Positions 1-64,000 of a DNA stretch of 64,000 bases are shown here, one piece after another (position 1 is the first letter of the stretch; every line of letters starts with the position of its first letter). Under the pieces are notes generated by a model that worked only from the letters and a program-made list of their open reading frames with translations, did not search any database and was not told where the DNA came from. Where the stretch lies: IMG/VR virus record IMGVR_UViG_3300044712_002165, positions 1 through 64,000 of that record. One strand, written 5' to 3'. The stretch comes from a virus. A program made the translations under genes and the position numbers.

Positions 1-63
1 GTTAGCCAGAGCGCCTGATTCCGAATCAGCAGGTCGCAGGTGCAACTCCTGCCGGGAGCACCA
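1..63 (+). tRNA. tRNA-Arg(CCG), 5' end cut off by window edge
   Basis: Anticodon arm cctga-TTCCGAA-tcagc, T arm gcagg-TGCAACT-cctgc, 3' CCA. Confidence 0.85.
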
Positions 64-83
64 GTTTCGTTCTTGCACGTGCC

Positions 84-323
84 ATGCTTCACGCACGAAA
101 AGACTACCAGCGTATCCAGGACCCCGAAGGCAAGATTCCGGCAGACGAACCAGTGTTCCTTCTTCGGGCGCAAGATGCCACCGCGGTGGCGGTGCTCGAA
201 TACTGGATCAGCCTCAACAGCGACGACACGGCGATTCACCTGGCCAGGGAACATGCCGAGCGCATGAGGGCGTGGCCGGTGAAGAAGCGTGCCGATGTGC
301 CGCCTGAAGTTTTGTCCTCGTAG
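84..323 (+). CDS. Hypothetical phage protein (EPVFLLRAQD motif)
   Basis: 79 aa ORF between tRNAs; its TAG stop is U8-A9-G10 of the next tRNA. Confidence 0.75.
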   Translation: MLHARKDYQRIQDPEGKIPADEPVFLLRAQDATAVAVLEYWISLNSDDTAIHLAREHAERMRAWPVKKRADVPPEVLSS

Positions 324-389
324 CTCAGCGCCAAGAGCAGCCGCGTCCTAAGCGGATGGTCGCAGGTTGAAATCCTGCCGGGGACACCA
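314..389 (+). tRNA. tRNA-Arg(CCU)
   Basis: Acceptor gtcctcg/cggggac, anticodon CCT, CCA end. Confidence 0.9.
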
Positions 390-407
390 GTTTCGGTAAG
401 TAGAATC

Positions 408-620
408 GTGACGCCACGACCCGGTCTCAAGGTGTGCTATCGCTTCCTGGCTCCGAGCTACATGTACGAGGAGCATGAGCTGACGGTCCACTCGGTGGAC
501 GCCACCTCGAAGACCCTGGAGACGACGCACGGCACCATGACCTGGGAATACTGGGACTGGATGGTCGAACACCAAATGGTCGTGCCGCTCTCCGCCGCAC
601 AACAGCTTCTGGAAGCGTAG
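408..620 (+). CDS. Hypothetical protein with C-terminal LLE tag
   Basis: TAAGTA-N5-GTG start; ends SAAQQLLEA; stop lies inside tRNA-Val. Confidence 0.65.
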   Translation: MTPRPGLKVCYRFLAPSYMYEEHELTVHSVDATSKTLETTHGTMTWEYWDWMVEHQMVVPLSAAQQLLEA

Positions 621-685
621 CTCAGCAGTAGAGCACCTGGCCTACACCCAGGCTGTCGCGGGTGCAATCCCTGCCGCTTCCACCA
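611..685 (+). tRNA. tRNA-Val(UAC)
   Basis: Acceptor ggaagcg/cgcttcc, anticodon TAC, CCA. Confidence 0.9.
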
Positions 686-714
686 TTTTGCCAGCCTTTT
701 TCGTTCTTGGAACC

Positions 715-1179
715 GTGATTACGAAACGAAAGCAGTGCTATAAATGCAGAAAGTACAAGAGTCTGTCCTCTTTCGGAAAGCGTAAACGGTCAACTGACGG
801 CCTGTGCCCATGGTGCTTCGATTGCATGCGCGTAGCCCACAAGACAACGTATAAAACGAGCCTGTCCAGACGGATTCAGATACGCGCTTCAAATCAGGTG
901 AGGGCCGTTAAATACCGAGAGTGGATTCTAGCTTACTTGGCTGATCATCCGTGCGTGGACTGCGGCGAACATGATCCAGACGTTCTCGAATTCGATCATG
1001 TTCGCGGTATCAAGAGAGGTAGTATAAGCGCGATGCTTGCTCGCAGCTATTCGCTGAAAACAGTGTCGAAGGAACTCTTAAAGTGCGAGGTTAGATGCGC
1101 TAACTGCCATCGGCGAAGAACACGAAAAACAATTTGGAGAGCCCGCGTGGCTTCAGTGGCAACAGCGCCGGTTTCGTAA
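715..1179 (+). CDS. HNH endonuclease
   Basis: CVDCG..LEFDH..CANCH motifs and N-terminal CxxC pairs; GTG start chosen from GTTCT-N7 motif. Confidence 0.85.
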   Translation: MITKRKQCYKCRKYKSLSSFGKRKRSTDGLCPWCFDCMRVAHKTTYKTSLSRRIQIRASNQVRAVKYREWILAYLADHPCVDCGEHDPDVLEFDHVRGIKRGSISAMLARSYSLKTVSKELLKCEVRCANCHRRRTRKTIWRARVASVATAPVS

Positions 1180-1217
1180 ACCGGATACCGTGGGTTCGAG
1201 TCCCACCGTGGGCTCCA
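1141..1217 (+). tRNA. tRNA-Thr(CGU)
   Basis: Acceptor gcccgcg/cgtgggc, anticodon CGT, TTCGA T loop, CCA. Confidence 0.9.
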
Positions 1218-1227
1218 GTTTTTGAAT

Positions 1228-1304
1228 GGTGCGCGGAGTGTGATGGTTTAGCACCCAAGCCTGTGAAGCTTGAAGAGCGGGATCGAAACCCGTCGCGCAC
1301 CCCA
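1228..1304 (+). tRNA. tRNA-His(GUG)
   Basis: G-1:C73 pair, anticodon GTG, CCA. Confidence 0.9.
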
Positions 1305-1308
1305 ATTT

Positions 1309-1383
1309 GTCCTGCGACGGAGCCAGTGAACCGACCGGTCTGCAAAACCGAGGCGTGGAGTGCGACTCTCCAGCAGGACTCCA
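1309..1383 (+). tRNA. tRNA-Cys(GCA)
   Basis: Acceptor gtcctgc/gcaggac, U73, anticodon GCA, CCA. Confidence 0.88.
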
Positions 1384-1387
1384 TTTC

Positions 1388-1463
1388 GCGCACGTAGCTC
1401 AGTCAGCAGAGCGCTGGTCTTCCAAACCAGCCGTCGCGGGTGCAAATCCCGCCGTGCGCTCCA
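1388..1463 (+). tRNA. tRNA-Gly(UCC)
   Basis: Acceptor gcgcacg/cgtgcgc, U73, anticodon TCC, CCA. Confidence 0.92.
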
Positions 1464-1467
1464 CGCT

Positions 1468-1716
1468 ATGAAACTGAACCTCAGGGCCAGCGACAAGACT
1501 GCGCAGCTGCGTGCCTACGCGTACCTCGATGCGCGGGACAAGGCGCTTGAGCCCTACCTCGCCAAGTATCCTGGCAGGTTGCCGCGAAAGATCGCCAGGG
1601 CGGTTCATCAACAGGCTTTGAAAGCCTCCGAAGCAGAGAAAGCGCTGCGCGGCCTTGGTAAGGCTGGGAGCAGGGTGCATGTCCCTGCGGAGGCTCCATA
1701 CTTAGAGCGTGAATAG
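1468..1716 (+). CDS. Hypothetical basic protein
   Basis: ATG just after tRNA-Gly; MKLNLRASDK... Confidence 0.6.
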   Translation: MKLNLRASDKTAQLRAYAYLDARDKALEPYLAKYPGRLPRKIARAVHQQALKASEAEKALRGLGKAGSRVHVPAEAPYLERE

Positions 1717-1960
1717 GGATGCGCTGAGCGTTGCGGCAAGGCTTCTTGAAAACGAGATCGTCACTGTCTGTGCCGCATGTGAAAAGGAACACGGTCCAGT
1801 GCCTGTTTCACCTGGCGTGCTCAAGTCGCATTCGATGTGCAAGCGCCACGCACAAGCGCAATGGTCTGACGTGCTGACCCCAGAAGAGTTCGACTCTCTG
1901 GAATTTGCGCCTGATCTTTCTGAAGTGCCAGCCGGTCCGGCGACCACGCGGGCGTCATAA
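1709..1960 (+). CDS. Small Zn-binding protein with N-terminal LLE tag
   Basis: TACTTA-N4-GTG; ALSVAARLLENE, CxxC...SHxxCxxH. Confidence 0.7.
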   Translation: MNRDALSVAARLLENEIVTVCAACEKEHGPVPVSPGVLKSHSMCKRHAQAQWSDVLTPEEFDSLEFAPDLSEVPAGPATTRAS

Positions 1961-1997
1961 GCCTGCAAGTCCAGATCGACACTGGGGGCTGGTACCA
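1927..1997 (+). tRNA. Atypical tRNA with CAU anticodon (degenerate D arm)
   Basis: Acceptor gccagcc/ggctggt, anticodon arm cgggc-GTCATAA-gcctg, T arm, ACCA; 71 nt. Confidence 0.65.
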
Positions 1998-2006
1998 CTT
2001 TTCTAT

Positions 2007-2081
2007 GGCTCCGTAGCTCAATGGCAGAGCAAGCGGCTCTTACCCGCGAGGTTGCAGGTGCAAGTCCTGTCGGAGCCACCA
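2007..2081 (+). tRNA. tRNA-Lys(CUU)
   Basis: Acceptor ggctccg/cggagcc, anticodon CTT, CCA. Confidence 0.9.
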
Positions 2082-2098
2082 ATCTCGTTCTACCTGGC

Positions 2099-2181
2099 GT
2101 GCAGGCAGCTGCCGGTTTTTGCTGCTTCCCGGCCAGCGCAGGGACTCCGAAGCACAGCAGCGTCAGGAGTCCCGCCTGCAC
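2099..2181 (+). ncRNA. Putative structured ncRNA (two hairpins with complementary loops)
   Basis: Closing stem gtgcaggc/gcctgcac; inner stem gggactcc/ggagtccc; loops tgctgcttc and gaagcacagca are complementary; starts 7 nt after GTTCT. Confidence 0.6.
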
Positions 2182-2185
2182 ACTT

Positions 2186-2260
2186 GCCGGCGTAGCTCAG
2201 CGGCAGAGCAACTGTTTTGTAAACAGTGGGTCGCAGGTTCAATCCCTGTCGCCGGCTCCA
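2186..2260 (+). tRNA. tRNA-Thr(UGU)
   Basis: Canonical cloverleaf, anticodon TGT, CCA. Confidence 0.95.
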
Positions 2261-2273
2261 ACCACAAACGAAC

Positions 2274-2654
2274 ATGCGCTTACTGCCTTTGCTCCTGGTG
2301 CTCGGATTGACCGGCTGCTCGATCTACGTTGAGCAGTTTTCGTTTACGAACCGTCCAGGCGATACCAACGTCGTGTTTCGAGGGACGGTGCGAAGCGCGG
2401 CGTACATCACCAACTTCCTGAGCACTCCGGCACCGACCAACGAGCCGCCGAAGCTCTACACGGTGAAGGTGAAGCACCTGACATTCTTTCAGTGGGGGCG
2501 CGCTGCCAAGCTGGAGACGGCCACGGTCACCAAGGACTTTCTTCGGACGGTCAACGGGGAGGGCCTGGCAACGGGCGTCGATGCGGAAGCCATCAAGGCG
2601 GTGTCCGAGGGCGTGACAGAAGGGGCACTGAAATTCTTCGTGCCGAAACCGTAG
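2274..2654 (+). CDS. Lipoprotein
   Basis: MRLLPLLLVLGLTGC signal peptide with lipobox LTGC. Confidence 0.8.
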   Translation: MRLLPLLLVLGLTGCSIYVEQFSFTNRPGDTNVVFRGTVRSAAYITNFLSTPAPTNEPPKLYTVKVKHLTFFQWGRAAKLETATVTKDFLRTVNGEGLATGVDAEAIKAVSEGVTEGALKFFVPKP

Positions 2655-2661
2655 ACAATTT

Positions 2662-2738
2662 GCGCGGGTAGCTCAGTCCAGTAGAGCAACGCCATGACAT
2701 GGCGAAGGCCGCAGGAGCGAAGCCTGCCCCGCGCACCA
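2662..2738 (+). tRNA. tRNA-Val(GAC)
   Basis: Acceptor gcgcggg/cccgcgc, anticodon GAC, CCA. Confidence 0.9.
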
Positions 2739-2741
2739 TCC

Positions 2742-2963
2742 TCAGCTGTTCGGGCTCGTCCGAAGACGCTTGTAGACCTCCCAGATCGGAGGCGCACCCG
2801 TGTCCTTGGCATCGAACTTGGTCTGGGCAGCCTGCCACGCAGCCATCGCAGGTCCGCGCACCTCGGCTTCGGAAGCGCCCGTGAAGAAGGCGATCACGCC
2901 TCCACGCGGACCGTAGACCAGGGCGACGTACTCGTCGGAATCGAACGTGAATTCGGTCGGCAT
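2742..2963 (-). CDS. Hypothetical protein
   Basis: MPTEFTFDSDEY... fills the gap between two tRNAs. Confidence 0.6.
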   Translation of the reverse strand: MPTEFTFDSDEYVALVYGPRGGVIAFFTGASEAEVRGPAMAAWQAAQTKFDAKDTGAPPIWEVYKRLRTSPNS

Positions 2964-2969
2964 AGTTTT

Positions 2970-3046
2970 GCTCCTGTAGCTCAATCGTCCAGAGCGGGCG
3001 GCTTCGGACCGTCAGGTTGCGGGTTAAAATCCTGCCAGGAGCGCCA
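2970..3046 (+). tRNA. tRNA-Arg(UCG)
   Basis: Acceptor gctcctg/caggagc, anticodon TCG, CCA. Confidence 0.88.
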
Positions 3047-3047
3047 A

Positions 3048-4016
3048 TCACGCACCGAACAGACTCGCAGCTCCGGGCGACGGTGTTGCGGCAGGTCCAG
3101 GCGACGCGGACGGTGCGGTGTCCGCGGTCTCTTCCTTTTCAACGTTCGGGTCCGGAACGCTGACGGCAGGTGCAGTGCCGCCCATGGCATTCTCGTTGGT
3201 CGGCGGCTTCCACTTCATGCGGTCCTTGCCGAGCTTCGGTGCCTGAGGTGCCTGAGGTGCCTTGGCTTCTGGCTCCGGCTCGCTGGGCTTCCAGTTCATG
3301 CGGCCGGCGTGCTTACCTGGTGCCGGCTTCGCTGATGGCTTCGCTGTCGGCGACGCGCCGAGCGACGGGCGACTGCCGGTGAACTTCTTGCCCTTGAAGC
3401 TGAACTTGCCGAGCGATCCCTGCCGCCAGGGGTCCTTCGCTCCGCCCGCTCGCTTCTCGAATTCTTCGCGTCCGTCACCGCCGTAGGCGAAGTCTTCGTC
3501 GAGCATCGCACTGACGACCTGCTCGGCGCTTTCGTGTGCAACGGACTGGCGCATGGCGGAAGCCTTGCGGCGCTTGTTCAGGTAGTCCTGGCGCTTCTTG
3601 GGGTCGGGATTCTGGGACATAGGTTCGCGAGTGTAGGGGTAGCGGTCGCCGATAGGTTCGAGATTGATGAGGTGGCCGGGTGGCTGTGCCTTACGCCGTT
3701 CGTTGACGGCTTCACCCATGCGCCTGGCCATGCCGGCGAGAGTCTGAGCTTTGACGTTTTGCACCTGAATGTTCGGGATTTTCCAGCCGCGACGCGCCAT
3801 GTGCGCCGAAAGGCCGTCCTGATAGCCGCCGGCATCGTTCAGCTTCAACTCGAAACCGTTCTCGGCTCCGTGGTACGGACCTACAACGGCAGGAAGGCGT
3901 TCACCTTCCGGACTGACGACCATAACACGCTTGCCGACGAGTTGCCGGTGCTGAAGCGGTGCGGCCGGGCGCTGCCCCTGCTGCGGCTGCGTCTCGTTTA
4001 CCTGTTTGCGCGTCAC
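3048..4016 (-). CDS. Hypothetical late protein, possible head-internal protein
   Basis: TAGATA-N4-GTG; internal HESAEQVVSAMLDE tag; K/P/A-rich tail. Confidence 0.75.
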   Translation of the reverse strand: MTRKQVNETQPQQGQRPAAPLQHRQLVGKRVMVVSPEGERLPAVVGPYHGAENGFELKLNDAGGYQDGLSAHMARRGWKIPNIQVQNVKAQTLAGMARRMGEAVNERRKAQPPGHLINLEPIGDRYPYTREPMSQNPDPKKRQDYLNKRRKASAMRQSVAHESAEQVVSAMLDEDFAYGGDGREEFEKRAGGAKDPWRQGSLGKFSFKGKKFTGSRPSLGASPTAKPSAKPAPGKHAGRMNWKPSEPEPEAKAPQAPQAPKLGKDRMKWKPPTNENAMGGTAPAVSVPDPNVEKEETADTAPSASPGPAATPSPGAASLFGA

Positions 4017-4034
4017 ACCCTATCTACCGTTTTC

Positions 4035-4118
4035 GCCAGCGTGGTTTGCCCGGAATAGCAGACGGGCCTGCTTCAGAGGCAGTGAGCCTTGGGAGTGCAA
4101 TTCTCCCCGCTGGCACCA
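4035..4118 (+). tRNA. tRNA-Leu(CAG), non-canonical fold
   Basis: Acceptor gccagcg/cgctggc, A73, CCA; GGTT insert before the D arm pairs with AGCC in the variable region. Confidence 0.85.
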
Positions 4119-4130
4119 GTTCTTATGAAC

Positions 4131-4415
4131 ATGAAGCGTCGTACGTTCCTCTCACGACTTGTCGGCAGTGCGATCCTTGGCCGGTTTCTGCCCAAGGTCC
4201 TGGCCAAAGCGCCGGCCGCAGTCGTGGCACAGACGACGACGGCCAACGCACAGGCGTTCAGCGCGTGGGTTTTCCCGGTGATCCGGAACATGTCGCCAAG
4301 TGACGTGCTCACGGACCTGGTCAGCGTTCAACCGATGACGGCTCCGAGCGGCAACGTCATGTACCTCGATTTCAAGACGGACTCGAAGCCGGACCCGAAC
4401 GGTTGCCTTTTGTAA
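4131..4415 (+). CDS. Twin-arginine-leader mini-protein carrying a major capsid protein segment (QPM region)
   Basis: MKRRTFL leader; 18/35 identity to residues ~97-131 of the capsid protein at 35982. Confidence 0.8.
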   Translation: MKRRTFLSRLVGSAILGRFLPKVLAKAPAAVVAQTTTANAQAFSAWVFPVIRNMSPSDVLTDLVSVQPMTAPSGNVMYLDFKTDSKPDPNGCLL

Positions 4416-4419
4416 ACAA

Positions 4420-4680
4420 ATGAAACGTCGAAAATTCATCGCAGCTCTGGTTGGTGCTCCGGCTTTCCTCAAGGCGGCAGGAAGGCTGCGCGCAGCGCCG
4501 CCGCGTGTAATCGAGATGAAGCTCGTCAGTGCGCCTGTGGTTGCACAAGCGCGCAAGCTGAAGGCGATGTGGACGTGCGAGCTTGAACAGGACCTCAACG
4601 CCATGTACAACATTGAGGTCGAAGACATCCTCAAGAAAGCGCTTGATGGACATTTTGCCAGCGTGGTTAAGCCCGAATAG
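4420..4680 (+). CDS. Twin-arginine-leader mini-protein carrying a second capsid protein segment
   Basis: MKRRKFI leader; 24/44 identity to capsid residues ~257-300. Confidence 0.8.
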   Translation: MKRRKFIAALVGAPAFLKAAGRLRAAPPRVIEMKLVSAPVVAQARKLKAMWTCELEQDLNAMYNIEVEDILKKALDGHFASVVKPE

Positions 4681-4740
4681 CAGAGGGTTCAGTTCGAGAG
4701 ACTGAGAGCCTTAGGGGTGCAAGTCCCTTCGCTGGCACCA
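4657..4740 (+). tRNA. tRNA-Leu(GAG), non-canonical fold
   Basis: Same architecture as Leu(CAG); loop TC-GAG-AG; CCA. Confidence 0.82.
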
Positions 4741-4752
4741 ATTCTTAAAGAC

Positions 4753-5232
4753 GTGAGAGTGCTTGGTCCTTACCTCTGGCGCACAGGTGTAAACGCTGGT
4801 CGGCGCTACGTTCAGATTGTATACGCCGATGGGCGAAAAACAACGATGACGTGGGCGCGCTTTCAGCTTCGGAATCGCGTTAAAAAGGATGACTGCGTTC
4901 ATCACGTTGACGGCGATAAATCGAACGATAGCGCCTCAAATTACGCGATTGAATCGCGAAAGGAGCACGGGCGTATACACGCTAAGATTGAGTGCGGCGT
5001 TGAGATCGCTTGCGTTTGGTGTGGAAAAGTGTGCGTTAAAAGAGCACAAAAGTTAGACCATAACTCAAAGCAAGGAAAAGCAGGTCCGTTTTGCGGTAAA
5101 CGTTGCGTTGGCCTGTATAGTGAGTACGTCAGGCGCGGAGGAAACAGGTTGGCTGTTCAGCCTAGACGCCCTGTCGAAAGCAGAATCTACGGGCGAGTGG
5201 TTCACGGGGAACAGCAGACCCGACCGGCCTAG
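4753..5232 (+). CDS. HNH homing endonuclease
   Basis: VHHVDGDKSND..N motif, C-terminal CxxC...FCGxxC; stop is the TAG anticodon of the next tRNA. Confidence 0.85.
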   Translation: MRVLGPYLWRTGVNAGRRYVQIVYADGRKTTMTWARFQLRNRVKKDDCVHHVDGDKSNDSASNYAIESRKEHGRIHAKIECGVEIACVWCGKVCVKRAQKLDHNSKQGKAGPFCGKRCVGLYSEYVRRGGNRLAVQPRRPVESRIYGRVVHGEQQTRPA

Positions 5233-5274
5233 ACCCGGATAGCCTTGGAGGTGCAATTCCTCTCTCGCCCACCA
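5191..5274 (+). tRNA. tRNA-Leu(UAG), non-canonical fold
   Basis: Acceptor gggcgag/ctcgccc, GGTT/AGCC extra helix, CCA. Confidence 0.82.
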
Positions 5275-5292
5275 TTTTCGGGTATCTAATCC

Positions 5293-5940
5293 GTGCGTGT
5301 CATCACCTGCGTCAGCGTTGCGCTCACAACGCACTGCAACCTGGCCTGTCCAGACTGTTGCTGCGATATTCCGCGGCGCGGCGGAGGCACTCCGGTCGCC
5401 TGGGAGTATCTGGAGCTGGCAGCACAGCACTTGCGCGGCACGCCGAGGATCAATCTGACCGGTGGCGAGCCGACAACGCATCCACACTTCGATGAGTGGA
5501 GCCCGCGTTTTCGCGATCTGTTTCAGTGCTCGAAGCTGACCGTGGAGACGAATGGAATTTTGTCTACGAAACACGTGGACGCTCTGAGGTGCTACGATAC
5601 TGTATACGTTACGCACTACACGCCCGACACGTTCAAGGACGCGCCTTCGTACTACAGGGTGGACAACTCCAGGCAAATTGAAATTCTGCGCGAGGCGCTC
5701 GGCGACCGGCTCTACGTCAAGCCGTACATGTACCACCAGCCCAGACGCGAGCAGCGTGGTACCAAGCCTTGCGCCGCGGCCTTTTCGGAGACGGTGGCCT
5801 TCTGGAACGGCAAGCTGTTTCCGTGCTGCCTGGCTGACGGTGTTCCGAATGCGGTCGGCATTCCCTTGACGGACGATTGGCGAACGCGCATACACGAAGT
5901 GCAGCCTCCATGCGCGACCTGTTTTTTCGCAGTTCCATAG
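5293..5940 (+). CDS. Radical SAM protein with C-terminal Cys-rich (SPASM-like) region
   Basis: CNLACPDC, TGGEP, ETNG, PCC...CATC. Confidence 0.9.
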   Translation: MRVITCVSVALTTHCNLACPDCCCDIPRRGGGTPVAWEYLELAAQHLRGTPRINLTGGEPTTHPHFDEWSPRFRDLFQCSKLTVETNGILSTKHVDALRCYDTVYVTHYTPDTFKDAPSYYRVDNSRQIEILREALGDRLYVKPYMYHQPRREQRGTKPCAAAFSETVAFWNGKLFPCCLADGVPNAVGIPLTDDWRTRIHEVQPPCATCFFAVP

Positions 5941-6023
5941 CCCGTGTGGGTTGACAGCGAATACAAGAGCACTGGCACTTAAAAGCCGGACCTTTGCAGG
6001 TGGAAGTCCTGCCACGGGCACCA
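5940..6023 (+). tRNA. tRNA-Leu(UAA), non-canonical fold
   Basis: Acceptor gcccgtg/cacgggc, GGGT/ACCT extra helix, anticodon loop has 8 nt or a bulged A, CCA. Confidence 0.75.
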
Positions 6024-6027
6024 ATTT

Positions 6028-6111
6028 CGCGGCGTGGTTTACCCGGAATAGCAGACGGGGCGGTTTCAAAAACCGACAGCCTTGGAGGTGCAATTCCTCT
6101 CGCCGCGACCA
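6028..6111 (+). tRNA. tRNA-Leu(CAA), non-canonical fold
   Basis: Acceptor cgcggcg/cgccgcg, GGTT/AGCC extra helix, CCA. Confidence 0.85.
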
Positions 6112-6114
6112 TTT

Positions 6115-6241
6115 CGGCCGGAGCACATCGGACGAGGCTTAGGCTCGTGTGCGGGTGGAGATACCGAGGCGGTCCCCAGAGACCGATAGTGATCCCGAAG
6201 CGAATCGAGGTGGGAAGCGTGCGGATGACCAGCTCCGGTCG
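6115..6241 (+). ncRNA. Putative multi-stem ncRNA
   Basis: Closing stem cggccgggagc/gctccggtcg with internal hairpins gcaca/tgtgc, cggtc/gaccg, tccc/ggga. Confidence 0.5.
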
Positions 6242-6254
6242 TCTAGTTACAGGC

Positions 6255-6821
6255 ATGGACGCTGTTCGCATCGTAAACGTTTTGCTGGAGATGCCGCAGA
6301 TCACGCGTAAAGGAAAGACTGTATACGCGGATGATCAGCCGTTGCGCGACGTTCCAGACGTTGCGGTCAAGGGCAACATCGTCATCATCCGTCAGCCAAC
6401 AGCGAACGCCCTGGTTCCCGAGGGTTTCACGCTCGTCTACTTCATGGACAGCGACGAGTCGGCTGCGGCCATGAAAGCCGGCAAGCTGCCGTACAAGTTC
6501 GTGCACAACCGTCCGCGCTTCTCGTTCGACGCGTCGCCGATCACCGATGTCTGGAAGGGCCAGTTTGACAAAGGCCAGAAGGCCATCCTGGGCGTGCTCC
6601 AGGGCACGAGCGACGAGAACGAGATTTACGTAGACAAAATGACCGTTCGGCCGGCGTACAAGCGCAACACGATCATGCGCCGCTTGGTGGGAGCGCTCCA
6701 GGCGTCGTTCCCAAACGCAAAGGTCAACTTCTCCGGCCCGACCAAGGAAGGCGCGGCGTTCATCCGCGGCACCACCGGCAGCGATTGGGTGCCGGCGCAC
6801 GGCGAAACGCCGGAGTTCTGA
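6255..6821 (+). CDS. GNAT-like acetyltransferase with N-terminal LLE tag
   Basis: TAGTTA-N5-ATG; MDAVRIVNVLLE; IYVDKMTVRPAYKRNTI and TKEGAAF resemble GNAT motifs A and B. Confidence 0.65.
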   Translation: MDAVRIVNVLLEMPQITRKGKTVYADDQPLRDVPDVAVKGNIVIIRQPTANALVPEGFTLVYFMDSDESAAAMKAGKLPYKFVHNRPRFSFDASPITDVWKGQFDKGQKAILGVLQGTSDENEIYVDKMTVRPAYKRNTIMRRLVGALQASFPNAKVNFSGPTKEGAAFIRGTTGSDWVPAHGETPEF

Positions 6822-6885
6822 ATGTTTACAGAAGGCTGTTGACAATCGGCCTTCGAGTCGGCACAGTGCGCACGTTCTTTTTGGA

Positions 6886-6960
6886 CGCAGGGTGGAGCAG
6901 CGGTAGCTCGTCAGGCTCATAACCTGGAGGTCGGCGGTTCGATCCCGTCCCCTGCACCCA
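6886..6960 (+). tRNA. Initiator tRNA-fMet(CAU)
   Basis: C1:A72 mismatch, GAGC/GCTC D stem, anticodon CAT, CCA. Confidence 0.88.
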
Positions 6961-6963
6961 TTT

Positions 6964-7152
6964 CCGGCGAAAGCCGGGTGGAGGTTCGGCTGAAACCGAA
7001 CTTCCAGGCGGGCGGCTTCGTTGCAGCCCGCCACCTTTTCTCCGCGCCAGCGCGGGGTAGCGCCGAAAGGCACTGGAAGCGCAAGCAGCTGGATGGTGGA
7101 CGGCGTAGTCGCAAGACTGGCCCCTTCGCCCCTTGGGGAAACCTGAGGGGCG
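6964..7152 (+). ncRNA. Putative structured RNA rich in GNRA-capped hairpins
   Basis: ccggc-GAAA-gccgg, gcc-GAAA-ggc, agtc-GCAA-gact, cgccccttggg-GAAA-cctgaggggcg; no credible ORF. Confidence 0.5.
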
Positions 7153-7174
7153 CTGTTTTCTGATCTTTGATATT

Positions 7175-7595
7175 GGGGGTGTACTGGTATCGATCTGTGT
7201 AAACAGATCGGTTGCTGCGTGCCGAGGATGATCGTTGGCCTCGTAAAATCTGCGATCAAAACATCAACTGCCAACAGGCTGAGTGATGAGTCGGTCCTCG
7301 CGGAAGCGGAAGCCATCCTGGCCAACCCGGATGCTTTCCTCCCCGCGGAGGTCGAAGCCGTGGCCTAACAAGGTCACCCGGTTGCCTGTAGACGCCTGCT
7401 AAGCAGGGTCAACCGTCATCAGCAGGATCGTGGCGCTTCGAGCAGTGTCGAAGCTCCGGCAGCTGGGTCAAGCTGCACCACAGGCTCTGCGCGATTTTGC
7501 TGATTCAGCGCAGCCTGGACTCAAATCAGCTATGCACGTAGACGCGGCCGGTTGTAGACGCAGAGACGCGGGTTCAACTCCCGCCACCTCCACCA
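7175..7595 (+). ncRNA. ssrA: tmRNA
   Basis: 5' GGGGGTG with G3:U70, 3' T arm plus CACCTCCACCA; tag frame 7270-7368 ANRLSDESVLAEAEAILANPDAFLPAEVEAVA*. Confidence 0.92.
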
Positions 7596-7599
7596 TTTT

Positions 7600-8069
7600 C
7601 GCGCCGCCAAGCTCCGGCTAACCGTGAGGGCTCCGTTGATCCGGTGTACGACAGTTGAAAGATGCACCGGGGAGTAGAGCCACTGTCGGCGGCGCGATTC
7701 AATTTGGTGAGCGCAGCGTCATGACCTGCGCGTTCTCGGCAAAATCCCGTCTGCATAGTGCGTACGAACGAAAGCGGCCAAGCCTGTAGAAGGCGTCAGG
7801 GTGGATATTCGTCGGTGAAAATCCGAAGGCCGAGACACCTTTTTCGTAAACAATACCGCAAAGGTTAGTGGGTTCAGCAGCATCCCGCGACGGTGGAACC
7901 CTTAGGCTGCCAGGCAGAGGTGCGGTGACTCTGCCAACGATTTTGGGGACTACGGACGCGCACCATGGTCAAAAAGCGCGTCCCCGCTGAAAGCTTCGCC
8001 TGACCAGCGTTGTGATGTAGGCTAAACCCCACGCCTGGACGATGAGTGCACGTAGTCGTCCAGTGCCCC
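7600..8069 (+). ncRNA. Four tandem unannotated structured RNA modules (7600-7696, 7706-7839, 7845-7939, 7944-8069)
   Basis: Strong stems (cgcgccgcc/ggcggcgcg; tctcggc/gccgaga; ggcagag/ctctgcc; ggacgcgc/gcgcgtcc), separated by T runs; no credible ORF. Confidence 0.55.
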
Positions 8070-8073
8070 TTTC

Positions 8074-8254
8074 ACGAGCCGAAGGCTAGGGTTATCATAA
8101 CGGTCCTAAGGTAGCGACGCTCCGGTGACGGACTTAGCGAGGACGACGAGTCTGCTGTAGCCGTAGATAAATTGTCCGTTTCGATGACGGTCATCGCATG
8201 AATCCGCGACCCGTACAGAAGACCGAAAAACATCCTATCCGCACACTTGCTCGT
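8074..8254 (+). ncRNA. Y RNA with a 23S rRNA-like insert
   Basis: Ro60-binding bulged helix ACGAG-CCGA...CACTTG-CTCGT, second stem ggctaggg/tcctatcc, TTATCAT motif shared with the neighbouring Y RNA. Confidence 0.75.
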
Positions 8255-8264
8255 TTACAGTTTT

Positions 8265-8408
8265 GTTGGTGGTCCGAACGTGTTGCTTATCATCGGTACC
8301 GCGGGTCGCAGGTTCAAATCCTGCCGTCTCGGCTTTCGATCCGAGGCGTAGCTCAGCCTGGTTAGAGCAGCGGTCAGCATTTGCGACGCGATCCACTTGA
8401 TCACCGAC
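8265..8408 (+). ncRNA. yrlA: YrlA-type Y RNA with permuted tRNA-like domain
   Basis: GGTCCGA...CTTGATC helix; T arm, then closed acceptor hairpin, then D arm; directly upstream of Ro60. Confidence 0.88.
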
Positions 8409-8531
8409 TTCCTTTTCGTCCCCCTGGGTCGAAAGCGTTCGAGCCGCTCCCTTGCCTGAACGCGATACCCAAGAACGGCCGATGAGCACGGCCGGCGAAA
8501 GCGTTTGGGGAGTGCGCGTGCTCGTCCACAG

Positions 8532-10214
8532 ATGGCAAAGATCAGCACTGCCTCGTTTCACCGTCGGCGTTCCATTCCCGTCACTGAGCCCATCCCAGGG
8601 CGCAAGGAAATGGTGCCGAACTCCACTGGTGGCTACGCCTGGAAGGTCACCGAGTGGGATCAGCTCGACCGCTTCCTGATCCTGGGCGTCACTGGCGGCA
8701 CCTACTACATCGGCGAGCGCAAGCTCACCGATGACAACGCGGCTGCCGTCAAGGCGTGCATCCAGCTGGATGCCGGCCGTGTTGTTGACCGCGTCGTCGA
8801 GGTCTCCGTCGGAGGTCTCGCGCTCCGCAACGATCCGGCCATCTTCGCGCTCGCGCTCGTCGCTGCCAGCAACGACGCCGAGGCCAAGGCCAAGGTCGCT
8901 GCTGCGCTCCCGCAGGTCTGCCGCACCGGTACGCACCTGCTGCACTACGGCGATTACGTCAACGCTTTGCGCGGCTGGGGTCCCTCGGTCCGCAAGAGCG
9001 TCGCGTCCTGGTACACCGGCCGTGAGGCCGACAACCTGGCGTTCCAGGTCGGCAAGTATCAGAGCCGCGACAACTGGTCGCATCGCGACTTGCTGCGTCT
9101 CACGCACCCGAAGGCTCCGAACGAGGCCACCGACGCGGTTTTCCGGTGGATCGTTGGCGGCATGGAGGCTGTCAACGGCCGGACCGTGAAGCGCAAGGAC
9201 GGCAGCTCGGTCAAGTACCCGTCGCTGCGCGAGCACCTGCCTCGGTTCCTGGCTGCCATGGAAGAGGTCAAGGCAGCCAAGAAGGCCAAGGATGTGGTTC
9301 GGCTCATCACCGAGCACAACCTGCCTCGCGAGGTCATTCCGACCGAGTGGCTCAATGAGGTCGAGGTCTGGGAGGCGCTTCTCCAGAAGATGCCGCTCAC
9401 GGCCATGATCCGCAACCTGGGCAAGATGACCTCCATCGGCCTGGTTCGCCCGCTCTCCGCGGGCGCACGGCTCGTCAAGGAGCGCCTTGGCAACAAGGAC
9501 TACCTCCGGAAGAGCCGCATTCACCCAATCAGCGTCCTCGTGGCTGCGCGGACCTACGCGCAGGGCAAGGGCGTCAAGGGCAGCCTGTCCTGGAGCCCTG
9601 TGCCCGCCGTCCAGACGGCGCTGGATGAGGCGTTCTACGCCACGTTCGGCAACGTCCGGAAGATCGGCAAGCCGGTTCTGATCGCGCTCGACGTGTCCGG
9701 TTCCATGGGTTCGTCCGCGGCCGGTACGGTCCTGCGCGCCTGCGAGGCGACGGCAGCAATGTCGCTCGTCTGGCTGAACACGGAGCCCGAGGTTCACGTG
9801 TTCGGTTTCGGAAGTACGTTCCGCGAACTCGGCATCCGCAAGGGCATGACCCTGGAGGCTGCGTGCCAGAAGGCCGTGCAGGCGAACTTCGGTTCGACCA
9901 ACATCGGTCTGGCGGTTGAGTACGCGGAGCAGCACAAGATCGATGTCGGCGGCTTCATCGTCATGACCGACAACGAGGGCAACACGGGTGAGCAGCCCGC
10001 AAAGGTGATGGAGCGCTACCGCAAGGCCCGCGTTCCTGACGCTCGCCTCGTGATGGCTGCCACGTCAGCCAATCAGTATCGGGCAAGCGACCCGAACGAC
10101 AAGTGGAGCCTGGATGTGGCGGGTTTCGATCCGTCAGTCCCCACGGTCGTCAACAACTTCATCCGCGGCAGCGCGGGCGAGGAAACTGTTGACGAGCCCG
10201 AGTCGGAGGAGTAA
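8532..10214 (+). CDS. rsr: Ro60/TROVE-domain RNA-binding protein with vWA domain
   Basis: NSTGGY, LDRFLILG..GGTYY, KYQSR..WSHRDLLRL.H, MPLTAMIRNLG, DVSGSM, TDNE, GFD. Confidence 0.95.
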   Translation: MAKISTASFHRRRSIPVTEPIPGRKEMVPNSTGGYAWKVTEWDQLDRFLILGVTGGTYYIGERKLTDDNAAAVKACIQLDAGRVVDRVVEVSVGGLALRNDPAIFALALVAASNDAEAKAKVAAALPQVCRTGTHLLHYGDYVNALRGWGPSVRKSVASWYTGREADNLAFQVGKYQSRDNWSHRDLLRLTHPKAPNEATDAVFRWIVGGMEAVNGRTVKRKDGSSVKYPSLREHLPRFLAAMEEVKAAKKAKDVVRLITEHNLPREVIPTEWLNEVEVWEALLQKMPLTAMIRNLGKMTSIGLVRPLSAGARLVKERLGNKDYLRKSRIHPISVLVAARTYAQGKGVKGSLSWSPVPAVQTALDEAFYATFGNVRKIGKPVLIALDVSGSMGSSAAGTVLRACEATAAMSLVWLNTEPEVHVFGFGSTFRELGIRKGMTLEAACQKAVQANFGSTNIGLAVEYAEQHKIDVGGFIVMTDNEGNTGEQPAKVMERYRKARVPDARLVMAATSANQYRASDPNDKWSLDVAGFDPSVPTVVNNFIRGSAGEETVDEPESEE

Positions 10215-10219
10215 TTCAC

Positions 10220-10249
10220 GGGCGGCTCTTCGGAGCCGCTCTTTTGTTT
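10220..10249 (+). terminator. Intrinsic terminator
   Basis: gggcggctc-TTCG-gagccgctc followed by TTTTGTTT. Confidence 0.8.
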
Positions 10250-10251
10250 AC

Positions 10252-10341
10252 GGAAGTGTGACCGAGCCCAGTAAGGTACCGACTTGCTAAGTCGAGGTCA
10301 GGGTAAAACCTGCGCAGGAGCGAAGCCTGCCACTTCCGCCA
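10252..10341 (+). tRNA. tRNA-Ser(GCU)
   Basis: Long variable arm, G73, anticodon GCT, CCA. Confidence 0.9.
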
Positions 10342-10359
10342 CTTTCCAGAAGCGAAGTA

Positions 10360-10902
10360 ATGTCAAAGCGTCTACCAAAACGCGATTCCACGATTATTCT
10401 GCAACTGGCCATGTCTGCTTACGAGGCGCGCCTGTTGCGCGACGAGCTATGTGGTCAGCTTTCTGAAATGGATTTGGACGACGCTACAGCTGACGTTTTT
10501 GAGGACCACGAAACCGTTCTAACCACGTCTTTCGACGATTGGGTCAACATTCGCCAAAACGACGTATACAGAAAAAGGCTGAGGCCCGTGCTAGAGAAAA
10601 CGGTGAAGGCACTGCGCGTGTCTCTCGGCCTTTCACCTGAGATTCCAACGGTCAAACTGCCGATGGCGTTGGCTGATCGTGACGGGCATACCTTGCAGGA
10701 ATTTAGGCTTTACCTCGACTTGCACAAAAAGGGTCTGCTTGATAATTCAACTAGGCTCAAAGGTCTCGCAAAGTTTGAAAAATGCGCTAGAACGCTGAAC
10801 GCGACTTATATCGCAAAGGATACGTCGTGGTATTACGACGGAACTGTATACGCCACGTTTGACGCGCTTTGCGAAAGGCTCATTAGTGATTTTCGGGAAT
10901 AG
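10360..10902 (+). CDS. Hypothetical protein
   Basis: 180 aa ORF filling the gap between two tRNAs; lower GC. Confidence 0.7.
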   Translation: MSKRLPKRDSTIILQLAMSAYEARLLRDELCGQLSEMDLDDATADVFEDHETVLTTSFDDWVNIRQNDVYRKRLRPVLEKTVKALRVSLGLSPEIPTVKLPMALADRDGHTLQEFRLYLDLHKKGLLDNSTRLKGLAKFEKCARTLNATYIAKDTSWYYDGTVYATFDALCERLISDFRE

Positions 10903-10903
10903 C

Positions 10904-10980
10904 GGGCTCGTAGCTTAGCGATTAAAAGCAGTGGACTCATAATCCTCAGACCGTGGGTTTGAATCCCACCGAGCCCACCA
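10904..10980 (+). tRNA. tRNA(CAU), probably Ile2 (lysidine) or elongator Met
   Basis: Acceptor gggctcg/cgagccc, anticodon CAT, ACCA. Confidence 0.85.
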
Positions 10981-10998
10981 CGTTCTCCTGAAGCAGAC

Positions 10999-11454
10999 AT
11001 GACGTACGCACGCAGCATCAATTCCAAGCAGGCGTTCGAGAGCATTACCGCCAGCGGCGTCCTTTCTGCGCGCCGCCTGGAGACGTACCAAGGGCTCTAC
11101 GAGCACGGCCCCATGACGGCCCGCGAACTCGACAAACTTCTTGGTCGAACCGGCCTCTGGAAACGCTGCTCGGAGCTGGAAAGCATGGGCTTGGTGCGCG
11201 CTGTCGAAACCCGCGAGTGCAGCGTGACTGGACAGGCCGCAACCGTCTGGGACGTGACGGACGTGGCCAAAGCCCAGCCGTACAAAAAGCCCGAGGTGCA
11301 GAAGCGCAAGCTGTACGTTGTCCTCAACCAGCACGGGACTGGTGCTGCCTCGTTCAATCGCCAGGACATCCTCGACTACAAGGAGGCGACGACGGAGGAC
11401 GAAGTTCTGACCATGGACACCATTGACGTGCCGCCTGACTTTTGCTCGAAATAG
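10999..11454 (+). CDS. Winged-helix DNA-binding protein
   Basis: GPMTAREL...KRCSELESMGLV. Confidence 0.7.
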   Translation: MTYARSINSKQAFESITASGVLSARRLETYQGLYEHGPMTARELDKLLGRTGLWKRCSELESMGLVRAVETRECSVTGQAATVWDVTDVAKAQPYKKPEVQKRKLYVVLNQHGTGAASFNRQDILDYKEATTEDEVLTMDTIDVPPDFCSK

Positions 11455-11458
11455 CTTG

Positions 11459-11517
11459 TGCCGCGCAGGAGCCCGCAAGGGCAAGGGTTGATTACCCTTT
11501 TCATCACTTGCGCGGCA
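11459..11517 (+). ncRNA. Small three-stem RNA structure
   Basis: tgccgcgcagg/cttgcgcggca enclosing gccc-GCAA-gggc and aagggt/accctt. Confidence 0.4.
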
Positions 11518-11528
11518 TTTTCGTTTTC

Positions 11529-11603
11529 GGCCTCGTAGCTCAACATCAGAGCAGCGCGCTTTTAACGCGTTGGTTGGGGGTGAGAATCCCTCCGAGGTCA
11601 CCA
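11529..11603 (+). tRNA. tRNA-Lys(UUU)
   Basis: Acceptor ggcctcg/cgaggtc, anticodon TTT, CCA. Confidence 0.88.
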
Positions 11604-11607
11604 GTTT

Positions 11608-11680
11608 AGCCCCGTAGCTCAATCAGTGGAGCGTCGGACTTTGATTCCGAATGTTGCTGGTGCAAGTCCAGCCGGGGCCG
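11608..11680 (+). tRNA. tRNA-Gln(UUG), CCA not encoded
   Basis: 1:72 mismatch, anticodon TTG, G73. Confidence 0.82.
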
Positions 11681-11712
11681 CTTTACTTGACAGTTTGTTT
11701 ACAAACAGGACT

Positions 11713-12060
11713 ATGCCAGTCATGCAAAACGACCCGATGCGCTGTGGACGTTTGTTGTCCTACGAGATCAAACGCCTTCGCCGGTCGCTGCACAAGCACT
11801 CCGGTGTTGATGATCTGACATCGTCCTACGCGCTTCTTTGCGGCATGCAGTGTGGTTACATGTTGGTGGCCGGTCGGAAGCATGCTGGTGCGTCCTCCTT
11901 GATGAAGGTCGTCTATGCGCGTATCGCTGCCCTGGATCAAGGCGCAGCGGCCCGCGCTGAGGCGCACAGTGAAAACAATTTCGCAGTCGTTCGGAAAATG
12001 CTGAAGACGACCGGAACCATTCCTACAAAGACCAGGACACCAAGACGATCTTTGAGGTGA
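11713..12060 (+). CDS. Hypothetical protein
   Basis: ATG downstream of TTGACA near 11687. Confidence 0.55.
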   Translation: MPVMQNDPMRCGRLLSYEIKRLRRSLHKHSGVDDLTSSYALLCGMQCGYMLVAGRKHAGASSLMKVVYARIAALDQGAAARAEAHSENNFAVVRKMLKTTGTIPTKTRTPRRSLR

Positions 12061-12063
12061 ACT

Positions 12064-12636
12064 ATGACTGTAGCCGCATTACTCAAGCAGCCCGTGCTGA
12101 TCCTGAACAGGAACTGGCAGGCTATCGAGGAAACCACCGTCGAGACGGCGCTGGGTGACGTGTTCCGTGGCCAGAAGCGTGCCATCGACACCGACACCAT
12201 GCAGGCCATGACCTGGGACGAGTGGGCGCGGCTACCGGTTCGTGCCAACGACGAGTCCATCAGCACGACCAAGGGTCGCGTGCGCGTGCCCCGTGTGATC
12301 GTCGCAGCCTGGGCCGGCATGCCCCGCAAGCGGCCGAAGAAGAACGGCCGAGGCGTAGCTGCCAGGGACAAGTTCATCTGCGCCTACACCGGCAAGTTCG
12401 CACCCGACGGAAACGTAGACCACGTGATCCCGTTGGGTCAGGGCGGCTCCGGCGACTGGGAAAACCTGGTCTGGTCGGACCGGGAGATCAACCACCGAAA
12501 GGGCAACCGTACACCGGAACAGGCAGGCTTACGCCTACTGCGCAAACCGTTTACGCCAACGGAACTGCCTGCTGTCGCTTTGATCGACCCGAAGCACCCG
12601 ACCTGGGAACACTTCTGCGTCGTGAAAAAGCGTTGA
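12064..12636 (+). CDS. HNH endonuclease (McrA-like)
   Basis: LILNRNW, RDKFICAYTG, VDHVIP..GG..WENLV...N..KGNRTP. Confidence 0.9.
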   Translation: MTVAALLKQPVLILNRNWQAIEETTVETALGDVFRGQKRAIDTDTMQAMTWDEWARLPVRANDESISTTKGRVRVPRVIVAAWAGMPRKRPKKNGRGVAARDKFICAYTGKFAPDGNVDHVIPLGQGGSGDWENLVWSDREINHRKGNRTPEQAGLRLLRKPFTPTELPAVALIDPKHPTWEHFCVVKKR

Positions 12637-12689
12637 CATTCTGATCGTCAGGGCCAACTTTGACGGCAGCCGATAGGGCTGTAGACATC

Positions 12690-12890
12690 ATGAGTGCCGC
12701 AAATCACAATCCAGCGAGGTGCACGTGCCAACTGTGCGTGCAGAACTGGCAGCTCGTTGACGGCGCTTTCGAGCCCAGTCCACGAGAGCAGGCCGAAACC
12801 GTAAACCGTCAGCGCGAGGCGGATAAGACGCGTCGGCAGGATTCGATGCCGGCGTACCTGCGACCAGTGACGCAAGGCGTCATGGTCTAA
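12690..12890 (+). CDS. Hypothetical small protein (HxxxCxCxxC)
   Basis: Short ORF after TTGACA at 12633. Confidence 0.5.
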   Translation: MSAANHNPARCTCQLCVQNWQLVDGAFEPSPREQAETVNRQREADKTRRQDSMPAYLRPVTQGVMV

Positions 12891-12914
12891 GCCTCGGGCG
12901 ACAACTTCAGAAGG

Positions 12915-12948
12915 GACGGGCACCCTAGCCGGGTGCCTGTCGTCTTTT
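12915..12948 (+). terminator. Intrinsic terminator between convergent genes
   Basis: gacgggcaccc/gggtgcctgtc hairpin, then TCTTTT. Confidence 0.6.
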
Positions 12949-13765
12949 ACCGCGCCACTCCTGGCGGTTTGCAGAAGTTGCCAAACCCTTGCGGCAAAGC
13001 GTTTACAGCGAGGTCTTTGCCGAGGTTGACGCCGATCCGCTTCAGGCTTTCAGCGTCGGTGTAGTAGAGGCTGAACGTCGCCAGTTCCAGCCCGCGCTCG
13101 AACGTGGTCTCGTTGCACCGGTCTTCCTGGGTGCTGCCCCATCCTGTGCCGAGGGTGAAGTCCGGCGTATCGTTTACGCAAAGCGAAGCGCTGTAATCCG
13201 TAGCAGGCGCGCAGCAGTTGACCATCGCGGGTGTTCCATGTGGAACAACTCCAGACGTGGACGTGGTCGGTTCGTAGCACCACATCGGCACCGGTCCTGG
13301 GTACACCGGGTAGGGTACCGGAACGTAAACTTTCTCCGGCATCAGGGCCTGCGGCCTGATCTGTACCGGCCGCGGTCGTTCAGCCAAGACCTTGCAGGCG
13401 ATGACGCCGCAGTTGGCGGTTCCGCTGGGTGTGGACGCGGTGTAACTGCCGGTCTTGTTCTCGAACACGAACTGCTGCGTCTGATCGAGGGACGTGCGCC
13501 AGCCCCTGATCTCGACGGAGCTGTAGCCGTTGACGACGTATCCCCTGGACTCGCCGGTTGCCGGTTCCCCCTCGATGACGCTCAGGCCGTCGATGCTGAC
13601 GATGGCCAGGACCCTGGCGGGGGAGTTGTTTTTGAAAACGACCGAGAAGGGTTGCCCTTTTCGGCCTTCGACGTACGTGATCCCGTTGTGGCCGTACTCG
13701 CGGATGCGTGGGGATCGACCGTCGCGATGGATTGCGACGGCCAGCTCAAACTGACCATGCTGCAT
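12947..13765 (-). CDS. Conserved hypothetical phage protein
   Basis: TYVEGRKG..F.N...RVLAIVSIDG...GYVV..IRGWR pattern. Confidence 0.8.
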   Translation of the reverse strand: MQHGQFELAVAIHRDGRSPRIREYGHNGITYVEGRKGQPFSVVFKNNSPARVLAIVSIDGLSVIEGEPATGESRGYVVNGYSSVEIRGWRTSLDQTQQFVFENKTGSYTASTPSGTANCGVIACKVLAERPRPVQIRPQALMPEKVYVPVPYPVYPGPVPMWCYEPTTSTSGVVPHGTPAMVNCCAPATDYSASLCVNDTPDFTLGTGWGSTQEDRCNETTFERGLELATFSLYYTDAESLKRIGVNLGKDLAVNALPQGFGNFCKPPGVAR

Positions 13766-13835
13766 GTTCTGCCTTTCTGCGCCTTTTGGCGACTTTGATG
13801 GACCGACTGAATTGACGATCCGCTCTAGTTACGTC

Positions 13836-14315
13836 GTGACAGCAAGCCTGATCGCCAACCTGCTCCTGGAATCGGGGCCTGAACGCTTCGAGACCGTCGT
13901 GCGCTCGCGCAACATCGAGTTTGTCGGCGGTCCCAAGGACATTGATCATTTCGACGGGGAAGCGACCATCGTTTGGACGGGTCAGCTCCAGGGCGGGCGT
14001 CAGGCGATCAGCGGCATCATCGTTGGCATCGAGAGCATCAAGGTTTGGGGCGACCTGGTAACGCTTGGCCCAGAGGTGTACCCGCCCGAGCACCTGATGG
14101 CTGGTGAGCCGTTTGAAAACGTGGAGCAGATCGAGATCGAGTATCCGGAGGGACCTGCGGAGGTTCCGGACGATGCGGACGCTTCGGAGATTGCGGACGC
14201 TCTTTCAGGTCCGAAATGGCGCGTGGAGCTGAGCGGCGAAACAACGTTCCCACGGCGTCCGGATACCTTGATCATCAACTTCGACAAACGCCTTCTGGAA
14301 GTGATGTTTGAATAG
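13836..14315 (+). CDS. Acidic hypothetical protein with N-terminal LLE tag
   Basis: TAGTTA-N4-GTG; ASLIANLLLES. Confidence 0.7.
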   Translation: MTASLIANLLLESGPERFETVVRSRNIEFVGGPKDIDHFDGEATIVWTGQLQGGRQAISGIIVGIESIKVWGDLVTLGPEVYPPEHLMAGEPFENVEQIEIEYPEGPAEVPDDADASEIADALSGPKWRVELSGETTFPRRPDTLIINFDKRLLEVMFE

Positions 14316-14353
14316 GCTCGACAGGTTCGTCAGAGTTGTATACAGTTTGGCGC

Positions 14354-14593
14354 ATGTGGACGCCGTCTGAGTTCGACAAGCGCTGGGCTGAGCAGATGGT
14401 GAGCGTGCTGCGCGATGGCGCGGTCTGGGCTCTGCCCGGCAACTCGACGGTGTACAAGATCAGCAAGGAGCGCAAAACGCTGGCCTTGGTGGAAGGTCCC
14501 AAGGACTACCTGTTCGACAGGACAGTAGCCACATTCGCCGCGGTCGGTTACACAGTCACGGATGAGCGCCAACTGGCAACGCATGGGACGTGA
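14354..14593 (+). CDS. Hypothetical protein
   Basis: MWTPSEFD..., coding-like codon use. Confidence 0.65.
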   Translation: MWTPSEFDKRWAEQMVSVLRDGAVWALPGNSTVYKISKERKTLALVEGPKDYLFDRTVATFAAVGYTVTDERQLATHGT

Positions 14594-14816
14594 ATTTTCG
14601 CGCACTTGGCGGCGCGGAAAGGTTTACCGTGACTCCGAACTTCGTCAGCTGGCGCGCAAGCGCGGACTTGTTCTAAGGCAGGCGGGCAACGGTAGGGTCG
14701 ATGTTGTCCAGGGGAAGGAAGTTGTTGCCCGATTCCGGGCTGTCGGGGATGCCGCCCCCGTAGACGAAACCAAAGCGCCCGAGCGGCTTGAGGCGTACGC
14801 AGCCCTGAAACTATGA
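14583..14816 (+). CDS. Hypothetical protein
   Basis: Overlap-coupled to both neighbours. Confidence 0.55.
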   Translation: MGREFSRTWRRGKVYRDSELRQLARKRGLVLRQAGNGRVDVVQGKEVVARFRAVGDAAPVDETKAPERLEAYAALKL

Positions 14817-15253
14817 AAATCCTGCTACTGATGATCGCCTTGTCGGCTGTCCGCCTGTCCGCTCAGACCTATGAGCAGAAGGTGGTGGCCGCGGTGATCC
14901 TGGGCGAGGCTGCGTGCCAGGGCTCCAAGGGAATGGTGGCCGTGGGTGAGGTCATCGGTGAGCGTGCGCGTCTGAGCGGTACCTCGCCCCTTACTGTCGT
15001 GACCAAGCCCAAAGCCTTTTCCTGCCTGACCGGTCGTAAACTGGACGCGTTCGTGCGCAGGAAGAGTCGCGAGGAAGGCTACGGCGAAGCGCTACGCATC
15101 GCTCGCACGGTCACCGACACGCCGCAACGTCTTCCGGGGATCACGCGGCGTGCAACGCACTTCACGCGGTCCGATGAGCGCCCGTATTGGGCACGCGGGC
15201 ACCGCCCGGTGGCAGTGATCGGAGAGCACGCTTTTTACCGAATCGGCTACTGA
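14813..15253 (+). CDS. Cell wall hydrolase (SleB/Hydrolase_2 family)
   Basis: Signal peptide; ILGEA..GMVAVGEVI, AFSC, ATHF, PYWA, IGEHAFY. Confidence 0.88.
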   Translation: MKILLLMIALSAVRLSAQTYEQKVVAAVILGEAACQGSKGMVAVGEVIGERARLSGTSPLTVVTKPKAFSCLTGRKLDAFVRRKSREEGYGEALRIARTVTDTPQRLPGITRRATHFTRSDERPYWARGHRPVAVIGEHAFYRIGY

Positions 15254-15282
15254 AGCGCCTGCAAATCTCGTTCTACAGGTGT

Positions 15283-16305
15283 ATGAGCAATTCAGCGCCT
15301 GTGGCTACGACGAACGTTGTGGGCTACTTCAATTCCAAGAAGTTCCCGCTGTACCTCTTCATCAGTCGGCTGGGAATCACGATTGAGGTCCGCTCTGGCG
15401 AGTACGTCAAAGATGCTCGCGGGCGGAAGTTCAACGATCCTTTGTTCGAGGGCTACCCTCAGCTCTCCAAGGAAACGAGCCCGACGCCGGTTCCTGTTTA
15501 CGCGGTGCCCGAACCCAAACCGATCCAGGCACCGTCGGACGGACACTCCGTCCATTCTGTCAACGAGTTCAAGTACAACGAGCACGGATTCCGGCAGCCG
15601 GTGATGCCAACACCCAAGCCGCATCCGACGCCGACAGCGATCAACGTTCCGCAGGTCCGTGGCATGTCCATGGACGAAGCGCGCCGCCTACGCCTCGTGC
15701 GCCCTGTGCGCGAAGTGCCAGAAGACTACGGCGTCGCGGATACGGACGCGGCTATGCCGCCGCGAGGCCCGGACATTCCGATGATCCGCGAAGCTCGCGA
15801 CATGCCGGTCAAGCAGAGCGCCACAACTCCAGTTCCTGCCGCTCCGCCGGTTGCTGCGCCGGCTGAAGTGCCGGAGCCGGCCGTGCCAGTGCCGGCCGTC
15901 AACGCCGAGGAGTCGCCGGAGCGCGCTGCGTTGCAGGCCAGCCTGCTCGAACAGCACGAGAATGCTGAAGCCCTGGTGGAAGACCCCAACGTGTTTCTGA
16001 ACCGTGTCGTCCAGCCGGTCGCTCCCGCGGTCGCTCGTCAGACCAGCGCCCAGGTGAATGCCGAGGTGCCTGAGGATGCTGCGCTGCCTCTGCCGACGCT
16101 CGATGAAGTGGAGGAGCAGGCACCTGAACCGGTTGCTGCGCCGGCACCGCCCAAGCCCAAGGCTCAGCCTCTGCCACCCCGGCGGAAGTTCATCTGCGCA
16201 GCTGACGGTCGCAGCTTCGACTTCCGGTCGCAGCTTGAGCAGCACGTGGACCGAAAATTCCCGCACCTCAAGGAGCAGCTGATGGCTCCGTACCCGAAGA
16301 CGTAG
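15283..16305 (+). CDS. Pro/Ala/Glu-rich protein with C-terminal zinc-finger-like domain
   Basis: GTTCT-N8-ATG; FICAADGRSF..QLEQH....H. Confidence 0.75.
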   Translation: MSNSAPVATTNVVGYFNSKKFPLYLFISRLGITIEVRSGEYVKDARGRKFNDPLFEGYPQLSKETSPTPVPVYAVPEPKPIQAPSDGHSVHSVNEFKYNEHGFRQPVMPTPKPHPTPTAINVPQVRGMSMDEARRLRLVRPVREVPEDYGVADTDAAMPPRGPDIPMIREARDMPVKQSATTPVPAAPPVAAPAEVPEPAVPVPAVNAEESPERAALQASLLEQHENAEALVEDPNVFLNRVVQPVAPAVARQTSAQVNAEVPEDAALPLPTLDEVEEQAPEPVAAPAPPKPKAQPLPPRRKFICAADGRSFDFRSQLEQHVDRKFPHLKEQLMAPYPKT

Positions 16306-16319
16306 CCCCTAGTTAGGGC

Positions 16320-17093
16320 ATGGGTGTAAGCGGTCCATCGAGCAACGCCAGCCAGCCGGTCAGAACCAGCGCTGATTCACCGGACACGCTGCCCCTGCGC
16401 GGCTACACGGTTGACCAGCTGAAAAACTACATCATGCGCCAGCTCGGGGCTCCGACCTGGCACGTGGAGTTGACCAACCAGCAGGTCCTGGATTGCATCC
16501 AGGACGCTCTCGGACTCTTCTCGCAGTGGGTGCCGCGGACCAAAGTCGGGACACTTCAAATGGTCCGCGGGCAGTATCGCTACCTCGAAGGTGAAGATGT
16601 CGGCCTCGGCATCGCAAAGATCGACTTCGTTGAACCCAATCCGGTGCCGACGGAAATCTTCTACGGCAACCTGATCAATCCTGCTCCCCTTTTCCGCCTG
16701 GGCCTCGACGAGTACGACACGTTCCTTCGTTGGAGGAAAACGTGGCAGCGGGTGACCAGCGTCCGCCCCGACTGGTACTACGATGAGTCGGAAGCCGTGC
16801 TGTACATCCACAATCCAATCGAGCGTTACCAGGCGGGAATTTTCATCTACGCGCTCTGGGAGCAGACGCAGAACCTGTCGGTGACGGGAGCCGACTGGGT
16901 GAAAAAGTACGCGCTGGCCACGTCGCGCCGTCTGCTCGGCGAGACCTGGATGAAGTTCAGCGGAGCCATTCCAGGACCAGGTCAAAACATCCAGTTGGAC
17001 CAGCAGCGCCGCGAATTGGCGCAGCGCGAAATCGACAAGCTTGAGGAGCAGCTGAAGGGCATGCAGCTGCACACGCCGGCCGTGATCGACTGA
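16320..17093 (+). CDS. Neck protein (T4 gp13-like)
   Basis: LKNYIMRQLGAP..VELT..Q..DCIQDAL; WVKKYALA. Confidence 0.85.
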   Translation: MGVSGPSSNASQPVRTSADSPDTLPLRGYTVDQLKNYIMRQLGAPTWHVELTNQQVLDCIQDALGLFSQWVPRTKVGTLQMVRGQYRYLEGEDVGLGIAKIDFVEPNPVPTEIFYGNLINPAPLFRLGLDEYDTFLRWRKTWQRVTSVRPDWYYDESEAVLYIHNPIERYQAGIFIYALWEQTQNLSVTGADWVKKYALATSRRLLGETWMKFSGAIPGPGQNIQLDQQRRELAQREIDKLEEQLKGMQLHTPAVID

Positions 17094-17096
17094 AGG

Positions 17097-17702
17097 TTAC
17101 TCGCCGTAGCTGCCCGTGGGTCGAGCTTGCAGCCACAGCTCGACCAGTTCGTAGTTCTCGCGCTGCTGTGTATTCAAGCGCTTCTTCGGTGGAAGCCCGT
17201 GCCTGCGGGCCATGGCAATGGCGTCCATGAGGTCTTTTTCACGCGTGCTGTTCAGCTTCATCAGGATCACGTCGTTTGCGGTGGCAACCGGGAATCCAGA
17301 CGGGCTGGACGCGTCCAGCTGTACTGTTGACGGAACGACAACGCCGTTCGGCAACGCTTCACCTGCGACCAGGAAATCGACGTAACCGCCGCCGGGAGAA
17401 ATCCAGCTCTCGACGCCAGGAGCCGAGGGATCGCGCCGCCAGCCTTCGAGCGGCCTGGGGAGCTGCTGAAGCACGTGGATGTCGATGTCCACCGTTGGAC
17501 GAAAAGCGCTTGCGTCGCCGCCGAAGTGGTAGAAGGCAGCCGCGCTCCCGACGATCACAGGGCGAAGACCGAAGCTGCGCAGGTACGTGATCAATTCCTC
17601 GACTTCCTCGGCCGTCGGCGGAACGTGGCTGTCGCTGCCGATCACCTCTTCGGCGAGAGATCGGACACGGCACTGGGCAAGATATGACGCGATTTGTCCC
17701 AT
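17097..17702 (-). CDS. Nucleotidyltransferase (AbiEii/Pol-beta-like)
   Basis: IVGSAA, RPTVDID, MKL..R.KD..D; TAGGTA-N5-ATG. Confidence 0.75.
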   Translation of the reverse strand: MGQIASYLAQCRVRSLAEEVIGSDSHVPPTAEEVEELITYLRSFGLRPVIVGSAAAFYHFGGDASAFRPTVDIDIHVLQQLPRPLEGWRRDPSAPGVESWISPGGGYVDFLVAGEALPNGVVVPSTVQLDASSPSGFPVATANDVILMKLNSTREKDLMDAIAMARRHGLPPKKRLNTQQRENYELVELWLQARPTGSYGE

Positions 17703-17764
17703 ACTGCTACCTATCGTAGAGACCCGCATGTTTTATGTAAACAATTTTCCAAGCACATTTGAGG

Positions 17765-17792
17765 TTGACGGCGCGCTCAAATTGTATACACT
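17765..17792 (+). promoter_or_regulatory. Sigma70-type (early) promoter
   Basis: TTGACG-N16-TACACT, 6 nt before the ATG at 17799. Confidence 0.65.
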
Positions 17793-17798
17793 GTCGCC

Positions 17799-19178
17799 AT
17801 GATTTACGAGATTCCCGAAGCCAACCTCGCCACCCTCGTCAAGCGCGTGCAGCGCCTCAACGCTCGGGCAGCCAAGATCGGCAGCGCCCCGGTGGTGCTC
17901 CGTCAGACCGGTAACTTCAGGGACGTTCCCCACGCCACGAAGCCCAACGTCATCGTGCGCTTCGTGGAGATGGAGGCCAACGTCGAGGCTCCGGCGTACA
18001 ACGGCTGGCACTTCATGGCGGTCATTTGTCGTACGACCGAGGGCAACATCATCCGCTCGGTTCCCGGGTACGAAGTGCCGGTGGAACATCGCGACGGCGA
18101 GCATCGCTGCGATCACTGCCACACCATCCGCAATCGTCGTGACACGTACGTGGTTCGCCACGACGACGGCCGGACCCTGCGCGTGGGCAGCACCTGCATC
18201 CAGGATTTCCTCCAGCACGCGAACCCGAACCAGATGACCCAGTCGGCCCGCACCTGCTTCGAGGCGGCGCAGATGCTCGAATCCGCTCAGGACGAGTCCT
18301 GGCTCGGCGGCAGTGGAATGAACGCGGTTTGCCGGGTCGATCTCGAAGTTTTCCTGGGGTACGTTGCGGAATTGGTGCTGAAGACCGGTCGCTACATCAC
18401 CAGCAAGTCGGCGTACGAGACTGGCGGGACCTCCACGGCGCAGACTGCGCTTCAGTATTTCCAAGGCTCAGCGCAGGAGTTCGTGGTCAGCGAGCAGGCC
18501 AAGCGCCTCGCGACGGAAGCTCGCGAGTGGGTGCTCGGCACGTACGGTCCGCGTTTTGACGATGACCTCGACATTTCTGAGGTCGTGGAAGCGATGACTT
18601 CGGTGCGCAAGGACTGCTCCGACTTCGAGCACAATCTGCTCACCGCGGCACGCCTGGAGAGCATCGAGCCTCGCTTCGCCGGCATTGCTGCATACATCAT
18701 CGAGGCGCACCGCCGTAGCAAGGCCGCGCCCAAGTTGCAGCTCGGCGCGAACGGCGCAGCTCGCATTTTCGGTCTGTTCAGCACGGCCAAGGCGGCAAAG
18801 CTCAAGCACCCGGCGATCCGGCTCAGCAACGGCTCCGAGGTGTTGACGCTCAGCATGGCATCCGACAAGAGCAGCAACCCTGGCCACCTGTACGTCAAGG
18901 GCAACGCCTACTACGGCAAGATCACGCCCGCCGGCCGGTTCCTCGGTACGCGTGAGTGCCCGCCGACGGTCGAGCAGAATCTGGTTGAGTTTGCCGCGAA
19001 TCCGGAAGAGGTGGCCGCTCGCTTCGGCAAGCTGACTGGCCAGTGCTGCTTCTGCGGGCGTCCGCTCACCGACGAGCGGTCCACCGATGTCGGCTACGGC
19101 CATGTCTGCGCCAAGAAGTTTGGGTTGCGCTGGGGCAAAGTTGTAAACGAAACTGCCGTCGAGGCGATTGCTGCCTGA
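17799..19178 (+). CDS. Phage protein with C-terminal DUF6011-like Zn domain
   Basis: CDHC..R.R.DTY...VGSTC; CCFCGRPLTD.RS..GYG.VCA. Confidence 0.8.
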   Translation: MIYEIPEANLATLVKRVQRLNARAAKIGSAPVVLRQTGNFRDVPHATKPNVIVRFVEMEANVEAPAYNGWHFMAVICRTTEGNIIRSVPGYEVPVEHRDGEHRCDHCHTIRNRRDTYVVRHDDGRTLRVGSTCIQDFLQHANPNQMTQSARTCFEAAQMLESAQDESWLGGSGMNAVCRVDLEVFLGYVAELVLKTGRYITSKSAYETGGTSTAQTALQYFQGSAQEFVVSEQAKRLATEAREWVLGTYGPRFDDDLDISEVVEAMTSVRKDCSDFEHNLLTAARLESIEPRFAGIAAYIIEAHRRSKAAPKLQLGANGAARIFGLFSTAKAAKLKHPAIRLSNGSEVLTLSMASDKSSNPGHLYVKGNAYYGKITPAGRFLGTRECPPTVEQNLVEFAANPEEVAARFGKLTGQCCFCGRPLTDERSTDVGYGHVCAKKFGLRWGKVVNETAVEAIAA

Positions 19179-19186
19179 TCACGCTT

Positions 19187-19519
19187 ATGACTATCGGAGA
19201 TGTTCTGAACGCACTGCCACGCCGCGACCGCCGCGCCATCGAGCGGGTGCTTTCCAAGCCGGGTGATGTGCTGAAGGCGGCACGCGAATTGAAGCTGATC
19301 CTGGCGCAGCACGCGCAGCTTCTGGAGCGCCTGGGTCTTCTTCCCGATTACGCGGCCTACGCCCTCCCCTTCTACGCCTGGAACGTCGGCGGCGACATCA
19401 ATGACTTCATCGCCAGCCTCCAGAAGAAAGTCCAGGATCAGCAGGCCGAGCTGGCGCGTCTCGAACGGCAGATCGACGGTCTGCGCACGCTGGTCGAGAC
19501 AGACCCTAAGCAGAATTAG
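19187..19519 (+). CDS. Hypothetical coiled-coil protein
   Basis: ORF follows previous gene; heptad-like C terminus. Confidence 0.65.
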   Translation: MTIGDVLNALPRRDRRAIERVLSKPGDVLKAARELKLILAQHAQLLERLGLLPDYAAYALPFYAWNVGGDINDFIASLQKKVQDQQAELARLERQIDGLRTLVETDPKQN

Positions 19520-19746
19520 CCCACGTCCAAGGCTTCCAGCGTCGGAGGCTCGGAAGCTGTCAAATCGATCCCCAGGAAGCGTGGTCGGTCGCACTTGGCC
19601 CGCGGAAGCTCATGCCTGATCTCCACAGGCACTCCGTCCCAGGTTGGTGCGACAGACTTTCTAGCCGCCAGCACGAGCAGCGCCATCGGAGTCACCAGGA
19701 TTCGCTCCGGCGTTCGGCGGTGCTTCTCCTTGAACTGATCCAGCAT
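19516..19746 (-). CDS. Hypothetical protein
   Basis: MLDQFKEKH...; overlaps upstream gene, start uncertain. Confidence 0.45.
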   Translation of the reverse strand: MLDQFKEKHRRTPERILVTPMALLVLAARKSVAPTWDGVPVEIRHELPRAKCDRPRFLGIDLTASEPPTLEALDVG

Positions 19747-19936
19747 TTTCGTCAGCAATTTGGCGGCGAAGGCGCTCGATCTCGCTGTTGGACTGTTCGG
19801 CATACGCGATGGCCTGGGCAAGGGCTGCTCGATACTGCTGGACCAGATCGGCGAGTGCCAGCACAACGTTGGCTCGTTCGCCCAAGGCGTTGTGCGCCAT
19901 CTTCAGTCTCTGTAGCGCAGGATTCGGTGCGTCCAT
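19661..19936 (-). CDS. Hypothetical coiled-coil protein
   Basis: GTTCT-N8-ATG on minus strand; MDAPNPALQRLK... Confidence 0.6.
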   Translation of the reverse strand: MDAPNPALQRLKMAHNALGERANVVLALADLVQQYRAALAQAIAYAEQSNSEIERLRRQIADENAGSVQGEAPPNAGANPGDSDGAARAGG

Positions 19937-19952
19937 GTTCTTAGAGAACATG
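19934..19952. promoter_or_regulatory. Bidirectional GTTCT element
   Basis: CATGTTCT-TAG-AGAACATG palindrome containing both divergent start codons. Confidence 0.7.
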
Positions 19953-21467
19953 AGCGTTCCAACCTTCTCGCTGGCGTACACATCCGTGCGGGCAGCCACG
20001 ATTCCCCACGTCATCCGCATGTGGGAAGACGCCGCGGTCATGGGGGACTTCGAGTGGGTACTGTGTGTTGACGACGGCGACAGCGTCTGTCTTGCTGCGG
20101 CCGAGGCAGCCAAAGCTACCAGTCGCGTTCCGTTTACAATCGTCATCAACAAGGGTTCCAAGGACTGCGTTTCAGGCTGGAATACTGCTGCGGCTGCAAC
20201 CGCCGGGAAAGTTATCATCGCAGTGGCTGACGACTTTGTTCCGCTGCCGCAGTGGGACATTCAGCTGCTTGGTCTGGAACCTGCCGGTTGGGTTGACGGC
20301 GAGCACGCGGTGCATGTCGAGGATGGTTACGTGCATTCACTCATGGTGCTGCCGATCATCACCAGGGCGCGCTACGCTCGGTTCGGCTACCTCTTCTACC
20401 CGAAGTACAAGAGCATGTTTTGCGATACGGAGCTGACCGAGGTGGCGTATCGCGACGGCGTTGTCATCGACGCGCACCACCTGCTCTTCGAGCACATGCA
20501 CCCGGACTGCGGCAAGCGCAACCGCGACCAAAACGACCTTTTGCACGCGTCTTCAGAGCGCTGGAATGTCGGCGAGATGCTGTTCAATTTCCGGAAGGCG
20601 GCTGGATTTCCAGTCGATGATGGTCCAAAGGCGGTCAGCACGGTTGAAAAATCGTCTACAGAATTTGCGGTCTACATGCAGGTGACGCAGGACGATATTT
20701 GTTTACAAGAAGTGTGCCTGCGCATGATGGAGGAAGGCTGCCGTGTGTTTTTCTTCGCAGTGCCGGACACCTACTGGTCTGGCGAAAAAGTGCCCGAGGA
20801 CAAGTTGAAAAGCCTGGACCCTGTTTTCGCCTTCCTGACGGCCAAAGGCGCAGACGTACGGGTGAAACAGTTCCAGGTGGCGCGCTACCGAATGAGCGAG
20901 AAGGATGATCGGATCACGGTTGAAACTCGTTTACGAAATGACAGCCTAGCCTGGATCAGAAAAAGCGGTTTTGACCGCATTCTGATCGTTGACGGCGACG
21001 AATTGTGGATGCCAGGCACACTGGAAATGCTCAAGCCCTACATTGAGCGCGGCGACCTTGCCATCAGCGTGCGCATGATCCCAGTAATCGGCGTACCGGG
21101 CTATCCAGTCGAAGGTGCAACCGATGTGGCGGTTGTTTACATTGGACCCAAATGCAATTTTCGAGTGTGCCGCACTCCGACCGTATCGCAGACGATCATC
21201 GAGCAGCCTCGGATCATTCACTTCACGAGCACCCGGCGCACCTTGGAGGACAACAAGGCCAAGCACCTTCGCAGCGGGCATTACGGCGATCCTGATTACG
21301 ATTTTGACGGCTGGATGCAGAGCGTTTTGCCAAACGTGAAGCCGGGCATGCGCGACGTGCACATGTACAAGCCGTACTCGATTTGGAAGTCGGTTCGCGC
21401 TTGGCGACCAGAGGAATTGGCGATTATTCCGTCTACAATTCACCCGTATCTTGGGCTCGAAAAATAA
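19950..21467 (+). CDS. Two-domain GT-A (family 2-like) glycosyltransferase
   Basis: VDDGD, VADD, FCDTE, HMHP; second domain IVDGDE. Confidence 0.85.
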   Translation: MSVPTFSLAYTSVRAATIPHVIRMWEDAAVMGDFEWVLCVDDGDSVCLAAAEAAKATSRVPFTIVINKGSKDCVSGWNTAAAATAGKVIIAVADDFVPLPQWDIQLLGLEPAGWVDGEHAVHVEDGYVHSLMVLPIITRARYARFGYLFYPKYKSMFCDTELTEVAYRDGVVIDAHHLLFEHMHPDCGKRNRDQNDLLHASSERWNVGEMLFNFRKAAGFPVDDGPKAVSTVEKSSTEFAVYMQVTQDDICLQEVCLRMMEEGCRVFFFAVPDTYWSGEKVPEDKLKSLDPVFAFLTAKGADVRVKQFQVARYRMSEKDDRITVETRLRNDSLAWIRKSGFDRILIVDGDELWMPGTLEMLKPYIERGDLAISVRMIPVIGVPGYPVEGATDVAVVYIGPKCNFRVCRTPTVSQTIIEQPRIIHFTSTRRTLEDNKAKHLRSGHYGDPDYDFDGWMQSVLPNVKPGMRDVHMYKPYSIWKSVRAWRPEELAIIPSTIHPYLGLEK

Positions 21468-21482
21468 CACGTTCTATGAGGC

Positions 21483-22685
21483 ATGCTGCCAAAGCTCTTC
21501 AGCACTGCCTGGAAGATCGTCACTGTTACCGAGCCCGTCATGTTTCACCGGACCTACGATGAGGTCTGGTTGCTGAATCCAGGACGGCGCTACATCCTCA
21601 ACGCAGATCAGGTCGAAAAGGTTTCGCAGTGGGTCGATACCTGCTCTGATTTTGCCGGCGCGTCGCTTCACAATCCGCTACGCGCCGGGCAGAACCTCGC
21701 CAACGCCAGTCTGCTCATCGAGCGCGTGCGTGATCGCGGCATCGGTGATCTGCTTTTCCTCACCGCACCTATTGCGTTCATGCAGCACGCGTGCGGGCGT
21801 CTGCTTACCGTTGATCTCTACGCGCTGAGCGACCGAGGTCAGGTGCTGACCCACAACCAGGACCTGCGTAACGGTTGCGTGCTCGCAGGACCCATCGAGT
21901 ACGACCACCTGCGGAATTACGCCTACCACTGGTTCGTGGAAAGCGTGACCGAGTGGGACGAGGAACCGGACCAGCATAACGTATACGACGCGCTCTACGC
22001 GCAGCTGGGATTCTCTCCGGATCAGATTGACTCAGAATGGAAGCGCCCACGCGCCACGTGCGTGCCGCAGGACTACAAGCACCTGGACCAATTTTTCTAC
22101 AGCGTCTGGAACGCCAAGCACATCGATCTCCGCCGCACTGGCTACTACGTCGTGGCACCGTTTGCGTCAGCGTCCATTCGCGCCTTCGACTACCAGCGCT
22201 GGCTGACGATCATCAAGGAATTGTCGCAGCGCCGTCCTGTCGTGGTGATCGGAACGACGCGCATGAAGCTACCGGACACCAGCATCTCCGTTGGTGAATT
22301 TCACCAGCAGCTCGGCGGTATGGGCAACTCGGTGATCAACGCGATTGACGGTACGCCGCTGCGCATCCTGATGGCGCTCATCAGTCGGGCAAAGGGCTTC
22401 GTCGGCCTTGATTCTGGCCCGCTTTACATCGCGCAAGGCTTGCGCACGCCGGCCGTCAGCATCTGGGGCAGCCATCACCCTGGGGTGCGCATCGGCTACG
22501 ACAAGACCTACATGGACCTGGCGGTCTGGAAGGGCGAAGCGTGCCCGCACGCGCCCTGTTTCGCGTACCTGAATTTTCCCGCCAGCAAGTGTCCTGAAGG
22601 AAAGTTTCAGGCCGAGTGTTCTGTATACAAAAGCGTCACTCCGTCTGACGTTCTCTCGAAGGTGGACATCATCGAACAAGCCTGA
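21483..22685 (+). CDS. GT9 (heptosyltransferase-like) glycosyltransferase
   Basis: RGIGDLLF, VGLDSGPLYIA, P.VSIWG, C..APC. Confidence 0.85.
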   Translation: MLPKLFSTAWKIVTVTEPVMFHRTYDEVWLLNPGRRYILNADQVEKVSQWVDTCSDFAGASLHNPLRAGQNLANASLLIERVRDRGIGDLLFLTAPIAFMQHACGRLLTVDLYALSDRGQVLTHNQDLRNGCVLAGPIEYDHLRNYAYHWFVESVTEWDEEPDQHNVYDALYAQLGFSPDQIDSEWKRPRATCVPQDYKHLDQFFYSVWNAKHIDLRRTGYYVVAPFASASIRAFDYQRWLTIIKELSQRRPVVVIGTTRMKLPDTSISVGEFHQQLGGMGNSVINAIDGTPLRILMALISRAKGFVGLDSGPLYIAQGLRTPAVSIWGSHHPGVRIGYDKTYMDLAVWKGEACPHAPCFAYLNFPASKCPEGKFQAECSVYKSVTPSDVLSKVDIIEQA

Positions 22686-22688
22686 CCT

Positions 22689-23150
22689 ATGAGCAAAGCT
22701 CCTCAAAACCTGCCGAAACTTGGAACGCTCCAGTTCAACGACTACACGTTGGACCTGGATTACTGGATGGGCATGGAATTCGGCGATTTTTCGCAAGCCG
22801 CCCATGAACTGCCGATCATTTCCGAGTGGCTGAACGACCTGCTGCAATACTACGTCGCCACCGAGATCGTCGAGTATCGCAAGGTCAAGCAGCTCGAAGC
22901 TGAAACCTACTTCCGATTGCGCAGCGGCGATTTTACGCGGCTGTACGGCGACAAGATGACGGAGAAGGCCCTGGAGTATGCCGTCGAACTCGACAAGGAC
23001 CTGATTGCCGCCGTGGAATCGTACGCCACCGCGAAGGCGTGGACGGTTCGTCTACGAAATACCATTTCCGTTCTCAACGCCAAGCTCGACATGTTGCGCA
23101 CGAGCGAAGCGACGCGACGCCACATCGACAATGCACGTTCTCCCTCCTGA
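22689..23150 (+). CDS. UvsY-like recombination mediator (tentative)
   Basis: Helical 153 aa protein with KMTEKA..V..D, next to SSB and RecA. Confidence 0.55.
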   Translation: MSKAPQNLPKLGTLQFNDYTLDLDYWMGMEFGDFSQAAHELPIISEWLNDLLQYYVATEIVEYRKVKQLEAETYFRLRSGDFTRLYGDKMTEKALEYAVELDKDLIAAVESYATAKAWTVRLRNTISVLNAKLDMLRTSEATRRHIDNARSPS

Positions 23151-23190
23151 CGACCGAAACTGAAGCTGACACTCAAACCGTATACAGTTT

Positions 23191-24582
23191 ATGCGACAAG
23201 TGAACAACAACCTCGATCCATCGCTGATGGACCTGGATTCCGAGAACAAGTACATCGCCACGACCAGCCGTGCGCCGAAGCGCGTGAAGCTTCAGCGCGG
23301 TGAAGCGTGGCTCGTTCGTTTTCTCCCTGCGGCACTGGGTCCGAAGCGTCTCTGGTACGTGCGCTCCGGCCGGCACTGGCACAACCAGGCTCCCATCACC
23401 TGCCCCGTTCACACCGCTCCGGATTTCGGCGGCGATCCCGACGCGTACTGCCCCGTGTGCGAGACCGCGGCGCAGTTGAACGACGACGAGAACAAGGAAA
23501 TCTCGACGTTGGGGTACAAGGCCACGGGCCAGGCCAACTGGCTCACGTACTGCATCGTGCTCCAGAAATCGACTGGCTCGACTACGATCAACGTGACCGA
23601 AGCCGAATCGCTGGTCGTGCACGAGTTCAATCACTACAAGGCCACGTTCGAGGAGCTGTCGCAGTTTTTCCGCAACAGCGTTCGGCCGAACAACCCGAAG
23701 GGTGTGCTCGATTACGTCAACGGCTGCGACTTCTGGGTGAGCAAGACCGGTAAGGGTCTGCGCCTGGACAAGCAGGACCCGCAGCCGATTTTCGACGATC
23801 TCCAGGACCCGGCCACTGATCCGCGCATCAAGAAGCTCGAAGAGCAGATGCGCACGCCGAAGATCGTGATCCCGTCCGAGGCGGAAATGAAGCGCTTCGC
23901 CGAGAAGCTGTACGACGACGCTTATCAGACCGGTCGCGGTCGCGGCGTTCGCGGCGGTGGCGGCGATGATCGGTCGCGGCGTGCCACGGATTACGAGGAG
24001 GCCGAAGGTGACCACGAGGAGCGCCGTCCTGTTCGCGGTGGCCGTCGGCCTGCCCCCACCGAAGACTCGGGCGATGACCAGATTCCTGGTGCTGAAGTGC
24101 CCCCGCGCCGGCCCGCGCCTGCTGCGTCTCGGACTGCTCCTGCTCGGACTGCTCCAGCTCCTGCTCCGGAGCCCGAACCGGAGCCCGAACCGGAGGCCGA
24201 AGGCCAGGAAGCTCCTGCCGAGGTTGATGCTGAAGGTGGTGTCCAGGATGCTCCTCCGCCCCCGCCTCCGCGCCCTGCGCCCCGCACAGCGGCTCCTGCG
24301 CAGCGCCCTGCCCCCGCAGTGGCGTCCCGGCCGACGCCCCCGGCTCGGCCCGCCCCCGCGCCTGCCCGCGCTGTCCCGCCGCCTCCGTCCAAGGGGCGTA
24401 CGGAGCGCATCGACGAAGGCGAGGAGTTGCCGGAAGAGCAAAGGGACCCTGCCCCTCCCGCCGAAGACCCGTTGCCCGAGGCTGAGACCCAGGCTCCGCC
24501 CCCGGTTGCGCGCCCCGCAGCAGCGGCAGCTCCCAGCGGGCTGCGTAACCGCATCCAGACCGTCACCCAGCGCAAGCCGTGA
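23191..24582 (+). CDS. Single-stranded DNA-binding protein (gp32-like) with long Pro/Ala/Glu tail
   Basis: VRFLP, HW..CP....CPVCE, D...G.DF. Confidence 0.75.
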   Translation: MRQVNNNLDPSLMDLDSENKYIATTSRAPKRVKLQRGEAWLVRFLPAALGPKRLWYVRSGRHWHNQAPITCPVHTAPDFGGDPDAYCPVCETAAQLNDDENKEISTLGYKATGQANWLTYCIVLQKSTGSTTINVTEAESLVVHEFNHYKATFEELSQFFRNSVRPNNPKGVLDYVNGCDFWVSKTGKGLRLDKQDPQPIFDDLQDPATDPRIKKLEEQMRTPKIVIPSEAEMKRFAEKLYDDAYQTGRGRGVRGGGGDDRSRRATDYEEAEGDHEERRPVRGGRRPAPTEDSGDDQIPGAEVPPRRPAPAASRTAPARTAPAPAPEPEPEPEPEAEGQEAPAEVDAEGGVQDAPPPPPPRPAPRTAAPAQRPAPAVASRPTPPARPAPAPARAVPPPPSKGRTERIDEGEELPEEQRDPAPPAEDPLPEAETQAPPPVARPAAAAAPSGLRNRIQTVTQRKP

Positions 24583-25925
24583 AAAAGAAGCTCAAGTCGT
24601 TTGCTGAGCACCTCAAGGCGAAGCTCGTGGCAGGCCAGCCGAAGTCGGATGGACCCACCTATGAGGTGGCGGACACGTCAGAAGAAATTCTGTCGGAGAT
24701 CAAGTACGTGGTCACCACCGGCCTGCCCCCGTTCGACGAATTGACCGGGGGCTGGCCCTTTGGCCGCGTATGCGAACTGTACGGTCTGGAGGAGTGCGGC
24801 AAGACCGCGATGTGCCTGCGGTCGGCCATTCGGGCGCAGATGCTCCAGATTTGCGAGATCACACGCGAAAATGGTCAGCGTGTATACAAACCTGTCGATC
24901 CTGCAACCTGCGAGATCAACGTTGTTTACATCGACAACGAGCAGTCGATTGACAACGACGCCAAGCTGATTGTAGACGGACAGCGTGCAAACTTCATCGT
25001 CTGTCGTACCGATACCGTGGACCTGATGTTCAAAGTTGTTGACCAGGTTACGGCTACGGCGAAGGAACGCATGGAGGAGCTGGCGGAAGCCGGCATCGAC
25101 AAAAAAGTGTTTACAGTGATCATCGTTGACACCATCACCTCGACCAGCTCCCGCCAGGAGCTGGAGCAGGAATGGGGCAAGGAGGACTACGCTCGGCAGC
25201 CACAGCAGTTGAGTGCCGGCTTCCGTCAGATGGTGCGCGACATCAACCGCTACAACGTGTGCATGATCTGCACCAACCAGACGCGGGACAACTTCAAGGC
25301 ACAGGCGCAGCGCGGACCGCGCTCTTCGACGCCCGTCGAGACCGAGTACACGACCTTTGGTGGCAAGGCCCTTCGGTTTTACAGCTCGCACCGCGTGTTC
25401 ATGTGGAAGAGCGAGATGAAGTACCGGCTGGTGCCTGGTGCCAAGTTCACGGCGGGTTACCTGGTCGGTTTCCGCACAATCAAAAACCGCATGATGAAAC
25501 CCAAGCGTGAAGGGCGCTTGGTCATCATTTTCGATGAGGAACGTGGCGGGTTGCACCCGGAATTCAGCATTCTCGAAACACTGATCTTTTTGGGTTTCGC
25601 TGAAATTGTAAACAAAGAGAAGCAGACCAACTTCGTCTTCAAGTTCAAGTCGAACAAGATCGAGACGACGACGTTTGGTCGTAAGGCTGCATCTCTGGAA
25701 GAGCAGGACGAGGAGCCCCGTGGCAAAGCCGTGCGTGGTCCGAAGGACCCGTCGATCATGACGAGAGCCGAGTGGCCTCGATTCTACGCCGAACACCGCG
25801 AGGATTTCGACAAGCTGTGGGCTGCCGCAATGACGTACGCCCACGCGACCGAAGGGTACGACGGAGAGCCTGCCGTCGTGCTCGATGACGCTGAGTTGGA
25901 AGACGAAACGACGAAAGAGGACTGA
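24579..25925 (+). CDS. uvsX: RecA/UvsX recombinase
   Basis: GGWPFGR.ELYG.EECGKT, YID.E, IVDT, NQ.R, GGKALRFYSS.R, KNR. Confidence 0.92.
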   Translation: MKKKLKSFAEHLKAKLVAGQPKSDGPTYEVADTSEEILSEIKYVVTTGLPPFDELTGGWPFGRVCELYGLEECGKTAMCLRSAIRAQMLQICEITRENGQRVYKPVDPATCEINVVYIDNEQSIDNDAKLIVDGQRANFIVCRTDTVDLMFKVVDQVTATAKERMEELAEAGIDKKVFTVIIVDTITSTSSRQELEQEWGKEDYARQPQQLSAGFRQMVRDINRYNVCMICTNQTRDNFKAQAQRGPRSSTPVETEYTTFGGKALRFYSSHRVFMWKSEMKYRLVPGAKFTAGYLVGFRTIKNRMMKPKREGRLVIIFDEERGGLHPEFSILETLIFLGFAEIVNKEKQTNFVFKFKSNKIETTTFGRKAASLEEQDEEPRGKAVRGPKDPSIMTRAEWPRFYAEHREDFDKLWAAAMTYAHATEGYDGEPAVVLDDAELEDETTKED

Positions 25926-25928
25926 CCT

Positions 25929-26765
25929 ATGGCCGCAGTACAGTACGAAGACGACGCAGAACTGTCCAAGCTGGTTACCCAGCTGATGAAACAGCACCAC
26001 CAACCCCTGATCACCAACAAGGTCAGGATCAAGGCGGTGCTCAAGGTGAAGATGAACGACCAGGACGAGCTGGTCCCTTCGCAATCGGATCGCGTGAAGC
26101 TGTCGCGTGTCAACGCGCTCTACGCTTCGCACGTGAATGCCGATTTCGTGATTACCGTGGATGCGAAGTGGTGGAAGGAAGGTGATGCCCGAACGCGTCA
26201 GCCTGTCCTCAATTTCGCGCTCTGCGGCATCGAGGTCGTCGGCGAGGAAGGCAAGAAGAAGAAGCTGAAAACGCGCCGGCCCGACATCATCGACTACAGC
26301 ATGAACGTGCGCCTGTACGGCGTGTACGAGCAGCCCCTCCAGAACGTGCTGGAGTTCGCCAACGGCGTGTCCGGCGTCGCGGCCGATCACATCGAGGCCA
26401 TCGTCAAGCGCCTGAAGGGTGACGCGACACCCGCCAAGCGCAGCGCGCCTGCACGCGCACAGAGCGCGCCGCCTCCTCCGCCTGTCGCCGAAGCGGACGA
26501 GGAAACGCTGCCAGAAGAGGCCCAGCCGCAGGCTGCGGCAAAGGGAGGCGACGAGGATTACGGCTTCACGCCTGATCCTGTCGAAAGACCGGCCGCTGGC
26601 CAGGAAGATACCGGAGAGGAAGCGCCGCCGGAGCCGGCCGCTGAGGGCGAAGAAGCGCCGCCGGAGCCGGCTGAAGAGCCGGAACCGCCGCGCACACCAC
26701 CACCCAGCCGGCGTCCACCCATCGCGATGCCGTCGCGGCCTAAGCCGCCGACACTTCAGCGCTGA
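25929..26765 (+). CDS. Phage metallopeptidase-like protein, catalytic motif degenerate
   Basis: DFVITVD..WW...R..VLNFALC where HELxH would be expected; acidic Pro-rich tail. Confidence 0.55.
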   Translation: MAAVQYEDDAELSKLVTQLMKQHHQPLITNKVRIKAVLKVKMNDQDELVPSQSDRVKLSRVNALYASHVNADFVITVDAKWWKEGDARTRQPVLNFALCGIEVVGEEGKKKKLKTRRPDIIDYSMNVRLYGVYEQPLQNVLEFANGVSGVAADHIEAIVKRLKGDATPAKRSAPARAQSAPPPPPVAEADEETLPEEAQPQAAAKGGDEDYGFTPDPVERPAAGQEDTGEEAPPEPAAEGEEAPPEPAEEPEPPRTPPPSRRPPIAMPSRPKPPTLQR

Positions 26766-26815
26766 TTCTGTTTGCGAAAGCTCACCAGTAACGTATACAC
26801 AACTACCCCAACGCA

Positions 26816-27583
26816 ATGAGTCTTACATCCCGAGATTTTGGAAAGGTGCAGAAGGCTGCGGAGAAGGACAACTTTCTGTCCAACCGCCTCAGTGAACGGA
26901 TGATCAAGGTCTACAAACCCACAGGCGAGGTCGTGGAGTTTTCCGAGACCGTGGTCGCCATCGCGAATTACCTGGTCAGCCAGGGATTCGATCCCAAGAC
27001 CGCTCCGGCTGGCGTCATCCAGTCGAGTGGCTTCAGTTTGGTCAACAACCAGGTCACCAACGGCAAGCGATTCTACCCGGAGGAAGACGAGATTCGTCCG
27101 GCCAAGAGTGCTGGCAGCCCCGACTCCAACGGTGCGAGCGCTGCGGATTCCGAGCCCAAGGGACGTGGACGACGCAAGGGAGCCGGTCGGCGCGGGCGTA
27201 AACCGGCGGCTGAGTCCAACGGGGAACCCGAACCGTCCGAGCCGCGGCGCGGCCGAGGCCGTCCACGCCGCGTTGAAGTCGCTGCCCCTGCACTCACTGC
27301 CCCGCGGCGCGGACGGCGCGCAGCCACTGCGGAAGCGAAACCGGCACGTCGCGGTCGCGGACGCAGTTCTTCTGTGGTGGAGTACAGCGTGCCCATGTGG
27401 ATGGGTGTCGTCTCGAACTGCGTCGTGATCCGTGAGCTGTTGCAGCGCCACGACAAGACGCCACGACAGGCCGAGCGCCTCGCTCACCTGGATGCACTGC
27501 TGACTTCCATCACGAATGAAAAGGAAAGCGGCAGCCTCCAGTTCCCCGTCCAAAGCCCCGAAGAAGCGGGCACGCCGGGCTAA
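26816..27583 (+). CDS. Basic DNA-binding protein with AT-hook-like motif
   Basis: RRGRGRPRR and RGR repeats. Confidence 0.65.
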   Translation: MSLTSRDFGKVQKAAEKDNFLSNRLSERMIKVYKPTGEVVEFSETVVAIANYLVSQGFDPKTAPAGVIQSSGFSLVNNQVTNGKRFYPEEDEIRPAKSAGSPDSNGASAADSEPKGRGRRKGAGRRGRKPAAESNGEPEPSEPRRGRGRPRRVEVAAPALTAPRRGRRAATAEAKPARRGRGRSSSVVEYSVPMWMGVVSNCVVIRELLQRHDKTPRQAERLAHLDALLTSITNEKESGSLQFPVQSPEEAGTPG

Positions 27584-28574
27584 GGGCGAGTCTCCAGGCA
27601 ACGAACACATCTTTCCCGCATCGCTTCTCACGCCTCTGGCGATCAAATGGAAAGAGCTGAATGCTGCCGGTCGGCACAAAGAGGCGATGGAGGTGCTCGA
27701 ACGTATCGTCGAGGGATCGACGCCCATGTTCGAGCGCCTCGCTCAGTACGAAGACTTCCACTACACGGTTGATCTTCCTATTCTGGTCTCCGCAGCTCAG
27801 GAGAAAATGGTCAAATGGCTCTTGCGTTGGCAACCGCGCAAGGGCCGTTTGTTTTCCTGGCTGTCTACGTGCGCCAAGAACGCGTTCCGCAGCGAGCTGG
27901 TCAAGGTCAACCAGTACCGTAAACGCTTCCACGTCACGGGCGACAACCTGGAGAAGTTCCACGGGATTGAGGATCACGAGGTCGATAAGCGCGATCTGGC
28001 GGCAGATGTGCGCGGCAGCATCCACGAGATGGTCTGCCGATGGGGTGATCCTCAAGAGATCGGGGCGATTCGGTACCTCATCGAGTGCATCATCGACGAC
28101 GAGCACGACAAGCAGGCCAGTATACGCGGAGCTGCGTACGCTTACGGCATCAGTCCTGAATTTGCTCGCTTCTTCTACGACTGGGCAGTCTCTGAGCTGC
28201 GACACCGCCTGTACGAAAAGGTCTACATTCCGTTCACCGAGGAGGACCTTTTCCGAGCTGTACACAGTCACGACCCCATTTTGGCGCTGGCGGACATGAT
28301 TCCGTGGCCAATGATGAAGAAAGCGATTGTCGTCTTGCAGGGGAAGCGTATAAAGATTCCACTCGTCTCATCGCTCACAAAAGCCCGTGCCGACTACGCT
28401 CTTCACCGTGAAATCAGCAACAGCGACCTCGACCCAGACACGGTTGCTGAAATAGCTCGAAAGCACAAGAAGACGGCGCGTTCAGCTTCCGAGATTTTCG
28501 AGGAGATGTCCGAAACACTGCACCCGAAGCGGTATGGAGAACATGACATCTACGGTTCCGACGATACCATCTAG
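27516..28574 (+). CDS. Phage RNA polymerase sigma-like factor 1
   Basis: Region 2-like W.P.KGRLFSWLSTCAKNAFRS. Confidence 0.7.
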   Translation: MKRKAAASSSPSKAPKKRARRAKGESPGNEHIFPASLLTPLAIKWKELNAAGRHKEAMEVLERIVEGSTPMFERLAQYEDFHYTVDLPILVSAAQEKMVKWLLRWQPRKGRLFSWLSTCAKNAFRSELVKVNQYRKRFHVTGDNLEKFHGIEDHEVDKRDLAADVRGSIHEMVCRWGDPQEIGAIRYLIECIIDDEHDKQASIRGAAYAYGISPEFARFFYDWAVSELRHRLYEKVYIPFTEEDLFRAVHSHDPILALADMIPWPMMKKAIVVLQGKRIKIPLVSSLTKARADYALHREISNSDLDPDTVAEIARKHKKTARSASEIFEEMSETLHPKRYGEHDIYGSDDTI

Positions 28575-30018
28575 CGACATCGGTTTTGCTCGTGCTGTCA
28601 TTCGCGAGTTTCTGCTCAGTCTTCCGGACGTATACAGCCACCCGTCGGTTCGGCCACCGGTCCTGGAGGAGATGCAGGCCGACATCGACAGGTTGATCCT
28701 CAGCCTGTCGCACCAGTACAGCGATCAGACGTGCATGGCGCTGCACGTCGATGAACTGGTCTCCGAGGGTAACCTGAAGCTGGCCCAGCTCATCCACAAG
28801 GGAGAGCTGAATCGCCAGGTGAATCGGACCAACTTCTTCCGATTCTTCAAAACCGCGGTCGCCAACCATTTTCGCAGTCTGGTTCAGCGCCATCGGTTCA
28901 CCTACAAGCGTACCGGGCAGAAGCCGCCTCCCCGTCAGCGTCAGAATGAGCTGGTGCGCGCCGATCACGCTGAGGTTGACATGGGCTACCGAAAGCAGGT
29001 CGAGGTGTCACTGGACGACGAGGAGTCCGGCATCCAGGCCGCGGATCAGCACGAAGCTCAAAGCGAAGAAGCGGAAATGCGTGAGGATTTTGAGTCCGTC
29101 CTCACGCCCGTCGAGCGTTTGGTATTCCGTCAACTGGTTGAGCCTGACGAAATAGCTCGCTGCTTGGCAGTCCTCGACGCACAGATCAAACGTAAACCCG
29201 GTTCCATTCGGATCGACATCAAGCACGAGCACATGGCTGAAGCGCTCGGCGTAACCGAGCAGTTTTTCGACGAAACTGTTCTACGGATCAGAGAGAAGAT
29301 TTCCAAGCGCATGGCCATGACACAAAAAGATCACGCGGATGCGGCACGTCGGAACATGCTGATACAACAGCTGTCCTGCGTTTTCGGAGTGCAGGTCCCG
29401 CCCAACCTCGACGAGATCGTCGTCAAGCGCTTGTTTACGATTGCCGCACGCGATCAGTACGCGAAGGTGAACACCCAGGTGCGCGATCTGCTCACCGAGT
29501 TGGGTGCCAGCGTACCGCAGCCGCACGGAGACGGACTGGCCTGCTACGGCATCCTCTACAAGCGCAACGACCGTCGGTGCATGGTCTGTGATTTGCGACA
29601 GGCGTGCGCCGTGGAAGCTGCCAATGTCGGTCTGGGGAGCAAGATCACCATCAGTCCAAAGCTGCTGGGCAGTCGAAACACGCGGTATCCCACCGTGCTG
29701 CCTTCCGAGGGCGGCAAGGCCCAGTCGCTTGATGCGGAATCGTTCGACGTGGTTGCCTACCTCGACGAGATGTTCACCCGCTACAACAAGGATGGGTTCA
29801 TCTACTACCTGGAGAAGGCGACCAACAGTCGGCGACCGCTCTTCTGCCTGGAGCGAACCAACCCGGTTCGTCTACGATTTTGCAACCCGTCGGTCAGTCT
29901 GACGCAGAAGCTGATCGGTAAACCCAAGGCGTGGTACCCTCCGGATGATCTCGATTCGCGCACGCTATTTCGCCTGATCGAGGAACACGCCGAAGAAATG
30001 TTCGCCCGCAATGCCTGA
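28534..30018 (+). CDS. Phage RNA polymerase sigma-like factor 2
   Basis: DELVSEG.LKL...FF.FFKTAV.NHF (region 2), VSLD, LTP.ER.VF...MAEALGV (region 4), extra Cys-containing domain. Confidence 0.75.
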   Translation: MENMTSTVPTIPSSDIGFARAVIREFLLSLPDVYSHPSVRPPVLEEMQADIDRLILSLSHQYSDQTCMALHVDELVSEGNLKLAQLIHKGELNRQVNRTNFFRFFKTAVANHFRSLVQRHRFTYKRTGQKPPPRQRQNELVRADHAEVDMGYRKQVEVSLDDEESGIQAADQHEAQSEEAEMREDFESVLTPVERLVFRQLVEPDEIARCLAVLDAQIKRKPGSIRIDIKHEHMAEALGVTEQFFDETVLRIREKISKRMAMTQKDHADAARRNMLIQQLSCVFGVQVPPNLDEIVVKRLFTIAARDQYAKVNTQVRDLLTELGASVPQPHGDGLACYGILYKRNDRRCMVCDLRQACAVEAANVGLGSKITISPKLLGSRNTRYPTVLPSEGGKAQSLDAESFDVVAYLDEMFTRYNKDGFIYYLEKATNSRRPLFCLERTNPVRLRFCNPSVSLTQKLIGKPKAWYPPDDLDSRTLFRLIEEHAEEMFARNA

Positions 30019-30373
30019 CGACAACCAAAAGCCGGCACAGCCAAAAGTGCCGCAGCCAGCGATGACGCGGTTCGAGGCTCAGCGAAAGCTCGGGCTGTTT
30101 GGTCCGCACGATTACGTGACGCTCTTTTTGATCGTCAGCAGTCTCGTGACGCTCTTTTTCTGGTGGCTGTTCGGAGAGCCCTCGGCCGTCAGGGTCCTTG
30201 CGGTGCTTGCCGGCATCGTGATCCTGATGCTGTTTTGGATCGTTGTGCTCTGCTACCGCATCTTGGTCTTCCTCCTGGACATCCAGGCGGACATCAATCT
30301 GATGCCAGAGACGGCAGCACGCATCGTCCGTGGCTACCAAATGGCCGCAGCCTCAGCGCCTCGCCAAGGCTGA
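30011..30373 (+). CDS. Membrane protein (two TM segments)
   Basis: Two long hydrophobic stretches. Confidence 0.75.
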   Translation: MPDDNQKPAQPKVPQPAMTRFEAQRKLGLFGPHDYVTLFLIVSSLVTLFFWWLFGEPSAVRVLAVLAGIVILMLFWIVVLCYRILVFLLDIQADINLMPETAARIVRGYQMAAASAPRQG

Positions 30374-30672
30374 TGTCGAACGCGTACACCAGGGCTGATC
30401 TGATCGCTGCGGTCAGCGAGACCACCAAGCTTCCTCCGGAGCAAGTCCGTGAAGTCGTTGAGGAGGCTCTTGTGCAGGTCAGTCTCCAGTTGATTGCCGG
30501 TCGGCGCGTCGAATTCCGAGGCTTCGGTGTCTTCGAGCCTGTGACGCGGAAAGCGAAAGTAGGGCGTAATCCGAGACGACCGCAGGCTGGTGACTACATT
30601 ATTCCTGCCAAGAGGACCGTCAAATTCCGTCCGGGCAAGGACCTTGGCCTGGAAATGAATCCGTCAGAGTGA
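30373..30672 (+). CDS. HU/IHF family DNA-binding protein
   Basis: VEFRGFGVF..RKAKVGRNP...IPAK..VKFRPGK. Confidence 0.95.
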   Translation: MSNAYTRADLIAAVSETTKLPPEQVREVVEEALVQVSLQLIAGRRVEFRGFGVFEPVTRKAKVGRNPRRPQAGDYIIPAKRTVKFRPGKDLGLEMNPSE

Positions 30673-31725
30673 TTTTGTATACGGTTCAACGTGGATCACG
30701 TTGTCCGGGCGCTTGCCGTGCGCGAAAAGGTACAGGACGTAGCCGCCCCAGCCTGATCCGAGGTACTTCTTCGCGATGGCGTGCGGCATGTCTGGAATAG
30801 TATCCATGCCTTCCGCCAGCTGGCAGCGGTAAGACATGTCAATGGCATCTACGATGTGACCGATGCTGTTGTTGCGCACGCCTGTAAACGCTACTTCAGC
30901 GGCCTTCTCGATCAGCTTGAAGTTTCTGGGCTTGTTTACGAGTTGAGGCGTGGAGTGCGGCCTTCCTGTCCAGGCGATGCCCATGAGTCCGTTCAGAAAA
31001 CGTCCGCTTGTCTTCATCTCCAGGATCGGCTTTGACCCAGAATTCCAGACGCACAGGCCAGTCTCGTTGATGACGGCCGGGTCCTGCCAGCCGACACCCG
31101 CGTCGAGTTCGGACTGGAGCGCGTTTTGACCCAGGAGCAGGCGGTATGCGGCCGATCCGCCGAGCCCACCTCCCACTTCGTATGGCCAGTCGCTCAGGCT
31201 CACGAGAGGGCTGACAGCGCAGTTGACCACGTGCGCACCGTGAACAGCGAACTTCGGGACATCCAGCCAGCCGCCGGCAAAATCAACGCGCAACGGCACG
31301 CGTTCAGGAGCACGCATGTACCTGGCGATTTCGGTGCTGCTGATCTGAGCGAATCCGAGCGTCTTGGGCAGTTTGACGTACTGCGCCCCGATCTCGTCGC
31401 ACAAGGCGCGCTTTTCTTTCTCGTAAAGATCGTCTTCGGTCACGGCGAGAATGTCCGGGCGAAGAGCGAGGAACTGTGATTTGAAGTTGAGACCTTCCTC
31501 TTCGTCCCTTCCGACGACAACTTTGTCTACGACGCCGAGCGCTTGCAGGATGTGAACCCTGTGATCGACGTTTAGAGCTGGTCTACGGTGTTTGTGCGCA
31601 GCCAGGACGGTATCGGTTGGAACGCAGACGATCAGGAAATTGCCAAGGGCTTTGGCTGCGGTCAGGAACTCAACGTGACCGCCGTGTAGAATGTCGTAGC
31701 AGCCGGACACGAAGACTGTTTTCAT
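30664..31725 (-). CDS. Cytidylyltransferase-family domain fused to GHMP sugar-kinase-like domain
   Basis: SGCYDILHGGH...ISST; PLRVDFAGGWLD, GGLGGS, GWQD, GSGWGGY. Confidence 0.88.
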   Translation of the reverse strand: MKTVFVSGCYDILHGGHVEFLTAAKALGNFLIVCVPTDTVLAAHKHRRPALNVDHRVHILQALGVVDKVVVGRDEEEGLNFKSQFLALRPDILAVTEDDLYEKEKRALCDEIGAQYVKLPKTLGFAQISSTEIARYMRAPERVPLRVDFAGGWLDVPKFAVHGAHVVNCAVSPLVSLSDWPYEVGGGLGGSAAYRLLLGQNALQSELDAGVGWQDPAVINETGLCVWNSGSKPILEMKTSGRFLNGLMGIAWTGRPHSTPQLVNKPRNFKLIEKAAEVAFTGVRNNSIGHIVDAIDMSYRCQLAEGMDTIPDMPHAIAKKYLGSGWGGYVLYLFAHGKRPDNVIHVEPYTKSL

Positions 31726-31740
31726 GTTCTGTAGAACCGT

Positions 31741-32640
31741 ATGAAGATCGCTATCGCCGTGCTGACCTACCGTCGGTCCGAGACCGTCCAGACCATGCTG
31801 CGCGGCCTTGGAGAGCACTGTTCTCAGTACCCAATCGCTGTTTTTGAGGACTGCGGACAGCGCGATGATACCTCACGTGTGCTCGAAAAAGGGCGTGAAA
31901 GCCATTTTCGGCCGGAGTACCTGGCCTACGAGTACAAGGCGGCAGAGGGCGCTAACTTTCCGTTTACAAAAGTGTTCATGGGCGAGCGCAACCTCGGCGT
32001 CGCTGGCAACTCCAACCGTGCAATCCACTGGTTCATGACGGAGACCGATGCCGATTACCTGTGCCTCTGCAACGACGATCTCCACGTCCTGGGCGATTTC
32101 GCCAAATTCTACGCCGAGGCGTCGAAGGCTCTCGGCGTCGAGCACTTCTGCTTCTGCGATTTCACCCACCATCCGTCGTACAAGTGGACGACGTACAACG
32201 TGCGCGGGTATCCGGTGAAGTTCATGCCCAGGTTCACCGGCATCATGCTCATGTTTACAAGACCGCTGCTGGAACGCGTCGGCTATTTCGACGCTCAGTT
32301 CACGCAGTTTGGTGAGGAGCACTGCGACATGACCATTCGGTGCCGGTTTGCCGGCGGGATCAAACTCGAAGGCCGCGACATGAACTGTCTCGACATCGAG
32401 CACCAGCTTTTGAAGCACCAGGAGTGCGGGACAAGCGTGACCGGTCACGACCGTCAACGTGCCGACCAGGAGGCCAGTGCGATCATGCGCCAGTGTTCCC
32501 AGGACTACGGTTGGCGGCACTACCACCGCCCGTACCGGCTGATTCTGCCCAAGATGGCGGGCGGCTACAGCGGTGGCGGCATCTCGGTGGCCAACCTCCT
32601 GGACTGCGGCTACAAACTGGTCGCCGACCTCGCCGGGTAA
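31741..32640 (+). CDS. Glycosyltransferase family 2
   Basis: IAVLTY.R, EDCG, NLGVAGN.N, NDD, VGYFD..F..GEEH.D. Confidence 0.88.
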   Translation: MKIAIAVLTYRRSETVQTMLRGLGEHCSQYPIAVFEDCGQRDDTSRVLEKGRESHFRPEYLAYEYKAAEGANFPFTKVFMGERNLGVAGNSNRAIHWFMTETDADYLCLCNDDLHVLGDFAKFYAEASKALGVEHFCFCDFTHHPSYKWTTYNVRGYPVKFMPRFTGIMLMFTRPLLERVGYFDAQFTQFGEEHCDMTIRCRFAGGIKLEGRDMNCLDIEHQLLKHQECGTSVTGHDRQRADQEASAIMRQCSQDYGWRHYHRPYRLILPKMAGGYSGGGISVANLLDCGYKLVADLAG

Positions 32641-32650
32641 GTAGGTTGCC

Positions 32651-33166
32651 ATGCGTACAACCACGGTCAGGCGCGTCTTGGGGGAATCCGGGAAAGAGCC
32701 AGCACAGCGCGTTCAGCGAACGTCGCTGCTTCGTGTGCTGGGGGAGGACGCGCATGGCGAAGTCGCGGATTTCGATCCCAGACACGATGACTCAGAGCCA
32801 CCGGCTCCGCCTGTACCGAATAAGCCTGGCGATGGGGACTTCAGTTCCTACGCGGATGTCGAGCAGGCCGAAGCTGACGCTGAACTTGGCCAGGAGGGCG
32901 TTTCCTCGGCGCTCAGCACGGCAGTGTCGATGTGGAAAAGCGGCAGCAAGTACGACGTGGCCGACTACCTGCTCAAGAGCGATTTTCTGTACACGGATTT
33001 CGTCCGCATGATCCGCATGCTTCCTGCCGATGAGGCTATCGAGCTGGGAAGCTTGCTCGACGAGCTGGCTCCGCCGGCTCCTACCGGCGCTACGCCGGAA
33101 GATTTGGTTTCTGCGGTGACAGGCACGTCGCCCAGCACCGGCAAACCTGAAGCTCCTGCGCCATGA
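32651..33166 (+). CDS. Acidic head-module protein
   Basis: Upstream of protease; repeated RVLGE motifs. Confidence 0.7.
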   Translation: MRTTTVRRVLGESGKEPAQRVQRTSLLRVLGEDAHGEVADFDPRHDDSEPPAPPVPNKPGDGDFSSYADVEQAEADAELGQEGVSSALSTAVSMWKSGSKYDVADYLLKSDFLYTDFVRMIRMLPADEAIELGSLLDELAPPAPTGATPEDLVSAVTGTSPSTGKPEAPAP

Positions 33167-33882
33167 ATCCTCTCGTCTCTCGTGTCCTTGGTTCGTCCGA
33201 CGCGCCGGCACCGGTCAGCGAAAGCCGGTCAGCGCCAGTTCGTGAAGATGTCCCGGTGCCGTGCGCAGTCCTCCCAAGGACGACCTTTCGGGATCGGCTC
33301 AAGAAACGGCGCACGGAGGTGGCCAGGGTGGTTGGAGAGTCGAAAGCCCCTGAAGACGCGCTTATCCCGGACAACGCAGAGGACTATGAAGGGGGCGGAC
33401 AGCCCTACGAGAAGCAGCAGAAACCGGTGAAGGACGTGGTCATGGAACCACGCGATCCGTACGCCGACAAGGAAAAACTAATGACGCCGAGCGCGGCCTT
33501 GGTTGCGCCCGACGTGACGCCAGAGGCCGAGCAGCCGATTGACCCTGCCAAGGTCCCCAATACCGGCGGTGGCGTGCGCTTTCGTGCTTCCGACGCTGAG
33601 CGCGAGCCGGCTGCGCCGAATCAGCCCCTGGCCAAGCGCGCCATGGACACGCTCTTGGGCCGTCCTTCTGGGCCGTCGCAGCAGGCTGAGCCGGATGCCG
33701 TGGTCACGGCCGAGTCCGCGTACGGCCTGCTGGGGATCAAGAGCCCGGATCAGCTGCACCTGGAGGAGCGGTCAGGAGCGGTCAGCGGCGAAGCTGCGCT
33801 ACGACAGGGTACGCCCATGCCCGAGCACAAAAACGGGGACGGTCAGGCCGTCCTATCCGCGTTCCGACGCTTTGTGGGATGA
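33163..33882 (+). CDS. Head-module protein (possible prohead core)
   Basis: RVLGS/RVVGES motifs; ATGA-coupled to previous gene. Confidence 0.7.
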   Translation: MNPLVSRVLGSSDAPAPVSESRSAPVREDVPVPCAVLPRTTFRDRLKKRRTEVARVVGESKAPEDALIPDNAEDYEGGGQPYEKQQKPVKDVVMEPRDPYADKEKLMTPSAALVAPDVTPEAEQPIDPAKVPNTGGGVRFRASDAEREPAAPNQPLAKRAMDTLLGRPSGPSQQAEPDAVVTAESAYGLLGIKSPDQLHLEERSGAVSGEAALRQGTPMPEHKNGDGQAVLSAFRRFVG

Positions 33883-34160
33883 GGAACCAGGCCGCATCGG
33901 TCTCAACGGGCGCGTCCATGACCGTGCTGGTGACGCGAGAACCGTTTTCAGACTACTTCGTCATCCAGCTGGAAAGTGGGCAGTCTGAAGAGCTGGAACC
34001 AGAGGAAGCCAGGACCTGGTTTGCAGAGCACGGGGCCAATATGGACGCCGTGGAGAAGTGTCTGGACCATGTCTGGAACTTCCGGCAGGCGTCAATAACG
34101 ATTACAGATTTTCGGTTGCCGAAGTACAAGCTTCACGCGCACGCACCCCAGCTGGACTGA
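33879..34160 (+). CDS. Hypothetical protein
   Basis: ATGA-coupled ORF. Confidence 0.6.
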   Translation: MRNQAASVSTGASMTVLVTREPFSDYFVIQLESGQSEELEPEEARTWFAEHGANMDAVEKCLDHVWNFRQASITITDFRLPKYKLHAHAPQLD

Positions 34161-34277
34161 GCTTTCTGCGCGCAAACTTGATTTGAAAATCAAGTCTCTT
34201 AGGTGCGTTTTCGTATTCACTTCACTCGCCAGGTAGTCATTTAGCGTGCTTAGGCAGCGGGAGTTTCCCCGTTCCAC

Positions 34278-35945
34278 ATGCGACAATACCTTGCTGAAGG
34301 CGTAACGGGAGCAACTCCCTTTGTTGTTGATCGCAGCAAGCCCTTCGTCACGGAGAGCCGCCCCTCTGGCTCCGCATTCACCAAGATACCGGGTCGCTTC
34401 AGCGTCTGCGACTGCATCAACGGGAACAACCGCCGCTACAGTAAGCGCGTCTGGGAGAAGAACTTGAGCGACGGGTCTCCCCTGATGGATTCCATCGCCA
34501 AGAGCGCAGCCTTCGGTCTTCTTGAGCATCCCAAAGACGGTACGATCAGTCTTCTTTCCCCGATTTCCCACCAGGTCACCTCGGCAAAGCTCATCGAGAG
34601 CAAGGGTGACGATGGCAAGCCTGTCTACGAGGTGGTCGGTGAGATTTCCATCTACGACACCGAGGAAGGCCGCAAGCTGAAGGCCCTCATCGAAGGGGGC
34701 TACAACCCTTTGGTTTCCAGCCGAGGATACGGGTCCTTGGTGAAAGCGCCGGATGGCGTAGACGAGGTGCAGGAGGACTACGTCTGCGAAAGCTGGGACG
34801 TGGTCATCAAGCCGTCCTTCTCGACGGCTGAACTCAAACCAATGCGGGAGCCCGTGGCATCGACCACCGATTCCCGATTGGCTGCACCTCCGGCCCACGA
34901 ATCGAACCCTCAGAAGGAGCAGAAGGCACTTGCTGAGGGTCAGTCAGGTTTGAAGGAGTCGCCTTCAAAGCCGGGCGCAGCCGTCGCTGCCGCCACAACC
35001 CAAAAGAGCACCATGGAACTATCCGAAATCAAGAGCCGGCTCACGACGCTGCGCGGTATCGATGCCACCAAGCTCGATCCCACACGCGTCTCTGAGAGCT
35101 TGCAGGAAGTTGAAACCCTGCACCAGGAGGTTGCTACGTTCGGTGCTGCTGATCCCAAGCGGGCGTATGAAGCGCACCGCCTGCACCAGCAGCTCGACGC
35201 GGTCGCCAATCGCATCAACGAAGCCGTCGCCGCCCCGCGCAAGCAGGCCGCAAAGCTTCACGAGCACAACACCAAGCTCATGAAGGTCATCAACGCCGTG
35301 GCTGCCACCGCGTTGACCTACAGGAAGAAGCTCGGTGAGTCCCTCGGCAAGGAGGGCAAGACCTCGAAGATCGTCGAGGAACTCACCCGGCGCGGCCAGG
35401 GCTGGCACCAGCTCGCCACGGAGCGCAAGGAAGCCCTCGGGACCACGACCAAGAAGTTCGAGACCGCCTGCGAGGCCCTCGACATCATGGCGAAGCGCTA
35501 CCACGAGGACACCACCGCCCTCAGCCGCCGCCTCCTCCAGCTGGAGTTCAAGCAGCAGCTCGAAGCCAAGCCCGCGCTGGCCGAGAAGCTCTCCAAGGCG
35601 ACCCGCATGCGCCACGTCGCCGCCGTCCGCGAGGAACTCGAAGGCAAGAAGCCGGCCAAGGTTTCCGAGGAAGCCGGAGTCGGCAAGCCGTCCGACGGTG
35701 CAGCTCCTGGTAAGGAGGGCATCAAGGACGAGAAGCAGAAGGGTGCCCCCAGCCCCGACGAAGGCAAGGTCGCCGACGCTCCTGGCAAGGTCACCAACGA
35801 GTCGAAGACGCCTGCTGCTGACGGCAAGAAGCCCGTCCAGGAGGACAAGCAGAAGCTTTCGTTCACGACGCCGGGCGATCCCCGCGGCTTGAACGAATCC
35901 GTGGAAATGGTGCGCCGGTTGAGCGGTGCCACCGCCAACAAGTAG
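34278..35945 (+). CDS. Prohead protease (gp21-like) fused to coiled-coil scaffold
   Basis: NGNNRRY, GLLEHP, SH, T.EG..LKAL, VSSRGYGS, WDVV..PS; long helical C-terminal part. Confidence 0.92.
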   Translation: MRQYLAEGVTGATPFVVDRSKPFVTESRPSGSAFTKIPGRFSVCDCINGNNRRYSKRVWEKNLSDGSPLMDSIAKSAAFGLLEHPKDGTISLLSPISHQVTSAKLIESKGDDGKPVYEVVGEISIYDTEEGRKLKALIEGGYNPLVSSRGYGSLVKAPDGVDEVQEDYVCESWDVVIKPSFSTAELKPMREPVASTTDSRLAAPPAHESNPQKEQKALAEGQSGLKESPSKPGAAVAAATTQKSTMELSEIKSRLTTLRGIDATKLDPTRVSESLQEVETLHQEVATFGAADPKRAYEAHRLHQQLDAVANRINEAVAAPRKQAAKLHEHNTKLMKVINAVAATALTYRKKLGESLGKEGKTSKIVEELTRRGQGWHQLATERKEALGTTTKKFETACEALDIMAKRYHEDTTALSRRLLQLEFKQQLEAKPALAEKLSKATRMRHVAAVREELEGKKPAKVSEEAGVGKPSDGAAPGKEGIKDEKQKGAPSPDEGKVADAPGKVTNESKTPAADGKKPVQEDKQKLSFTTPGDPRGLNESVEMVRRLSGATANK

Positions 35946-35981
35946 CCAACACTCAACGCCCACATCTGAACCCACAAAGCT

Positions 35982-37445
35982 ATGGTTATTCTGCACGAAA
36001 CAGGACGGCCGATGCTGGCGAGTGAAGGCGGTCACATCAACCGCTTCACCGACATCCTCGAATGGGGTTACCGCCTGGCTGAGACGCCGGTCGGCACCCC
36101 CGAAAAGAACCCCCGCGGTCTCTGGGAAGCCAGGGGCTGGAAGGAGTTCGTCCAACACATGCCCGAGCACAAGCGCCCCATCGCGGCGATCATGCTCGAA
36201 AACTGCCGTTCCCGCTGGGGCCGGCTGGACGAAGTTACCCGGACCACAAGTCTCGGTACCTTTGATAAGTGGATCTTCCCGGTGATTGCGAACATGTCCG
36301 AGAACGACGTGATCGACCAGCTCGTCGCCATCCAGCCGATGGCCGGTCCGGTCAGTCAGATCGTTTACATGGACATCGTCACCGGACGCCGGAAGGGCCG
36401 CACGCCCGCTGGCGCGCCGATGTGGCGTGCGCTCCAGGGCGCGGTTGACCGCGACGACGACGCCGACGAGCTGATCCAGGACGAGACCGGCACCTCGAAC
36501 GGTTCCGGCGTGATCGTGCTGGAATGGACTCCGATTCGCGCCGGCACGCTGTCCGGCACCGTCGGCTCCATCTCGGTGGCCGACGACGGCAACGGCAACA
36601 TCATCAACGTGGCGTCCAACGCTACCGTCGGTACCGTCGTGTACCAGGGCACGGGCGCGGGCACGATCACCATCGCGTCGCAGGCGAACGCGAGCTACAC
36701 GCTCACCTACGCCTACAACTCGGAAGGCAACCTGGCGATCCAGGACTACGAGATGAAGCTCTCATCGACGCCGGTTACGGCGAAGGTGATGAAGCTGAAG
36801 ACCCTCTGGTCCGAGGAAGCCGACCAGAACCTCCAGGCGATGTACAACATCAAGGCCGAGAGCGTCCTGCTCAACGCCCTGACCAACGCGCTCCAGTACC
36901 AGAAGCACCGCCAGGTGATCTTCGATCTGCGCGCCAAGGCTGACGCCGGCTTCGTCGTCTGGGACGCCATCGCTCCGGCGAACGTCAACTACCAGACGCA
37001 CAAGTTCTCGATCATCGACGCGTTCGAGACCGCCTCGAACTTCATCTTCGGTGCCACGAACATGGTCGCCGGCAACTGGGTGCTCCTGGGTCTCCAGGCT
37101 GCCACCGTGGTGGCCACGCTGCCTCAGTTCGTGCCGAAGAACTCCCGGGTCCAGATGCAGGGCATCACCTACATCGGTGATCTTGGAAATAAGAAAATCT
37201 TCTCGGACCCGCACTATCCGAACAACGAGTTCCTCGTCGGCCACAAGGGCGACCAGTTCCTCACGACCGGGTACGTTCTGGCGGAATATCAAAAATTGTA
37301 TACAACGCCCGACGTTGTTCTCCCGGACTTCATCCACCAGCGCGGCTTCGCCACGAGCTTCGCTCGGAAGATGATCAACTCGAAGATGTTCTGCCGCGGA
37401 TTGGTTCAGAACTCTCCGACGGCGTTCGGCCAGACCATCGGCTAA
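35982..37445 (+). CDS. Major capsid protein (T4 gp23-like)
   Basis: QPMAGP, KLK..WS.EA.Q.L.A, GN, LVGHKG...GYVLA.Y; directly after protease. Confidence 0.95.
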   Translation: MVILHETGRPMLASEGGHINRFTDILEWGYRLAETPVGTPEKNPRGLWEARGWKEFVQHMPEHKRPIAAIMLENCRSRWGRLDEVTRTTSLGTFDKWIFPVIANMSENDVIDQLVAIQPMAGPVSQIVYMDIVTGRRKGRTPAGAPMWRALQGAVDRDDDADELIQDETGTSNGSGVIVLEWTPIRAGTLSGTVGSISVADDGNGNIINVASNATVGTVVYQGTGAGTITIASQANASYTLTYAYNSEGNLAIQDYEMKLSSTPVTAKVMKLKTLWSEEADQNLQAMYNIKAESVLLNALTNALQYQKHRQVIFDLRAKADAGFVVWDAIAPANVNYQTHKFSIIDAFETASNFIFGATNMVAGNWVLLGLQAATVVATLPQFVPKNSRVQMQGITYIGDLGNKKIFSDPHYPNNEFLVGHKGDQFLTTGYVLAEYQKLYTTPDVVLPDFIHQRGFATSFARKMINSKMFCRGLVQNSPTAFGQTIG

Positions 37446-37463
37446 GCGCTGACTGACTTCACG

Positions 37464-37500
37464 AAAAACCCGCAGCCTCACGGCTGCGGGTTTTTTGTTT
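37464..37500. terminator. Bidirectional intrinsic terminator
   Basis: AAAAA-cccgcagcc/ggctgcggg-TTTTTT between the capsid gene and the convergent repeat array. Confidence 0.85.
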
Positions 37501-37502
37501 AC

Positions 37503-38228
37503 GTTCCGGCCCTTCCTATCCTGTTCGGTCGTCTACCTTCCAATCCATGACTTTCCTTTCCTGCCTTTCCGTTCCTTTCCGCAACTTTCCTCTGCGCACC
37601 GCTCCACTTCGTTCCATTCCGGCCCTTCCCCTCCTGTCCATTCAGCTCCCTAGCACTTCTAACCGTTCCTCTCCTGCCCTTCCGTAGCCTTCCCTGCCGG
37701 TCCGATCCTTTCCTTTCCCATCAGCTCCTTTCCGAGCCGTTCCTGCCTTTCCATTAGCGTCCACACCATTCCTGCCGGTCCGGTCCCATCCCTTCCTATC
37801 CATTCCGCTTCTCGCCATTCCAATCCTCTCCTGCCGCTCCACTCCTCTGACCTCCGGTCCGTTTCTATCCCCGCCGCTCCTTTCCTGCCGGTTCATTCCC
37901 CTCCATGCCACTTTGCGACGCTCCACTCCTATCGTCTCCTGCCGGTCCGTTCCCCTCCATGCCGTTCCTCACCGTTTCACTCCTTGCCTCTCCTGCCGGT
38001 CCGATCCTTGCCATTCCAGTCCGCTCCTTTTCGTGCCTTGCCATTCCTGCCACTCCGATCCGATTCCTTCCACTGCGTTCCGATTCACTCCCTGCCGTTC
38101 CTCTCCTGCCCTTCCTCAACGGTCCCATCCACTCCACTTCTCTCCACACCATTCCTCACGGCTCCATTCCTGCCTTTCCATTAGCGTCCGATCCTATGCA
38201 ATCCACAACTGTCCAATCCTGCCGTTCC
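37503..38228 (-). repeat. Phased pentamer array: 13 units of GGC(A/C)-(GGA-NN)5-13, putative guide-RNA array
   Basis: On + strand, 132 in-phase NN-TCC-type pentamers broken only by 4-nt TGCC/GGCC spacers; modal unit 54 nt. Confidence 0.9.
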
Positions 38229-38232
38229 TTGT

Positions 38233-38694
38233 TTACGTTTTGGTACACCGTTTTCTCACTCTATCCACGGTGTCCCAAATTTCATGAAGGTGCGTGAAGA
38301 ACGCGTATTTTGCCTTCAGCCTGTCAAGCTCGCGGTAGAGCTGCTCAAGCAGCACTGTACTGTGCTGCGCGCTACTCATGACCTCGCCCACGGGTCTGTA
38401 CCCTCCGCCTTGTTCGCGGTCCGTGGTGAGGCTGATCCAGGCAGGAGCCGGGCTGCCGTTTGACAACGTTATTTCGATCTTACCGACGAGGTCTCTCGCC
38501 TCGACGATCCAGTATTTTTGAGCAGCTTCTTGAACATCCCAGGTAAAGTGCCTGTGGCATTCACTCTGTGGATGCGTGCGGGCAAACTCAACGATGTCGG
38601 CTAGGTGAAGTTTGCCGTCTTTGGAAGCAGCGCGGATTTTTTCGATTTCCCGCGCTGCCTTTTTGAGCCGACGTGGTTCAAAAGCGTTGTCCAT
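38233..38694 (-). CDS. Accessory protein of the RAMP-like operon
   Basis: IVEFAR.HP.S.CH.HFTWD..AA..YW..AR.LV motif; overlaps the upstream stop; its stop lies 4 nt before the array. Confidence 0.8.
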   Translation of the reverse strand: MDNAFEPRRLKKAAREIEKIRAASKDGKLHLADIVEFARTHPQSECHRHFTWDVQEAAQKYWIVEARDLVGKIEITLSNGSPAPAWISLTTDREQGGGYRPVGEVMSSAQHSTVLLEQLYRELDRLKAKYAFFTHLHEIWDTVDRVRKRCTKT

Positions 38695-39406
38695 TGGGAA
38701 GCAGAACTTCAAAGGAGCCCCATCCGCAGCCGTTGGATTGGCGTGAGTTCATGCGCCCTTCACCGAGGCCGTTTTGAAGACCCATGCGCCACAGCAAATT
38801 CGTCACGTCGTTGTGCGTAAACTGGTCCTGGTCCCATCCGAGAGTGACGACGGCTTCCCATCCGGGTTTCCACAGAGGGCGCGACTTGATGTCGAAAACT
38901 CCCGTAGCCAACCGGCCAGGGCCAAGGTGCTGTTCGGGCTCACCTTTGGTAATCCGAACGAGCGGGGTATTGTCGAACATGTCGTAGCCATCGGCAATGC
39001 ACCAGATCGACATTTTGGCCAGCGTCATTTTGTAATCAACCAGACGGCAAACAGAGATGATGCCGCAACGGATTGCAGTGGCGTTAAAGCCGTTCCAACC
39101 TTCGTTGGACACGTAGAGGGCGTCCTTCCAGAGCTGGTCAAAGTCCTTGGGAGCGCGTGAACCTTTCTTGGTCTTGGAAGTCGTTCCTTCGCGCTGTCTG
39201 CCCATGATTGCCTCCTGGGACTTGGTGCTGAACCGCTGAATGACCAAAGGCGTGGTGCCTCGAATCGTGAACTGTGCGCGCACCATGTTCGGCGCATTGA
39301 CCTGCACCTCTTTGGTGACGACTCGACTGGTTTCGTCCGGTGCGGGCGATCCGTTCGTCGCGGCTGATGTTCCGTTGTTGCGTGTCGGTTTGAGCGTTGC
39401 TTTCAT
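38678..39406 (-). CDS. Cas7/RAMP-like RNA-binding protein
   Basis: Strand-G-TTPL start, ATAIRCGI helix, SRP..W, Gly-rich end G..NGLGEGR...GWGSFEV; alternative start 39433. Confidence 0.7.
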   Translation of the reverse strand: MKATLKPTRNNGTSAATNGSPAPDETSRVVTKEVQVNAPNMVRAQFTIRGTTPLVIQRFSTKSQEAIMGRQREGTTSKTKKGSRAPKDFDQLWKDALYVSNEGWNGFNATAIRCGIISVCRLVDYKMTLAKMSIWCIADGYDMFDNTPLVRITKGEPEQHLGPGRLATGVFDIKSRPLWKPGWEAVVTLGWDQDQFTHNDVTNLLWRMGLQNGLGEGRMNSRQSNGCGWGSFEVLLPNGQRF

Positions 39407-39514
39407 TGTGTTGTACTCTGGGGTACGGCGCATACATTTTGTAAACGTTTACATTTTGTCAAACAGTTTTCTGCAATTGACGCATGCGCTGCTGAACCGT
39501 AACCTTCCGACAGG

Positions 39515-40159
39515 GTGGAAACCAAAGCTCAGCAGATCGCGGAGATGCTTTTGGAGCACAGGCGCTACGAAGCGTTACGTCCGGCTACGCCGCTTACCGC
39601 AGCGCAGCTCCTGGAGATGCCGCAGCACTACCCGGGCAACGTCATCTATCAGTCCAAGCTCAAATTCGTGCCGATCTCGCGCCGGAATTTCGGCAGCCAC
39701 ATCGTGATCGGCCAGGACGGTTTCTACACCTACGTCGTCGATCTTTCCCAGACGACGGGTTTCGTTTTCGTCAGCGCGGACATCGAGTCGGAGGCGCTCG
39801 AATTCGTCCCTGTCATGCAACTTCAGCTGCGCAAGTCGTCGCTTGACGGACTGCGCCAAGCCTTTCGCCTGCGTATACAGGAAGAGCATGCGCGCAAGGG
39901 CATCGCGACGACGTGGTACGTGTTGTTTGCTCAGACGTTCGGCGGTATCGTTTCCGACTTTGAGCACCTGGAAGGTGGCAAGAATTTGTGGCGTGCTTTT
40001 GTAGACAAAGCTGCGTACCGCGGACTGACGATTCACGCTGTTGACACTTTGACAGGTGAATCAGTTCCAGTAGGCCCGGAAACGTCGGATGATGCGATCT
40101 GGTCAACGGATCAGAGTAAGAGGAGTACCGTTTTGGTACTTCGCAGGTCAGCGCGTTAG
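39515..40159 (+). CDS. GNAT-like protein with N-terminal LLE tag
   Basis: AQQIAEMLLE; IQEEHARKGIAT..Y, IVSD....GG..LW. Confidence 0.65.
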   Translation: METKAQQIAEMLLEHRRYEALRPATPLTAAQLLEMPQHYPGNVIYQSKLKFVPISRRNFGSHIVIGQDGFYTYVVDLSQTTGFVFVSADIESEALEFVPVMQLQLRKSSLDGLRQAFRLRIQEEHARKGIATTWYVLFAQTFGGIVSDFEHLEGGKNLWRAFVDKAAYRGLTIHAVDTLTGESVPVGPETSDDAIWSTDQSKRSTVLVLRRSAR

Positions 40160-40166
40160 GTAGTGC

Positions 40167-41525
40167 ATGCGCACTACGATTGACTCTCCCGCCATTGAGT
40201 CCGCTGAGTTGCCGTCTGGCCGTCGAGTATACGTAGCCGACGTTCCTGTACAGGAAAACCCTACAGACATCGAAGTCTGGGAACCCCAGCACGAGGTCTG
40301 GCTGGCTCCGAAGGGTGCCAGTACCGTACCGGGCAAAGGCACTCAGTTCAACCCTCTGCGCGTCGGTACACCCCAAGAGTACGACGCTGTTTTCACGCGT
40401 CCGCTTGAAGCGATTCGCACGTCACCCAAGGTGTTTCGACTGTACCCTGGCGACTACTACACCCGCGGCGTCTGGGCGTTCGAGGCGCAGAACTACCACG
40501 CCATCGGTTCAGGCGAATCCTTGATCGGTTCAGGCAGCAGGCGAACAACGGTTCACCTGGACGCTGACAGCGCTCCCTTTACCACCAACGGTCAGCCTCG
40601 GCCGGACATCGGCGTCCTGTGGGTGGGAACGTACATGGGTCGGGCCGAGTACATGCGGGTTGAAGGTCTGTGCCTGCACGGTCACCAGGACAAGTTCCCG
40701 GCGGAGAAGCTGGTCACCTCAGGCGTGCGCGTCACGGGCAGCCATTTCGTCATCCGAGACGTGGGCGTACAAGGTCTGCGCGGCAGCGTGCCGGCGCAGT
40801 ACGAAGCCTTCCCGATCTCGTCGATCAATTTCGAGGGCCTACCGCTGACCAATCCTGCGGACGGCGGCGGTCTGATCGAGGACTGCTGGACGCGCAGCAT
40901 GGCGGACAACTCGTACGTCAGCGCCATCAGCCTCGGGTTCCGTCCATGCGGTCGTCCAATCGTTCCCAGCGTCATCCAGCGCTGTCACGTGGACAGCGGA
41001 CGCGGCAACTACTTCGGCTTCTCGGCGTGCCATTCGACCACGATCCGCGACTCTTCCTGCCGCGGCGTGAAGCAGGCCGTGTACAACGACACAGACAGCG
41101 TCCAGGACCTGCTGGTCTACGACAATCAGTTCGAGACCGAGTACGCCGGCATGTCGTTGATCGCTGTCGAAGCTTCGGCCGGCAAGAGCGTCGTGAAGGT
41201 TCAGCGCAACAGGTTCACGTTCGTGCCGACTGGCGCGTATGATCTTCCAGCCATCGCCTTGGTTGATCAGGCAGGTGCGCGCATCAGCAACATCCTGGTC
41301 AGTGAAAACGTGTTCGTGGCACCGCCGTCGAATCGGTTTGCTTTGGCCAGCATCAAGGCAGCACAGCTGTTCAACGTGAAGATCGTAAACAATGTGATCT
41401 CTTCTGGAACCGTTTACAGGAACCTCGTTGATCCGACGCCGAAGACCAACGTTACTCTGGCGTCCAACCACGAGTACAACGGCGGCCTGGTAGGGATTTA
41501 CCAGCCCTTGGCAATCGGTAGTTAG
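40167..41525 (+). CDS. Pectin-lyase-like beta-helix tailspike/depolymerase
   Basis: LYPGDY, LIGSG..TT, repeated I.DC/I..N parallel-beta motifs; TAGGTA-N4-ATG. Confidence 0.75.
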   Translation: MRTTIDSPAIESAELPSGRRVYVADVPVQENPTDIEVWEPQHEVWLAPKGASTVPGKGTQFNPLRVGTPQEYDAVFTRPLEAIRTSPKVFRLYPGDYYTRGVWAFEAQNYHAIGSGESLIGSGSRRTTVHLDADSAPFTTNGQPRPDIGVLWVGTYMGRAEYMRVEGLCLHGHQDKFPAEKLVTSGVRVTGSHFVIRDVGVQGLRGSVPAQYEAFPISSINFEGLPLTNPADGGGLIEDCWTRSMADNSYVSAISLGFRPCGRPIVPSVIQRCHVDSGRGNYFGFSACHSTTIRDSSCRGVKQAVYNDTDSVQDLLVYDNQFETEYAGMSLIAVEASAGKSVVKVQRNRFTFVPTGAYDLPAIALVDQAGARISNILVSENVFVAPPSNRFALASIKAAQLFNVKIVNNVISSGTVYRNLVDPTPKTNVTLASNHEYNGGLVGIYQPLAIGS

Positions 41526-41528
41526 GTC

Positions 41529-41828
41529 GTGGGCGAGATGACTCCATGGGCTCTTGCCGGCCCCCGACAGCCTCAGCGTGTTCGACGCCGCGTGCAGTAC
41601 AAGCGCGATCCCTACTGGTTCGCGTGGGCGTCGGTCACGCAAGGCACGAACCAGCTGCCAGTAATGATTCCGTCTACGGGACCTGGCGCAGCTGGATCGA
41701 CGTTTCCAAACAACCAGCCGCAGGTTGAGCAGGTTGAAATCACCGTTGAAGGCTTGCCTCCGACGACGTATGGCTCGAATATGGGTCGGCCGGCTGGACC
41801 AGGCGCGAATCTGCCGGGTGGTATATGA
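41529..41828 (+). CDS. Hypothetical late protein
   Basis: TAGTTA-N4-GTG. Confidence 0.6.
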   Translation: MGEMTPWALAGPRQPQRVRRRVQYKRDPYWFAWASVTQGTNQLPVMIPSTGPGAAGSTFPNNQPQVEQVEITVEGLPPTTYGSNMGRPAGPGANLPGGI

Positions 41829-42244
41829 TGCCTCCATCTGAACTGCTCGTTGCCTGTCTTCTTGAGAGCGAAGGACAGCTTGTCAGCGTCGTCTTGAGCC
41901 CGGAAAGCCAGCGGCGTCTCCTCGACCGATTCCCACCTGTCCATTCGGACGTGAAGGCGCACCACATGACGGTCGCCTACAAACCGGCGCAGCTTGATCG
42001 GTACGTGAACATGGTCGGCAAGCAGGTCGAGCTGAGCGTCATCGGCTACAGCGCGGATGAACGCGGTCAGGCTGTCCTGGTCATGGGGCCGAGCGAGAAC
42101 ATGCACCCGCACGTGACGATCTCGGTCGCTCCAGGCACGGAAGCCGTGTACAGCAACGAGCTGCTCAAGCAAGGCTGGGAGCCTGTACGGCCGAAATTGG
42201 CGCTCGACGGAGTGCTGACCATCGAAAACCTGGATCGTACGTAG
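41825..42244 (+). CDS. 2H phosphoesterase with N-terminal LLE tag
   Basis: HMT and HVT motifs; ELLVACLLES. Confidence 0.82.
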   Translation: MMPPSELLVACLLESEGQLVSVVLSPESQRRLLDRFPPVHSDVKAHHMTVAYKPAQLDRYVNMVGKQVELSVIGYSADERGQAVLVMGPSENMHPHVTISVAPGTEAVYSNELLKQGWEPVRPKLALDGVLTIENLDRT

Positions 42245-42262
42245 TTACGGAAAGGAACTGCC

Positions 42263-42505
42263 ATGCCCGACGCCATCAAACTCGACTTCGATCCCAACGC
42301 CCGTTACGACACAGGCCCCAACGCGGCCGGCTGTGGACGCGCCTCCGGCCAGGCAACGCTCAACGGCGGTGCCAGCAAGGGCCTCGACACCGACGGTGTC
42401 CTGTACTCGTCCCATCTTCGCACCGGACTGAACGCTGCCGGAGTGGCCCGCAACAATCCCGGACCCAACGTTGCCGGCGCTCCGCGCTCGTACAACCAGA
42501 CCTGA
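42263..42505 (+). CDS. Small Gly/Ala-rich late protein
   Basis: TAGTTA upstream and AAAGGA RBS; followed by terminator. Confidence 0.7.
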   Translation: MPDAIKLDFDPNARYDTGPNAAGCGRASGQATLNGGASKGLDTDGVLYSSHLRTGLNAAGVARNNPGPNVAGAPRSYNQT

Positions 42506-42545
42506 TCTCCTCTCGCTCAGTGCTGCTCCCAGTCGGGTCGTCATG

Positions 42546-42580
42546 ACGCGGTCTACTTCACGGTAGACCGCGTTTTGTTT
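42546..42580 (+). terminator. Intrinsic terminator
   Basis: acgcggtctac/gtagaccgcgt followed by TTTGTTT. Confidence 0.75.
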
Positions 42581-44531
42581 ACAGCCAGGCGATAGTGGAC
42601 TTGCAGTCCTCTCCTTCTCCGCTCTTCTCGACCTGTAGAAAATACTCGGCGTAGTTGTTTACGGCCGGGTTGTGATCGACGATGAAGATCAGGATTTTTC
42701 GCTCCTGGGCCACGTTGCGAAGGTACGAGTAGAGGCTCTGGCAGACAACCGCGTCCTGATGAGGCACGATCTCGTCGTAGTAGCGAAACCCGACCCGGTT
42801 GGCCACCTGACCGACTTCTCCGAGCGTCTCGGCAATGATGAAGTTGGTCAGCCCGCCCTCACCCTTTGAGTTGAGGCGCGCATCCGCGCTGCCGAGCGCG
42901 TTGTCCACGACCACGTTGAGCTTTGGGCGAGCCTCACCTTCCACCAGAATGCGCTGCGTGCTGAACTGCACGCGCAAAGTGCCGCCGGTCATCAGCGCGG
43001 AAATGCGCCGAGCCTCCTGGTTCAGTGGCCCGAGTGAATCTTCGAGGACTTTGTTGGGAATGCCCGTAGGGCTGAACGCAGTGCACCAGTAGCCAACCAA
43101 GTCCTGGGCCTGCTTTGCTTCTATGACCGCGTGCGCCGCCTCGGCCAGCTTCGTCTCTGCTTCCTCCTGGGCGCGCCTCCGCTCTTCCAAGACAGCTTCC
43201 GCCTTGCGAAGCGCTTCGTCGTTTGCACCTGGGCCTGCCTGGGCTATTTCCAGCTGAGTGCGGTGAATCGCGTCGGCCGCGGCGCGGATAGTGCGCTCAA
43301 GTCCTCTGTACTCTTCGTTCAGTTTGTTTACGGCATGAGCGCTTCCATTGTCGCGCAGCGCTTTGACTTTTTTCTGCTCGTCCTCGCGAAGCGCGACGAG
43401 GTTGTCCTCATGCTCCCTGTACGCCTGCTGGGCGCTGGTATGCTTGCGAAACGCCGTGTCACGCGCTGCCTTGGCTTTGGCCAGGTCTTCCGGGTTGGCT
43501 GCGTCGTCCATCGGGCGTTGGCACGTCGGGCATTGTGCCGGCCGGTTGGCCATCGTCCTGTATGCCTGATCCGCCAGGGCGTAGGCGCTGCTCGCCTTTT
43601 CCTTCGCGTCAACGAGAGCCTGCCTGGCGCTCTCAGCTTCGCGTATGGTGTCGCGAACGCTGTTCAGCTCGATTTCGAGAGCATGCTGGCGTTCGGCCGC
43701 GCTCTCTTCGAGCTTCTTCATTTCGCGCTCGATGGCCGTCTTGCGTGCAGTCGCCGTGTCGATGGCCGTCTGGTGCGCCTTGAGCGTTTCCTGCTTTTGG
43801 CTGATGCGCGCCTTGTGCTCTCGAATCTGTTTTTCGTAAACAGCTTTCGCAGCGGAGACGGCTTCATTCGCCGAGTACACACTTTCCTGCGCCTGGACTA
43901 CAGCGTTCTGCGCGCTGTCGTGCTTGCCCTGCTCAGTCGCGACATCTCGCCGGCACTGCTGGTAGGTTTTCTTGGCGTTTTCGTGATACATGTTCCAGGG
44001 CGGCTGCTTCAGAGCGGACATCACAAGGTTCACTGAATCATTCTGGGCCAAGGCGTGAAAATTCATGTGCTGGCCGTCTACAAAAACGGTCCATGCCGCC
44101 AAATCGGCCGTCATGCCTAGTAGGGCGTCCAGGTCATCACGCGTTTGCGTGATCTTGCCGCGCTCAACCTGTTTGCCGTCGTAGCTGAAGCGAAGGCCCT
44201 CGCCGGTCGTGCTGATTTCCTTGCACCGATACCCAGCTTCGATGATCAACGGCTTACCGTGATAGGTCGCGCTGACCTTGACGTAAGTGTTGCCCTTCTG
44301 ATCGCGACTGGCGTCCTTGAGGTTGCCGAAACGGGTGCGCACTCCGAACATGCAGCGTCCCAGGGCTTCGCCAAAAGCGGTCTTGCCGGAACCGACGCTC
44401 ATGAGCTTGCCGTTTGAGGCTCGGTTGACGCCGCTGACGACAACCAACCCGTACTCCGGAAACTGAACGTGGGCGCTCTCGAATTTTGCCCAGTTCCGCA
44501 TCACAATTCCGTTCAGCTGTAGTTCGCTCAT
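42579..44531 (-). CDS. SbcC/Rad50 (gp46-like) ATPase
   Basis: GSGKT, Q loop, coiled coil with CPTC hook, SKGE signature, YYDE, IVDH. Confidence 0.92.
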   Translation of the reverse strand: MSELQLNGIVMRNWAKFESAHVQFPEYGLVVVSGVNRASNGKLMSVGSGKTAFGEALGRCMFGVRTRFGNLKDASRDQKGNTYVKVSATYHGKPLIIEAGYRCKEISTTGEGLRFSYDGKQVERGKITQTRDDLDALLGMTADLAAWTVFVDGQHMNFHALAQNDSVNLVMSALKQPPWNMYHENAKKTYQQCRRDVATEQGKHDSAQNAVVQAQESVYSANEAVSAAKAVYEKQIREHKARISQKQETLKAHQTAIDTATARKTAIEREMKKLEESAAERQHALEIELNSVRDTIREAESARQALVDAKEKASSAYALADQAYRTMANRPAQCPTCQRPMDDAANPEDLAKAKAARDTAFRKHTSAQQAYREHEDNLVALREDEQKKVKALRDNGSAHAVNKLNEEYRGLERTIRAAADAIHRTQLEIAQAGPGANDEALRKAEAVLEERRRAQEEAETKLAEAAHAVIEAKQAQDLVGYWCTAFSPTGIPNKVLEDSLGPLNQEARRISALMTGGTLRVQFSTQRILVEGEARPKLNVVVDNALGSADARLNSKGEGGLTNFIIAETLGEVGQVANRVGFRYYDEIVPHQDAVVCQSLYSYLRNVAQERKILIFIVDHNPAVNNYAEYFLQVEKSGEGEDCKSTIAWL

Positions 44532-44557
44532 ACCCAAACAGAACGCGTAGTTACTGC

Positions 44558-45181
44558 GTGTGGACGGCAGAACGCATCGCGCACGCTCTTCTTGAATCAA
44601 ACCCCGTGAAGGGGCGCGCTGTCGCGTTCGGTCCTGGCCTACCAGAACACGGTTTTCTGGCGACCACGCACACGATCTCCGATTTTCTCGTCGAGCGCGG
44701 CGTTGCCAGGGATCGAGCCGACGTGCTCAAGCGCTTCACGATTTTCTTCGTGAACAACAACGTCGAGCTGGCGCTGGCTGGAAATCCGAAAAACAGGTTC
44801 AGCCAGGATCAGCTGAAGACACTGGAATTTGCGCTTGGCTTTGAAGGCGTGGAAAATGTTTACGGACCAAACAACACGATCATCCCTGTGGCTTCGCTGT
44901 TCGTAGACAAAAAGACGGCGAAGCCTACGAAGGTGAAGGGTCCGTACACTGGAATTCAATTTGATCTGACGGCGCTTCCTCCCAAGATTGTTTCGGTCGC
45001 TGGGCCGGCATATCGTGCAAACCTGCGACCCGGTGACCAGATCACGCACGTTGCTGGAGAAAACGTCGCTGAAGAAGGCGCTCTGGTTGATGCGCTGAAC
45101 AAGCTCAAGTCCAGCAGACCCGCCGAACTTGTCGTGCGCAGGCGCGGAACACCTTATCGTACCCGGTTGATCCCGGCCTGA
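44558..45181 (+). CDS. PDZ-domain protein with N-terminal LLE tag
   Basis: AERIAHALLES; TGIQF..IVSV.GPAYRANLRPGDQITHV.G. Confidence 0.75.
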   Translation: MWTAERIAHALLESNPVKGRAVAFGPGLPEHGFLATTHTISDFLVERGVARDRADVLKRFTIFFVNNNVELALAGNPKNRFSQDQLKTLEFALGFEGVENVYGPNNTIIPVASLFVDKKTAKPTKVKGPYTGIQFDLTALPPKIVSVAGPAYRANLRPGDQITHVAGENVAEEGALVDALNKLKSSRPAELVVRRRGTPYRTRLIPA

Positions 45182-45184
45182 CGT

Positions 45185-46594
45185 ATGCCCAGGCTTACTT
45201 TCGACAGACTGTTTCAGGTGAGCGACCCGAAGCGCGTCACGCGCTCGTTCGACGTGAAGGGTCCGCCGCTGGACATCGACGCTTACCGGGACTCAGTCTA
45301 CTACGCGTTCAACTTCAAGTCGCACATCACCAACACGACGGGTTTGCGCCATCGTGGCTACGTGAAGTTCTTTCGGCCGCGTAGCAACGTTCCGACCCCT
45401 CTTCAGCACCTTCCGTGCATCGTTGACTGCACGTGCCCCGATTACCGCTACCGGTGGGCCTGGGCCAACAAGCAGCGCGGTTCCGGCGTTGTTGGCCCGC
45501 GCAGCATGAATCAGTCGCTGAATCGTGCTCCGCGCATCACCAATCCACAGGCGCGTCCTGGACTTTGTAAACACATTCTCGCTGTCCGGGACTACATCTA
45601 CGGCCTACTCAGCAGGTTTGAGGGTGACGAGCCCGATACTTCTTACAAGCTCGACAAACTGCTGAAGTACGCCAGCAAGCGCTGGGCTGATTTTCCTGGC
45701 CAGATGGCCGCAGCACGCGAGCGTGAAGCTTTGTTCCGCAGGAATGCGCAGCGACGCAACGTGGCCGGTCCTCCGCCAGTTCCTGCTCCCGAGCCCGCCG
45801 CACCCGCAGAGGTGCCGGGTGAGGCTCCTGAATTGCCGCCTGAAGTAGAGCTGCCTGTTCCGCCCGTACCGCAGCAGCCACAGGCACAGCCTCCGTTGGC
45901 CGTTCCTCCGGAGGAGCGTCGTAGACAACGTGAGTGGCCTGGTCAACCGCCAGTTCCCTCGCTTCCTGCTGGTCCACAAAAAGCGAAAAGCAGAGTGGCC
46001 ACAGGCGGATACGACACTGAGGCGGAGAGACGGTTTAACCGGTACGGCGAAAGTGCGAACGTAGTTATCGCGAACAGTGGACCTGACATGAACGACCTCC
46101 AAAACGCCATCAAGCTGGTTGAGGAGCTGGCGGATGAAACCGAGCAGATGATCACGCTCGACGCACCTGATGCCGTCGGAGACGATGCGATCTCTGGTGC
46201 GGTTGCGTCTCCAGACCTTCCGCCAAGCGAACCCCCGATCAGTGACACCGCGCTCGGTGCTGACACCGAAGGTGAAACGGCTCTGAGCCTGTTGAGCCAG
46301 ATGCGCGACAGTCTCCAGCAGTTGGCGCAAGCTCTCGCGCCGGCTCCTGAGCTGGAACCTGGCGCAGAAGGTGGCGCAGGTCCTGGCGCAGGTGGCGCAC
46401 TGCCCGCGGAAATTTCCGGAGGCGAGGACGACCTCGGAGTTCCGGACCTCGCCGACGATGCTTTTGGTGCCGAGGAGGGCGCTGGTGGTGAAGGCGAGAG
46501 CGAAGCCGAGGGCGGTGAAGAGGGCGGTGAGGAAGCCGAGGACGACGACGAAGAGGACGAAGGTTCCAATCGGCGTCCTGTGGGCGAGGAGTAA
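45185..46594 (+). CDS. SWIM-like Zn-finger protein with Pro-rich linker and acidic tail
   Basis: CTCPD...LCKH. Confidence 0.75.
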   Translation: MPRLTFDRLFQVSDPKRVTRSFDVKGPPLDIDAYRDSVYYAFNFKSHITNTTGLRHRGYVKFFRPRSNVPTPLQHLPCIVDCTCPDYRYRWAWANKQRGSGVVGPRSMNQSLNRAPRITNPQARPGLCKHILAVRDYIYGLLSRFEGDEPDTSYKLDKLLKYASKRWADFPGQMAAAREREALFRRNAQRRNVAGPPPVPAPEPAAPAEVPGEAPELPPEVELPVPPVPQQPQAQPPLAVPPEERRRQREWPGQPPVPSLPAGPQKAKSRVATGGYDTEAERRFNRYGESANVVIANSGPDMNDLQNAIKLVEELADETEQMITLDAPDAVGDDAISGAVASPDLPPSEPPISDTALGADTEGETALSLLSQMRDSLQQLAQALAPAPELEPGAEGGAGPGAGGALPAEISGGEDDLGVPDLADDAFGAEEGAGGEGESEAEGGEEGGEEAEDDDEEDEGSNRRPVGEE

Positions 46595-46623
46595 ACGGCA
46601 ACGCGTAGCCAACGACTAGACCC

Positions 46624-47073
46624 ATGAACGCAGGCGAATATCCACAGCCTCTGGTCCGCAAGACCGTTGTTCAGTGCCCGGTCGTGTCTGGTTACGTGGC
46701 GGCTCGGCTTTACTCCCAGAGCTTCGTTGCTCCAACGATTTCGGGCGCAAATACGACGGCACTGGCGGTGTTCGAGAACGTTGGCAACACGCAATTCAGC
46801 GTGCTGCTGCGTGAGACGGACGACCGGTCCTCGTCGGGTGTTCGGTACAACCTGACATCGGCAGTGTCCCTGGCCCCTGGCGGTCAGGACACGAAGACGT
46901 TTGTCGGGCGGCGACCGTACCTCGAAGTCTACTGCACTGGAACGACGACAGGTCAGCTGCGGCTTCAGATCGACTCGCAGCGCACCTGGAATCAGCTCGG
47001 GTTCGACCGAACCGATCCGTACTACCCGGCACGGCTGTATCAGGGCAAGACAAGCCCAGGTGCCATCACCTGA
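46624..47073 (+). CDS. Probable virion structural protein
   Basis: Beta-rich 149 aa ORF in structural region. Confidence 0.65.
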   Translation: MNAGEYPQPLVRKTVVQCPVVSGYVAARLYSQSFVAPTISGANTTALAVFENVGNTQFSVLLRETDDRSSSGVRYNLTSAVSLAPGGQDTKTFVGRRPYLEVYCTGTTTGQLRLQIDSQRTWNQLGFDRTDPYYPARLYQGKTSPGAIT

Positions 47074-47077
47074 GCCC

Positions 47078-48382
47078 TTACGCAGGTCCTCTGTTTGCGT
47101 CCGACAGGATCGTGAAGGTCCTGTCGGACGTTTGCTTTCCGGCACCGCTGCGCGTCTGGCTGCTCGTCACGGCAGGAATGTTTACGTCCTGTCCAGGTGC
47201 TTCCAGGACAGGGATGAGCTTGTTCTCGTCTCCAACCGTCGTTTGGACGACAGGAAGTCGCCCGGTTTCTCCGCGCTGAAGAGCCAAAGCCGTCGTAGCA
47301 CGTCCGTTTACAATGCTGACGGATGTTCTGCTCACCAGATAAAATCCAGAAGCCGCTTCGCTGCGACTCGATGGTGTGATGTCGATGTTGAGCAGGCAGC
47401 CAGCCCGAATGTTTGTCATCCGGGGCAGCGTAAAATCAGCCCTGAAAGCGCTGATGCGCGCTAAATCGTAAACAGATTGCGCGATAGCGACGCACTCCTT
47501 GTCGCCGTTTGCTCCAGAGTGATACGGCACATTGTACTGGCTCTGCGCGACGTTGAGGTTGTGCGCGACGGTGGCGTACCTTAGTGCTTTCGACGGATCG
47601 CTGCTGATCTCGTTGGAATTTCCAGTGTACGGATCGTACCGGACAATGCGCGTTCCGCCAATGCCGCCTTCGTAGAGCTTCTGCGTGTGGTCTACGAGCG
47701 CCAGATTCAGCCCTCCGGCGTTGTAGTAGTTGGCGTAAAGCGGGCGTGTGCTGTAGTCGGGCGTGTGGAAGTGCAGCGCATCGTCCTGGTAGAAAAACAG
47801 GTAGTTGCCGAAGCCCTTTTTGTTTACGGACCTTCGCAACAGGCGCTGCATGACGAATTCCGTGTCGCCCTCGAACGCCTGATAGTAGACGCCTTCGGTG
47901 TCTGTCTCCTCGATAACCGTGTTCTCGATGCCGTTTTCGCTGGCGATCTGAGCAACGATGCTGCTGATCTTTCCCTTTCGGCAGACGACCTTGGATTGCC
48001 TGTTCCAGGCGTAGAGCGGGTCGTTGGAAACGATGTGCAGAATGTGGCCCGCGGCTTCTCCAACGCCAACGGGTAGCGCAGAAAACGACGTGAGAAGGTG
48101 CTGAGACCACGGCATCCAGTTCGTCGTTTTTTCAGCATTGATGCCGTACCGAAAGCGCACGATAGGCGTCGGCTGTGCCAGCGTCAGCCTCAGGATGCTG
48201 TCCACGATGTCGAGCCGCTGCGTGATGAACTGATGCTCGAAAAGCGCAGGCTCGAAAACGGATTCGGTCAGCGTGCTCGATTTGTGCGCAGCCACGGAGG
48301 CGTCGAGGACGATAGGCTTGTCGTCCGTGCTGAATTGGAATTGGACGACAACAACGCCGTCGTAAAAGCTGGCTGCATCCAT
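47078..48382 (-). CDS. Baseplate hub / tail protein (gp27/GpD-like)
   Basis: GKISSIV.QIA, Q..E.D.EFV..L, SGFYLV. Confidence 0.7.
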   Translation of the reverse strand: MDAASFYDGVVVVQFQFSTDDKPIVLDASVAAHKSSTLTESVFEPALFEHQFITQRLDIVDSILRLTLAQPTPIVRFRYGINAEKTTNWMPWSQHLLTSFSALPVGVGEAAGHILHIVSNDPLYAWNRQSKVVCRKGKISSIVAQIASENGIENTVIEETDTEGVYYQAFEGDTEFVMQRLLRRSVNKKGFGNYLFFYQDDALHFHTPDYSTRPLYANYYNAGGLNLALVDHTQKLYEGGIGGTRIVRYDPYTGNSNEISSDPSKALRYATVAHNLNVAQSQYNVPYHSGANGDKECVAIAQSVYDLARISAFRADFTLPRMTNIRAGCLLNIDITPSSRSEAASGFYLVSRTSVSIVNGRATTALALQRGETGRLPVVQTTVGDENKLIPVLEAPGQDVNIPAVTSSQTRSGAGKQTSDRTFTILSDANRGPA

Positions 48383-48385
48383 AGG

Positions 48386-48682
48386 TCAGGTTTCGTCTAC
48401 GGCGCTGAACGCCCGTTCCACTGCTTCCAGAGCTTCAGCAGCGAGCACCAGCTCGTGCAGCTCAACCGACGCTTCTTCGGGGTACCCGAGTGCTTCGTGA
48501 AACTGCTCAACCGTCAAGCGCGAGTGAAAAACAACGGCGCATTCCTCAGGTGTCAGTGTAAACGAAAACTGAGGTTTGCTCGACTCCACTGTTGCATAGG
48601 ACTCCTGCGTCGAACCCACGGAAGATTCTGAGATTTCCGCGATGAGATCGTCGATGAGCGCCTGAACTGCTGCGGGTTTCAT
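48386..48682 (-). CDS. Acidic hypothetical protein
   Basis: Coupled to hub gene. Confidence 0.6.
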   Translation of the reverse strand: MKPAAVQALIDDLIAEISESSVGSTQESYATVESSKPQFSFTLTPEECAVVFHSRLTVEQFHEALGYPEEASVELHELVLAAEALEAVERAFSAVDET

Positions 48683-48698
48683 CTGGAATAGTTACGGC

Positions 48699-49253
48699 GT
48701 GAAGTTTTCCGAACGACGCGAGTACCTGTACGATCAGGAGCTGTTTGGGCGTCCTGACGTACGGACGGCTTTGACCATCGCAGCCGAGTATACCCGCATG
48801 CACACGCCAAAGAACCCGATGCCTACCGTTCTGGAGGTGGATCGGCGTTCGGAAAAGATCGACCCTCTCTGGCACGTGTCGTTGGATGAGCGAACGGTGT
48901 TTTCGCGTCAGTTTGAGATTCCGTCGCTGGTGAAGTCGCGCCAGCTCAACGTCAACTACACGCGGGTCGGTCTGGTGCCGCAGCAGATGTGCCGTTTCTG
49001 GTTTTCAAACCTCGATCTCCAGGACAAGGACTGGTTCCCCATGCGCGGAGACATGGTGATTTTCAACGGCTACCGCAATCTGATCGTAAACGTTGTGCTC
49101 GAACCTGACCAATTTTGGCAGCAGACCAACGTGTGGCTCAGCCTGGCATGCGACACCATCATTCCGGCGGAGGGCGATGCGCGGCCCGTGGTCAACGCCA
49201 GCACGACAGTTCCACGTGAGCGCTACCAGACCCGACCGATGCCTGAGGTATGA
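48699..49253 (+). CDS. Head closure / neck protein (tentative)
   Basis: TAGTTA-N4-GTG; P.RGD.VIFNG pattern; position before tail completion gene. Confidence 0.55.
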   Translation: MKFSERREYLYDQELFGRPDVRTALTIAAEYTRMHTPKNPMPTVLEVDRRSEKIDPLWHVSLDERTVFSRQFEIPSLVKSRQLNVNYTRVGLVPQQMCRFWFSNLDLQDKDWFPMRGDMVIFNGYRNLIVNVVLEPDQFWQQTNVWLSLACDTIIPAEGDARPVVNASTTVPRERYQTRPMPEV

Positions 49254-49588
49254 ACCTGGTGGCTGAATTCGAGGCCGCGGTTTCGAGCGATCTACACGGC
49301 ATCCTTGAGGCCGGTCGAGCGCGGTTGCCAGCGGCGCTTGAGGTGCACCTTCGCGCTGTTCGTAAACGGGCGGACGCCAACCATGAGGCCGAAATCGTAG
49401 CTTATCGTCCGAAGTTGAAGCAGTTGGCGGAGAAACTATCTGTTGGATTCGCTGGCGGTGCCATCGTATTTAGGGCACAGGGGTCCGCAGAGCAGGTGCT
49501 CAAAGAACTGCGATACGGTTCACCTTGGTTTGAAGGCAGCGACAACATCACCGAAATCATTCTAGCCGGGCTCGACTCCGGTAGGTAG
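49250..49588 (+). CDS. Hypothetical protein
   Basis: ATGA-coupled ORF. Confidence 0.6.
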   Translation: MNLVAEFEAAVSSDLHGILEAGRARLPAALEVHLRAVRKRADANHEAEIVAYRPKLKQLAEKLSVGFAGGAIVFRAQGSAEQVLKELRYGSPWFEGSDNITEIILAGLDSGR

Positions 49589-49592
49589 CAAC

Positions 49593-49853
49593 ATGAAAGA
49601 CCTAAAGCTCGTCATCAACGAAACCGTCGAGCGTGGCGGTAAGAACTTCGTGCGCGAGGCCGTAAACCGAATCCTCAGTGAGGACATCTCCACCGGCCAG
49701 ACCGTCGCCGTTGTTGATGATCCGATCTCCGGGTACAGCGGGGCAAAGGGCAAAGTTCGGGCCATCTCGGACAGCAATCCCGGCTTCGCCGAAGTGGAGC
49801 TGGAGAACGGCACGAAGGTTCAGATGCAGACCTCGCTCCTGGTTCCCGTCTGA
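49593..49853 (+). CDS. KOW/SH3-like small protein with leader tag
   Basis: VREAVNRILSED, then GQTVAVV...YSGAKGKV. Confidence 0.7.
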   Translation: MKDLKLVINETVERGGKNFVREAVNRILSEDISTGQTVAVVDDPISGYSGAKGKVRAISDSNPGFAEVELENGTKVQMQTSLLVPV

Positions 49854-49889
49854 TCACCCCATCTTCAGCTTGTCGGCCATAGTTAGGTC

Positions 49890-52007
49890 ATGGCTGACGG
49901 CACGCTCACTGCAAGGGCCGGTTCGCTGGGAGGCGCGTCGATGCGCTACCACGAACTGGCCCTTCAGCGTTGGTTGAACTCGTGGGCAATCGTTCGGGAG
50001 GGGTACCCCGTTCCGGTTGTTTACACGAGTCCGATGGATGCGTTCGCGCACTTCCGCGAGCTGTGGGCGCAGGCCAACAATCCGTTCGAGTACCTTCTCA
50101 GCCTCAAGGACAGCACCGGCCGTCCGCTCTACGAGCCTCACCCTTCACCGATGCGCTATCCGGTGATCTCGGTGCACCGCCGCGGCTGGAATTACCGGAC
50201 CTCTCAGAACTTCTCGATTCACCGTTGGCGGCACCTCAACTGGCCTACCGTAAGCGATGACGGCCCGCCTATTCCTGGCAAGGAGCAGCTCGGTACAGGG
50301 CTGACGCGGCGCGATCTTGGTGAGGTGATGACGGCCCGCCGTCCGATGGCTTGGGACTACCGGTTTCAGATCGACCACTTCTGCAACAGGCCGGACACGC
50401 AGGCGTTTTTCATCGAGCAGTTCATGCAGCAGATGTGGCGCACGGGCGGTGTGCCGCAGACCTGGATCACCGTTCCGTACCCTGGATACGGCGACATGCT
50501 GGTGCGGCTTTACCTCGAAGGGAACATCGAAAACATGACCCCCGAGGAGGTACCGGAGGGTCGCTACGTGGAATTTCGCACGACGCTTTCGGTCGTCCTT
50601 GAAGGTTTTGACGTAGACCTGCGCTACAAGATTTTTCCGGCACTGTGGAATGTTGTCATTGGGTCAGGATCGGTTGATCCGGAAACACTGCAAATCGCGT
50701 TTACAGAAGACTTGCGCGAGAATGCCGCCAATCCGACACTGGACAGCCGAACGCCTCCACCAAGTGCCGAGTCTGAGGCCACCTGGCGGCGCGAGCGCGA
50801 AGTTGAGCCGGTTACTCTCGACGTTTCGGACTCGTGGTCAACTGCCGGCGTGCTTCTGCCAGTGAGCTTCAACGCTTCTGCCAGCTGGGACGTTGATCTC
50901 AACACCCCTGTCGATTTTGACGCCGTTGCCGCGTGGGACGTGGCGCTGAATACGGAAATCGTTTCCGAGGATGCTGAAGCGGTTTGGGATGTCGAAAGTG
51001 ACATCGGACCTTGGACGCCGACGCTGTTTGATGTCGATACGCGCAACGCCAACGGAATGGGCAGCTGGGGTCCTGGAATGGATAGCGGCAACGGCCAGCT
51101 TTGGGTTTCGCACAACTCGTCGCAGTCCACTGGTTACTATGGCGGTAAACAGGTCGGCTATGCTGTACTGCCGAACAACGATCTTCAGGAAGTCGATGGT
51201 TCATCGACAACACCTTTGGACGACTATCTGACGTGCCTTTGGTTCGATCCTACGCAAGAAATGTATACGCGTAGGCGCAACTTTCTCACCATCTTCAATC
51301 CCGACGGAACTCAGTCGTTTCCTGAAATCGCACTTGGCATCAACCCGTCCCCAGGTTGCTGGGGCCTGACGTGCAATTCGACGCACATTTTTGGTGCCCG
51401 CGGTCAAGGCGGCACTGGTGCCGTTTACAAAGTTGACGCCAATACACGCACCATCATCGCTGAGACATCCAGCGTTGCTGGACTCGCCCTCATCGCAGGT
51501 GGCATCACCTACGTGGCGGATACGGACCGGGTCTACGCGTGCGGATCGCAGGCGGGAGGTAAAATCGCCTGCATCAACCCGGCTACGTGCGCCATCACAG
51601 GGTACATCGACGACAGCGCCATTTCTGGTCAGCAGTACCTGCGCCTTGCCTATTGCGCAGCCACGCAGCGCCTGTTCGCCACCACGTCGAATCAGTCCAA
51701 AATCTACGTGTTCGCGTTGACTGGTGGTTCTGGCGGCGTTGGCGTGTGGGAAGCCACCATCGATACCGGTACGTCTCTGATGTACCCGATCATCTACGAC
51801 GCCGAGTTCGAGAGGATCATCACTGCCGAGTACAACGGTGTCGGCAACGGTCGGCTCCTGGTGATCGATCCGCAAACGCTCACATTCGAGCGCGACATAA
51901 CGCATCCTGAAATCCAGGCGTCGTGGGATTTGCACATTCTGCCGAACGGGGTCTGCTACCTCTTCCAGAACTACCCTGGGAAAATCGTTCGTTTTGCCCG
52001 TACTTAG
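49890..52007 (+). CDS. Tail completion (gp15-like) domain fused to beta-propeller
   Basis: YPVISV, PMAWDYRFQID N-terminal domain; YncE-like repeats (VYKVDA, IACINP, LLVIDP). Confidence 0.6.
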   Translation: MADGTLTARAGSLGGASMRYHELALQRWLNSWAIVREGYPVPVVYTSPMDAFAHFRELWAQANNPFEYLLSLKDSTGRPLYEPHPSPMRYPVISVHRRGWNYRTSQNFSIHRWRHLNWPTVSDDGPPIPGKEQLGTGLTRRDLGEVMTARRPMAWDYRFQIDHFCNRPDTQAFFIEQFMQQMWRTGGVPQTWITVPYPGYGDMLVRLYLEGNIENMTPEEVPEGRYVEFRTTLSVVLEGFDVDLRYKIFPALWNVVIGSGSVDPETLQIAFTEDLRENAANPTLDSRTPPPSAESEATWRREREVEPVTLDVSDSWSTAGVLLPVSFNASASWDVDLNTPVDFDAVAAWDVALNTEIVSEDAEAVWDVESDIGPWTPTLFDVDTRNANGMGSWGPGMDSGNGQLWVSHNSSQSTGYYGGKQVGYAVLPNNDLQEVDGSSTTPLDDYLTCLWFDPTQEMYTRRRNFLTIFNPDGTQSFPEIALGINPSPGCWGLTCNSTHIFGARGQGGTGAVYKVDANTRTIIAETSSVAGLALIAGGITYVADTDRVYACGSQAGGKIACINPATCAITGYIDDSAISGQQYLRLAYCAATQRLFATTSNQSKIYVFALTGGSGGVGVWEATIDTGTSLMYPIIYDAEFERIITAEYNGVGNGRLLVIDPQTLTFERDITHPEIQASWDLHILPNGVCYLFQNYPGKIVRFART

Positions 52008-52010
52008 GCT

Positions 52011-52547
52011 ATGGGAGTCGAACTCGTTCAGTGGCGGTATTCGACGACAGCTGGAAGCGCCGGAAATTCCGAGGCGCAGGCTGATCCGAATGCTGCTCTC
52101 GGCAAATACATGTCCACGACGGCGTGGAGCGGAAGTTCCGTAAACAATCTGTTCGACAACCAGATGACCGGCGATCAGCTCGCCGGTACGCAGGACTACC
52201 GCTGCGTCTTCGCTGCCAACTTCAACGGAACGCTGTCGCTGTACAACGCCATCGCGTATCTGCCGGGGCCGTACCCAAGCCAATCCACCATCGCCGTAGG
52301 AGCCGACCCTGCCGGCGTCGTGGCTGTGAATTCTGGCACGGCCCAGGCTGTGCAGATCGGCACCGAAGTGTCGGCTCCTGCCGGCGTTACCTTTTCGTCT
52401 CCGACCACGCCTGCCAGTGCGATTGTGGTCGGAAACCTCACGCCAAACACATGTCGGGCCATCTGGTTGCGTCGAACGCCAACCGGTGCGGTGGCCGCGT
52501 CTGGAGAGACCGTAACGGTTCGGCTCTACGGCACGTTGGCTCCGTAG
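52011..52547 (+). CDS. Virion structural protein
   Basis: LG.Y.S...NNLFD...DYRC.F..N, AIWLRR; TACTTA-N4-ATG. Confidence 0.7.
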   Translation: MGVELVQWRYSTTAGSAGNSEAQADPNAALGKYMSTTAWSGSSVNNLFDNQMTGDQLAGTQDYRCVFAANFNGTLSLYNAIAYLPGPYPSQSTIAVGADPAGVVAVNSGTAQAVQIGTEVSAPAGVTFSSPTTPASAIVVGNLTPNTCRAIWLRRTPTGAVAASGETVTVRLYGTLAP

Positions 52548-52599
52548 TTAGGGCAACCGATGAGACTGGTGCGACTGAAACCGTAAGCGAGAACGACCT

Positions 52600-54807
52600 A
52601 TGGCAGACCCAACCTTTCCTGGCGTTTATACCCAGATCATCGATCAGAGCTTCCTGCCTGCGCAGCAGAGCCGGTTTCGGCCAGCACTGGTCGGCGTGAC
52701 CTCCAAAGGGCCGATGAACGAGCCGACCGTGGTTCGTTCGCTGAAGGATTTTCTGAATACCTTCGGCACGCCTGTCGCCGCGGCCGACATCAACGGTGAC
52801 ACCGTCAACTACTACCTGGCCGACGCCGTTTCCCTGATTGCCGACTACACCAGCACGATGACCGTCGTGCGCGTCGGCAATCAGTACACGGAACTCGACA
52901 GCCCCGTTTCGGCTGCTGGAACGTCGGGTGGAACGTCGCTGACCGTCAGCACCACGACGGCCACGATCCTGACCGACCTGCGCAACGCTGATCCTTCCGG
53001 TCAGCTCTACCTCAAGGTTGGCCAAGACGCCAAGGTCAGTTCTCCAGGTCTGCTCGTCACCAACATCAGCGGTACGACGGTTACCGTGGATACGGCGCTC
53101 TCCGACACGTACAGCGGCGCGACTGTCTACTACAGCAAGACGGCGAGTGCTGCAACGGAGGCGGAGGGCGTGCTGAAGTCCTACGTCTACACGAACAAGC
53201 TCACGAGCTTCGGGGCTGTTTACGGCGACAAGAACGGGTACACGTTCCGCGTCAGCAGCAACGGCAGCAACGTCAGCACTTCGGCTGTTTACAAGCTGGC
53301 AGCCGACAGCGCCCTGGTGGCTGAGACGCCTGAGCTGAAGGTCAAGATGGTGGTCAACGGCACGGCTTACCTGGAGACCACCAGCGACAGCCAGACCGGC
53401 TACCAGGCTCTGCCGCTTCAAGCCACCTACGACGCGTCAAACCCGGCTTACCTCTACCAGGGTACGGCGACGCAGAACGCGTACTTCATGGCGGCAGCGA
53501 CGCCTGGTGAGTGGTCCAACGGCAATTCCGCGAACATGGGTCTGTACGTTCGCGTTCGCCCAGGCAGCAAAGCCGGCACCAAGAAGCTCGAAATCTTCGA
53601 GAATGGTGCGCTGGTCGAGACCTTCGACAACATCGAGAAGGGCACGAACCCGGCCACCAGCCGGCCTTACTACGCCGAGGCACTCGACGCTTCGCAGTAC
53701 GTGCACATCAACGACTCCGTGGTGGGCATCGAGCATGCGGCAAACACGCGCTCGCCTTGGGATTCGGCCAGCTACGGCGCTGCGGTGAACGCAGGCGTGC
53801 TCGCGACCACCGGCACCACGTTCCAGACGGGCGGCAATTTCACGGGCGGCGCGAACGGCAACAACGCCACCGAGCAGGACTTCATGGGATCGTACGATCC
53901 CGTAAACGACCGCTACACCGGAATTCGATCCCTGGAGGACACCAACAACGTTGATGTCAACCTCATCGTGGCTCCGATGGACTTCGACAAGCTGAGCGGC
54001 ACTGCCACGACTCGCGGTATCGCGATCATGCAGCAGCTGGCCAGCACCGGTCGCGTGGCCAACGCGCTGGCGATTGCCGACGTGCCTCCTGGTCTCAACT
54101 CGGCGGCGGCGGTGGATTGGCACAACGGTGCCGGTCGGTACACAGGTCGCGCTCGCATCGATGACCCGAACCTGGCGATCTACTGGAACTGGTGGACGAT
54201 GACGGACAAGTTCAACGGGCTTCCGAAGGAAGTGCCGCCGTCCCTGGCCGCTCTTCGCTGCTTCGGGTTTACGTTCCAGCGCGATCAGCCCTGGTACGCC
54301 GCTGCCGGCGAAACCCGCGGCTGGGTCGCCGAGGCCAGCGCTGTGGAGTACGAGCGACTGAGTGCTGATGCGCGCAACGCGATGTACGGCAACGGCAACT
54401 CGGTCAATCCGATCATCAAGATCAACGGGCGCTACTACGTCTACGGCGAGCGCACCATGCAGCGCGTCGAGTCGAAGCTCACCGCGGCGCACTCGGTGAT
54501 TCTGGTCAACACGGTGGTCAAGGGTTTGGCCGCAATTGGTCGCCAGTTCGTCTTCGACCCGAACGACCTGGAGCTGTTGGTGCACATCCGTTTGGCCTTC
54601 TCGGAGTACCTCGACAAAATCCGCAATCAGCGCGGCATCGAGGAGTACGAGCTGGTCGTGGACGAGCGCAACAACACGGCAGACACGCGCAACCGGCGCG
54701 AAGTCATCGTGGACCTGTCGGTCATCCCGACCGATGTGGCCGAGCGGATTTTCATCAATGCCACCGTGCGCGAGTCGGGTGCTCAGCTGAACTCAGTGAG
54801 CGCGTAA
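52600..54807 (+). CDS. Tail sheath protein (gp18-like)
   Basis: PGVY..ID.S, KGP..EP, VPPS, WYA.AG..RG, VNPI, YGERT, FDPND. Confidence 0.95.
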   Translation: MADPTFPGVYTQIIDQSFLPAQQSRFRPALVGVTSKGPMNEPTVVRSLKDFLNTFGTPVAAADINGDTVNYYLADAVSLIADYTSTMTVVRVGNQYTELDSPVSAAGTSGGTSLTVSTTTATILTDLRNADPSGQLYLKVGQDAKVSSPGLLVTNISGTTVTVDTALSDTYSGATVYYSKTASAATEAEGVLKSYVYTNKLTSFGAVYGDKNGYTFRVSSNGSNVSTSAVYKLAADSALVAETPELKVKMVVNGTAYLETTSDSQTGYQALPLQATYDASNPAYLYQGTATQNAYFMAAATPGEWSNGNSANMGLYVRVRPGSKAGTKKLEIFENGALVETFDNIEKGTNPATSRPYYAEALDASQYVHINDSVVGIEHAANTRSPWDSASYGAAVNAGVLATTGTTFQTGGNFTGGANGNNATEQDFMGSYDPVNDRYTGIRSLEDTNNVDVNLIVAPMDFDKLSGTATTRGIAIMQQLASTGRVANALAIADVPPGLNSAAAVDWHNGAGRYTGRARIDDPNLAIYWNWWTMTDKFNGLPKEVPPSLAALRCFGFTFQRDQPWYAAAGETRGWVAEASAVEYERLSADARNAMYGNGNSVNPIIKINGRYYVYGERTMQRVESKLTAAHSVILVNTVVKGLAAIGRQFVFDPNDLELLVHIRLAFSEYLDKIRNQRGIEEYELVVDERNNTADTRNRREVIVDLSVIPTDVAERIFINATVRESGAQLNSVSA

Positions 54808-54839
54808 CCACGAACTGATCGTTTACAGGAGAAAAGTCT

Positions 54840-55442
54840 ATGCGGATGAACTTCAAAAACACGTTCGGGTCGCAGGATTCGCGCCTCGACCTTCAGCGTG
54901 TTGACCTTTGGAAAGTCACGTTGCAGCTGCCGCAGGCGCTCGGACTGAGCTGGGCGGAAAACGTCGAGTTCGCACTCCAGAACTTTCCGTTCCCGGATCG
55001 TGCTCGCGAAATGACGGCGGTGAAGTACATGCAGCAGACCAACCACCTGTTGGGTGCTGACGTAGCCACCACGCCTGTTGAAATCCAGGTGCGGTATGCG
55101 TTCGCTCAGCGGACCGCAGAGGCCCTGGAGAAGTGGTTCCAGTTGTGCGCCAACCAGAGGACTGGTGGTGTCGGCTTGACCTCCCAGGTGAAGGCCAAGG
55201 GCTACATGCGCTGGCTCGTCCCGAACATGCAGAAGCAGATTCAGGACATCCGCGGCGTGGCCGTGCCGGGCGAGAACACCCTGAACGAGGGCCTGACGTA
55301 CGAGCTGGAAGGCTGCGTCATCCGCGGGCTGAAGTTCACGGATGCGGACATGACCCAGAGCGGTCCAGTCAACATGGTCTTCTCGCTCCAGATCGACCGG
55401 TACTACCCGGTGAATCTGGACCAGATGGTCATCAACACATGA
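54840..55442 (+). CDS. Tail tube protein
   Basis: Directly after sheath; 200 aa; YELEGC, LQIDR. Confidence 0.8.
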   Translation: MRMNFKNTFGSQDSRLDLQRVDLWKVTLQLPQALGLSWAENVEFALQNFPFPDRAREMTAVKYMQQTNHLLGADVATTPVEIQVRYAFAQRTAEALEKWFQLCANQRTGGVGLTSQVKAKGYMRWLVPNMQKQIQDIRGVAVPGENTLNEGLTYELEGCVIRGLKFTDADMTQSGPVNMVFSLQIDRYYPVNLDQMVINT

Positions 55443-55750
55443 GCGACGAGCTGCTCGCGGACGTTGAGGCTTTGGATCAGGAGCAGGTGGACGTTGTCCT
55501 TCCGGCTCCTGAACCGTTGAGCACGTCTACCGCGGGCCTGGCTTGCCCTCATTGCGACAGCCTGGAAACAGCGGTTCAGGAGGTTGAGGACGCGGAGGTT
55601 GGTCTCTCAGGTGGTGGCGAGAAGTTGAAGGTTGTGATCTGCCAGCAATGCCAGGCAGAGTTCTGTCCGCCACCGCCGCTTGAGTCGGCAGCCGTCATCG
55701 AGGCAGTCTTGGCGCGCCGCGCTGTGGTTGCCAGGAAGCTTTTGTCGTGA
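55439..55750 (+). CDS. Zn-ribbon protein
   Basis: CPHC...CQQC; C-terminal ESAAVIEAVL. Confidence 0.65.
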   Translation: MSDELLADVEALDQEQVDVVLPAPEPLSTSTAGLACPHCDSLETAVQEVEDAEVGLSGGGEKLKVVICQQCQAEFCPPPPLESAAVIEAVLARRAVVARKLLS

Positions 55751-56274
55751 AGGGATTCGTCACCATCATCGGCGTCACGTTGGCAGACGGCACGCCTGTT
55801 TCGACGCAGAAGGCCATCGAGTATGGCTGGATCACTGCGCCTGTCGGTCGCCAACCCGGCGGCTGGGGGCTTGAGCGTCACGAGGTGCCCATCGGCACGA
55901 ACCTCATCGTGGACCAGGGGCGGCAGTGCAACGCGTACGCCATGGGTTACCGGTCGCCGATCACCGATTACGTCATTGCGCGTTTCGGAGTGGGCACGGG
56001 GCTCACCGCAGCGAAGGCAACAGATGTGGCGCTCGAAGCACCTATCACGCTAAGCACCGGTCTGACGAAGCCTGTCGATCTGGTCGATTTCCCCGGGCCG
56101 TTCATGGTGCGCATCATCGGCACGCTGAGCACGAGCGAAGCCAACGGCTACGTCATCTCGGAGATGGGTGCGTTTACGGCAGCCGGCACGCTCATTGCCC
56201 GCAAGGTTCGCTCAACGACGATCAACAAAACCTCTGATTTTGCGCCAACAATCGCTTGGCGTATACGCTTCTGA
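55747..56274 (+). CDS. Tail-collar/baseplate fibre-attachment protein
   Basis: NLIVD.GR, FGVGTG...TD.AL, ISEMG.F, INKT. Confidence 0.7.
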   Translation: MKGFVTIIGVTLADGTPVSTQKAIEYGWITAPVGRQPGGWGLERHEVPIGTNLIVDQGRQCNAYAMGYRSPITDYVIARFGVGTGLTAAKATDVALEAPITLSTGLTKPVDLVDFPGPFMVRIIGTLSTSEANGYVISEMGAFTAAGTLIARKVRSTTINKTSDFAPTIAWRIRF

Positions 56275-56277
56275 GCC

Positions 56278-56631
56278 ATGATCACGCACGTCACCGACAG
56301 CCAGGTAGTTGGGGAGACCGAAGCCACGCTGTGGAGCACGATCCAGCAGGGACCGGTCTCCATGATGGTCATCATCAAAAACTCCGGCGTCAACACCATG
56401 AACTATCGCTTCCAGGAGTACAACGGGAGCGCGTGGGTTGACCTCGGAGCCTCGGGCTCGGACTACTACAACACGCTTTCACCGAACGAGGTCCGCGGGT
56501 TCAAGGTTTCCTCGACCTATCCGCAGGTCCAGATGGTCGGAAACGCTTCCGGCGGCGCGTTCCTGGAGTTCTCGGTTGACCGCTACGTCAATCGGGCTTC
56601 CGGCGGCTCAATCCCTCTCCTGAGCCTGTAG
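56278..56631 (+). CDS. Probable virion structural protein
   Basis: Beta-rich ORF in tail operon. Confidence 0.65.
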   Translation: MITHVTDSQVVGETEATLWSTIQQGPVSMMVIIKNSGVNTMNYRFQEYNGSAWVDLGASGSDYYNTLSPNEVRGFKVSSTYPQVQMVGNASGGAFLEFSVDRYVNRASGGSIPLLSL

Positions 56632-56632
56632 T

Positions 56633-57022
56633 ATGGCTCGCCCACTCAAGCCCGGCACGCTTCGGACCAAGACCTGGCCCGGCGTCAAACCCGACGACAA
56701 GCACGCGCCTGAGACGACGCGCTACCAGAACCGGACTGATTTCGTGCCGCCGCCGGAGGCTCAGGCCGTCATCGACAAGATGTGGCCGCACATCGAGAGG
56801 GCCTTCAAGCAGTACGGGGCCTCCGAAGGCATGCTGGCTGTTTACGTCGCGACGCGTGACGCGACCAAAGCGGCCGGGTGGGGAGACGACAAGGCGCACC
56901 TGATGCGCGACTACATCCTGGGCATGGTCAACAAGGCCAAATTCAAGCCGAACTTCGGGTCTGACCCTGAGTTTCAGGTTGAGTCTGCCGAGCGGATCGT
57001 AAACAGGCTGCTCGAAGCCTGA
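56633..57022 (+). CDS. Hypothetical protein with C-terminal LLE tag
   Basis: Ends VESAERIVNRLLEA. Confidence 0.7.
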   Translation: MARPLKPGTLRTKTWPGVKPDDKHAPETTRYQNRTDFVPPPEAQAVIDKMWPHIERAFKQYGASEGMLAVYVATRDATKAAGWGDDKAHLMRDYILGMVNKAKFKPNFGSDPEFQVESAERIVNRLLEA

Positions 57023-57024
57023 TT

Positions 57025-57870
57025 CTACTCGGCGTAGTCGTCGGTGTTTCTGGCGTGTCCGTAGACGTGCCAGATTTCGTCGTAGAGGCTGGCAATCCCA
57101 GGAATCCCGAGGTCTGCCACGTCCCGTGGTTTGGCCAGCACTATGGGAGCCGGCTCAGGAACATCCGGAACATCCGTGTGCAGAAGCGTTCGGTCCAGTG
57201 ACGACCAGAACGCTTCCTTCAGCTCCTCCGGAACCTGCGCGTCGATGGCTTCTACGACCTTGTCGAACGGCATGTCGTTTGGAATCTGCTCGAAGAGCTT
57301 CTGGCACTTCTTTGGTCCCCAACGGGGAATGCCTGCGATGTTGTCTACAGGATCACCGATGATCGCCAGAGCTATGGCGATTTGGTTGGGGTGCTTGACG
57401 CCCCACTTTCGGTTGATGAGGTGCGGAGAAAGCGTCGCTTTTTCGTTGAGGCAGTAATAGCGCACAGGACCGCCCTGGAGCTGCATCAGGTCCTTGTCGC
57501 CTGACACGACGTACACCGCATCAGCCGGGCTTTTGTAAACGGCAGTTGCGACAACGTCGTCACCCTCGAAGTCCTGGTGTTCGGCGTTGGGCGCGCCGAA
57601 CACGAAGTGCAGCACGTCGCGCACCGCCTGCTTGGTCTCGTGGTACTCTGGCGGCTTCTCGGCTCTGTTCTTCTCGGCTTTCCGGGCTCCGTCCCAGGCG
57701 AACAGCAGGCGGTCGATCTTCTCGCCGATCTTGTCGTTTCGTGGATTCAGGATGACGCACAGCGTCTGCAAGACCAGGCGCACGGCCTCTGCCGGGTCAG
57801 GGTTGATGCGCTGTGCAGCATACCAGGAACGGGCGTAGAGCGAGTTGGCGTCCACGATCATGTCCGTCAT
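57025..57870 (-). CDS. 5'-3' exonuclease (Pol I 5' nuclease / T4 RNase H-like)
   Basis: IVDANSL, AWDG, EGDDVVAT, SGDKDLMQL, GDPVDNI.GI..WGPK. Confidence 0.92.
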   Translation of the reverse strand: MTDMIVDANSLYARSWYAAQRINPDPAEAVRLVLQTLCVILNPRNDKIGEKIDRLLFAWDGARKAEKNRAEKPPEYHETKQAVRDVLHFVFGAPNAEHQDFEGDDVVATAVYKSPADAVYVVSGDKDLMQLQGGPVRYYCLNEKATLSPHLINRKWGVKHPNQIAIALAIIGDPVDNIAGIPRWGPKKCQKLFEQIPNDMPFDKVVEAIDAQVPEELKEAFWSSLDRTLLHTDVPDVPEPAPIVLAKPRDVADLGIPGIASLYDEIWHVYGHARNTDDYAE

Positions 57871-58049
57871 GCGGTGCCTCCCTTCATCGCGGCATTCTCG
57901 CGTTCCACGCACTCGTTGCGCCACTCGACGAGCTGGTCCATCAAGTCGTCAGGAATTTGGGTCGCGTCGAGGACAATCCCCTTACCGTCCCACGCCAGGC
58001 TGAACAGGAGTTTCCAGCGTGCCTCCCGGCGCAGGCGCGCTTCCTCCAC
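57867..58049 (-). CDS. Short baseplate assembly protein (gp51-like) or frameshift extension
   Basis: GTG directly after a T6 run; LLF.L...IP...W...ERENA. Confidence 0.5.
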   Translation of the reverse strand: MEEARLRREARWKLLFSLAWDGKGIVLDATQIPDDLMDQLVEWRNECVERENAAMKGGTA

Positions 58050-58812
58050 GAAAAAACTCGGTCTCGAAGCCCAACCGGTAGGTGAATCGGGTGCCGCACT
58101 CGTCGCAGATGTGCTGAATGTCCGTGTTGAGGTGCGGAGAAAGCCGATCCTGCTCGGTCTCCAGGAACTTGAGGTCGGCCGGGGTGAGCGCGTTGTACCA
58201 GCGCAGCATTTCGTCCAAGGTGTCCGCGGTGCTGCCGTTGATCGACACGATGCCGAGGAGCGTCCGCATGAGCCTGTCGGAAACAACCTGGCGATCTTGC
58301 GACGAGCGTTCGGTCACGATCTTCTCGTCGCGCACCGTCAGCGGGCGGATGCGCACCGTATCCTTCGCGTCTGCCAGCAGGATGTCGTCCCAGCCTGGGT
58401 AGTCGGCTGCCTTTTCGCCGATCTTCTCCAGCTCGTCAGGAACCACGATGGCTTCCTGGTTGGCGTGGTGGCAGGACGGGCACTCGGCGTTGTATACGAC
58501 GCGCCCTTCGCCAGCGGCCATGGCGCGTGCCGTCAACAAAATCGTCATCAGCTCGGAGGTGAGCAGATCGTCGATTTTGCCGCCGTTCAGGTTGCATAGG
58601 CGTTCGACCAGGCTGAACACCACCTCGGTGCGCTTCGACCGACGCACCTGTTCGAGCATGAACTCGTCGATGGACGAATCCCACGGGTAGACCGTGATTC
58701 GGCCTTCCGGCCATGCAGTCGGATTGGTGTACCCACGCGACAGAAGGATGATTTCGCGACTGAAAGCCTGTCGCCGAGGCTTCAGGCTCTGCATGTTCGT
58801 CTTGAGCGGCAT
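57982..58812 (-). CDS. Baseplate hub assembly protein (gp26-like)
   Basis: LLSRG, ILL.AR, CPSC, IRPLTV.DE, CDECG...EFF. Confidence 0.75.
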   Translation of the reverse strand: MPLKTNMQSLKPRRQAFSREIILLSRGYTNPTAWPEGRITVYPWDSSIDEFMLEQVRRSKRTEVVFSLVERLCNLNGGKIDDLLTSELMTILLTARAMAAGEGRVVYNAECPSCHHANQEAIVVPDELEKIGEKAADYPGWDDILLADAKDTVRIRPLTVRDEKIVTERSSQDRQVVSDRLMRTLLGIVSINGSTADTLDEMLRWYNALTPADLKFLETEQDRLSPHLNTDIQHICDECGTRFTYRLGFETEFFRGGSAPAPGGTLETPVQPGVGR

Positions 58813-58828
58813 ACGGTAGAGAACGGGT

Positions 58829-59779
58829 TTACGAAGTGAAAACGGTTCGAGAAATGAGGAGACTCGGTTCAGGTTGAACTATGCCGATGGGCGGAATCAC
58901 CGGAGGGAACGTGTTGCTCCCGTTGTTCCCGTTGCCGTGCGTGTGCGTGCTGAGGTAAAGCAGCAAGCTTTCAAGGAACAGAGTCAGCTGCGTGCCCAGG
59001 ACGTTGGGTTCAACCGCCTGGGCGCTTCCAAGGCGCACGATAGGGGCAGTCAGAGAAGCCTCGGCAAGGGCGTCCAGGGTGATATTTGAAGCTGCTCCGA
59101 CACTGAAGTCGTAGGTGGTCTGGAAATCGACGCTTCCGCCGCACTGAACCGAAAAATCACCCGTCATCGTGGTCCAGTCGAAGTTGTTCGAGAAGCCCGT
59201 GACGGCCTCGCCAACGTTGATGGCGAGGTCCTCGTTTGCGAAGACAGAAATGCCGTTGTCGAGGTCGTCGAGCCGGACCAGGTTACCCAGCGATGTGCTG
59301 AGGTCAATTCGGCCGTCGGCTTCGCCGTCGATAATCTGTAAACGGTATCCCTGGGACGTGATCGCGTTGATGCCTGTCTCTGCCAGCTCCAGCGCGTGGT
59401 TGAAGCGAGTCCAGAAGCTGGATTGAGGTTTGCCGACTTCGCCGGTTGCCGTCATCGCGTAAGGATGCAGCTTCAGCTTGTCGCGATCCGAGAAGGTTTG
59501 CATGCCCCATTCCCAGATGGGCTTTTCAGGTTCACCGTCGAGAAAGCGCACCCACACATGGTCTCCAGGTGCGGGCAGGTGCGAGAACCCTCCGCTCTGC
59601 GCGCTGCCACCTGCGGGCATACCTGCGGGCATCGCCCAAGGCAAATCGTTTACGCCGATGTACCCCGCGGCTGAGCTGCTGACGCCGTGAATATGTGCGA
59701 CGCGCACCTTTGCGCGGCCCAGTTTTTCTGGATCACGCACGTTCTCGACGACCCCGCCGTATGTGCCAAAAAATCGCAT
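58829..59779 (-). CDS. Baseplate spike (gp5/VgrG OB-fold)
   Basis: GVVENVRDPEKLGR.KVRV, LPWA, P.PGD.VWV.F..G.P, HTH. Confidence 0.9.
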   Translation of the reverse strand: MRFFGTYGGVVENVRDPEKLGRAKVRVAHIHGVSSSAAGYIGVNDLPWAMPAGMPAGGSAQSGGFSHLPAPGDHVWVRFLDGEPEKPIWEWGMQTFSDRDKLKLHPYAMTATGEVGKPQSSFWTRFNHALELAETGINAITSQGYRLQIIDGEADGRIDLSTSLGNLVRLDDLDNGISVFANEDLAINVGEAVTGFSNNFDWTTMTGDFSVQCGGSVDFQTTYDFSVGAASNITLDALAEASLTAPIVRLGSAQAVEPNVLGTQLTLFLESLLLYLSTHTHGNGNNGSNTFPPVIPPIGIVQPEPSLLISRTVFTS

Positions 59780-59797
59780 TCTACAGGTAGTTACGGT

Positions 59798-60637
59798 GTG
59801 CGCATCACGCCCGCCAAGCAGAAGAACGTGTGGGGAAGCCAGGCTACGGGCCTCACTTTGGAGCCGCAGCGCTCTGATCTTTGGATGGTAGACATGGATG
59901 CCGCAGTGAACGCGCTGAACGCCTCCTGGTCTGCCATCTACCCAAGTAACGCCAATCTGCTTGAGCCTCTTTTGCCACAGTTCGTCACTTCGGTGACGTT
60001 TCCGAACTTCGCCGTGAAGCCGGAGGTTTATCGCCGGTCGTCGATTCCGTACAACATGCCTGGATTCGATGAACCGATTGAACCGGTGAAGATCACATTC
60101 CTGTTGAACCAGGACAACAGGGGCGTGTCTCCTGTATACGAATTCGTCACGCGCTGGCAGGCGCTGACCAGGCTTGGCCGTGGGAGTCGAATACTCGAAG
60201 GACCGCTCGACAACGACGTGTACCCTGACGCCGAAACTGAAGCGTTGCCGATTTTTCGGTTCAGCTTTGAAATCGTGCACCTGCGTGGTGCACAGCTACA
60301 AACGCAGAATGTGGGTGCTGAGCTTGCGCGCCTCAACGAATCGGTCAAGCAGGCGGTCATAACCAGACGGCGCATTCAGGATGCGCTCAAGCTGGGCAAC
60401 GTGCGCTCCGATTTCTTTACGGCTTCTTCTGCTATTTCGTCGTCCAGCACGCGTCTCGTTGAGTCCACGGGATTCCTGGAGCGCGCTTGCACCTTTGTGG
60501 TTCAGAACGCCTGGATTGGAAGCTTCAAGTTGTCCGACCTGGCCTACAAGCAGACTGAACTGGTAACCCTGGAAGCTACGTTCTACCCAGAAACGGTGCA
60601 CGTAACGCGTGGGGGCGACACCGACCCAATTCCCTGA
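59798..60637 (+). CDS. Tail tube-like baseplate protein
   Basis: KNVWGSQ..QRSDLW.V parallels the tube protein KNTFGSQ..QRVDLW.V. Confidence 0.7.
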   Translation: MRITPAKQKNVWGSQATGLTLEPQRSDLWMVDMDAAVNALNASWSAIYPSNANLLEPLLPQFVTSVTFPNFAVKPEVYRRSSIPYNMPGFDEPIEPVKITFLLNQDNRGVSPVYEFVTRWQALTRLGRGSRILEGPLDNDVYPDAETEALPIFRFSFEIVHLRGAQLQTQNVGAELARLNESVKQAVITRRRIQDALKLGNVRSDFFTASSAISSSSTRLVESTGFLERACTFVVQNAWIGSFKLSDLAYKQTELVTLEATFYPETVHVTRGGDTDPIP

Positions 60638-61767
60638 TGATCCCGACATCTCCAGGCACCAGAAACGTCCTGAAAGCGCTGCGCATTCCATGTGCCAGGA
60701 CGTGCACGCTTGTATACGGATTCTCACGCGAGGCACAGACCAACATCGGCTACACGTTGGAGATGCCAGACGGAGAGCCGGCGGTCGCGTGCGGAACAGG
60801 GACTGTCATTGCGATCCGTGAGCGTTTCGCCGACTGGGCCTACTCATCAGCACTGAGCAACGTGCTGATCAAGGAGGTGCTGATTGAGCACGGTGACGGT
60901 GTCCGAACTTTGATCTCCGGCTTGGCTTCGGTGTCGGTTGTTGACGGAGACTCGGTTGAGCGAGGCGCTGAAATTGGGTACGGAGCCACTTCGCAGGTTC
61001 ATTTCCGAATTCTGCTGTTCGAGCAGGCCATCGATCCGGCAGTCCTCGGCGCGCCGTTTGCGATGTACGACGGGCGCTACGTTCCAGGACAGGATCGGAA
61101 GATTCGGTTTGCTCCGGACAAGGTACAGCGCGATCCGAGCGAAGGCTACCTTGTCCGCCTGTACAACGGCATTCGGTATTTCAAGGCCCTGATTTCGTCG
61201 AATTTCCTGGTCAGCGTCGATTGCAACGGATCAGGCACCAAGGTTGGTCCTGGCCAGGTTACGGTCAACAGCTCGGACTACTGGAACGTCTACAGTCCGG
61301 CCCAGTTTTACGCCGTCGGCACCTACGCTTGCGGGTACGGAACGCTTTTCTCGTCCGACCCTGTGCTTTGGCTGTACGGCTACGACGGGGAGCGCACCAG
61401 CGCCTGGATCGAGAAGATCGTGGAGCCGCTGGCCCCTTTCTATGGCAGCACGTCGGCTTGGGATACGATGCTCGGCACTTGGCTTGGCGGATACTCCGGC
61501 ATCAACCCGGTTGAAACGTTTTTCAACGTGCGTGGGCTGCCGATGGGTACGCTGGACGTGTACCTCTATGGATTTGTCGCCTCAACGACGTTTATGGTTT
61601 CCGTAAACAGCGGATCAATCGCGACACAGGTTTTGAATCCAAACGGAACGGCTGGATACGCGGAAGGGCGCAACTACGTGAAGTTCACGGTCAGCATGCC
61701 GTTCAGAGGCATCCTGAACGTGAAAGCGTTCGGCTACTTCTCGGGCATGCAGATCATCAAGGTTTGA
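60637..61767 (+). CDS. Virion protein with degenerate M23 peptidase-like domain
   Basis: G.P.VA...GTV, V.IEHG, V..GD.V.RG..IG, HF.I...IDP. Confidence 0.65.
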   Translation: MIPTSPGTRNVLKALRIPCARTCTLVYGFSREAQTNIGYTLEMPDGEPAVACGTGTVIAIRERFADWAYSSALSNVLIKEVLIEHGDGVRTLISGLASVSVVDGDSVERGAEIGYGATSQVHFRILLFEQAIDPAVLGAPFAMYDGRYVPGQDRKIRFAPDKVQRDPSEGYLVRLYNGIRYFKALISSNFLVSVDCNGSGTKVGPGQVTVNSSDYWNVYSPAQFYAVGTYACGYGTLFSSDPVLWLYGYDGERTSAWIEKIVEPLAPFYGSTSAWDTMLGTWLGGYSGINPVETFFNVRGLPMGTLDVYLYGFVASTTFMVSVNSGSIATQVLNPNGTAGYAEGRNYVKFTVSMPFRGILNVKAFGYFSGMQIIKV

Positions 61768-61779
61768 GTTCTTGATGAT

Positions 61780-62343
61780 ATGCGGTCGGTGCCGTGGCAT
61801 ACCCATCCGTTCGTTTCTGGAGTTCTCGTGGTTTCAGACGCCACGCGCCTACCGCTTGCACGAGAGGCTGCTGACTCGTTTACAAAGCAAGATTGGCCCG
61901 TCAAGGAGCTGGTCATCGTCAACACGACAGGTGTGCCTGTAGGGCAAGGCCGTGAGCTTTTGTTTACGGTAGCTCCAACGTCGGACAGGAATGAACTGGT
62001 GCGCATCGGGTACTGTGCGTCCGGTGGGGAATGGTGCGCGGTGCTGGATGACAATGCCTGGTACGCGCCGGAGTACATCAAAACGCAGATGGCGCAGGCC
62101 GTTGACGGCGTTCGGGTGATGCTGACCTCAGGAGTGTTCTACTTCGACACTCGCCATCACACTACGGTCAGGCGTTGGGACATGGCCTCCTACGTGTTCA
62201 AGCGTACTGCCGAAACGCAGTTGCCTTCTGAGGTTACAGCTGAAGCCTTGCGTGCGGCTTTCAAGTCTGTTTACATTGTTGACCCGCACGCTGAAGCACC
62301 ACTGGTCACACGGTTTCTCTATGCTCACACGCCTTCCGATTGA
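61780..62343 (+). CDS. Glycosyltransferase family 2-like
   Basis: F..QDWP.KELVIV, RN...ASGGEW.A.LDD. Confidence 0.75.
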   Translation: MRSVPWHTHPFVSGVLVVSDATRLPLAREAADSFTKQDWPVKELVIVNTTGVPVGQGRELLFTVAPTSDRNELVRIGYCASGGEWCAVLDDNAWYAPEYIKTQMAQAVDGVRVMLTSGVFYFDTRHHTTVRRWDMASYVFKRTAETQLPSEVTAEALRAAFKSVYIVDPHAEAPLVTRFLYAHTPSD

Positions 62344-64000
62344 GCGCTACGAGCAGCTGGCTCGAACGACGAGGCCCAATTTGCCGGTGCTGAAGTCCGT
62401 CGGACTGAGCGTTGGCATTCGAGGACCCACAGAGCCTTGCACCGGGTACGGCCAGCACGTTCAGTACACCGCGGATGCGCTTACCAGTGCAGGATACACG
62501 GTCCACGTTGAAAACACGCGCTCGCAGGCTGGTTCCGAGTTGAAGCTGGGGGCGCACCATCTTCTCATCGAGACCCCTGACTTCACGCAGCCATCAGACT
62601 GGTGGTTTACGATGCACGAGACGACGCGTCTTCCATGGGACGCGTTTCAGCGGCTGAACGCTGCGAAGCACGTCATCGTTCCGAGTACCTGGAATGCCTC
62701 CTGTTTCAACGCGCAGGGCCTCTCGGGTGAAATTCACGTCTGTCCGCTCGGAGTCAACCTTGCGCTGTACCGGCCGAAACCGCGACCGCCAGGTAATCCG
62801 TTTACATTTGGCGTGTTCGGTACTCCATCGCTCAGCAACGCCGTCCGAAAGAATTTCGGATTGGCCGTTCAGGCGTTTCGGATGGCGTTTGGCGGGCGCG
62901 CAGGTGTCCGCTTGCAGATCAAGCAGCTGCCGACCTGCTCGACTCTCGGATTGGCTGGAGCCGGAGTCGAAGTGATCAGCGCCATCTACACCGAGCAGCA
63001 AATAGCAACGTGGTTGCAGACCATTGACGTGCTGGTCATGCCATCCAGGTGCGAGGCGTTTGGCTTCACTTCCCTTCAGGCCATGGCCTGCGGTATCCCG
63101 GTCATTGCCGCGCCTTACGGAGGGCCGGCAGACTACCTGGGCGAGCACAATGGCTACTTGGTCGATTTTGACATCGTTCCTGTTCGTGGCGCGTACGCTG
63201 AAACAGGCATGTGGGCAGAGCTGAAGGTCGAGAGCATGGCGCAGGCTATGCTCCATTCCTACGGAGATCACAAGCGCTCGGCAAAGGGCAGCGCGGCGCT
63301 GAGCACGGCACGCAAGTACGGTTGGGACGCATACGCGACGCGGCTGTCCGACATCCTCAACTCAACTGGCTTTTTCAGCCGCAAGCAAACTGTTTACAAA
63401 CCGAGCGTCGTCATCAAGCCTGGACGCGTTGGCGTGGATGACGTGGTGCGCTTCTACGCGGACCACCCTGGATCGAGCAAACCAAAGCTCGGTAGAACGT
63501 TTGATCCTGAAACGCACACGTTGACGAACACCCCAACAGGCATGGGGGACTCGATCATGATGACGGATTTGCCGCGGGCAGCAGCACTGTCTCGTCGGCA
63601 AGGCAGCAGCTACCTGTCGTCGCCGCATTTTCGGGACCTGATCCAGTTCAACCCGTATTACCGAGATCGCCACTGCCCCGTGTGGGTGAGCCTGTCGCAG
63701 GTTCAGATGGAGTACGACCTTGGGCCTGGGCACAACTTCCAGAAGGTGCGCCGACTGTTCAATCTGCCGGTCGATCCACGTCCTTCGGGTTGCGTCATCG
63801 TGCCTGGCGGAACGGTGAAGCGCAACAGGGTGAGCCTGCATTTTGAACCTGGCGTGCACGCGATCTCGCAGAGAGCACACATTCACCCCAGAGCCCGAGA
63901 GGTCTACCCCGAAAATCTGGACATCGTGCGTGCGTTCATCAAGCGTCATCCTGAGCTTGAATTTTTCGAGGTAGGCGGCTGTGTGCTCCAAAACGACGTG
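62321..64000 (+). CDS. GT4 glycosyltransferase with second GT9-like domain, runs off window end
   Basis: Translated by hand: FTMHETTRLP, IVPSTWN, PSRCEAFG..LQAMACG, later GMGDSIM. Confidence 0.82.
   Translation, partial: MLTRLPIERYEQLARTTRPNLPVLKSVGLSVGIRGPTEPCTGYGQHVQYTADALTSAGYTVHVENTRSQAGSELKLGAHHLLIETPDFTQPSDWWFTMHETTRLPWDAFQRLNAAKHVIVPSTWNASCFNAQGLSGEIHVCPLGVNLALYRPKPRPPGNPFTFGVFGTPSLSNAVRKNFGLAVQAFRMAFGGRAGVRLQIKQLPTCSTLGLAGAGVEVISAIYTEQQIATWLQTIDVLVMPSRCEAFGFTSLQAMACGIPVIAAPYGGPADYLGEHNGYLVDFDIVPVRGAYAETGMWAELKVESMAQAMLHSYGDHKRSAKGSAALSTARKYGWDAYATRLSDILNSTGFFSRKQTVYKPSVVIKPGRVGVDDVVRFYADHPGSSKPKLGRTFDPETHTLTNTPTGMGDSIMMTDLPRAAALSRRQGSSYLSSPHFRDLIQFNPYYRDRHCPVWVSLSQVQMEYDLGPGHNFQKVRRLFNLPVDPRPSGCVIVPGGTVKRNRVSLHFEPGVHAISQRAHIHPRAREVYPENLDIVRAFIKRHPELEFFEVGGCVLQNDV

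What the first reader, a model, noticed from the sequence alone, without database searches (positions are those of the whole stretch)
37503..39433. Cas7/RAMP-like gene plus a phased GGA-NN pentamer array: candidate non-CRISPR RNA-guided system
Seen: a minus-strand operon (38678-39406, 38233-38694) runs straight into a 725-nt array and ends at the terminator at 37464-37500. On the transcribed strand each unit is GGC(A/C) followed by GGA-NN pentamers. In + strand order the 13 units have 10,11,10,13,5,11,10,10,10,10,11,12,9 pentamers (132 total). The 5-nt phase never slips except at the 4-nt delimiter. The triplet is mostly conserved while NN varies, and each unit has its own string (e.g. + strand 37944: gg gt cc at gt tc gt ac tt tc; 38052: ac ga ga ct ac gt ga ac ct gt tc). 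Established: Cas7/RAMP proteins end in a Gly-rich loop and polymerise on guide RNA with a fixed step; this protein ends GLGEGR...GWGSF. Inference: each ~54-nt unit is a guide, one subunit binds each GGA, and the exposed NN pairs spell a ~20-nt, possibly gapped, target. No cas1/2 or nuclease is adjacent, so silencing of rival phage or host genes is plausible. From memory this resembles recently reported phage RAMP-plus-pentamer systems (VIPR, GGY/NN); a GGA core would be a variant, and this link needs checking.
Basis: partly seen in the sequence, partly recalled or inferred. Interest (0 to 1): 0.96.

Follow-up and report, generated by a model that had tools for sequence, protein, structure and literature searches.

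The report
Phage VIPR system, GGA-type guides
An uncultured soil jumbo phage carries a VIPR system, a CRISPR-like RNA-guided DNA silencer first described in 2026, whose 13 guides use GGA instead of the usual GGC/GGT repeat core, and one guide appears aimed at the capsid gene of a sibling phage that lacks the system.

Summary
Between 39406 and 37507 the minus strand carries a Cas7-like gene, a small partner gene and a 717-nt array. The array has 13 units of length 5n+4, each GGCA/GGCC followed by in-phase GGA-NN pentamers (132 in all), and it ends at a terminator.

This is a VIPR system (Vipr + vap + "staggered" vrRNA array; bioRxiv 10.64898/2026.04.26.720920 and .720927), so the kind is already known.
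- The protein folds as a Cas7/Csm3-type RAMP.
- It aligns over its full length to the published SUSP1 Vipr (hhalign 95%).
- It belongs to a family of more than 400 proteins. In 113 of 140 loci examined (139 related loci plus the window), pentamer arrays with GGCA delimiters lie beside the vipr gene, nearly all on its strand.

The core is what is unusual. Position 3 is A in 82% of pentamers and never G, whereas 99 of the 113 arrays use C and/or T. The two strongest GGA systems alone share V119 and N212. These residues align with the pocket that holds the pyrimidine in SUSP1 Vipr.

Guide 13 matches a capsid-gene motif, in frame and skipping the wobble base. It matches 9/10 dinucleotides in a sibling phage that lacks the 2-kb cassette, and 8/10 in the phage's own gene (Ser TCG instead of AGC). 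Targets of the other guides were not found, and no RNA data exist.

This scan has met GGA-type VIPR arrays before on other DNA. Verdict: new variant of a known kind.

The parts
39440..39462 (-). Putative promoter/operator region of the cassette. It holds a perfect -35-like TTGACA (39462-39457) and a 14-bp perfect palindrome TGTAAACGTTTACA (39453-39440) just upstream of the vipr start.
   Evidence: Read directly from the sequence. The palindrome is unique in the window. The consensus scan found no full sigma-70 promoter, so promoter function is inferred only.
38678..39406 (-). vipr: Cas7-like RAMP protein, 242 aa from the ATG at 39406 (251 aa from the ATG at 39433). Inferred to be the subunit that coats the guide RNA, one protomer per pentamer.
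   Evidence: No Pfam or NCBIfam hit; PHROG 4652, function unknown. AF2 model pLDDT 80.7. All top Foldseek PDB hits are Csm3/Cas7/Cmr subunits, E 2e-6 to 5e-4. hhalign of a 137-sequence profile against SUSP1 Vipr gives probability 95.3%, E 6e-9, full length. 415 homologues.
38233..38694 (-). vap-like accessory gene, 153 aa, overlapping the end of vipr by 17 nt. Predicted winged-helix-like N-terminal domain plus a C-terminal helical hairpin.
   Evidence: PHROG 15946, function unknown. A homologue lies on the vipr strand in 81 of 139 related loci, downstream of vipr in 78. AF2 model pLDDT 94. Weak matches to forkhead/winged-helix DNA-binding domains: Foldseek E about 1, VIA Z 5.6-6.4. No BLAST similarity to SUSP1 vap1.
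37507..38223 (-). Staggered vrRNA array: 13 units (29-69 nt, modal 54 nt) of GGCA/GGCC plus GGA-NN pentamers. The last four bases, 37511-37507, are the GGCC that opens the 3' stub.
   Evidence: The RNA is 76% purine and folds less well than its shuffles, z +2.05. No Rfam family matches the array.
37512..37565 (-). Unit 13, the last full guide. Its NN string is AA AA AT TT AG GA CC CA TA AG and spells K K I F S/R D P H Y S/R.
37464..37500 (.). Bidirectional intrinsic terminator shared by the capsid gene (+) and the VIPR operon (-).
   Evidence: GC-rich hairpin flanked by T-runs on both strands. The hairpin is conserved in the cassette-less sibling L226.
37191..37219 (+). Site in the phage's own major capsid gene (codons 404-413, KKIFSDPHYP) that matches guide 13 at 8 of 10 dinucleotides. 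It is in frame, with the skipped base on the wobble position. The mismatches are the Ser codon (TCG where the guide has AG) and the last dinucleotide.
   Evidence: Only 6 of 300 NN shuffles give any guide a match of 0.8 or better on the contig.
35982..37445 (+). Major capsid protein gene, convergent with the cassette. It shows the phage context and is the homologue of the proposed target.
   Evidence: tblastn hits to annotated major capsid proteins. 60 relatives with 60-90% identity in IMG/VR.
37497..37504 (-). ACGTAAAC copy at the 3' end of the array. A second copy lies at 38231-38238 between vap and the array, and both orientations occur in the palindrome at 39440-39453. These GTTTAC repeats bracket the stretch that is missing in the sibling phage.

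Best explanation
The stretch 37464-39462 is a 2-kb VIPR cassette inserted between the capsid gene and the next gene of a rhizosphere jumbo-type phage.

Proposed working, by homology with the characterised SUSP1 system:
1. The operon vipr-vap-array is transcribed from the minus strand as one RNA.
2. The RNA is cut at or near each GGCA into about 13 guides of roughly 9-13 pentamers.
3. Vipr protomers polymerise along each guide, one per pentamer. They hold the GGA core and expose the NN pair.
4. The filament binds double-stranded DNA that reads NN-x-NN-x..., with one base skipped per step, and blocks transcription.
5. The winged-helix-like Vap assists.

The system differs from the published ones in that its core is GGA, not GG-pyrimidine. 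I propose that this is real specificity, carried by a remodelled position-3 pocket (V119 and N212 in place of A and V), not decay.

Its purpose is competition between related phages. Guide 13 reads the capsid-gene codons KKIFSDPHY of sibling phages that lack the cassette. The carrier's own capsid gene is spared because its Ser codon is TCG rather than AGC.

Shown here: the anatomy, the fold, the homology, the family-wide linkage of gene and array, the covariation, and the match to the sibling gene. Inferred: transcription, processing, binding, silencing, the role of Vap, and that two mismatched dinucleotides protect the phage's own gene.

The confidence of 0.8 is for 'functional VIPR system of the staggered kind with a GGA core'. 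The two sub-claims, the remodelled pocket and the capsid target, stand at about 0.6 each.
For: Anatomy.

Literature definition of VIPR, staggered arrays and the 1-nt skip code.

RAMP fold: every leading Foldseek hit is a Cas7-type subunit.

Homology to SUSP1 Vipr. I located its locus and confirmed its GGT-NN arrays. hhalign gives probability 95.3%, E 6e-9 over residues 41-242 against 1-195. R218 aligns with R179, E216 with D177, and residue 57 (Q here, more often N/A/H in the family) with H17.

Family linkage. 113 of 140 loci examined (139 related loci plus the window) have pentamer arrays, nearly all on the vipr strand. 662 unit boundaries read H|GGCA|GG, and units are 5n+4 nt long. vap lies downstream in 78 loci.

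GGA is constrained. Position 3 is A 108, C 13, T 11, G 0.

Covariation. Among 137 family proteins, V119 occurs only in the window (77% A) and L020 (87% A). N212 occurs only in those two and in L008 (24% A). All 66 C-type systems have A119 and 65 of 66 have V212. N212 aligns with SUSP1 C173. V119 lies one helical turn from the residues aligned with E71/M72. These are the elements that form the pyrimidine pocket in the cryo-EM structure. The window and L020 are not sisters in the tree.

Target. Guide 13 matches the phage's own capsid gene at 8/10 dinucleotides, in frame. A metagenome scan for its first 9 NN returned 19 hits. One is the same site in L226, whose capsid protein is 98.6% identical, giving 9/10 with only the terminal NN mismatched. 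L226 has 61 nt where the window has the 2035-bp cassette. Two near-complete relatives (199 and 211 kb) have no Vipr.

The array RNA is unstructured.
Against: - No RNA data. No run listed as RNA holds the stretch, so expression, processing sites and RNP formation are untested.
- In SUSP1, GGY>GGA abolished silencing and the pocket excludes purines. GGA function here therefore rests on covariation in only two or three lineages, and tree support for their independence is weak (0.4-0.8).
- Twelve of 13 guides have no match above shuffled controls. I searched the contig, 139 VIPR loci, 70 capsid-region loci, two whole relative genomes and five further IMG/VR or metagenome pattern scans.
- The guide-13 match is only moderately significant (about 0.02 before counting frame and the sibling's codon), and I found it after looking at many things.
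- About 50 other relatives have Ala (GCN) at the key codon and match only 14-16 of 20 bases.
- Wobble differences are dense around the site. The TCG/AGC difference may therefore come from recombination rather than escape.
- W178 of SUSP1 aligns with G217. An aromatic residue (W229) sits instead in an 8-residue insertion.
- The skip rule could not be validated independently for this clade. An all-against-all test gave only 16 matches of at least 0.85 under the 1-nt skip, against 7 under 0 or 2.
Confidence: 0.8

Rival explanations
1. It is a decaying VIPR locus. The array once used GGC and has drifted to GGA, so it is now inert. The guide-13 match is then chance.
For: GGY>GGA kills silencing in SUSP1. 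47 of the 132 pentamers are not exactly GGA. Twelve guides have no target.
Against: Drift would not give 82% A and 0% G at one position while NN stays random. Both ORFs are intact and under family-typical conservation. The phase is kept over 717 nt. The delimiter keeps its C (GGCA) while the cores use A, so the two signals are distinguished. GGA-specific residue changes recur in L020. Internal degeneracy is also reported for functional vrRNAs.
Confidence: 0.06
2. The system regulates the phage's own genes. Guide 13 damps or times expression of the adjacent capsid gene through an imperfect (8/10) match, rather than attacking rivals.
For: The best on-contig match of any guide lies 300 nt from the array, in the convergent capsid gene, at exactly the 80% NN-match level that the VIPR authors accept as a hit. 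Unit 1's best self-match spans the start codon of ORF 31741 (7/9).
Against: The sibling allele matches better (9/10) than the phage's own. The published systems show no self-targets, and disturbing NN pairing abolished silencing. Relatives manage without the cassette. The unit-1 match is within the shuffle range.
Confidence: 0.08
3. The RAMP filament targets RNA, like the Csm3/Cmr4 backbones it resembles most in structure, and not DNA.
For: The nearest solved structures are type III and type VII Cas7 subunits that bind target RNA. The guide-13 NN string reads in the same sense as the capsid mRNA, so the guide could only pair with the antisense strand. This is neutral for DNA targeting.
Against: Sequence homology is to Vipr, for which dsDNA binding, strand-independent silencing and cryo-EM ternary complexes with DNA are reported. 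A guide in the same sense as the mRNA cannot pair with that mRNA.
Confidence: 0.04
4. The tract is not a guide array at all. It would be a purine-rich satellite repeat, or a coding region for a Gly/Arg/Glu-rich protein.
For: Short minus-strand ORFs of 41-95 aa lie in the tract.
Against: A 5-nt period with a 4-nt slip every 50-60 nt cannot keep a reading frame, and no ORF spans more than a third of the tract. The same architecture accompanies vipr homologues in 113 loci across many phyla.
Confidence: 0.01

Closest known systems
VIPR systems with staggered vrRNA arrays (bioRxiv 10.64898/2026.04.26.720920, text and legend of fig. S18)
   Same: A lone Vipr RAMP plus one vap gene. There are no cas genes and no CRISPR array. 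The locus is phage-borne. The array consists of pentamer repeats whose units abut with a 1-nt overlap, which is the same thing as a 4-nt GGCA delimiter. Each unit has 9-13 repeats, and NN is hypervariable.
   Different: The core is GG-A rather than GG-Y. The preprint mentions 'a related consensus' and NNNGG, YNNNG and NNNNG repeats but not GGA. I could not tell from the text which of the seven types this clade belongs to. Staggered arrays were not among the architectures that the authors confirmed by sRNA-seq.
Type II VIPR of Escherichia phage SUSP1 (Vipr = AVU07_agp039; cryo-EM in bioRxiv 10.64898/2026.04.26.720927)
   Same: Homologous protein (hhalign 95%). The G-loop Arg and acidic residue are conserved. 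The operon order is vipr-vap-array. The proposed target logic is the same: codon positions 1-2 are read and the wobble base is skipped, against competing mobile elements.
   Different: SUSP1 vrRNAs are separate units of about 100 nt, each with a 3' tail and pseudoknot. Here there are no tails and only 4-nt delimiters. SUSP1 uses GGT/GGC, excludes purines at position 3, and loses function with GGA. Its vap1 is unrelated in sequence. SUSP1 targets a satellite; here the candidate target is a sibling phage's capsid gene.
Non-canonical VIPR repeat units found by genomic language model (bioRxiv 10.64898/2026.10.21.760802)
   Same: That work shows that Vipr-like folds come with 5-nt repeats other than GGY/NN, so core variation is an established idea.
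   Different: The motifs named there are GAC/NN, CAC/NN, WGT/NN and TGH/NN, in divergent clusters. GGA/NN is not named. Here GGA arises inside an otherwise GGC/GGT clade, together with identifiable residue changes.
Class 1 CRISPR backbone subunits (Cas7: Csm3, Cmr4, type VII Cas7)
   Same: RRM core, glycine-rich loop, thumb-like insertion, and polymerisation on a guide with a fixed step.
   Different: Sequence identity is only 7-16%. There is no CRISPR repeat-spacer array and no Cas5/Cas6/Cas10/Cas1-2. The step is 5 nt with three bases sequestered, instead of 6 nt with one base flipped. The code is noncontiguous.

Membership tests
VIPR system | Vipr protein with a RAMP fold (RRM core, G-loop, thumb) | tested here: met
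   AF2 model pLDDT 80.7. All top Foldseek PDB hits are Cas7-type subunits. The C-terminal G-rich loop GLGEGR...GCGWG is nearly invariant in the family.
VIPR system | Sequence homology to a published Vipr | tested here: met
   hhalign of the family profile against SUSP1 agp039: probability 95.3%, E 6e-9, full length; 79% with the smaller profile. The residue numbers named in the cryo-EM paper (H17, K33, E71, M72, R138, C173, D177, W178, R179) fit agp039. The paper's T175 is V175 in agp039.
VIPR system | Adjacent vrRNA of tandem pentamers with a conserved trinucleotide and hypervariable NN, about 9-16 repeats | tested here: met
   132 pentamers. Positions 1-3 carry 1.55, 0.98 and 1.14 bits; positions 4-5 carry 0.17 and 0.04 bits. 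Units have 9-13 repeats, and one has 5.
VIPR system | Conserved trinucleotide is GGY | tested here: not met
   Position 3 is A in 108/132, C in 13, T in 11. The preprint allows 'a related consensus', so this marks a variant rather than exclusion.
VIPR system | Minimal locus: vipr plus a vap gene, no cas genes or CRISPR array, usually in a virus | tested here: met
   Two-gene operon next to the capsid gene in an IMG/VR virus record. vap is conserved downstream in 78 related loci.
VIPR system | Targets follow the 1-nt skip rule (NN-x-NN), typically with x on the codon wobble position | tested here: inconclusive
   One guide of 13 fits: 9/10 dinucleotides, in frame, in a sibling's capsid gene. 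The others have no hit above controls. The family-wide test gives a weak excess for skip 1.
VIPR system | vrRNAs are expressed, processed and co-purify with Vipr; the RNP binds dsDNA and silences | not testable with these tools
   No RNA run holds the locus. This needs sRNA-seq, pull-down and a reporter assay.
VIPR staggered-array architecture | Successive vrRNAs overlap by 1 nt, so the end of one unit is the start of the next | tested here: met
   All 13 units are 5n+4 nt, which equals a 1-nt overlap of the pentamers GGCAG and GGANN. The same holds at 662 boundaries in the family.
VIPR type II (SUSP1-like) | Each vrRNA ends in an invariant structured 3' tail (pseudoknot) | tested here: not met
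   There is no invariant tail between units, and the array folds worse than its shuffles. SUSP1 tails are visible. The locus is therefore not filed as type II.
CRISPR-Cas class 1 | CRISPR repeat-spacer array and further cas genes (cas5/6/10/8, cas1-2) | tested here: not met
   No such ORFs or repeats lie within 5 kb. The Rfam scan found no CRISPR direct repeat.

The most novel reading that the evidence does not exclude
Within a GGC/GGT-using Vipr clade, a purine-accepting (GGA-specific) Vipr has arisen at least twice through the same two pocket substitutions, A119V on helix-1 and V212N at the start of the G-loop. This would give a natural, orthogonal protein-guide pair. The cassette is used in a fight between near-identical jumbo phages over the capsid gene. 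The only synonymous escape from a wobble-skipping guide is a switch between codon boxes for Ser, Arg or Leu, and such escapes may have left the unusually frequent serine box switches seen in these capsid genes.
Probability: 0.4. Interest if true: 0.7.

Novelty: new variant of a known kind. Interest (0 to 1): 0.5.

Why it matters
VIPR was published only in 2026, and its rules rest mainly on one E. coli phage system. In that system, position 3 of the repeat must be a pyrimidine.

A natural GGA system would add three things.
- Two candidate specificity residues that map onto the solved pocket. This gives a direct, cheap test of how the repeat core is read. It could also yield orthogonal Vipr/guide pairs for multiplexed silencing.
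- A concrete natural conflict: a carrier phage, a sibling without the cassette, and a matching capsid site with a recoded copy in the carrier itself.
- A testable signature of VIPR pressure on target genes, namely serine, arginine and leucine box switches.

If these do not hold, the locus is still a clean new example of a staggered VIPR array from soil.

Tried and rejected
Family and structure look-ups
- Pfam, NCBIfam and a PDB sequence search gave nothing for either protein.
- The word-indexed homologue search found only vap itself. Its relatives came from tblastn on the fetched loci.
- The vap fold search gave only middling winged-helix matches. Foldseek E was about 1 and VIA Z at most 6.8, and unrelated helical hits scored as high.

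Target searches with no result above shuffled controls
- All 13 guides at skips 0-3 against the phage's own contig plus 81 loci fetched by then, against 70 capsid-region loci of relatives, and at skip 1 against two whole relative genomes.
- Exact-pattern scans of IMG/VR for unit 10, unit 8, unit 13 in full and units 5 and 6 without their last NN.
- An exact-pattern scan of the metagenome collection for unit 8.
- The 9-NN scan of IMG/VR for unit 13 gave one hit, in a tape-measure-like gene of an AT-rich phage. This is at chance level.
- 18 of the 19 metagenome hits for the same pattern are also chance.

Earlier notes and other leads
There was no database hit, and unit 10 contains an internal GGACC-GGCAG boundary-like site, so it may be composite.
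- Guides of the different VIPR in L151 hit nothing.
- The all-against-all test of 244 family guides was too small to validate the skip rule.

Sequencing runs
- No RNA holder is listed for the stretch.
- Laid contigs showed no variants of the array. Run X1 laid nothing.

Other
- No sigma-70 consensus promoter was found.
- The only Rfam hit is a sub-threshold Thr-leader match on the terminator hairpin.
- The rest of contig L226 could not be fetched.
Full report
**1. What is in the sequence**

The minus strand between 39462 and 37464 carries, in order:
- a TTGACA box and a 14-bp palindrome;
- an ORF of 242 aa (38678-39406; 251 aa from the ATG at 39433);
- an overlapping ORF of 153 aa (38233-38694);
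- a 717-nt repeat tract (38223-37507);
- a GC-rich hairpin with T-runs on both sides (37464-37500).

These features are seen. The hairpin also ends the convergent major capsid gene, 35982-37445.

Parsed by phase, the tract is 13 units. Each opens with GGCA (GGCC once; the 3' stub also opens with GGCC) and continues with 9,12,11,10,10,10,10,11,5,13,10,11,10 pentamers, 132 in all. All units are 5n+4 nt long.

Pentamer positions 1-3 read G (123/132), G (106) and A (108; never G). Positions 4 and 5 carry 0.17 and 0.04 bits. An in-phase-GG detector finds this one tract in the 75-kb contig, and shuffled contigs give only stray short windows.

The RNA would be 76% purine and folds less well than its dinucleotide shuffles (z +2.05). 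It is therefore a single-stranded tape and not a structured RNA. No reading frame can survive the 5-nt period, so it is not coding.

Contigs from other rhizosphere runs reproduce parts of the array without a single difference.

**2. What it is**

Two April 2026 preprints describe VIPR (Viral Interference Programmable Repeat) systems. Their features are:
- a lone, minimal RAMP protein (Vipr) and one accessory gene (vap);
- vrRNAs made of 9-16 YNNGG repeats, in which GGY is held by the protein and NN pairs with double-stranded DNA;
- one target base skipped per step, usually the codon wobble base;
- loci mostly in phages, used against competing mobile elements.

The preprints list seven types and several array architectures. 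One is the 'staggered' array, in which successive vrRNAs overlap by 1 nt. A 1-nt overlap of pentamers is the same thing as the 4-nt delimiter seen here.

The protein has no Pfam or NCBIfam family. Its AlphaFold model (pLDDT 80.7) matches only Cas7-type subunits at the top of the PDB list: Csm3, Cmr and type VII Cas7, with E from 2e-6.

I located the published SUSP1 locus. In NC_028808, genes agp039 and agp038 are flanked by GGT-NN arrays with tails. The residue numbers named in the cryo-EM paper fit agp039, apart from T175, which is V175 in agp039. A profile of 137 relatives of the window's protein aligns to agp039 over its full length with 95% probability (E 6e-9; 79% with a 27-sequence profile).

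The family is large. There are 415 hits at E <= 0.001, more than 534 loci in IMG/VR, and 58 loci in genomes from many phyla. In 113 of the 140 loci examined (139 related loci plus the window) an in-phase GG pentamer array lies next to the gene, nearly always on its strand. The delimiter is almost invariant: 662 boundaries read H|GGCA|GG, and unit lengths peak at 49, 44 and 54 nt.

A homologue of the 153-aa protein lies on the vipr strand in 81 of the 139 related loci, downstream of vipr in 78. Its confident model (pLDDT 94) has an N-terminal domain that resembles winged-helix DNA binders only weakly (Z about 6), followed by a helical hairpin. This fits the preprint's statement that several vap families are predicted DNA binders, but it is not proof.

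The locus thus meets the defining features of VIPR that can be tested in silico, and it belongs to the staggered-array kind. It is not type II, because it lacks 3' tails.

**3. The GGA core**

Among the 113 arrays, position 3 falls into these classes:

| Class | Arrays |
|---|---|
| Mainly C | 68 |
| Mixed C/T | 28 |
| Mainly T | 3 |
| Mixed, including A | 10 |
| Mainly A | 4 |

The four A-dominant arrays are the window (77% of GG-initiated pentamers by this automated parse, against 82% of all 132 in the manual parse), L020 (87%), and two candidate-phyla MAG contigs (52-54%). GGA is therefore rare but not unique. This scan has also noted GGA-type arrays on other DNA.

In SUSP1 the change GGY>GGA abolished silencing. 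[quoted passage not shown]

In the family alignment, position 119 is Ala in 134 of 137 proteins and Val only in the window and L020. Position 212 is Val in 130 and Asn only in the window, L020 and L008. L008 has 24% A, among the higher shares outside the four A-dominant arrays. By the hhalign alignment, N212 corresponds to SUSP1 C173. V119 lies on helix-1 one turn after the residues aligned with E71/M72. R218 corresponds to R179.

The window and L020 are not sisters in a FastTree phylogeny, though support is weak. The window's nearest relatives use GGC.

The window keeps GGCA as its delimiter while its cores use A. The boundary signal and the core are therefore read as different things. I take this as good, though thin, evidence that GGA is a true specificity variant with a remodelled pocket and not decay. 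A later preprint reports other non-canonical cores (GAC, CAC, WGT, TGH) but does not name GGA.

**4. What it is aimed at**

Guide 13 (37565-37512) stood out. It gave 9 of 10 residues, KKIFSDPHY, in the adjacent capsid gene, against at most 6 for its own shuffles and at most 9 of 13 for shuffles of any guide. At the DNA level the site 37191-37219 matches 8 of 10 dinucleotides, in frame, with the skipped base on the wobble position. The mismatches are the Ser codon (TCG where the guide has AG) and the last dinucleotide. Only 6 of 300 shuffles of the array's NN give any guide a match this good on the contig.

About 50 relatives in IMG/VR have Ala at that codon and match 14-16 of 20 bases. A metagenome scan for the first nine NN returned 19 hits. 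Eighteen are unrelated AT-rich or non-coding sites, as expected by chance. One, L226, is the same capsid site in a phage whose capsid protein is 98.6% identical (92.3% at the DNA level), with Ser encoded AGC. That gives 9 of 10 dinucleotides.

The one remaining mismatch is in the terminal pentamer. The NN of terminal pentamers has low diversity across units (AG, CC or AA in 11 of 13), so it may belong to the boundary signal rather than the guide.

L226 is collinear with the window on both sides, but it has 61 nt where the window has 37503-39536, that is, the whole cassette. Copies of GTTTAC lie at the cassette's ends and between vap and the array.

Two near-complete relatives of 199 and 211 kb have no Vipr. 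Another relative (L151, capsid 89% identical) has a quite different VIPR in the same slot: its Vipr is 42% identical, its delimiters are GGCT and its cores are degenerate.

The picture is of an exchangeable weapon cassette downstream of the capsid gene. At least one guide reads the capsid gene of siblings that lack it, while the carrier's own copy is recoded. My confidence in this target is about 0.6. The statistics are moderate and post hoc. The dense wobble differences around the site could also mean that the TCG allele arrived by recombination.

The other twelve guides remain without targets.

**5. Mechanism, with its status**

- Shown: the anatomy, the fold, homology to a characterised Vipr, gene-array linkage across the family, a constrained GGA core with covarying pocket residues, and a 9/10 in-frame match in a cassette-less sibling.
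- Taken from the published SUSP1 work: one protomer per pentamer, sequestration of the three core bases, NN pairing with one skipped target base, and transcriptional silencing on either strand without a PAM.
- Inferred here: a single transcript running from the region of 39462 to the terminator, cutting at the GGCA boundaries, help from Vap, and protection of the phage's own gene by two mismatched dinucleotides.

**6. Novelty and score**

The kind is known from preprints of April to October 2026, and the staggered architecture is described. This locus is a new, clean member from a soil jumbo-type phage with a rare GGA core.

Beyond what I could find in the four preprints, it adds three things: the A119V/V212N covariation that maps to the solved pocket, a natural carrier/sibling pair with a capsid-gene target, and the observation on serine box switches (section 7). 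All three are testable with simple constructs. I rate it a new variant of a known kind, with interest 0.5.

**7. Seen in passing**

- Serine codons conserved between near-identical capsid genes of this phage group switch between the TCN and AGY boxes unusually often. The counts are 4 of 24 for the window against L226, 2 of 24 for a pair at 99.8% amino-acid identity, and 6 of 17 for another pair. One subgroup shows none. A wobble-skipping guide can be escaped synonymously only through Ser, Arg or Leu box switches, so this may be a footprint of VIPR pressure. Mosaic recombination is the obvious rival explanation.
- Units 5 and 6 are paralogues, and unit 9 repeats pieces of units 1 and 2. Arrays therefore grow by duplication and recombination.

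Noticed in passing
window 35982-37445 vs L226:709-2169 (minus); also L147/L149, L170/L172: Serine codon box switches (TCN<->AGY) are strikingly frequent between near-identical capsid genes. Window vs L226: 4 of 24 conserved Ser at 98.6% aa identity (codons 90, 191, 408, 459), plus 2 Arg and 3 Leu first-position synonymous changes. L147 vs L149: 2 of 24 at 99.8% identity. L170 vs L172: 6 of 17. Subgroup L173-L184 has 0-1. This may be a footprint of wobble-skipping guides, or it may reflect mosaic recombination.
   Followed up: partly
window 37503-39536; L226:587-647: The whole VIPR cassette (2035 bp) is an indel. The sibling contig L226 is collinear on both sides (98% identity over 39537-40122) and has 61 nt in its place. 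GTTTAC/ACGTAAAC copies sit at 37497-37504, 38231-38238 and in the palindrome 39440-39453, which suggests modular exchange at these repeats.
   Followed up: partly
L151:2540-4471 (minus): A relative with 89% identical capsid protein carries a different VIPR in the same slot downstream of the capsid gene. Its Vipr is only 42% identical, its delimiters are GGCT, and its cores are very degenerate (NGC-like). Two near-complete relatives (G001 199 kb, G002 211 kb) have no Vipr at all.
   Followed up: partly
window 37944-38051 (units 4-6), 37748-37776 (unit 9): Units 5 and 6 are paralogues: they share the same first, third, seventh, eighth and last NN, within a 54-nt tandem period at 74-77% identity. 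Unit 9 (5 pentamers) repeats the end of unit 1 and a middle piece of unit 2. Unit 10 contains an internal GGACC-GGCAG boundary-like site without a phase slip. Arrays seem to evolve by duplication and recombination.
   Followed up: no
window 31720-31745: The best self-match of unit 1 (7 of 9 dinucleotides under the 1-nt skip) spans the start codon of ORF 31741-32640. It lies within the range of the shuffled controls, so it is probably chance.
   Followed up: partly
139 related loci (L001-L140): Family-wide boundary grammar. The delimiter is G97 G99 C89 A85 (%). The base before it is never G in 662 boundaries. The next two bases are GG. Unit lengths are 5n+4, with modes at 49, 44 and 54 nt. The C of the delimiter is kept even where cores use A or T.
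   Followed up: yes
L001 (Cyanophage Cy-LDV1, BK059895.1) 3690-3886 and 4487-4630: A published temperate cyanophage of Cylindrospermopsis (now Raphidiopsis) has an unannotated VIPR. Gene g34 is a Vipr (45% identical) and g33 is the vap. GGC-NN staggered arrays lie on both sides of the vap, next to the cI/excisionase region.
   Followed up: partly
window 1-11680, 8074-8254: Earlier first-stage notes on this contig mention a large tRNA island with unusual tRNA-Leu folds and Y-RNA-like genes. I did not examine them.
   Followed up: no
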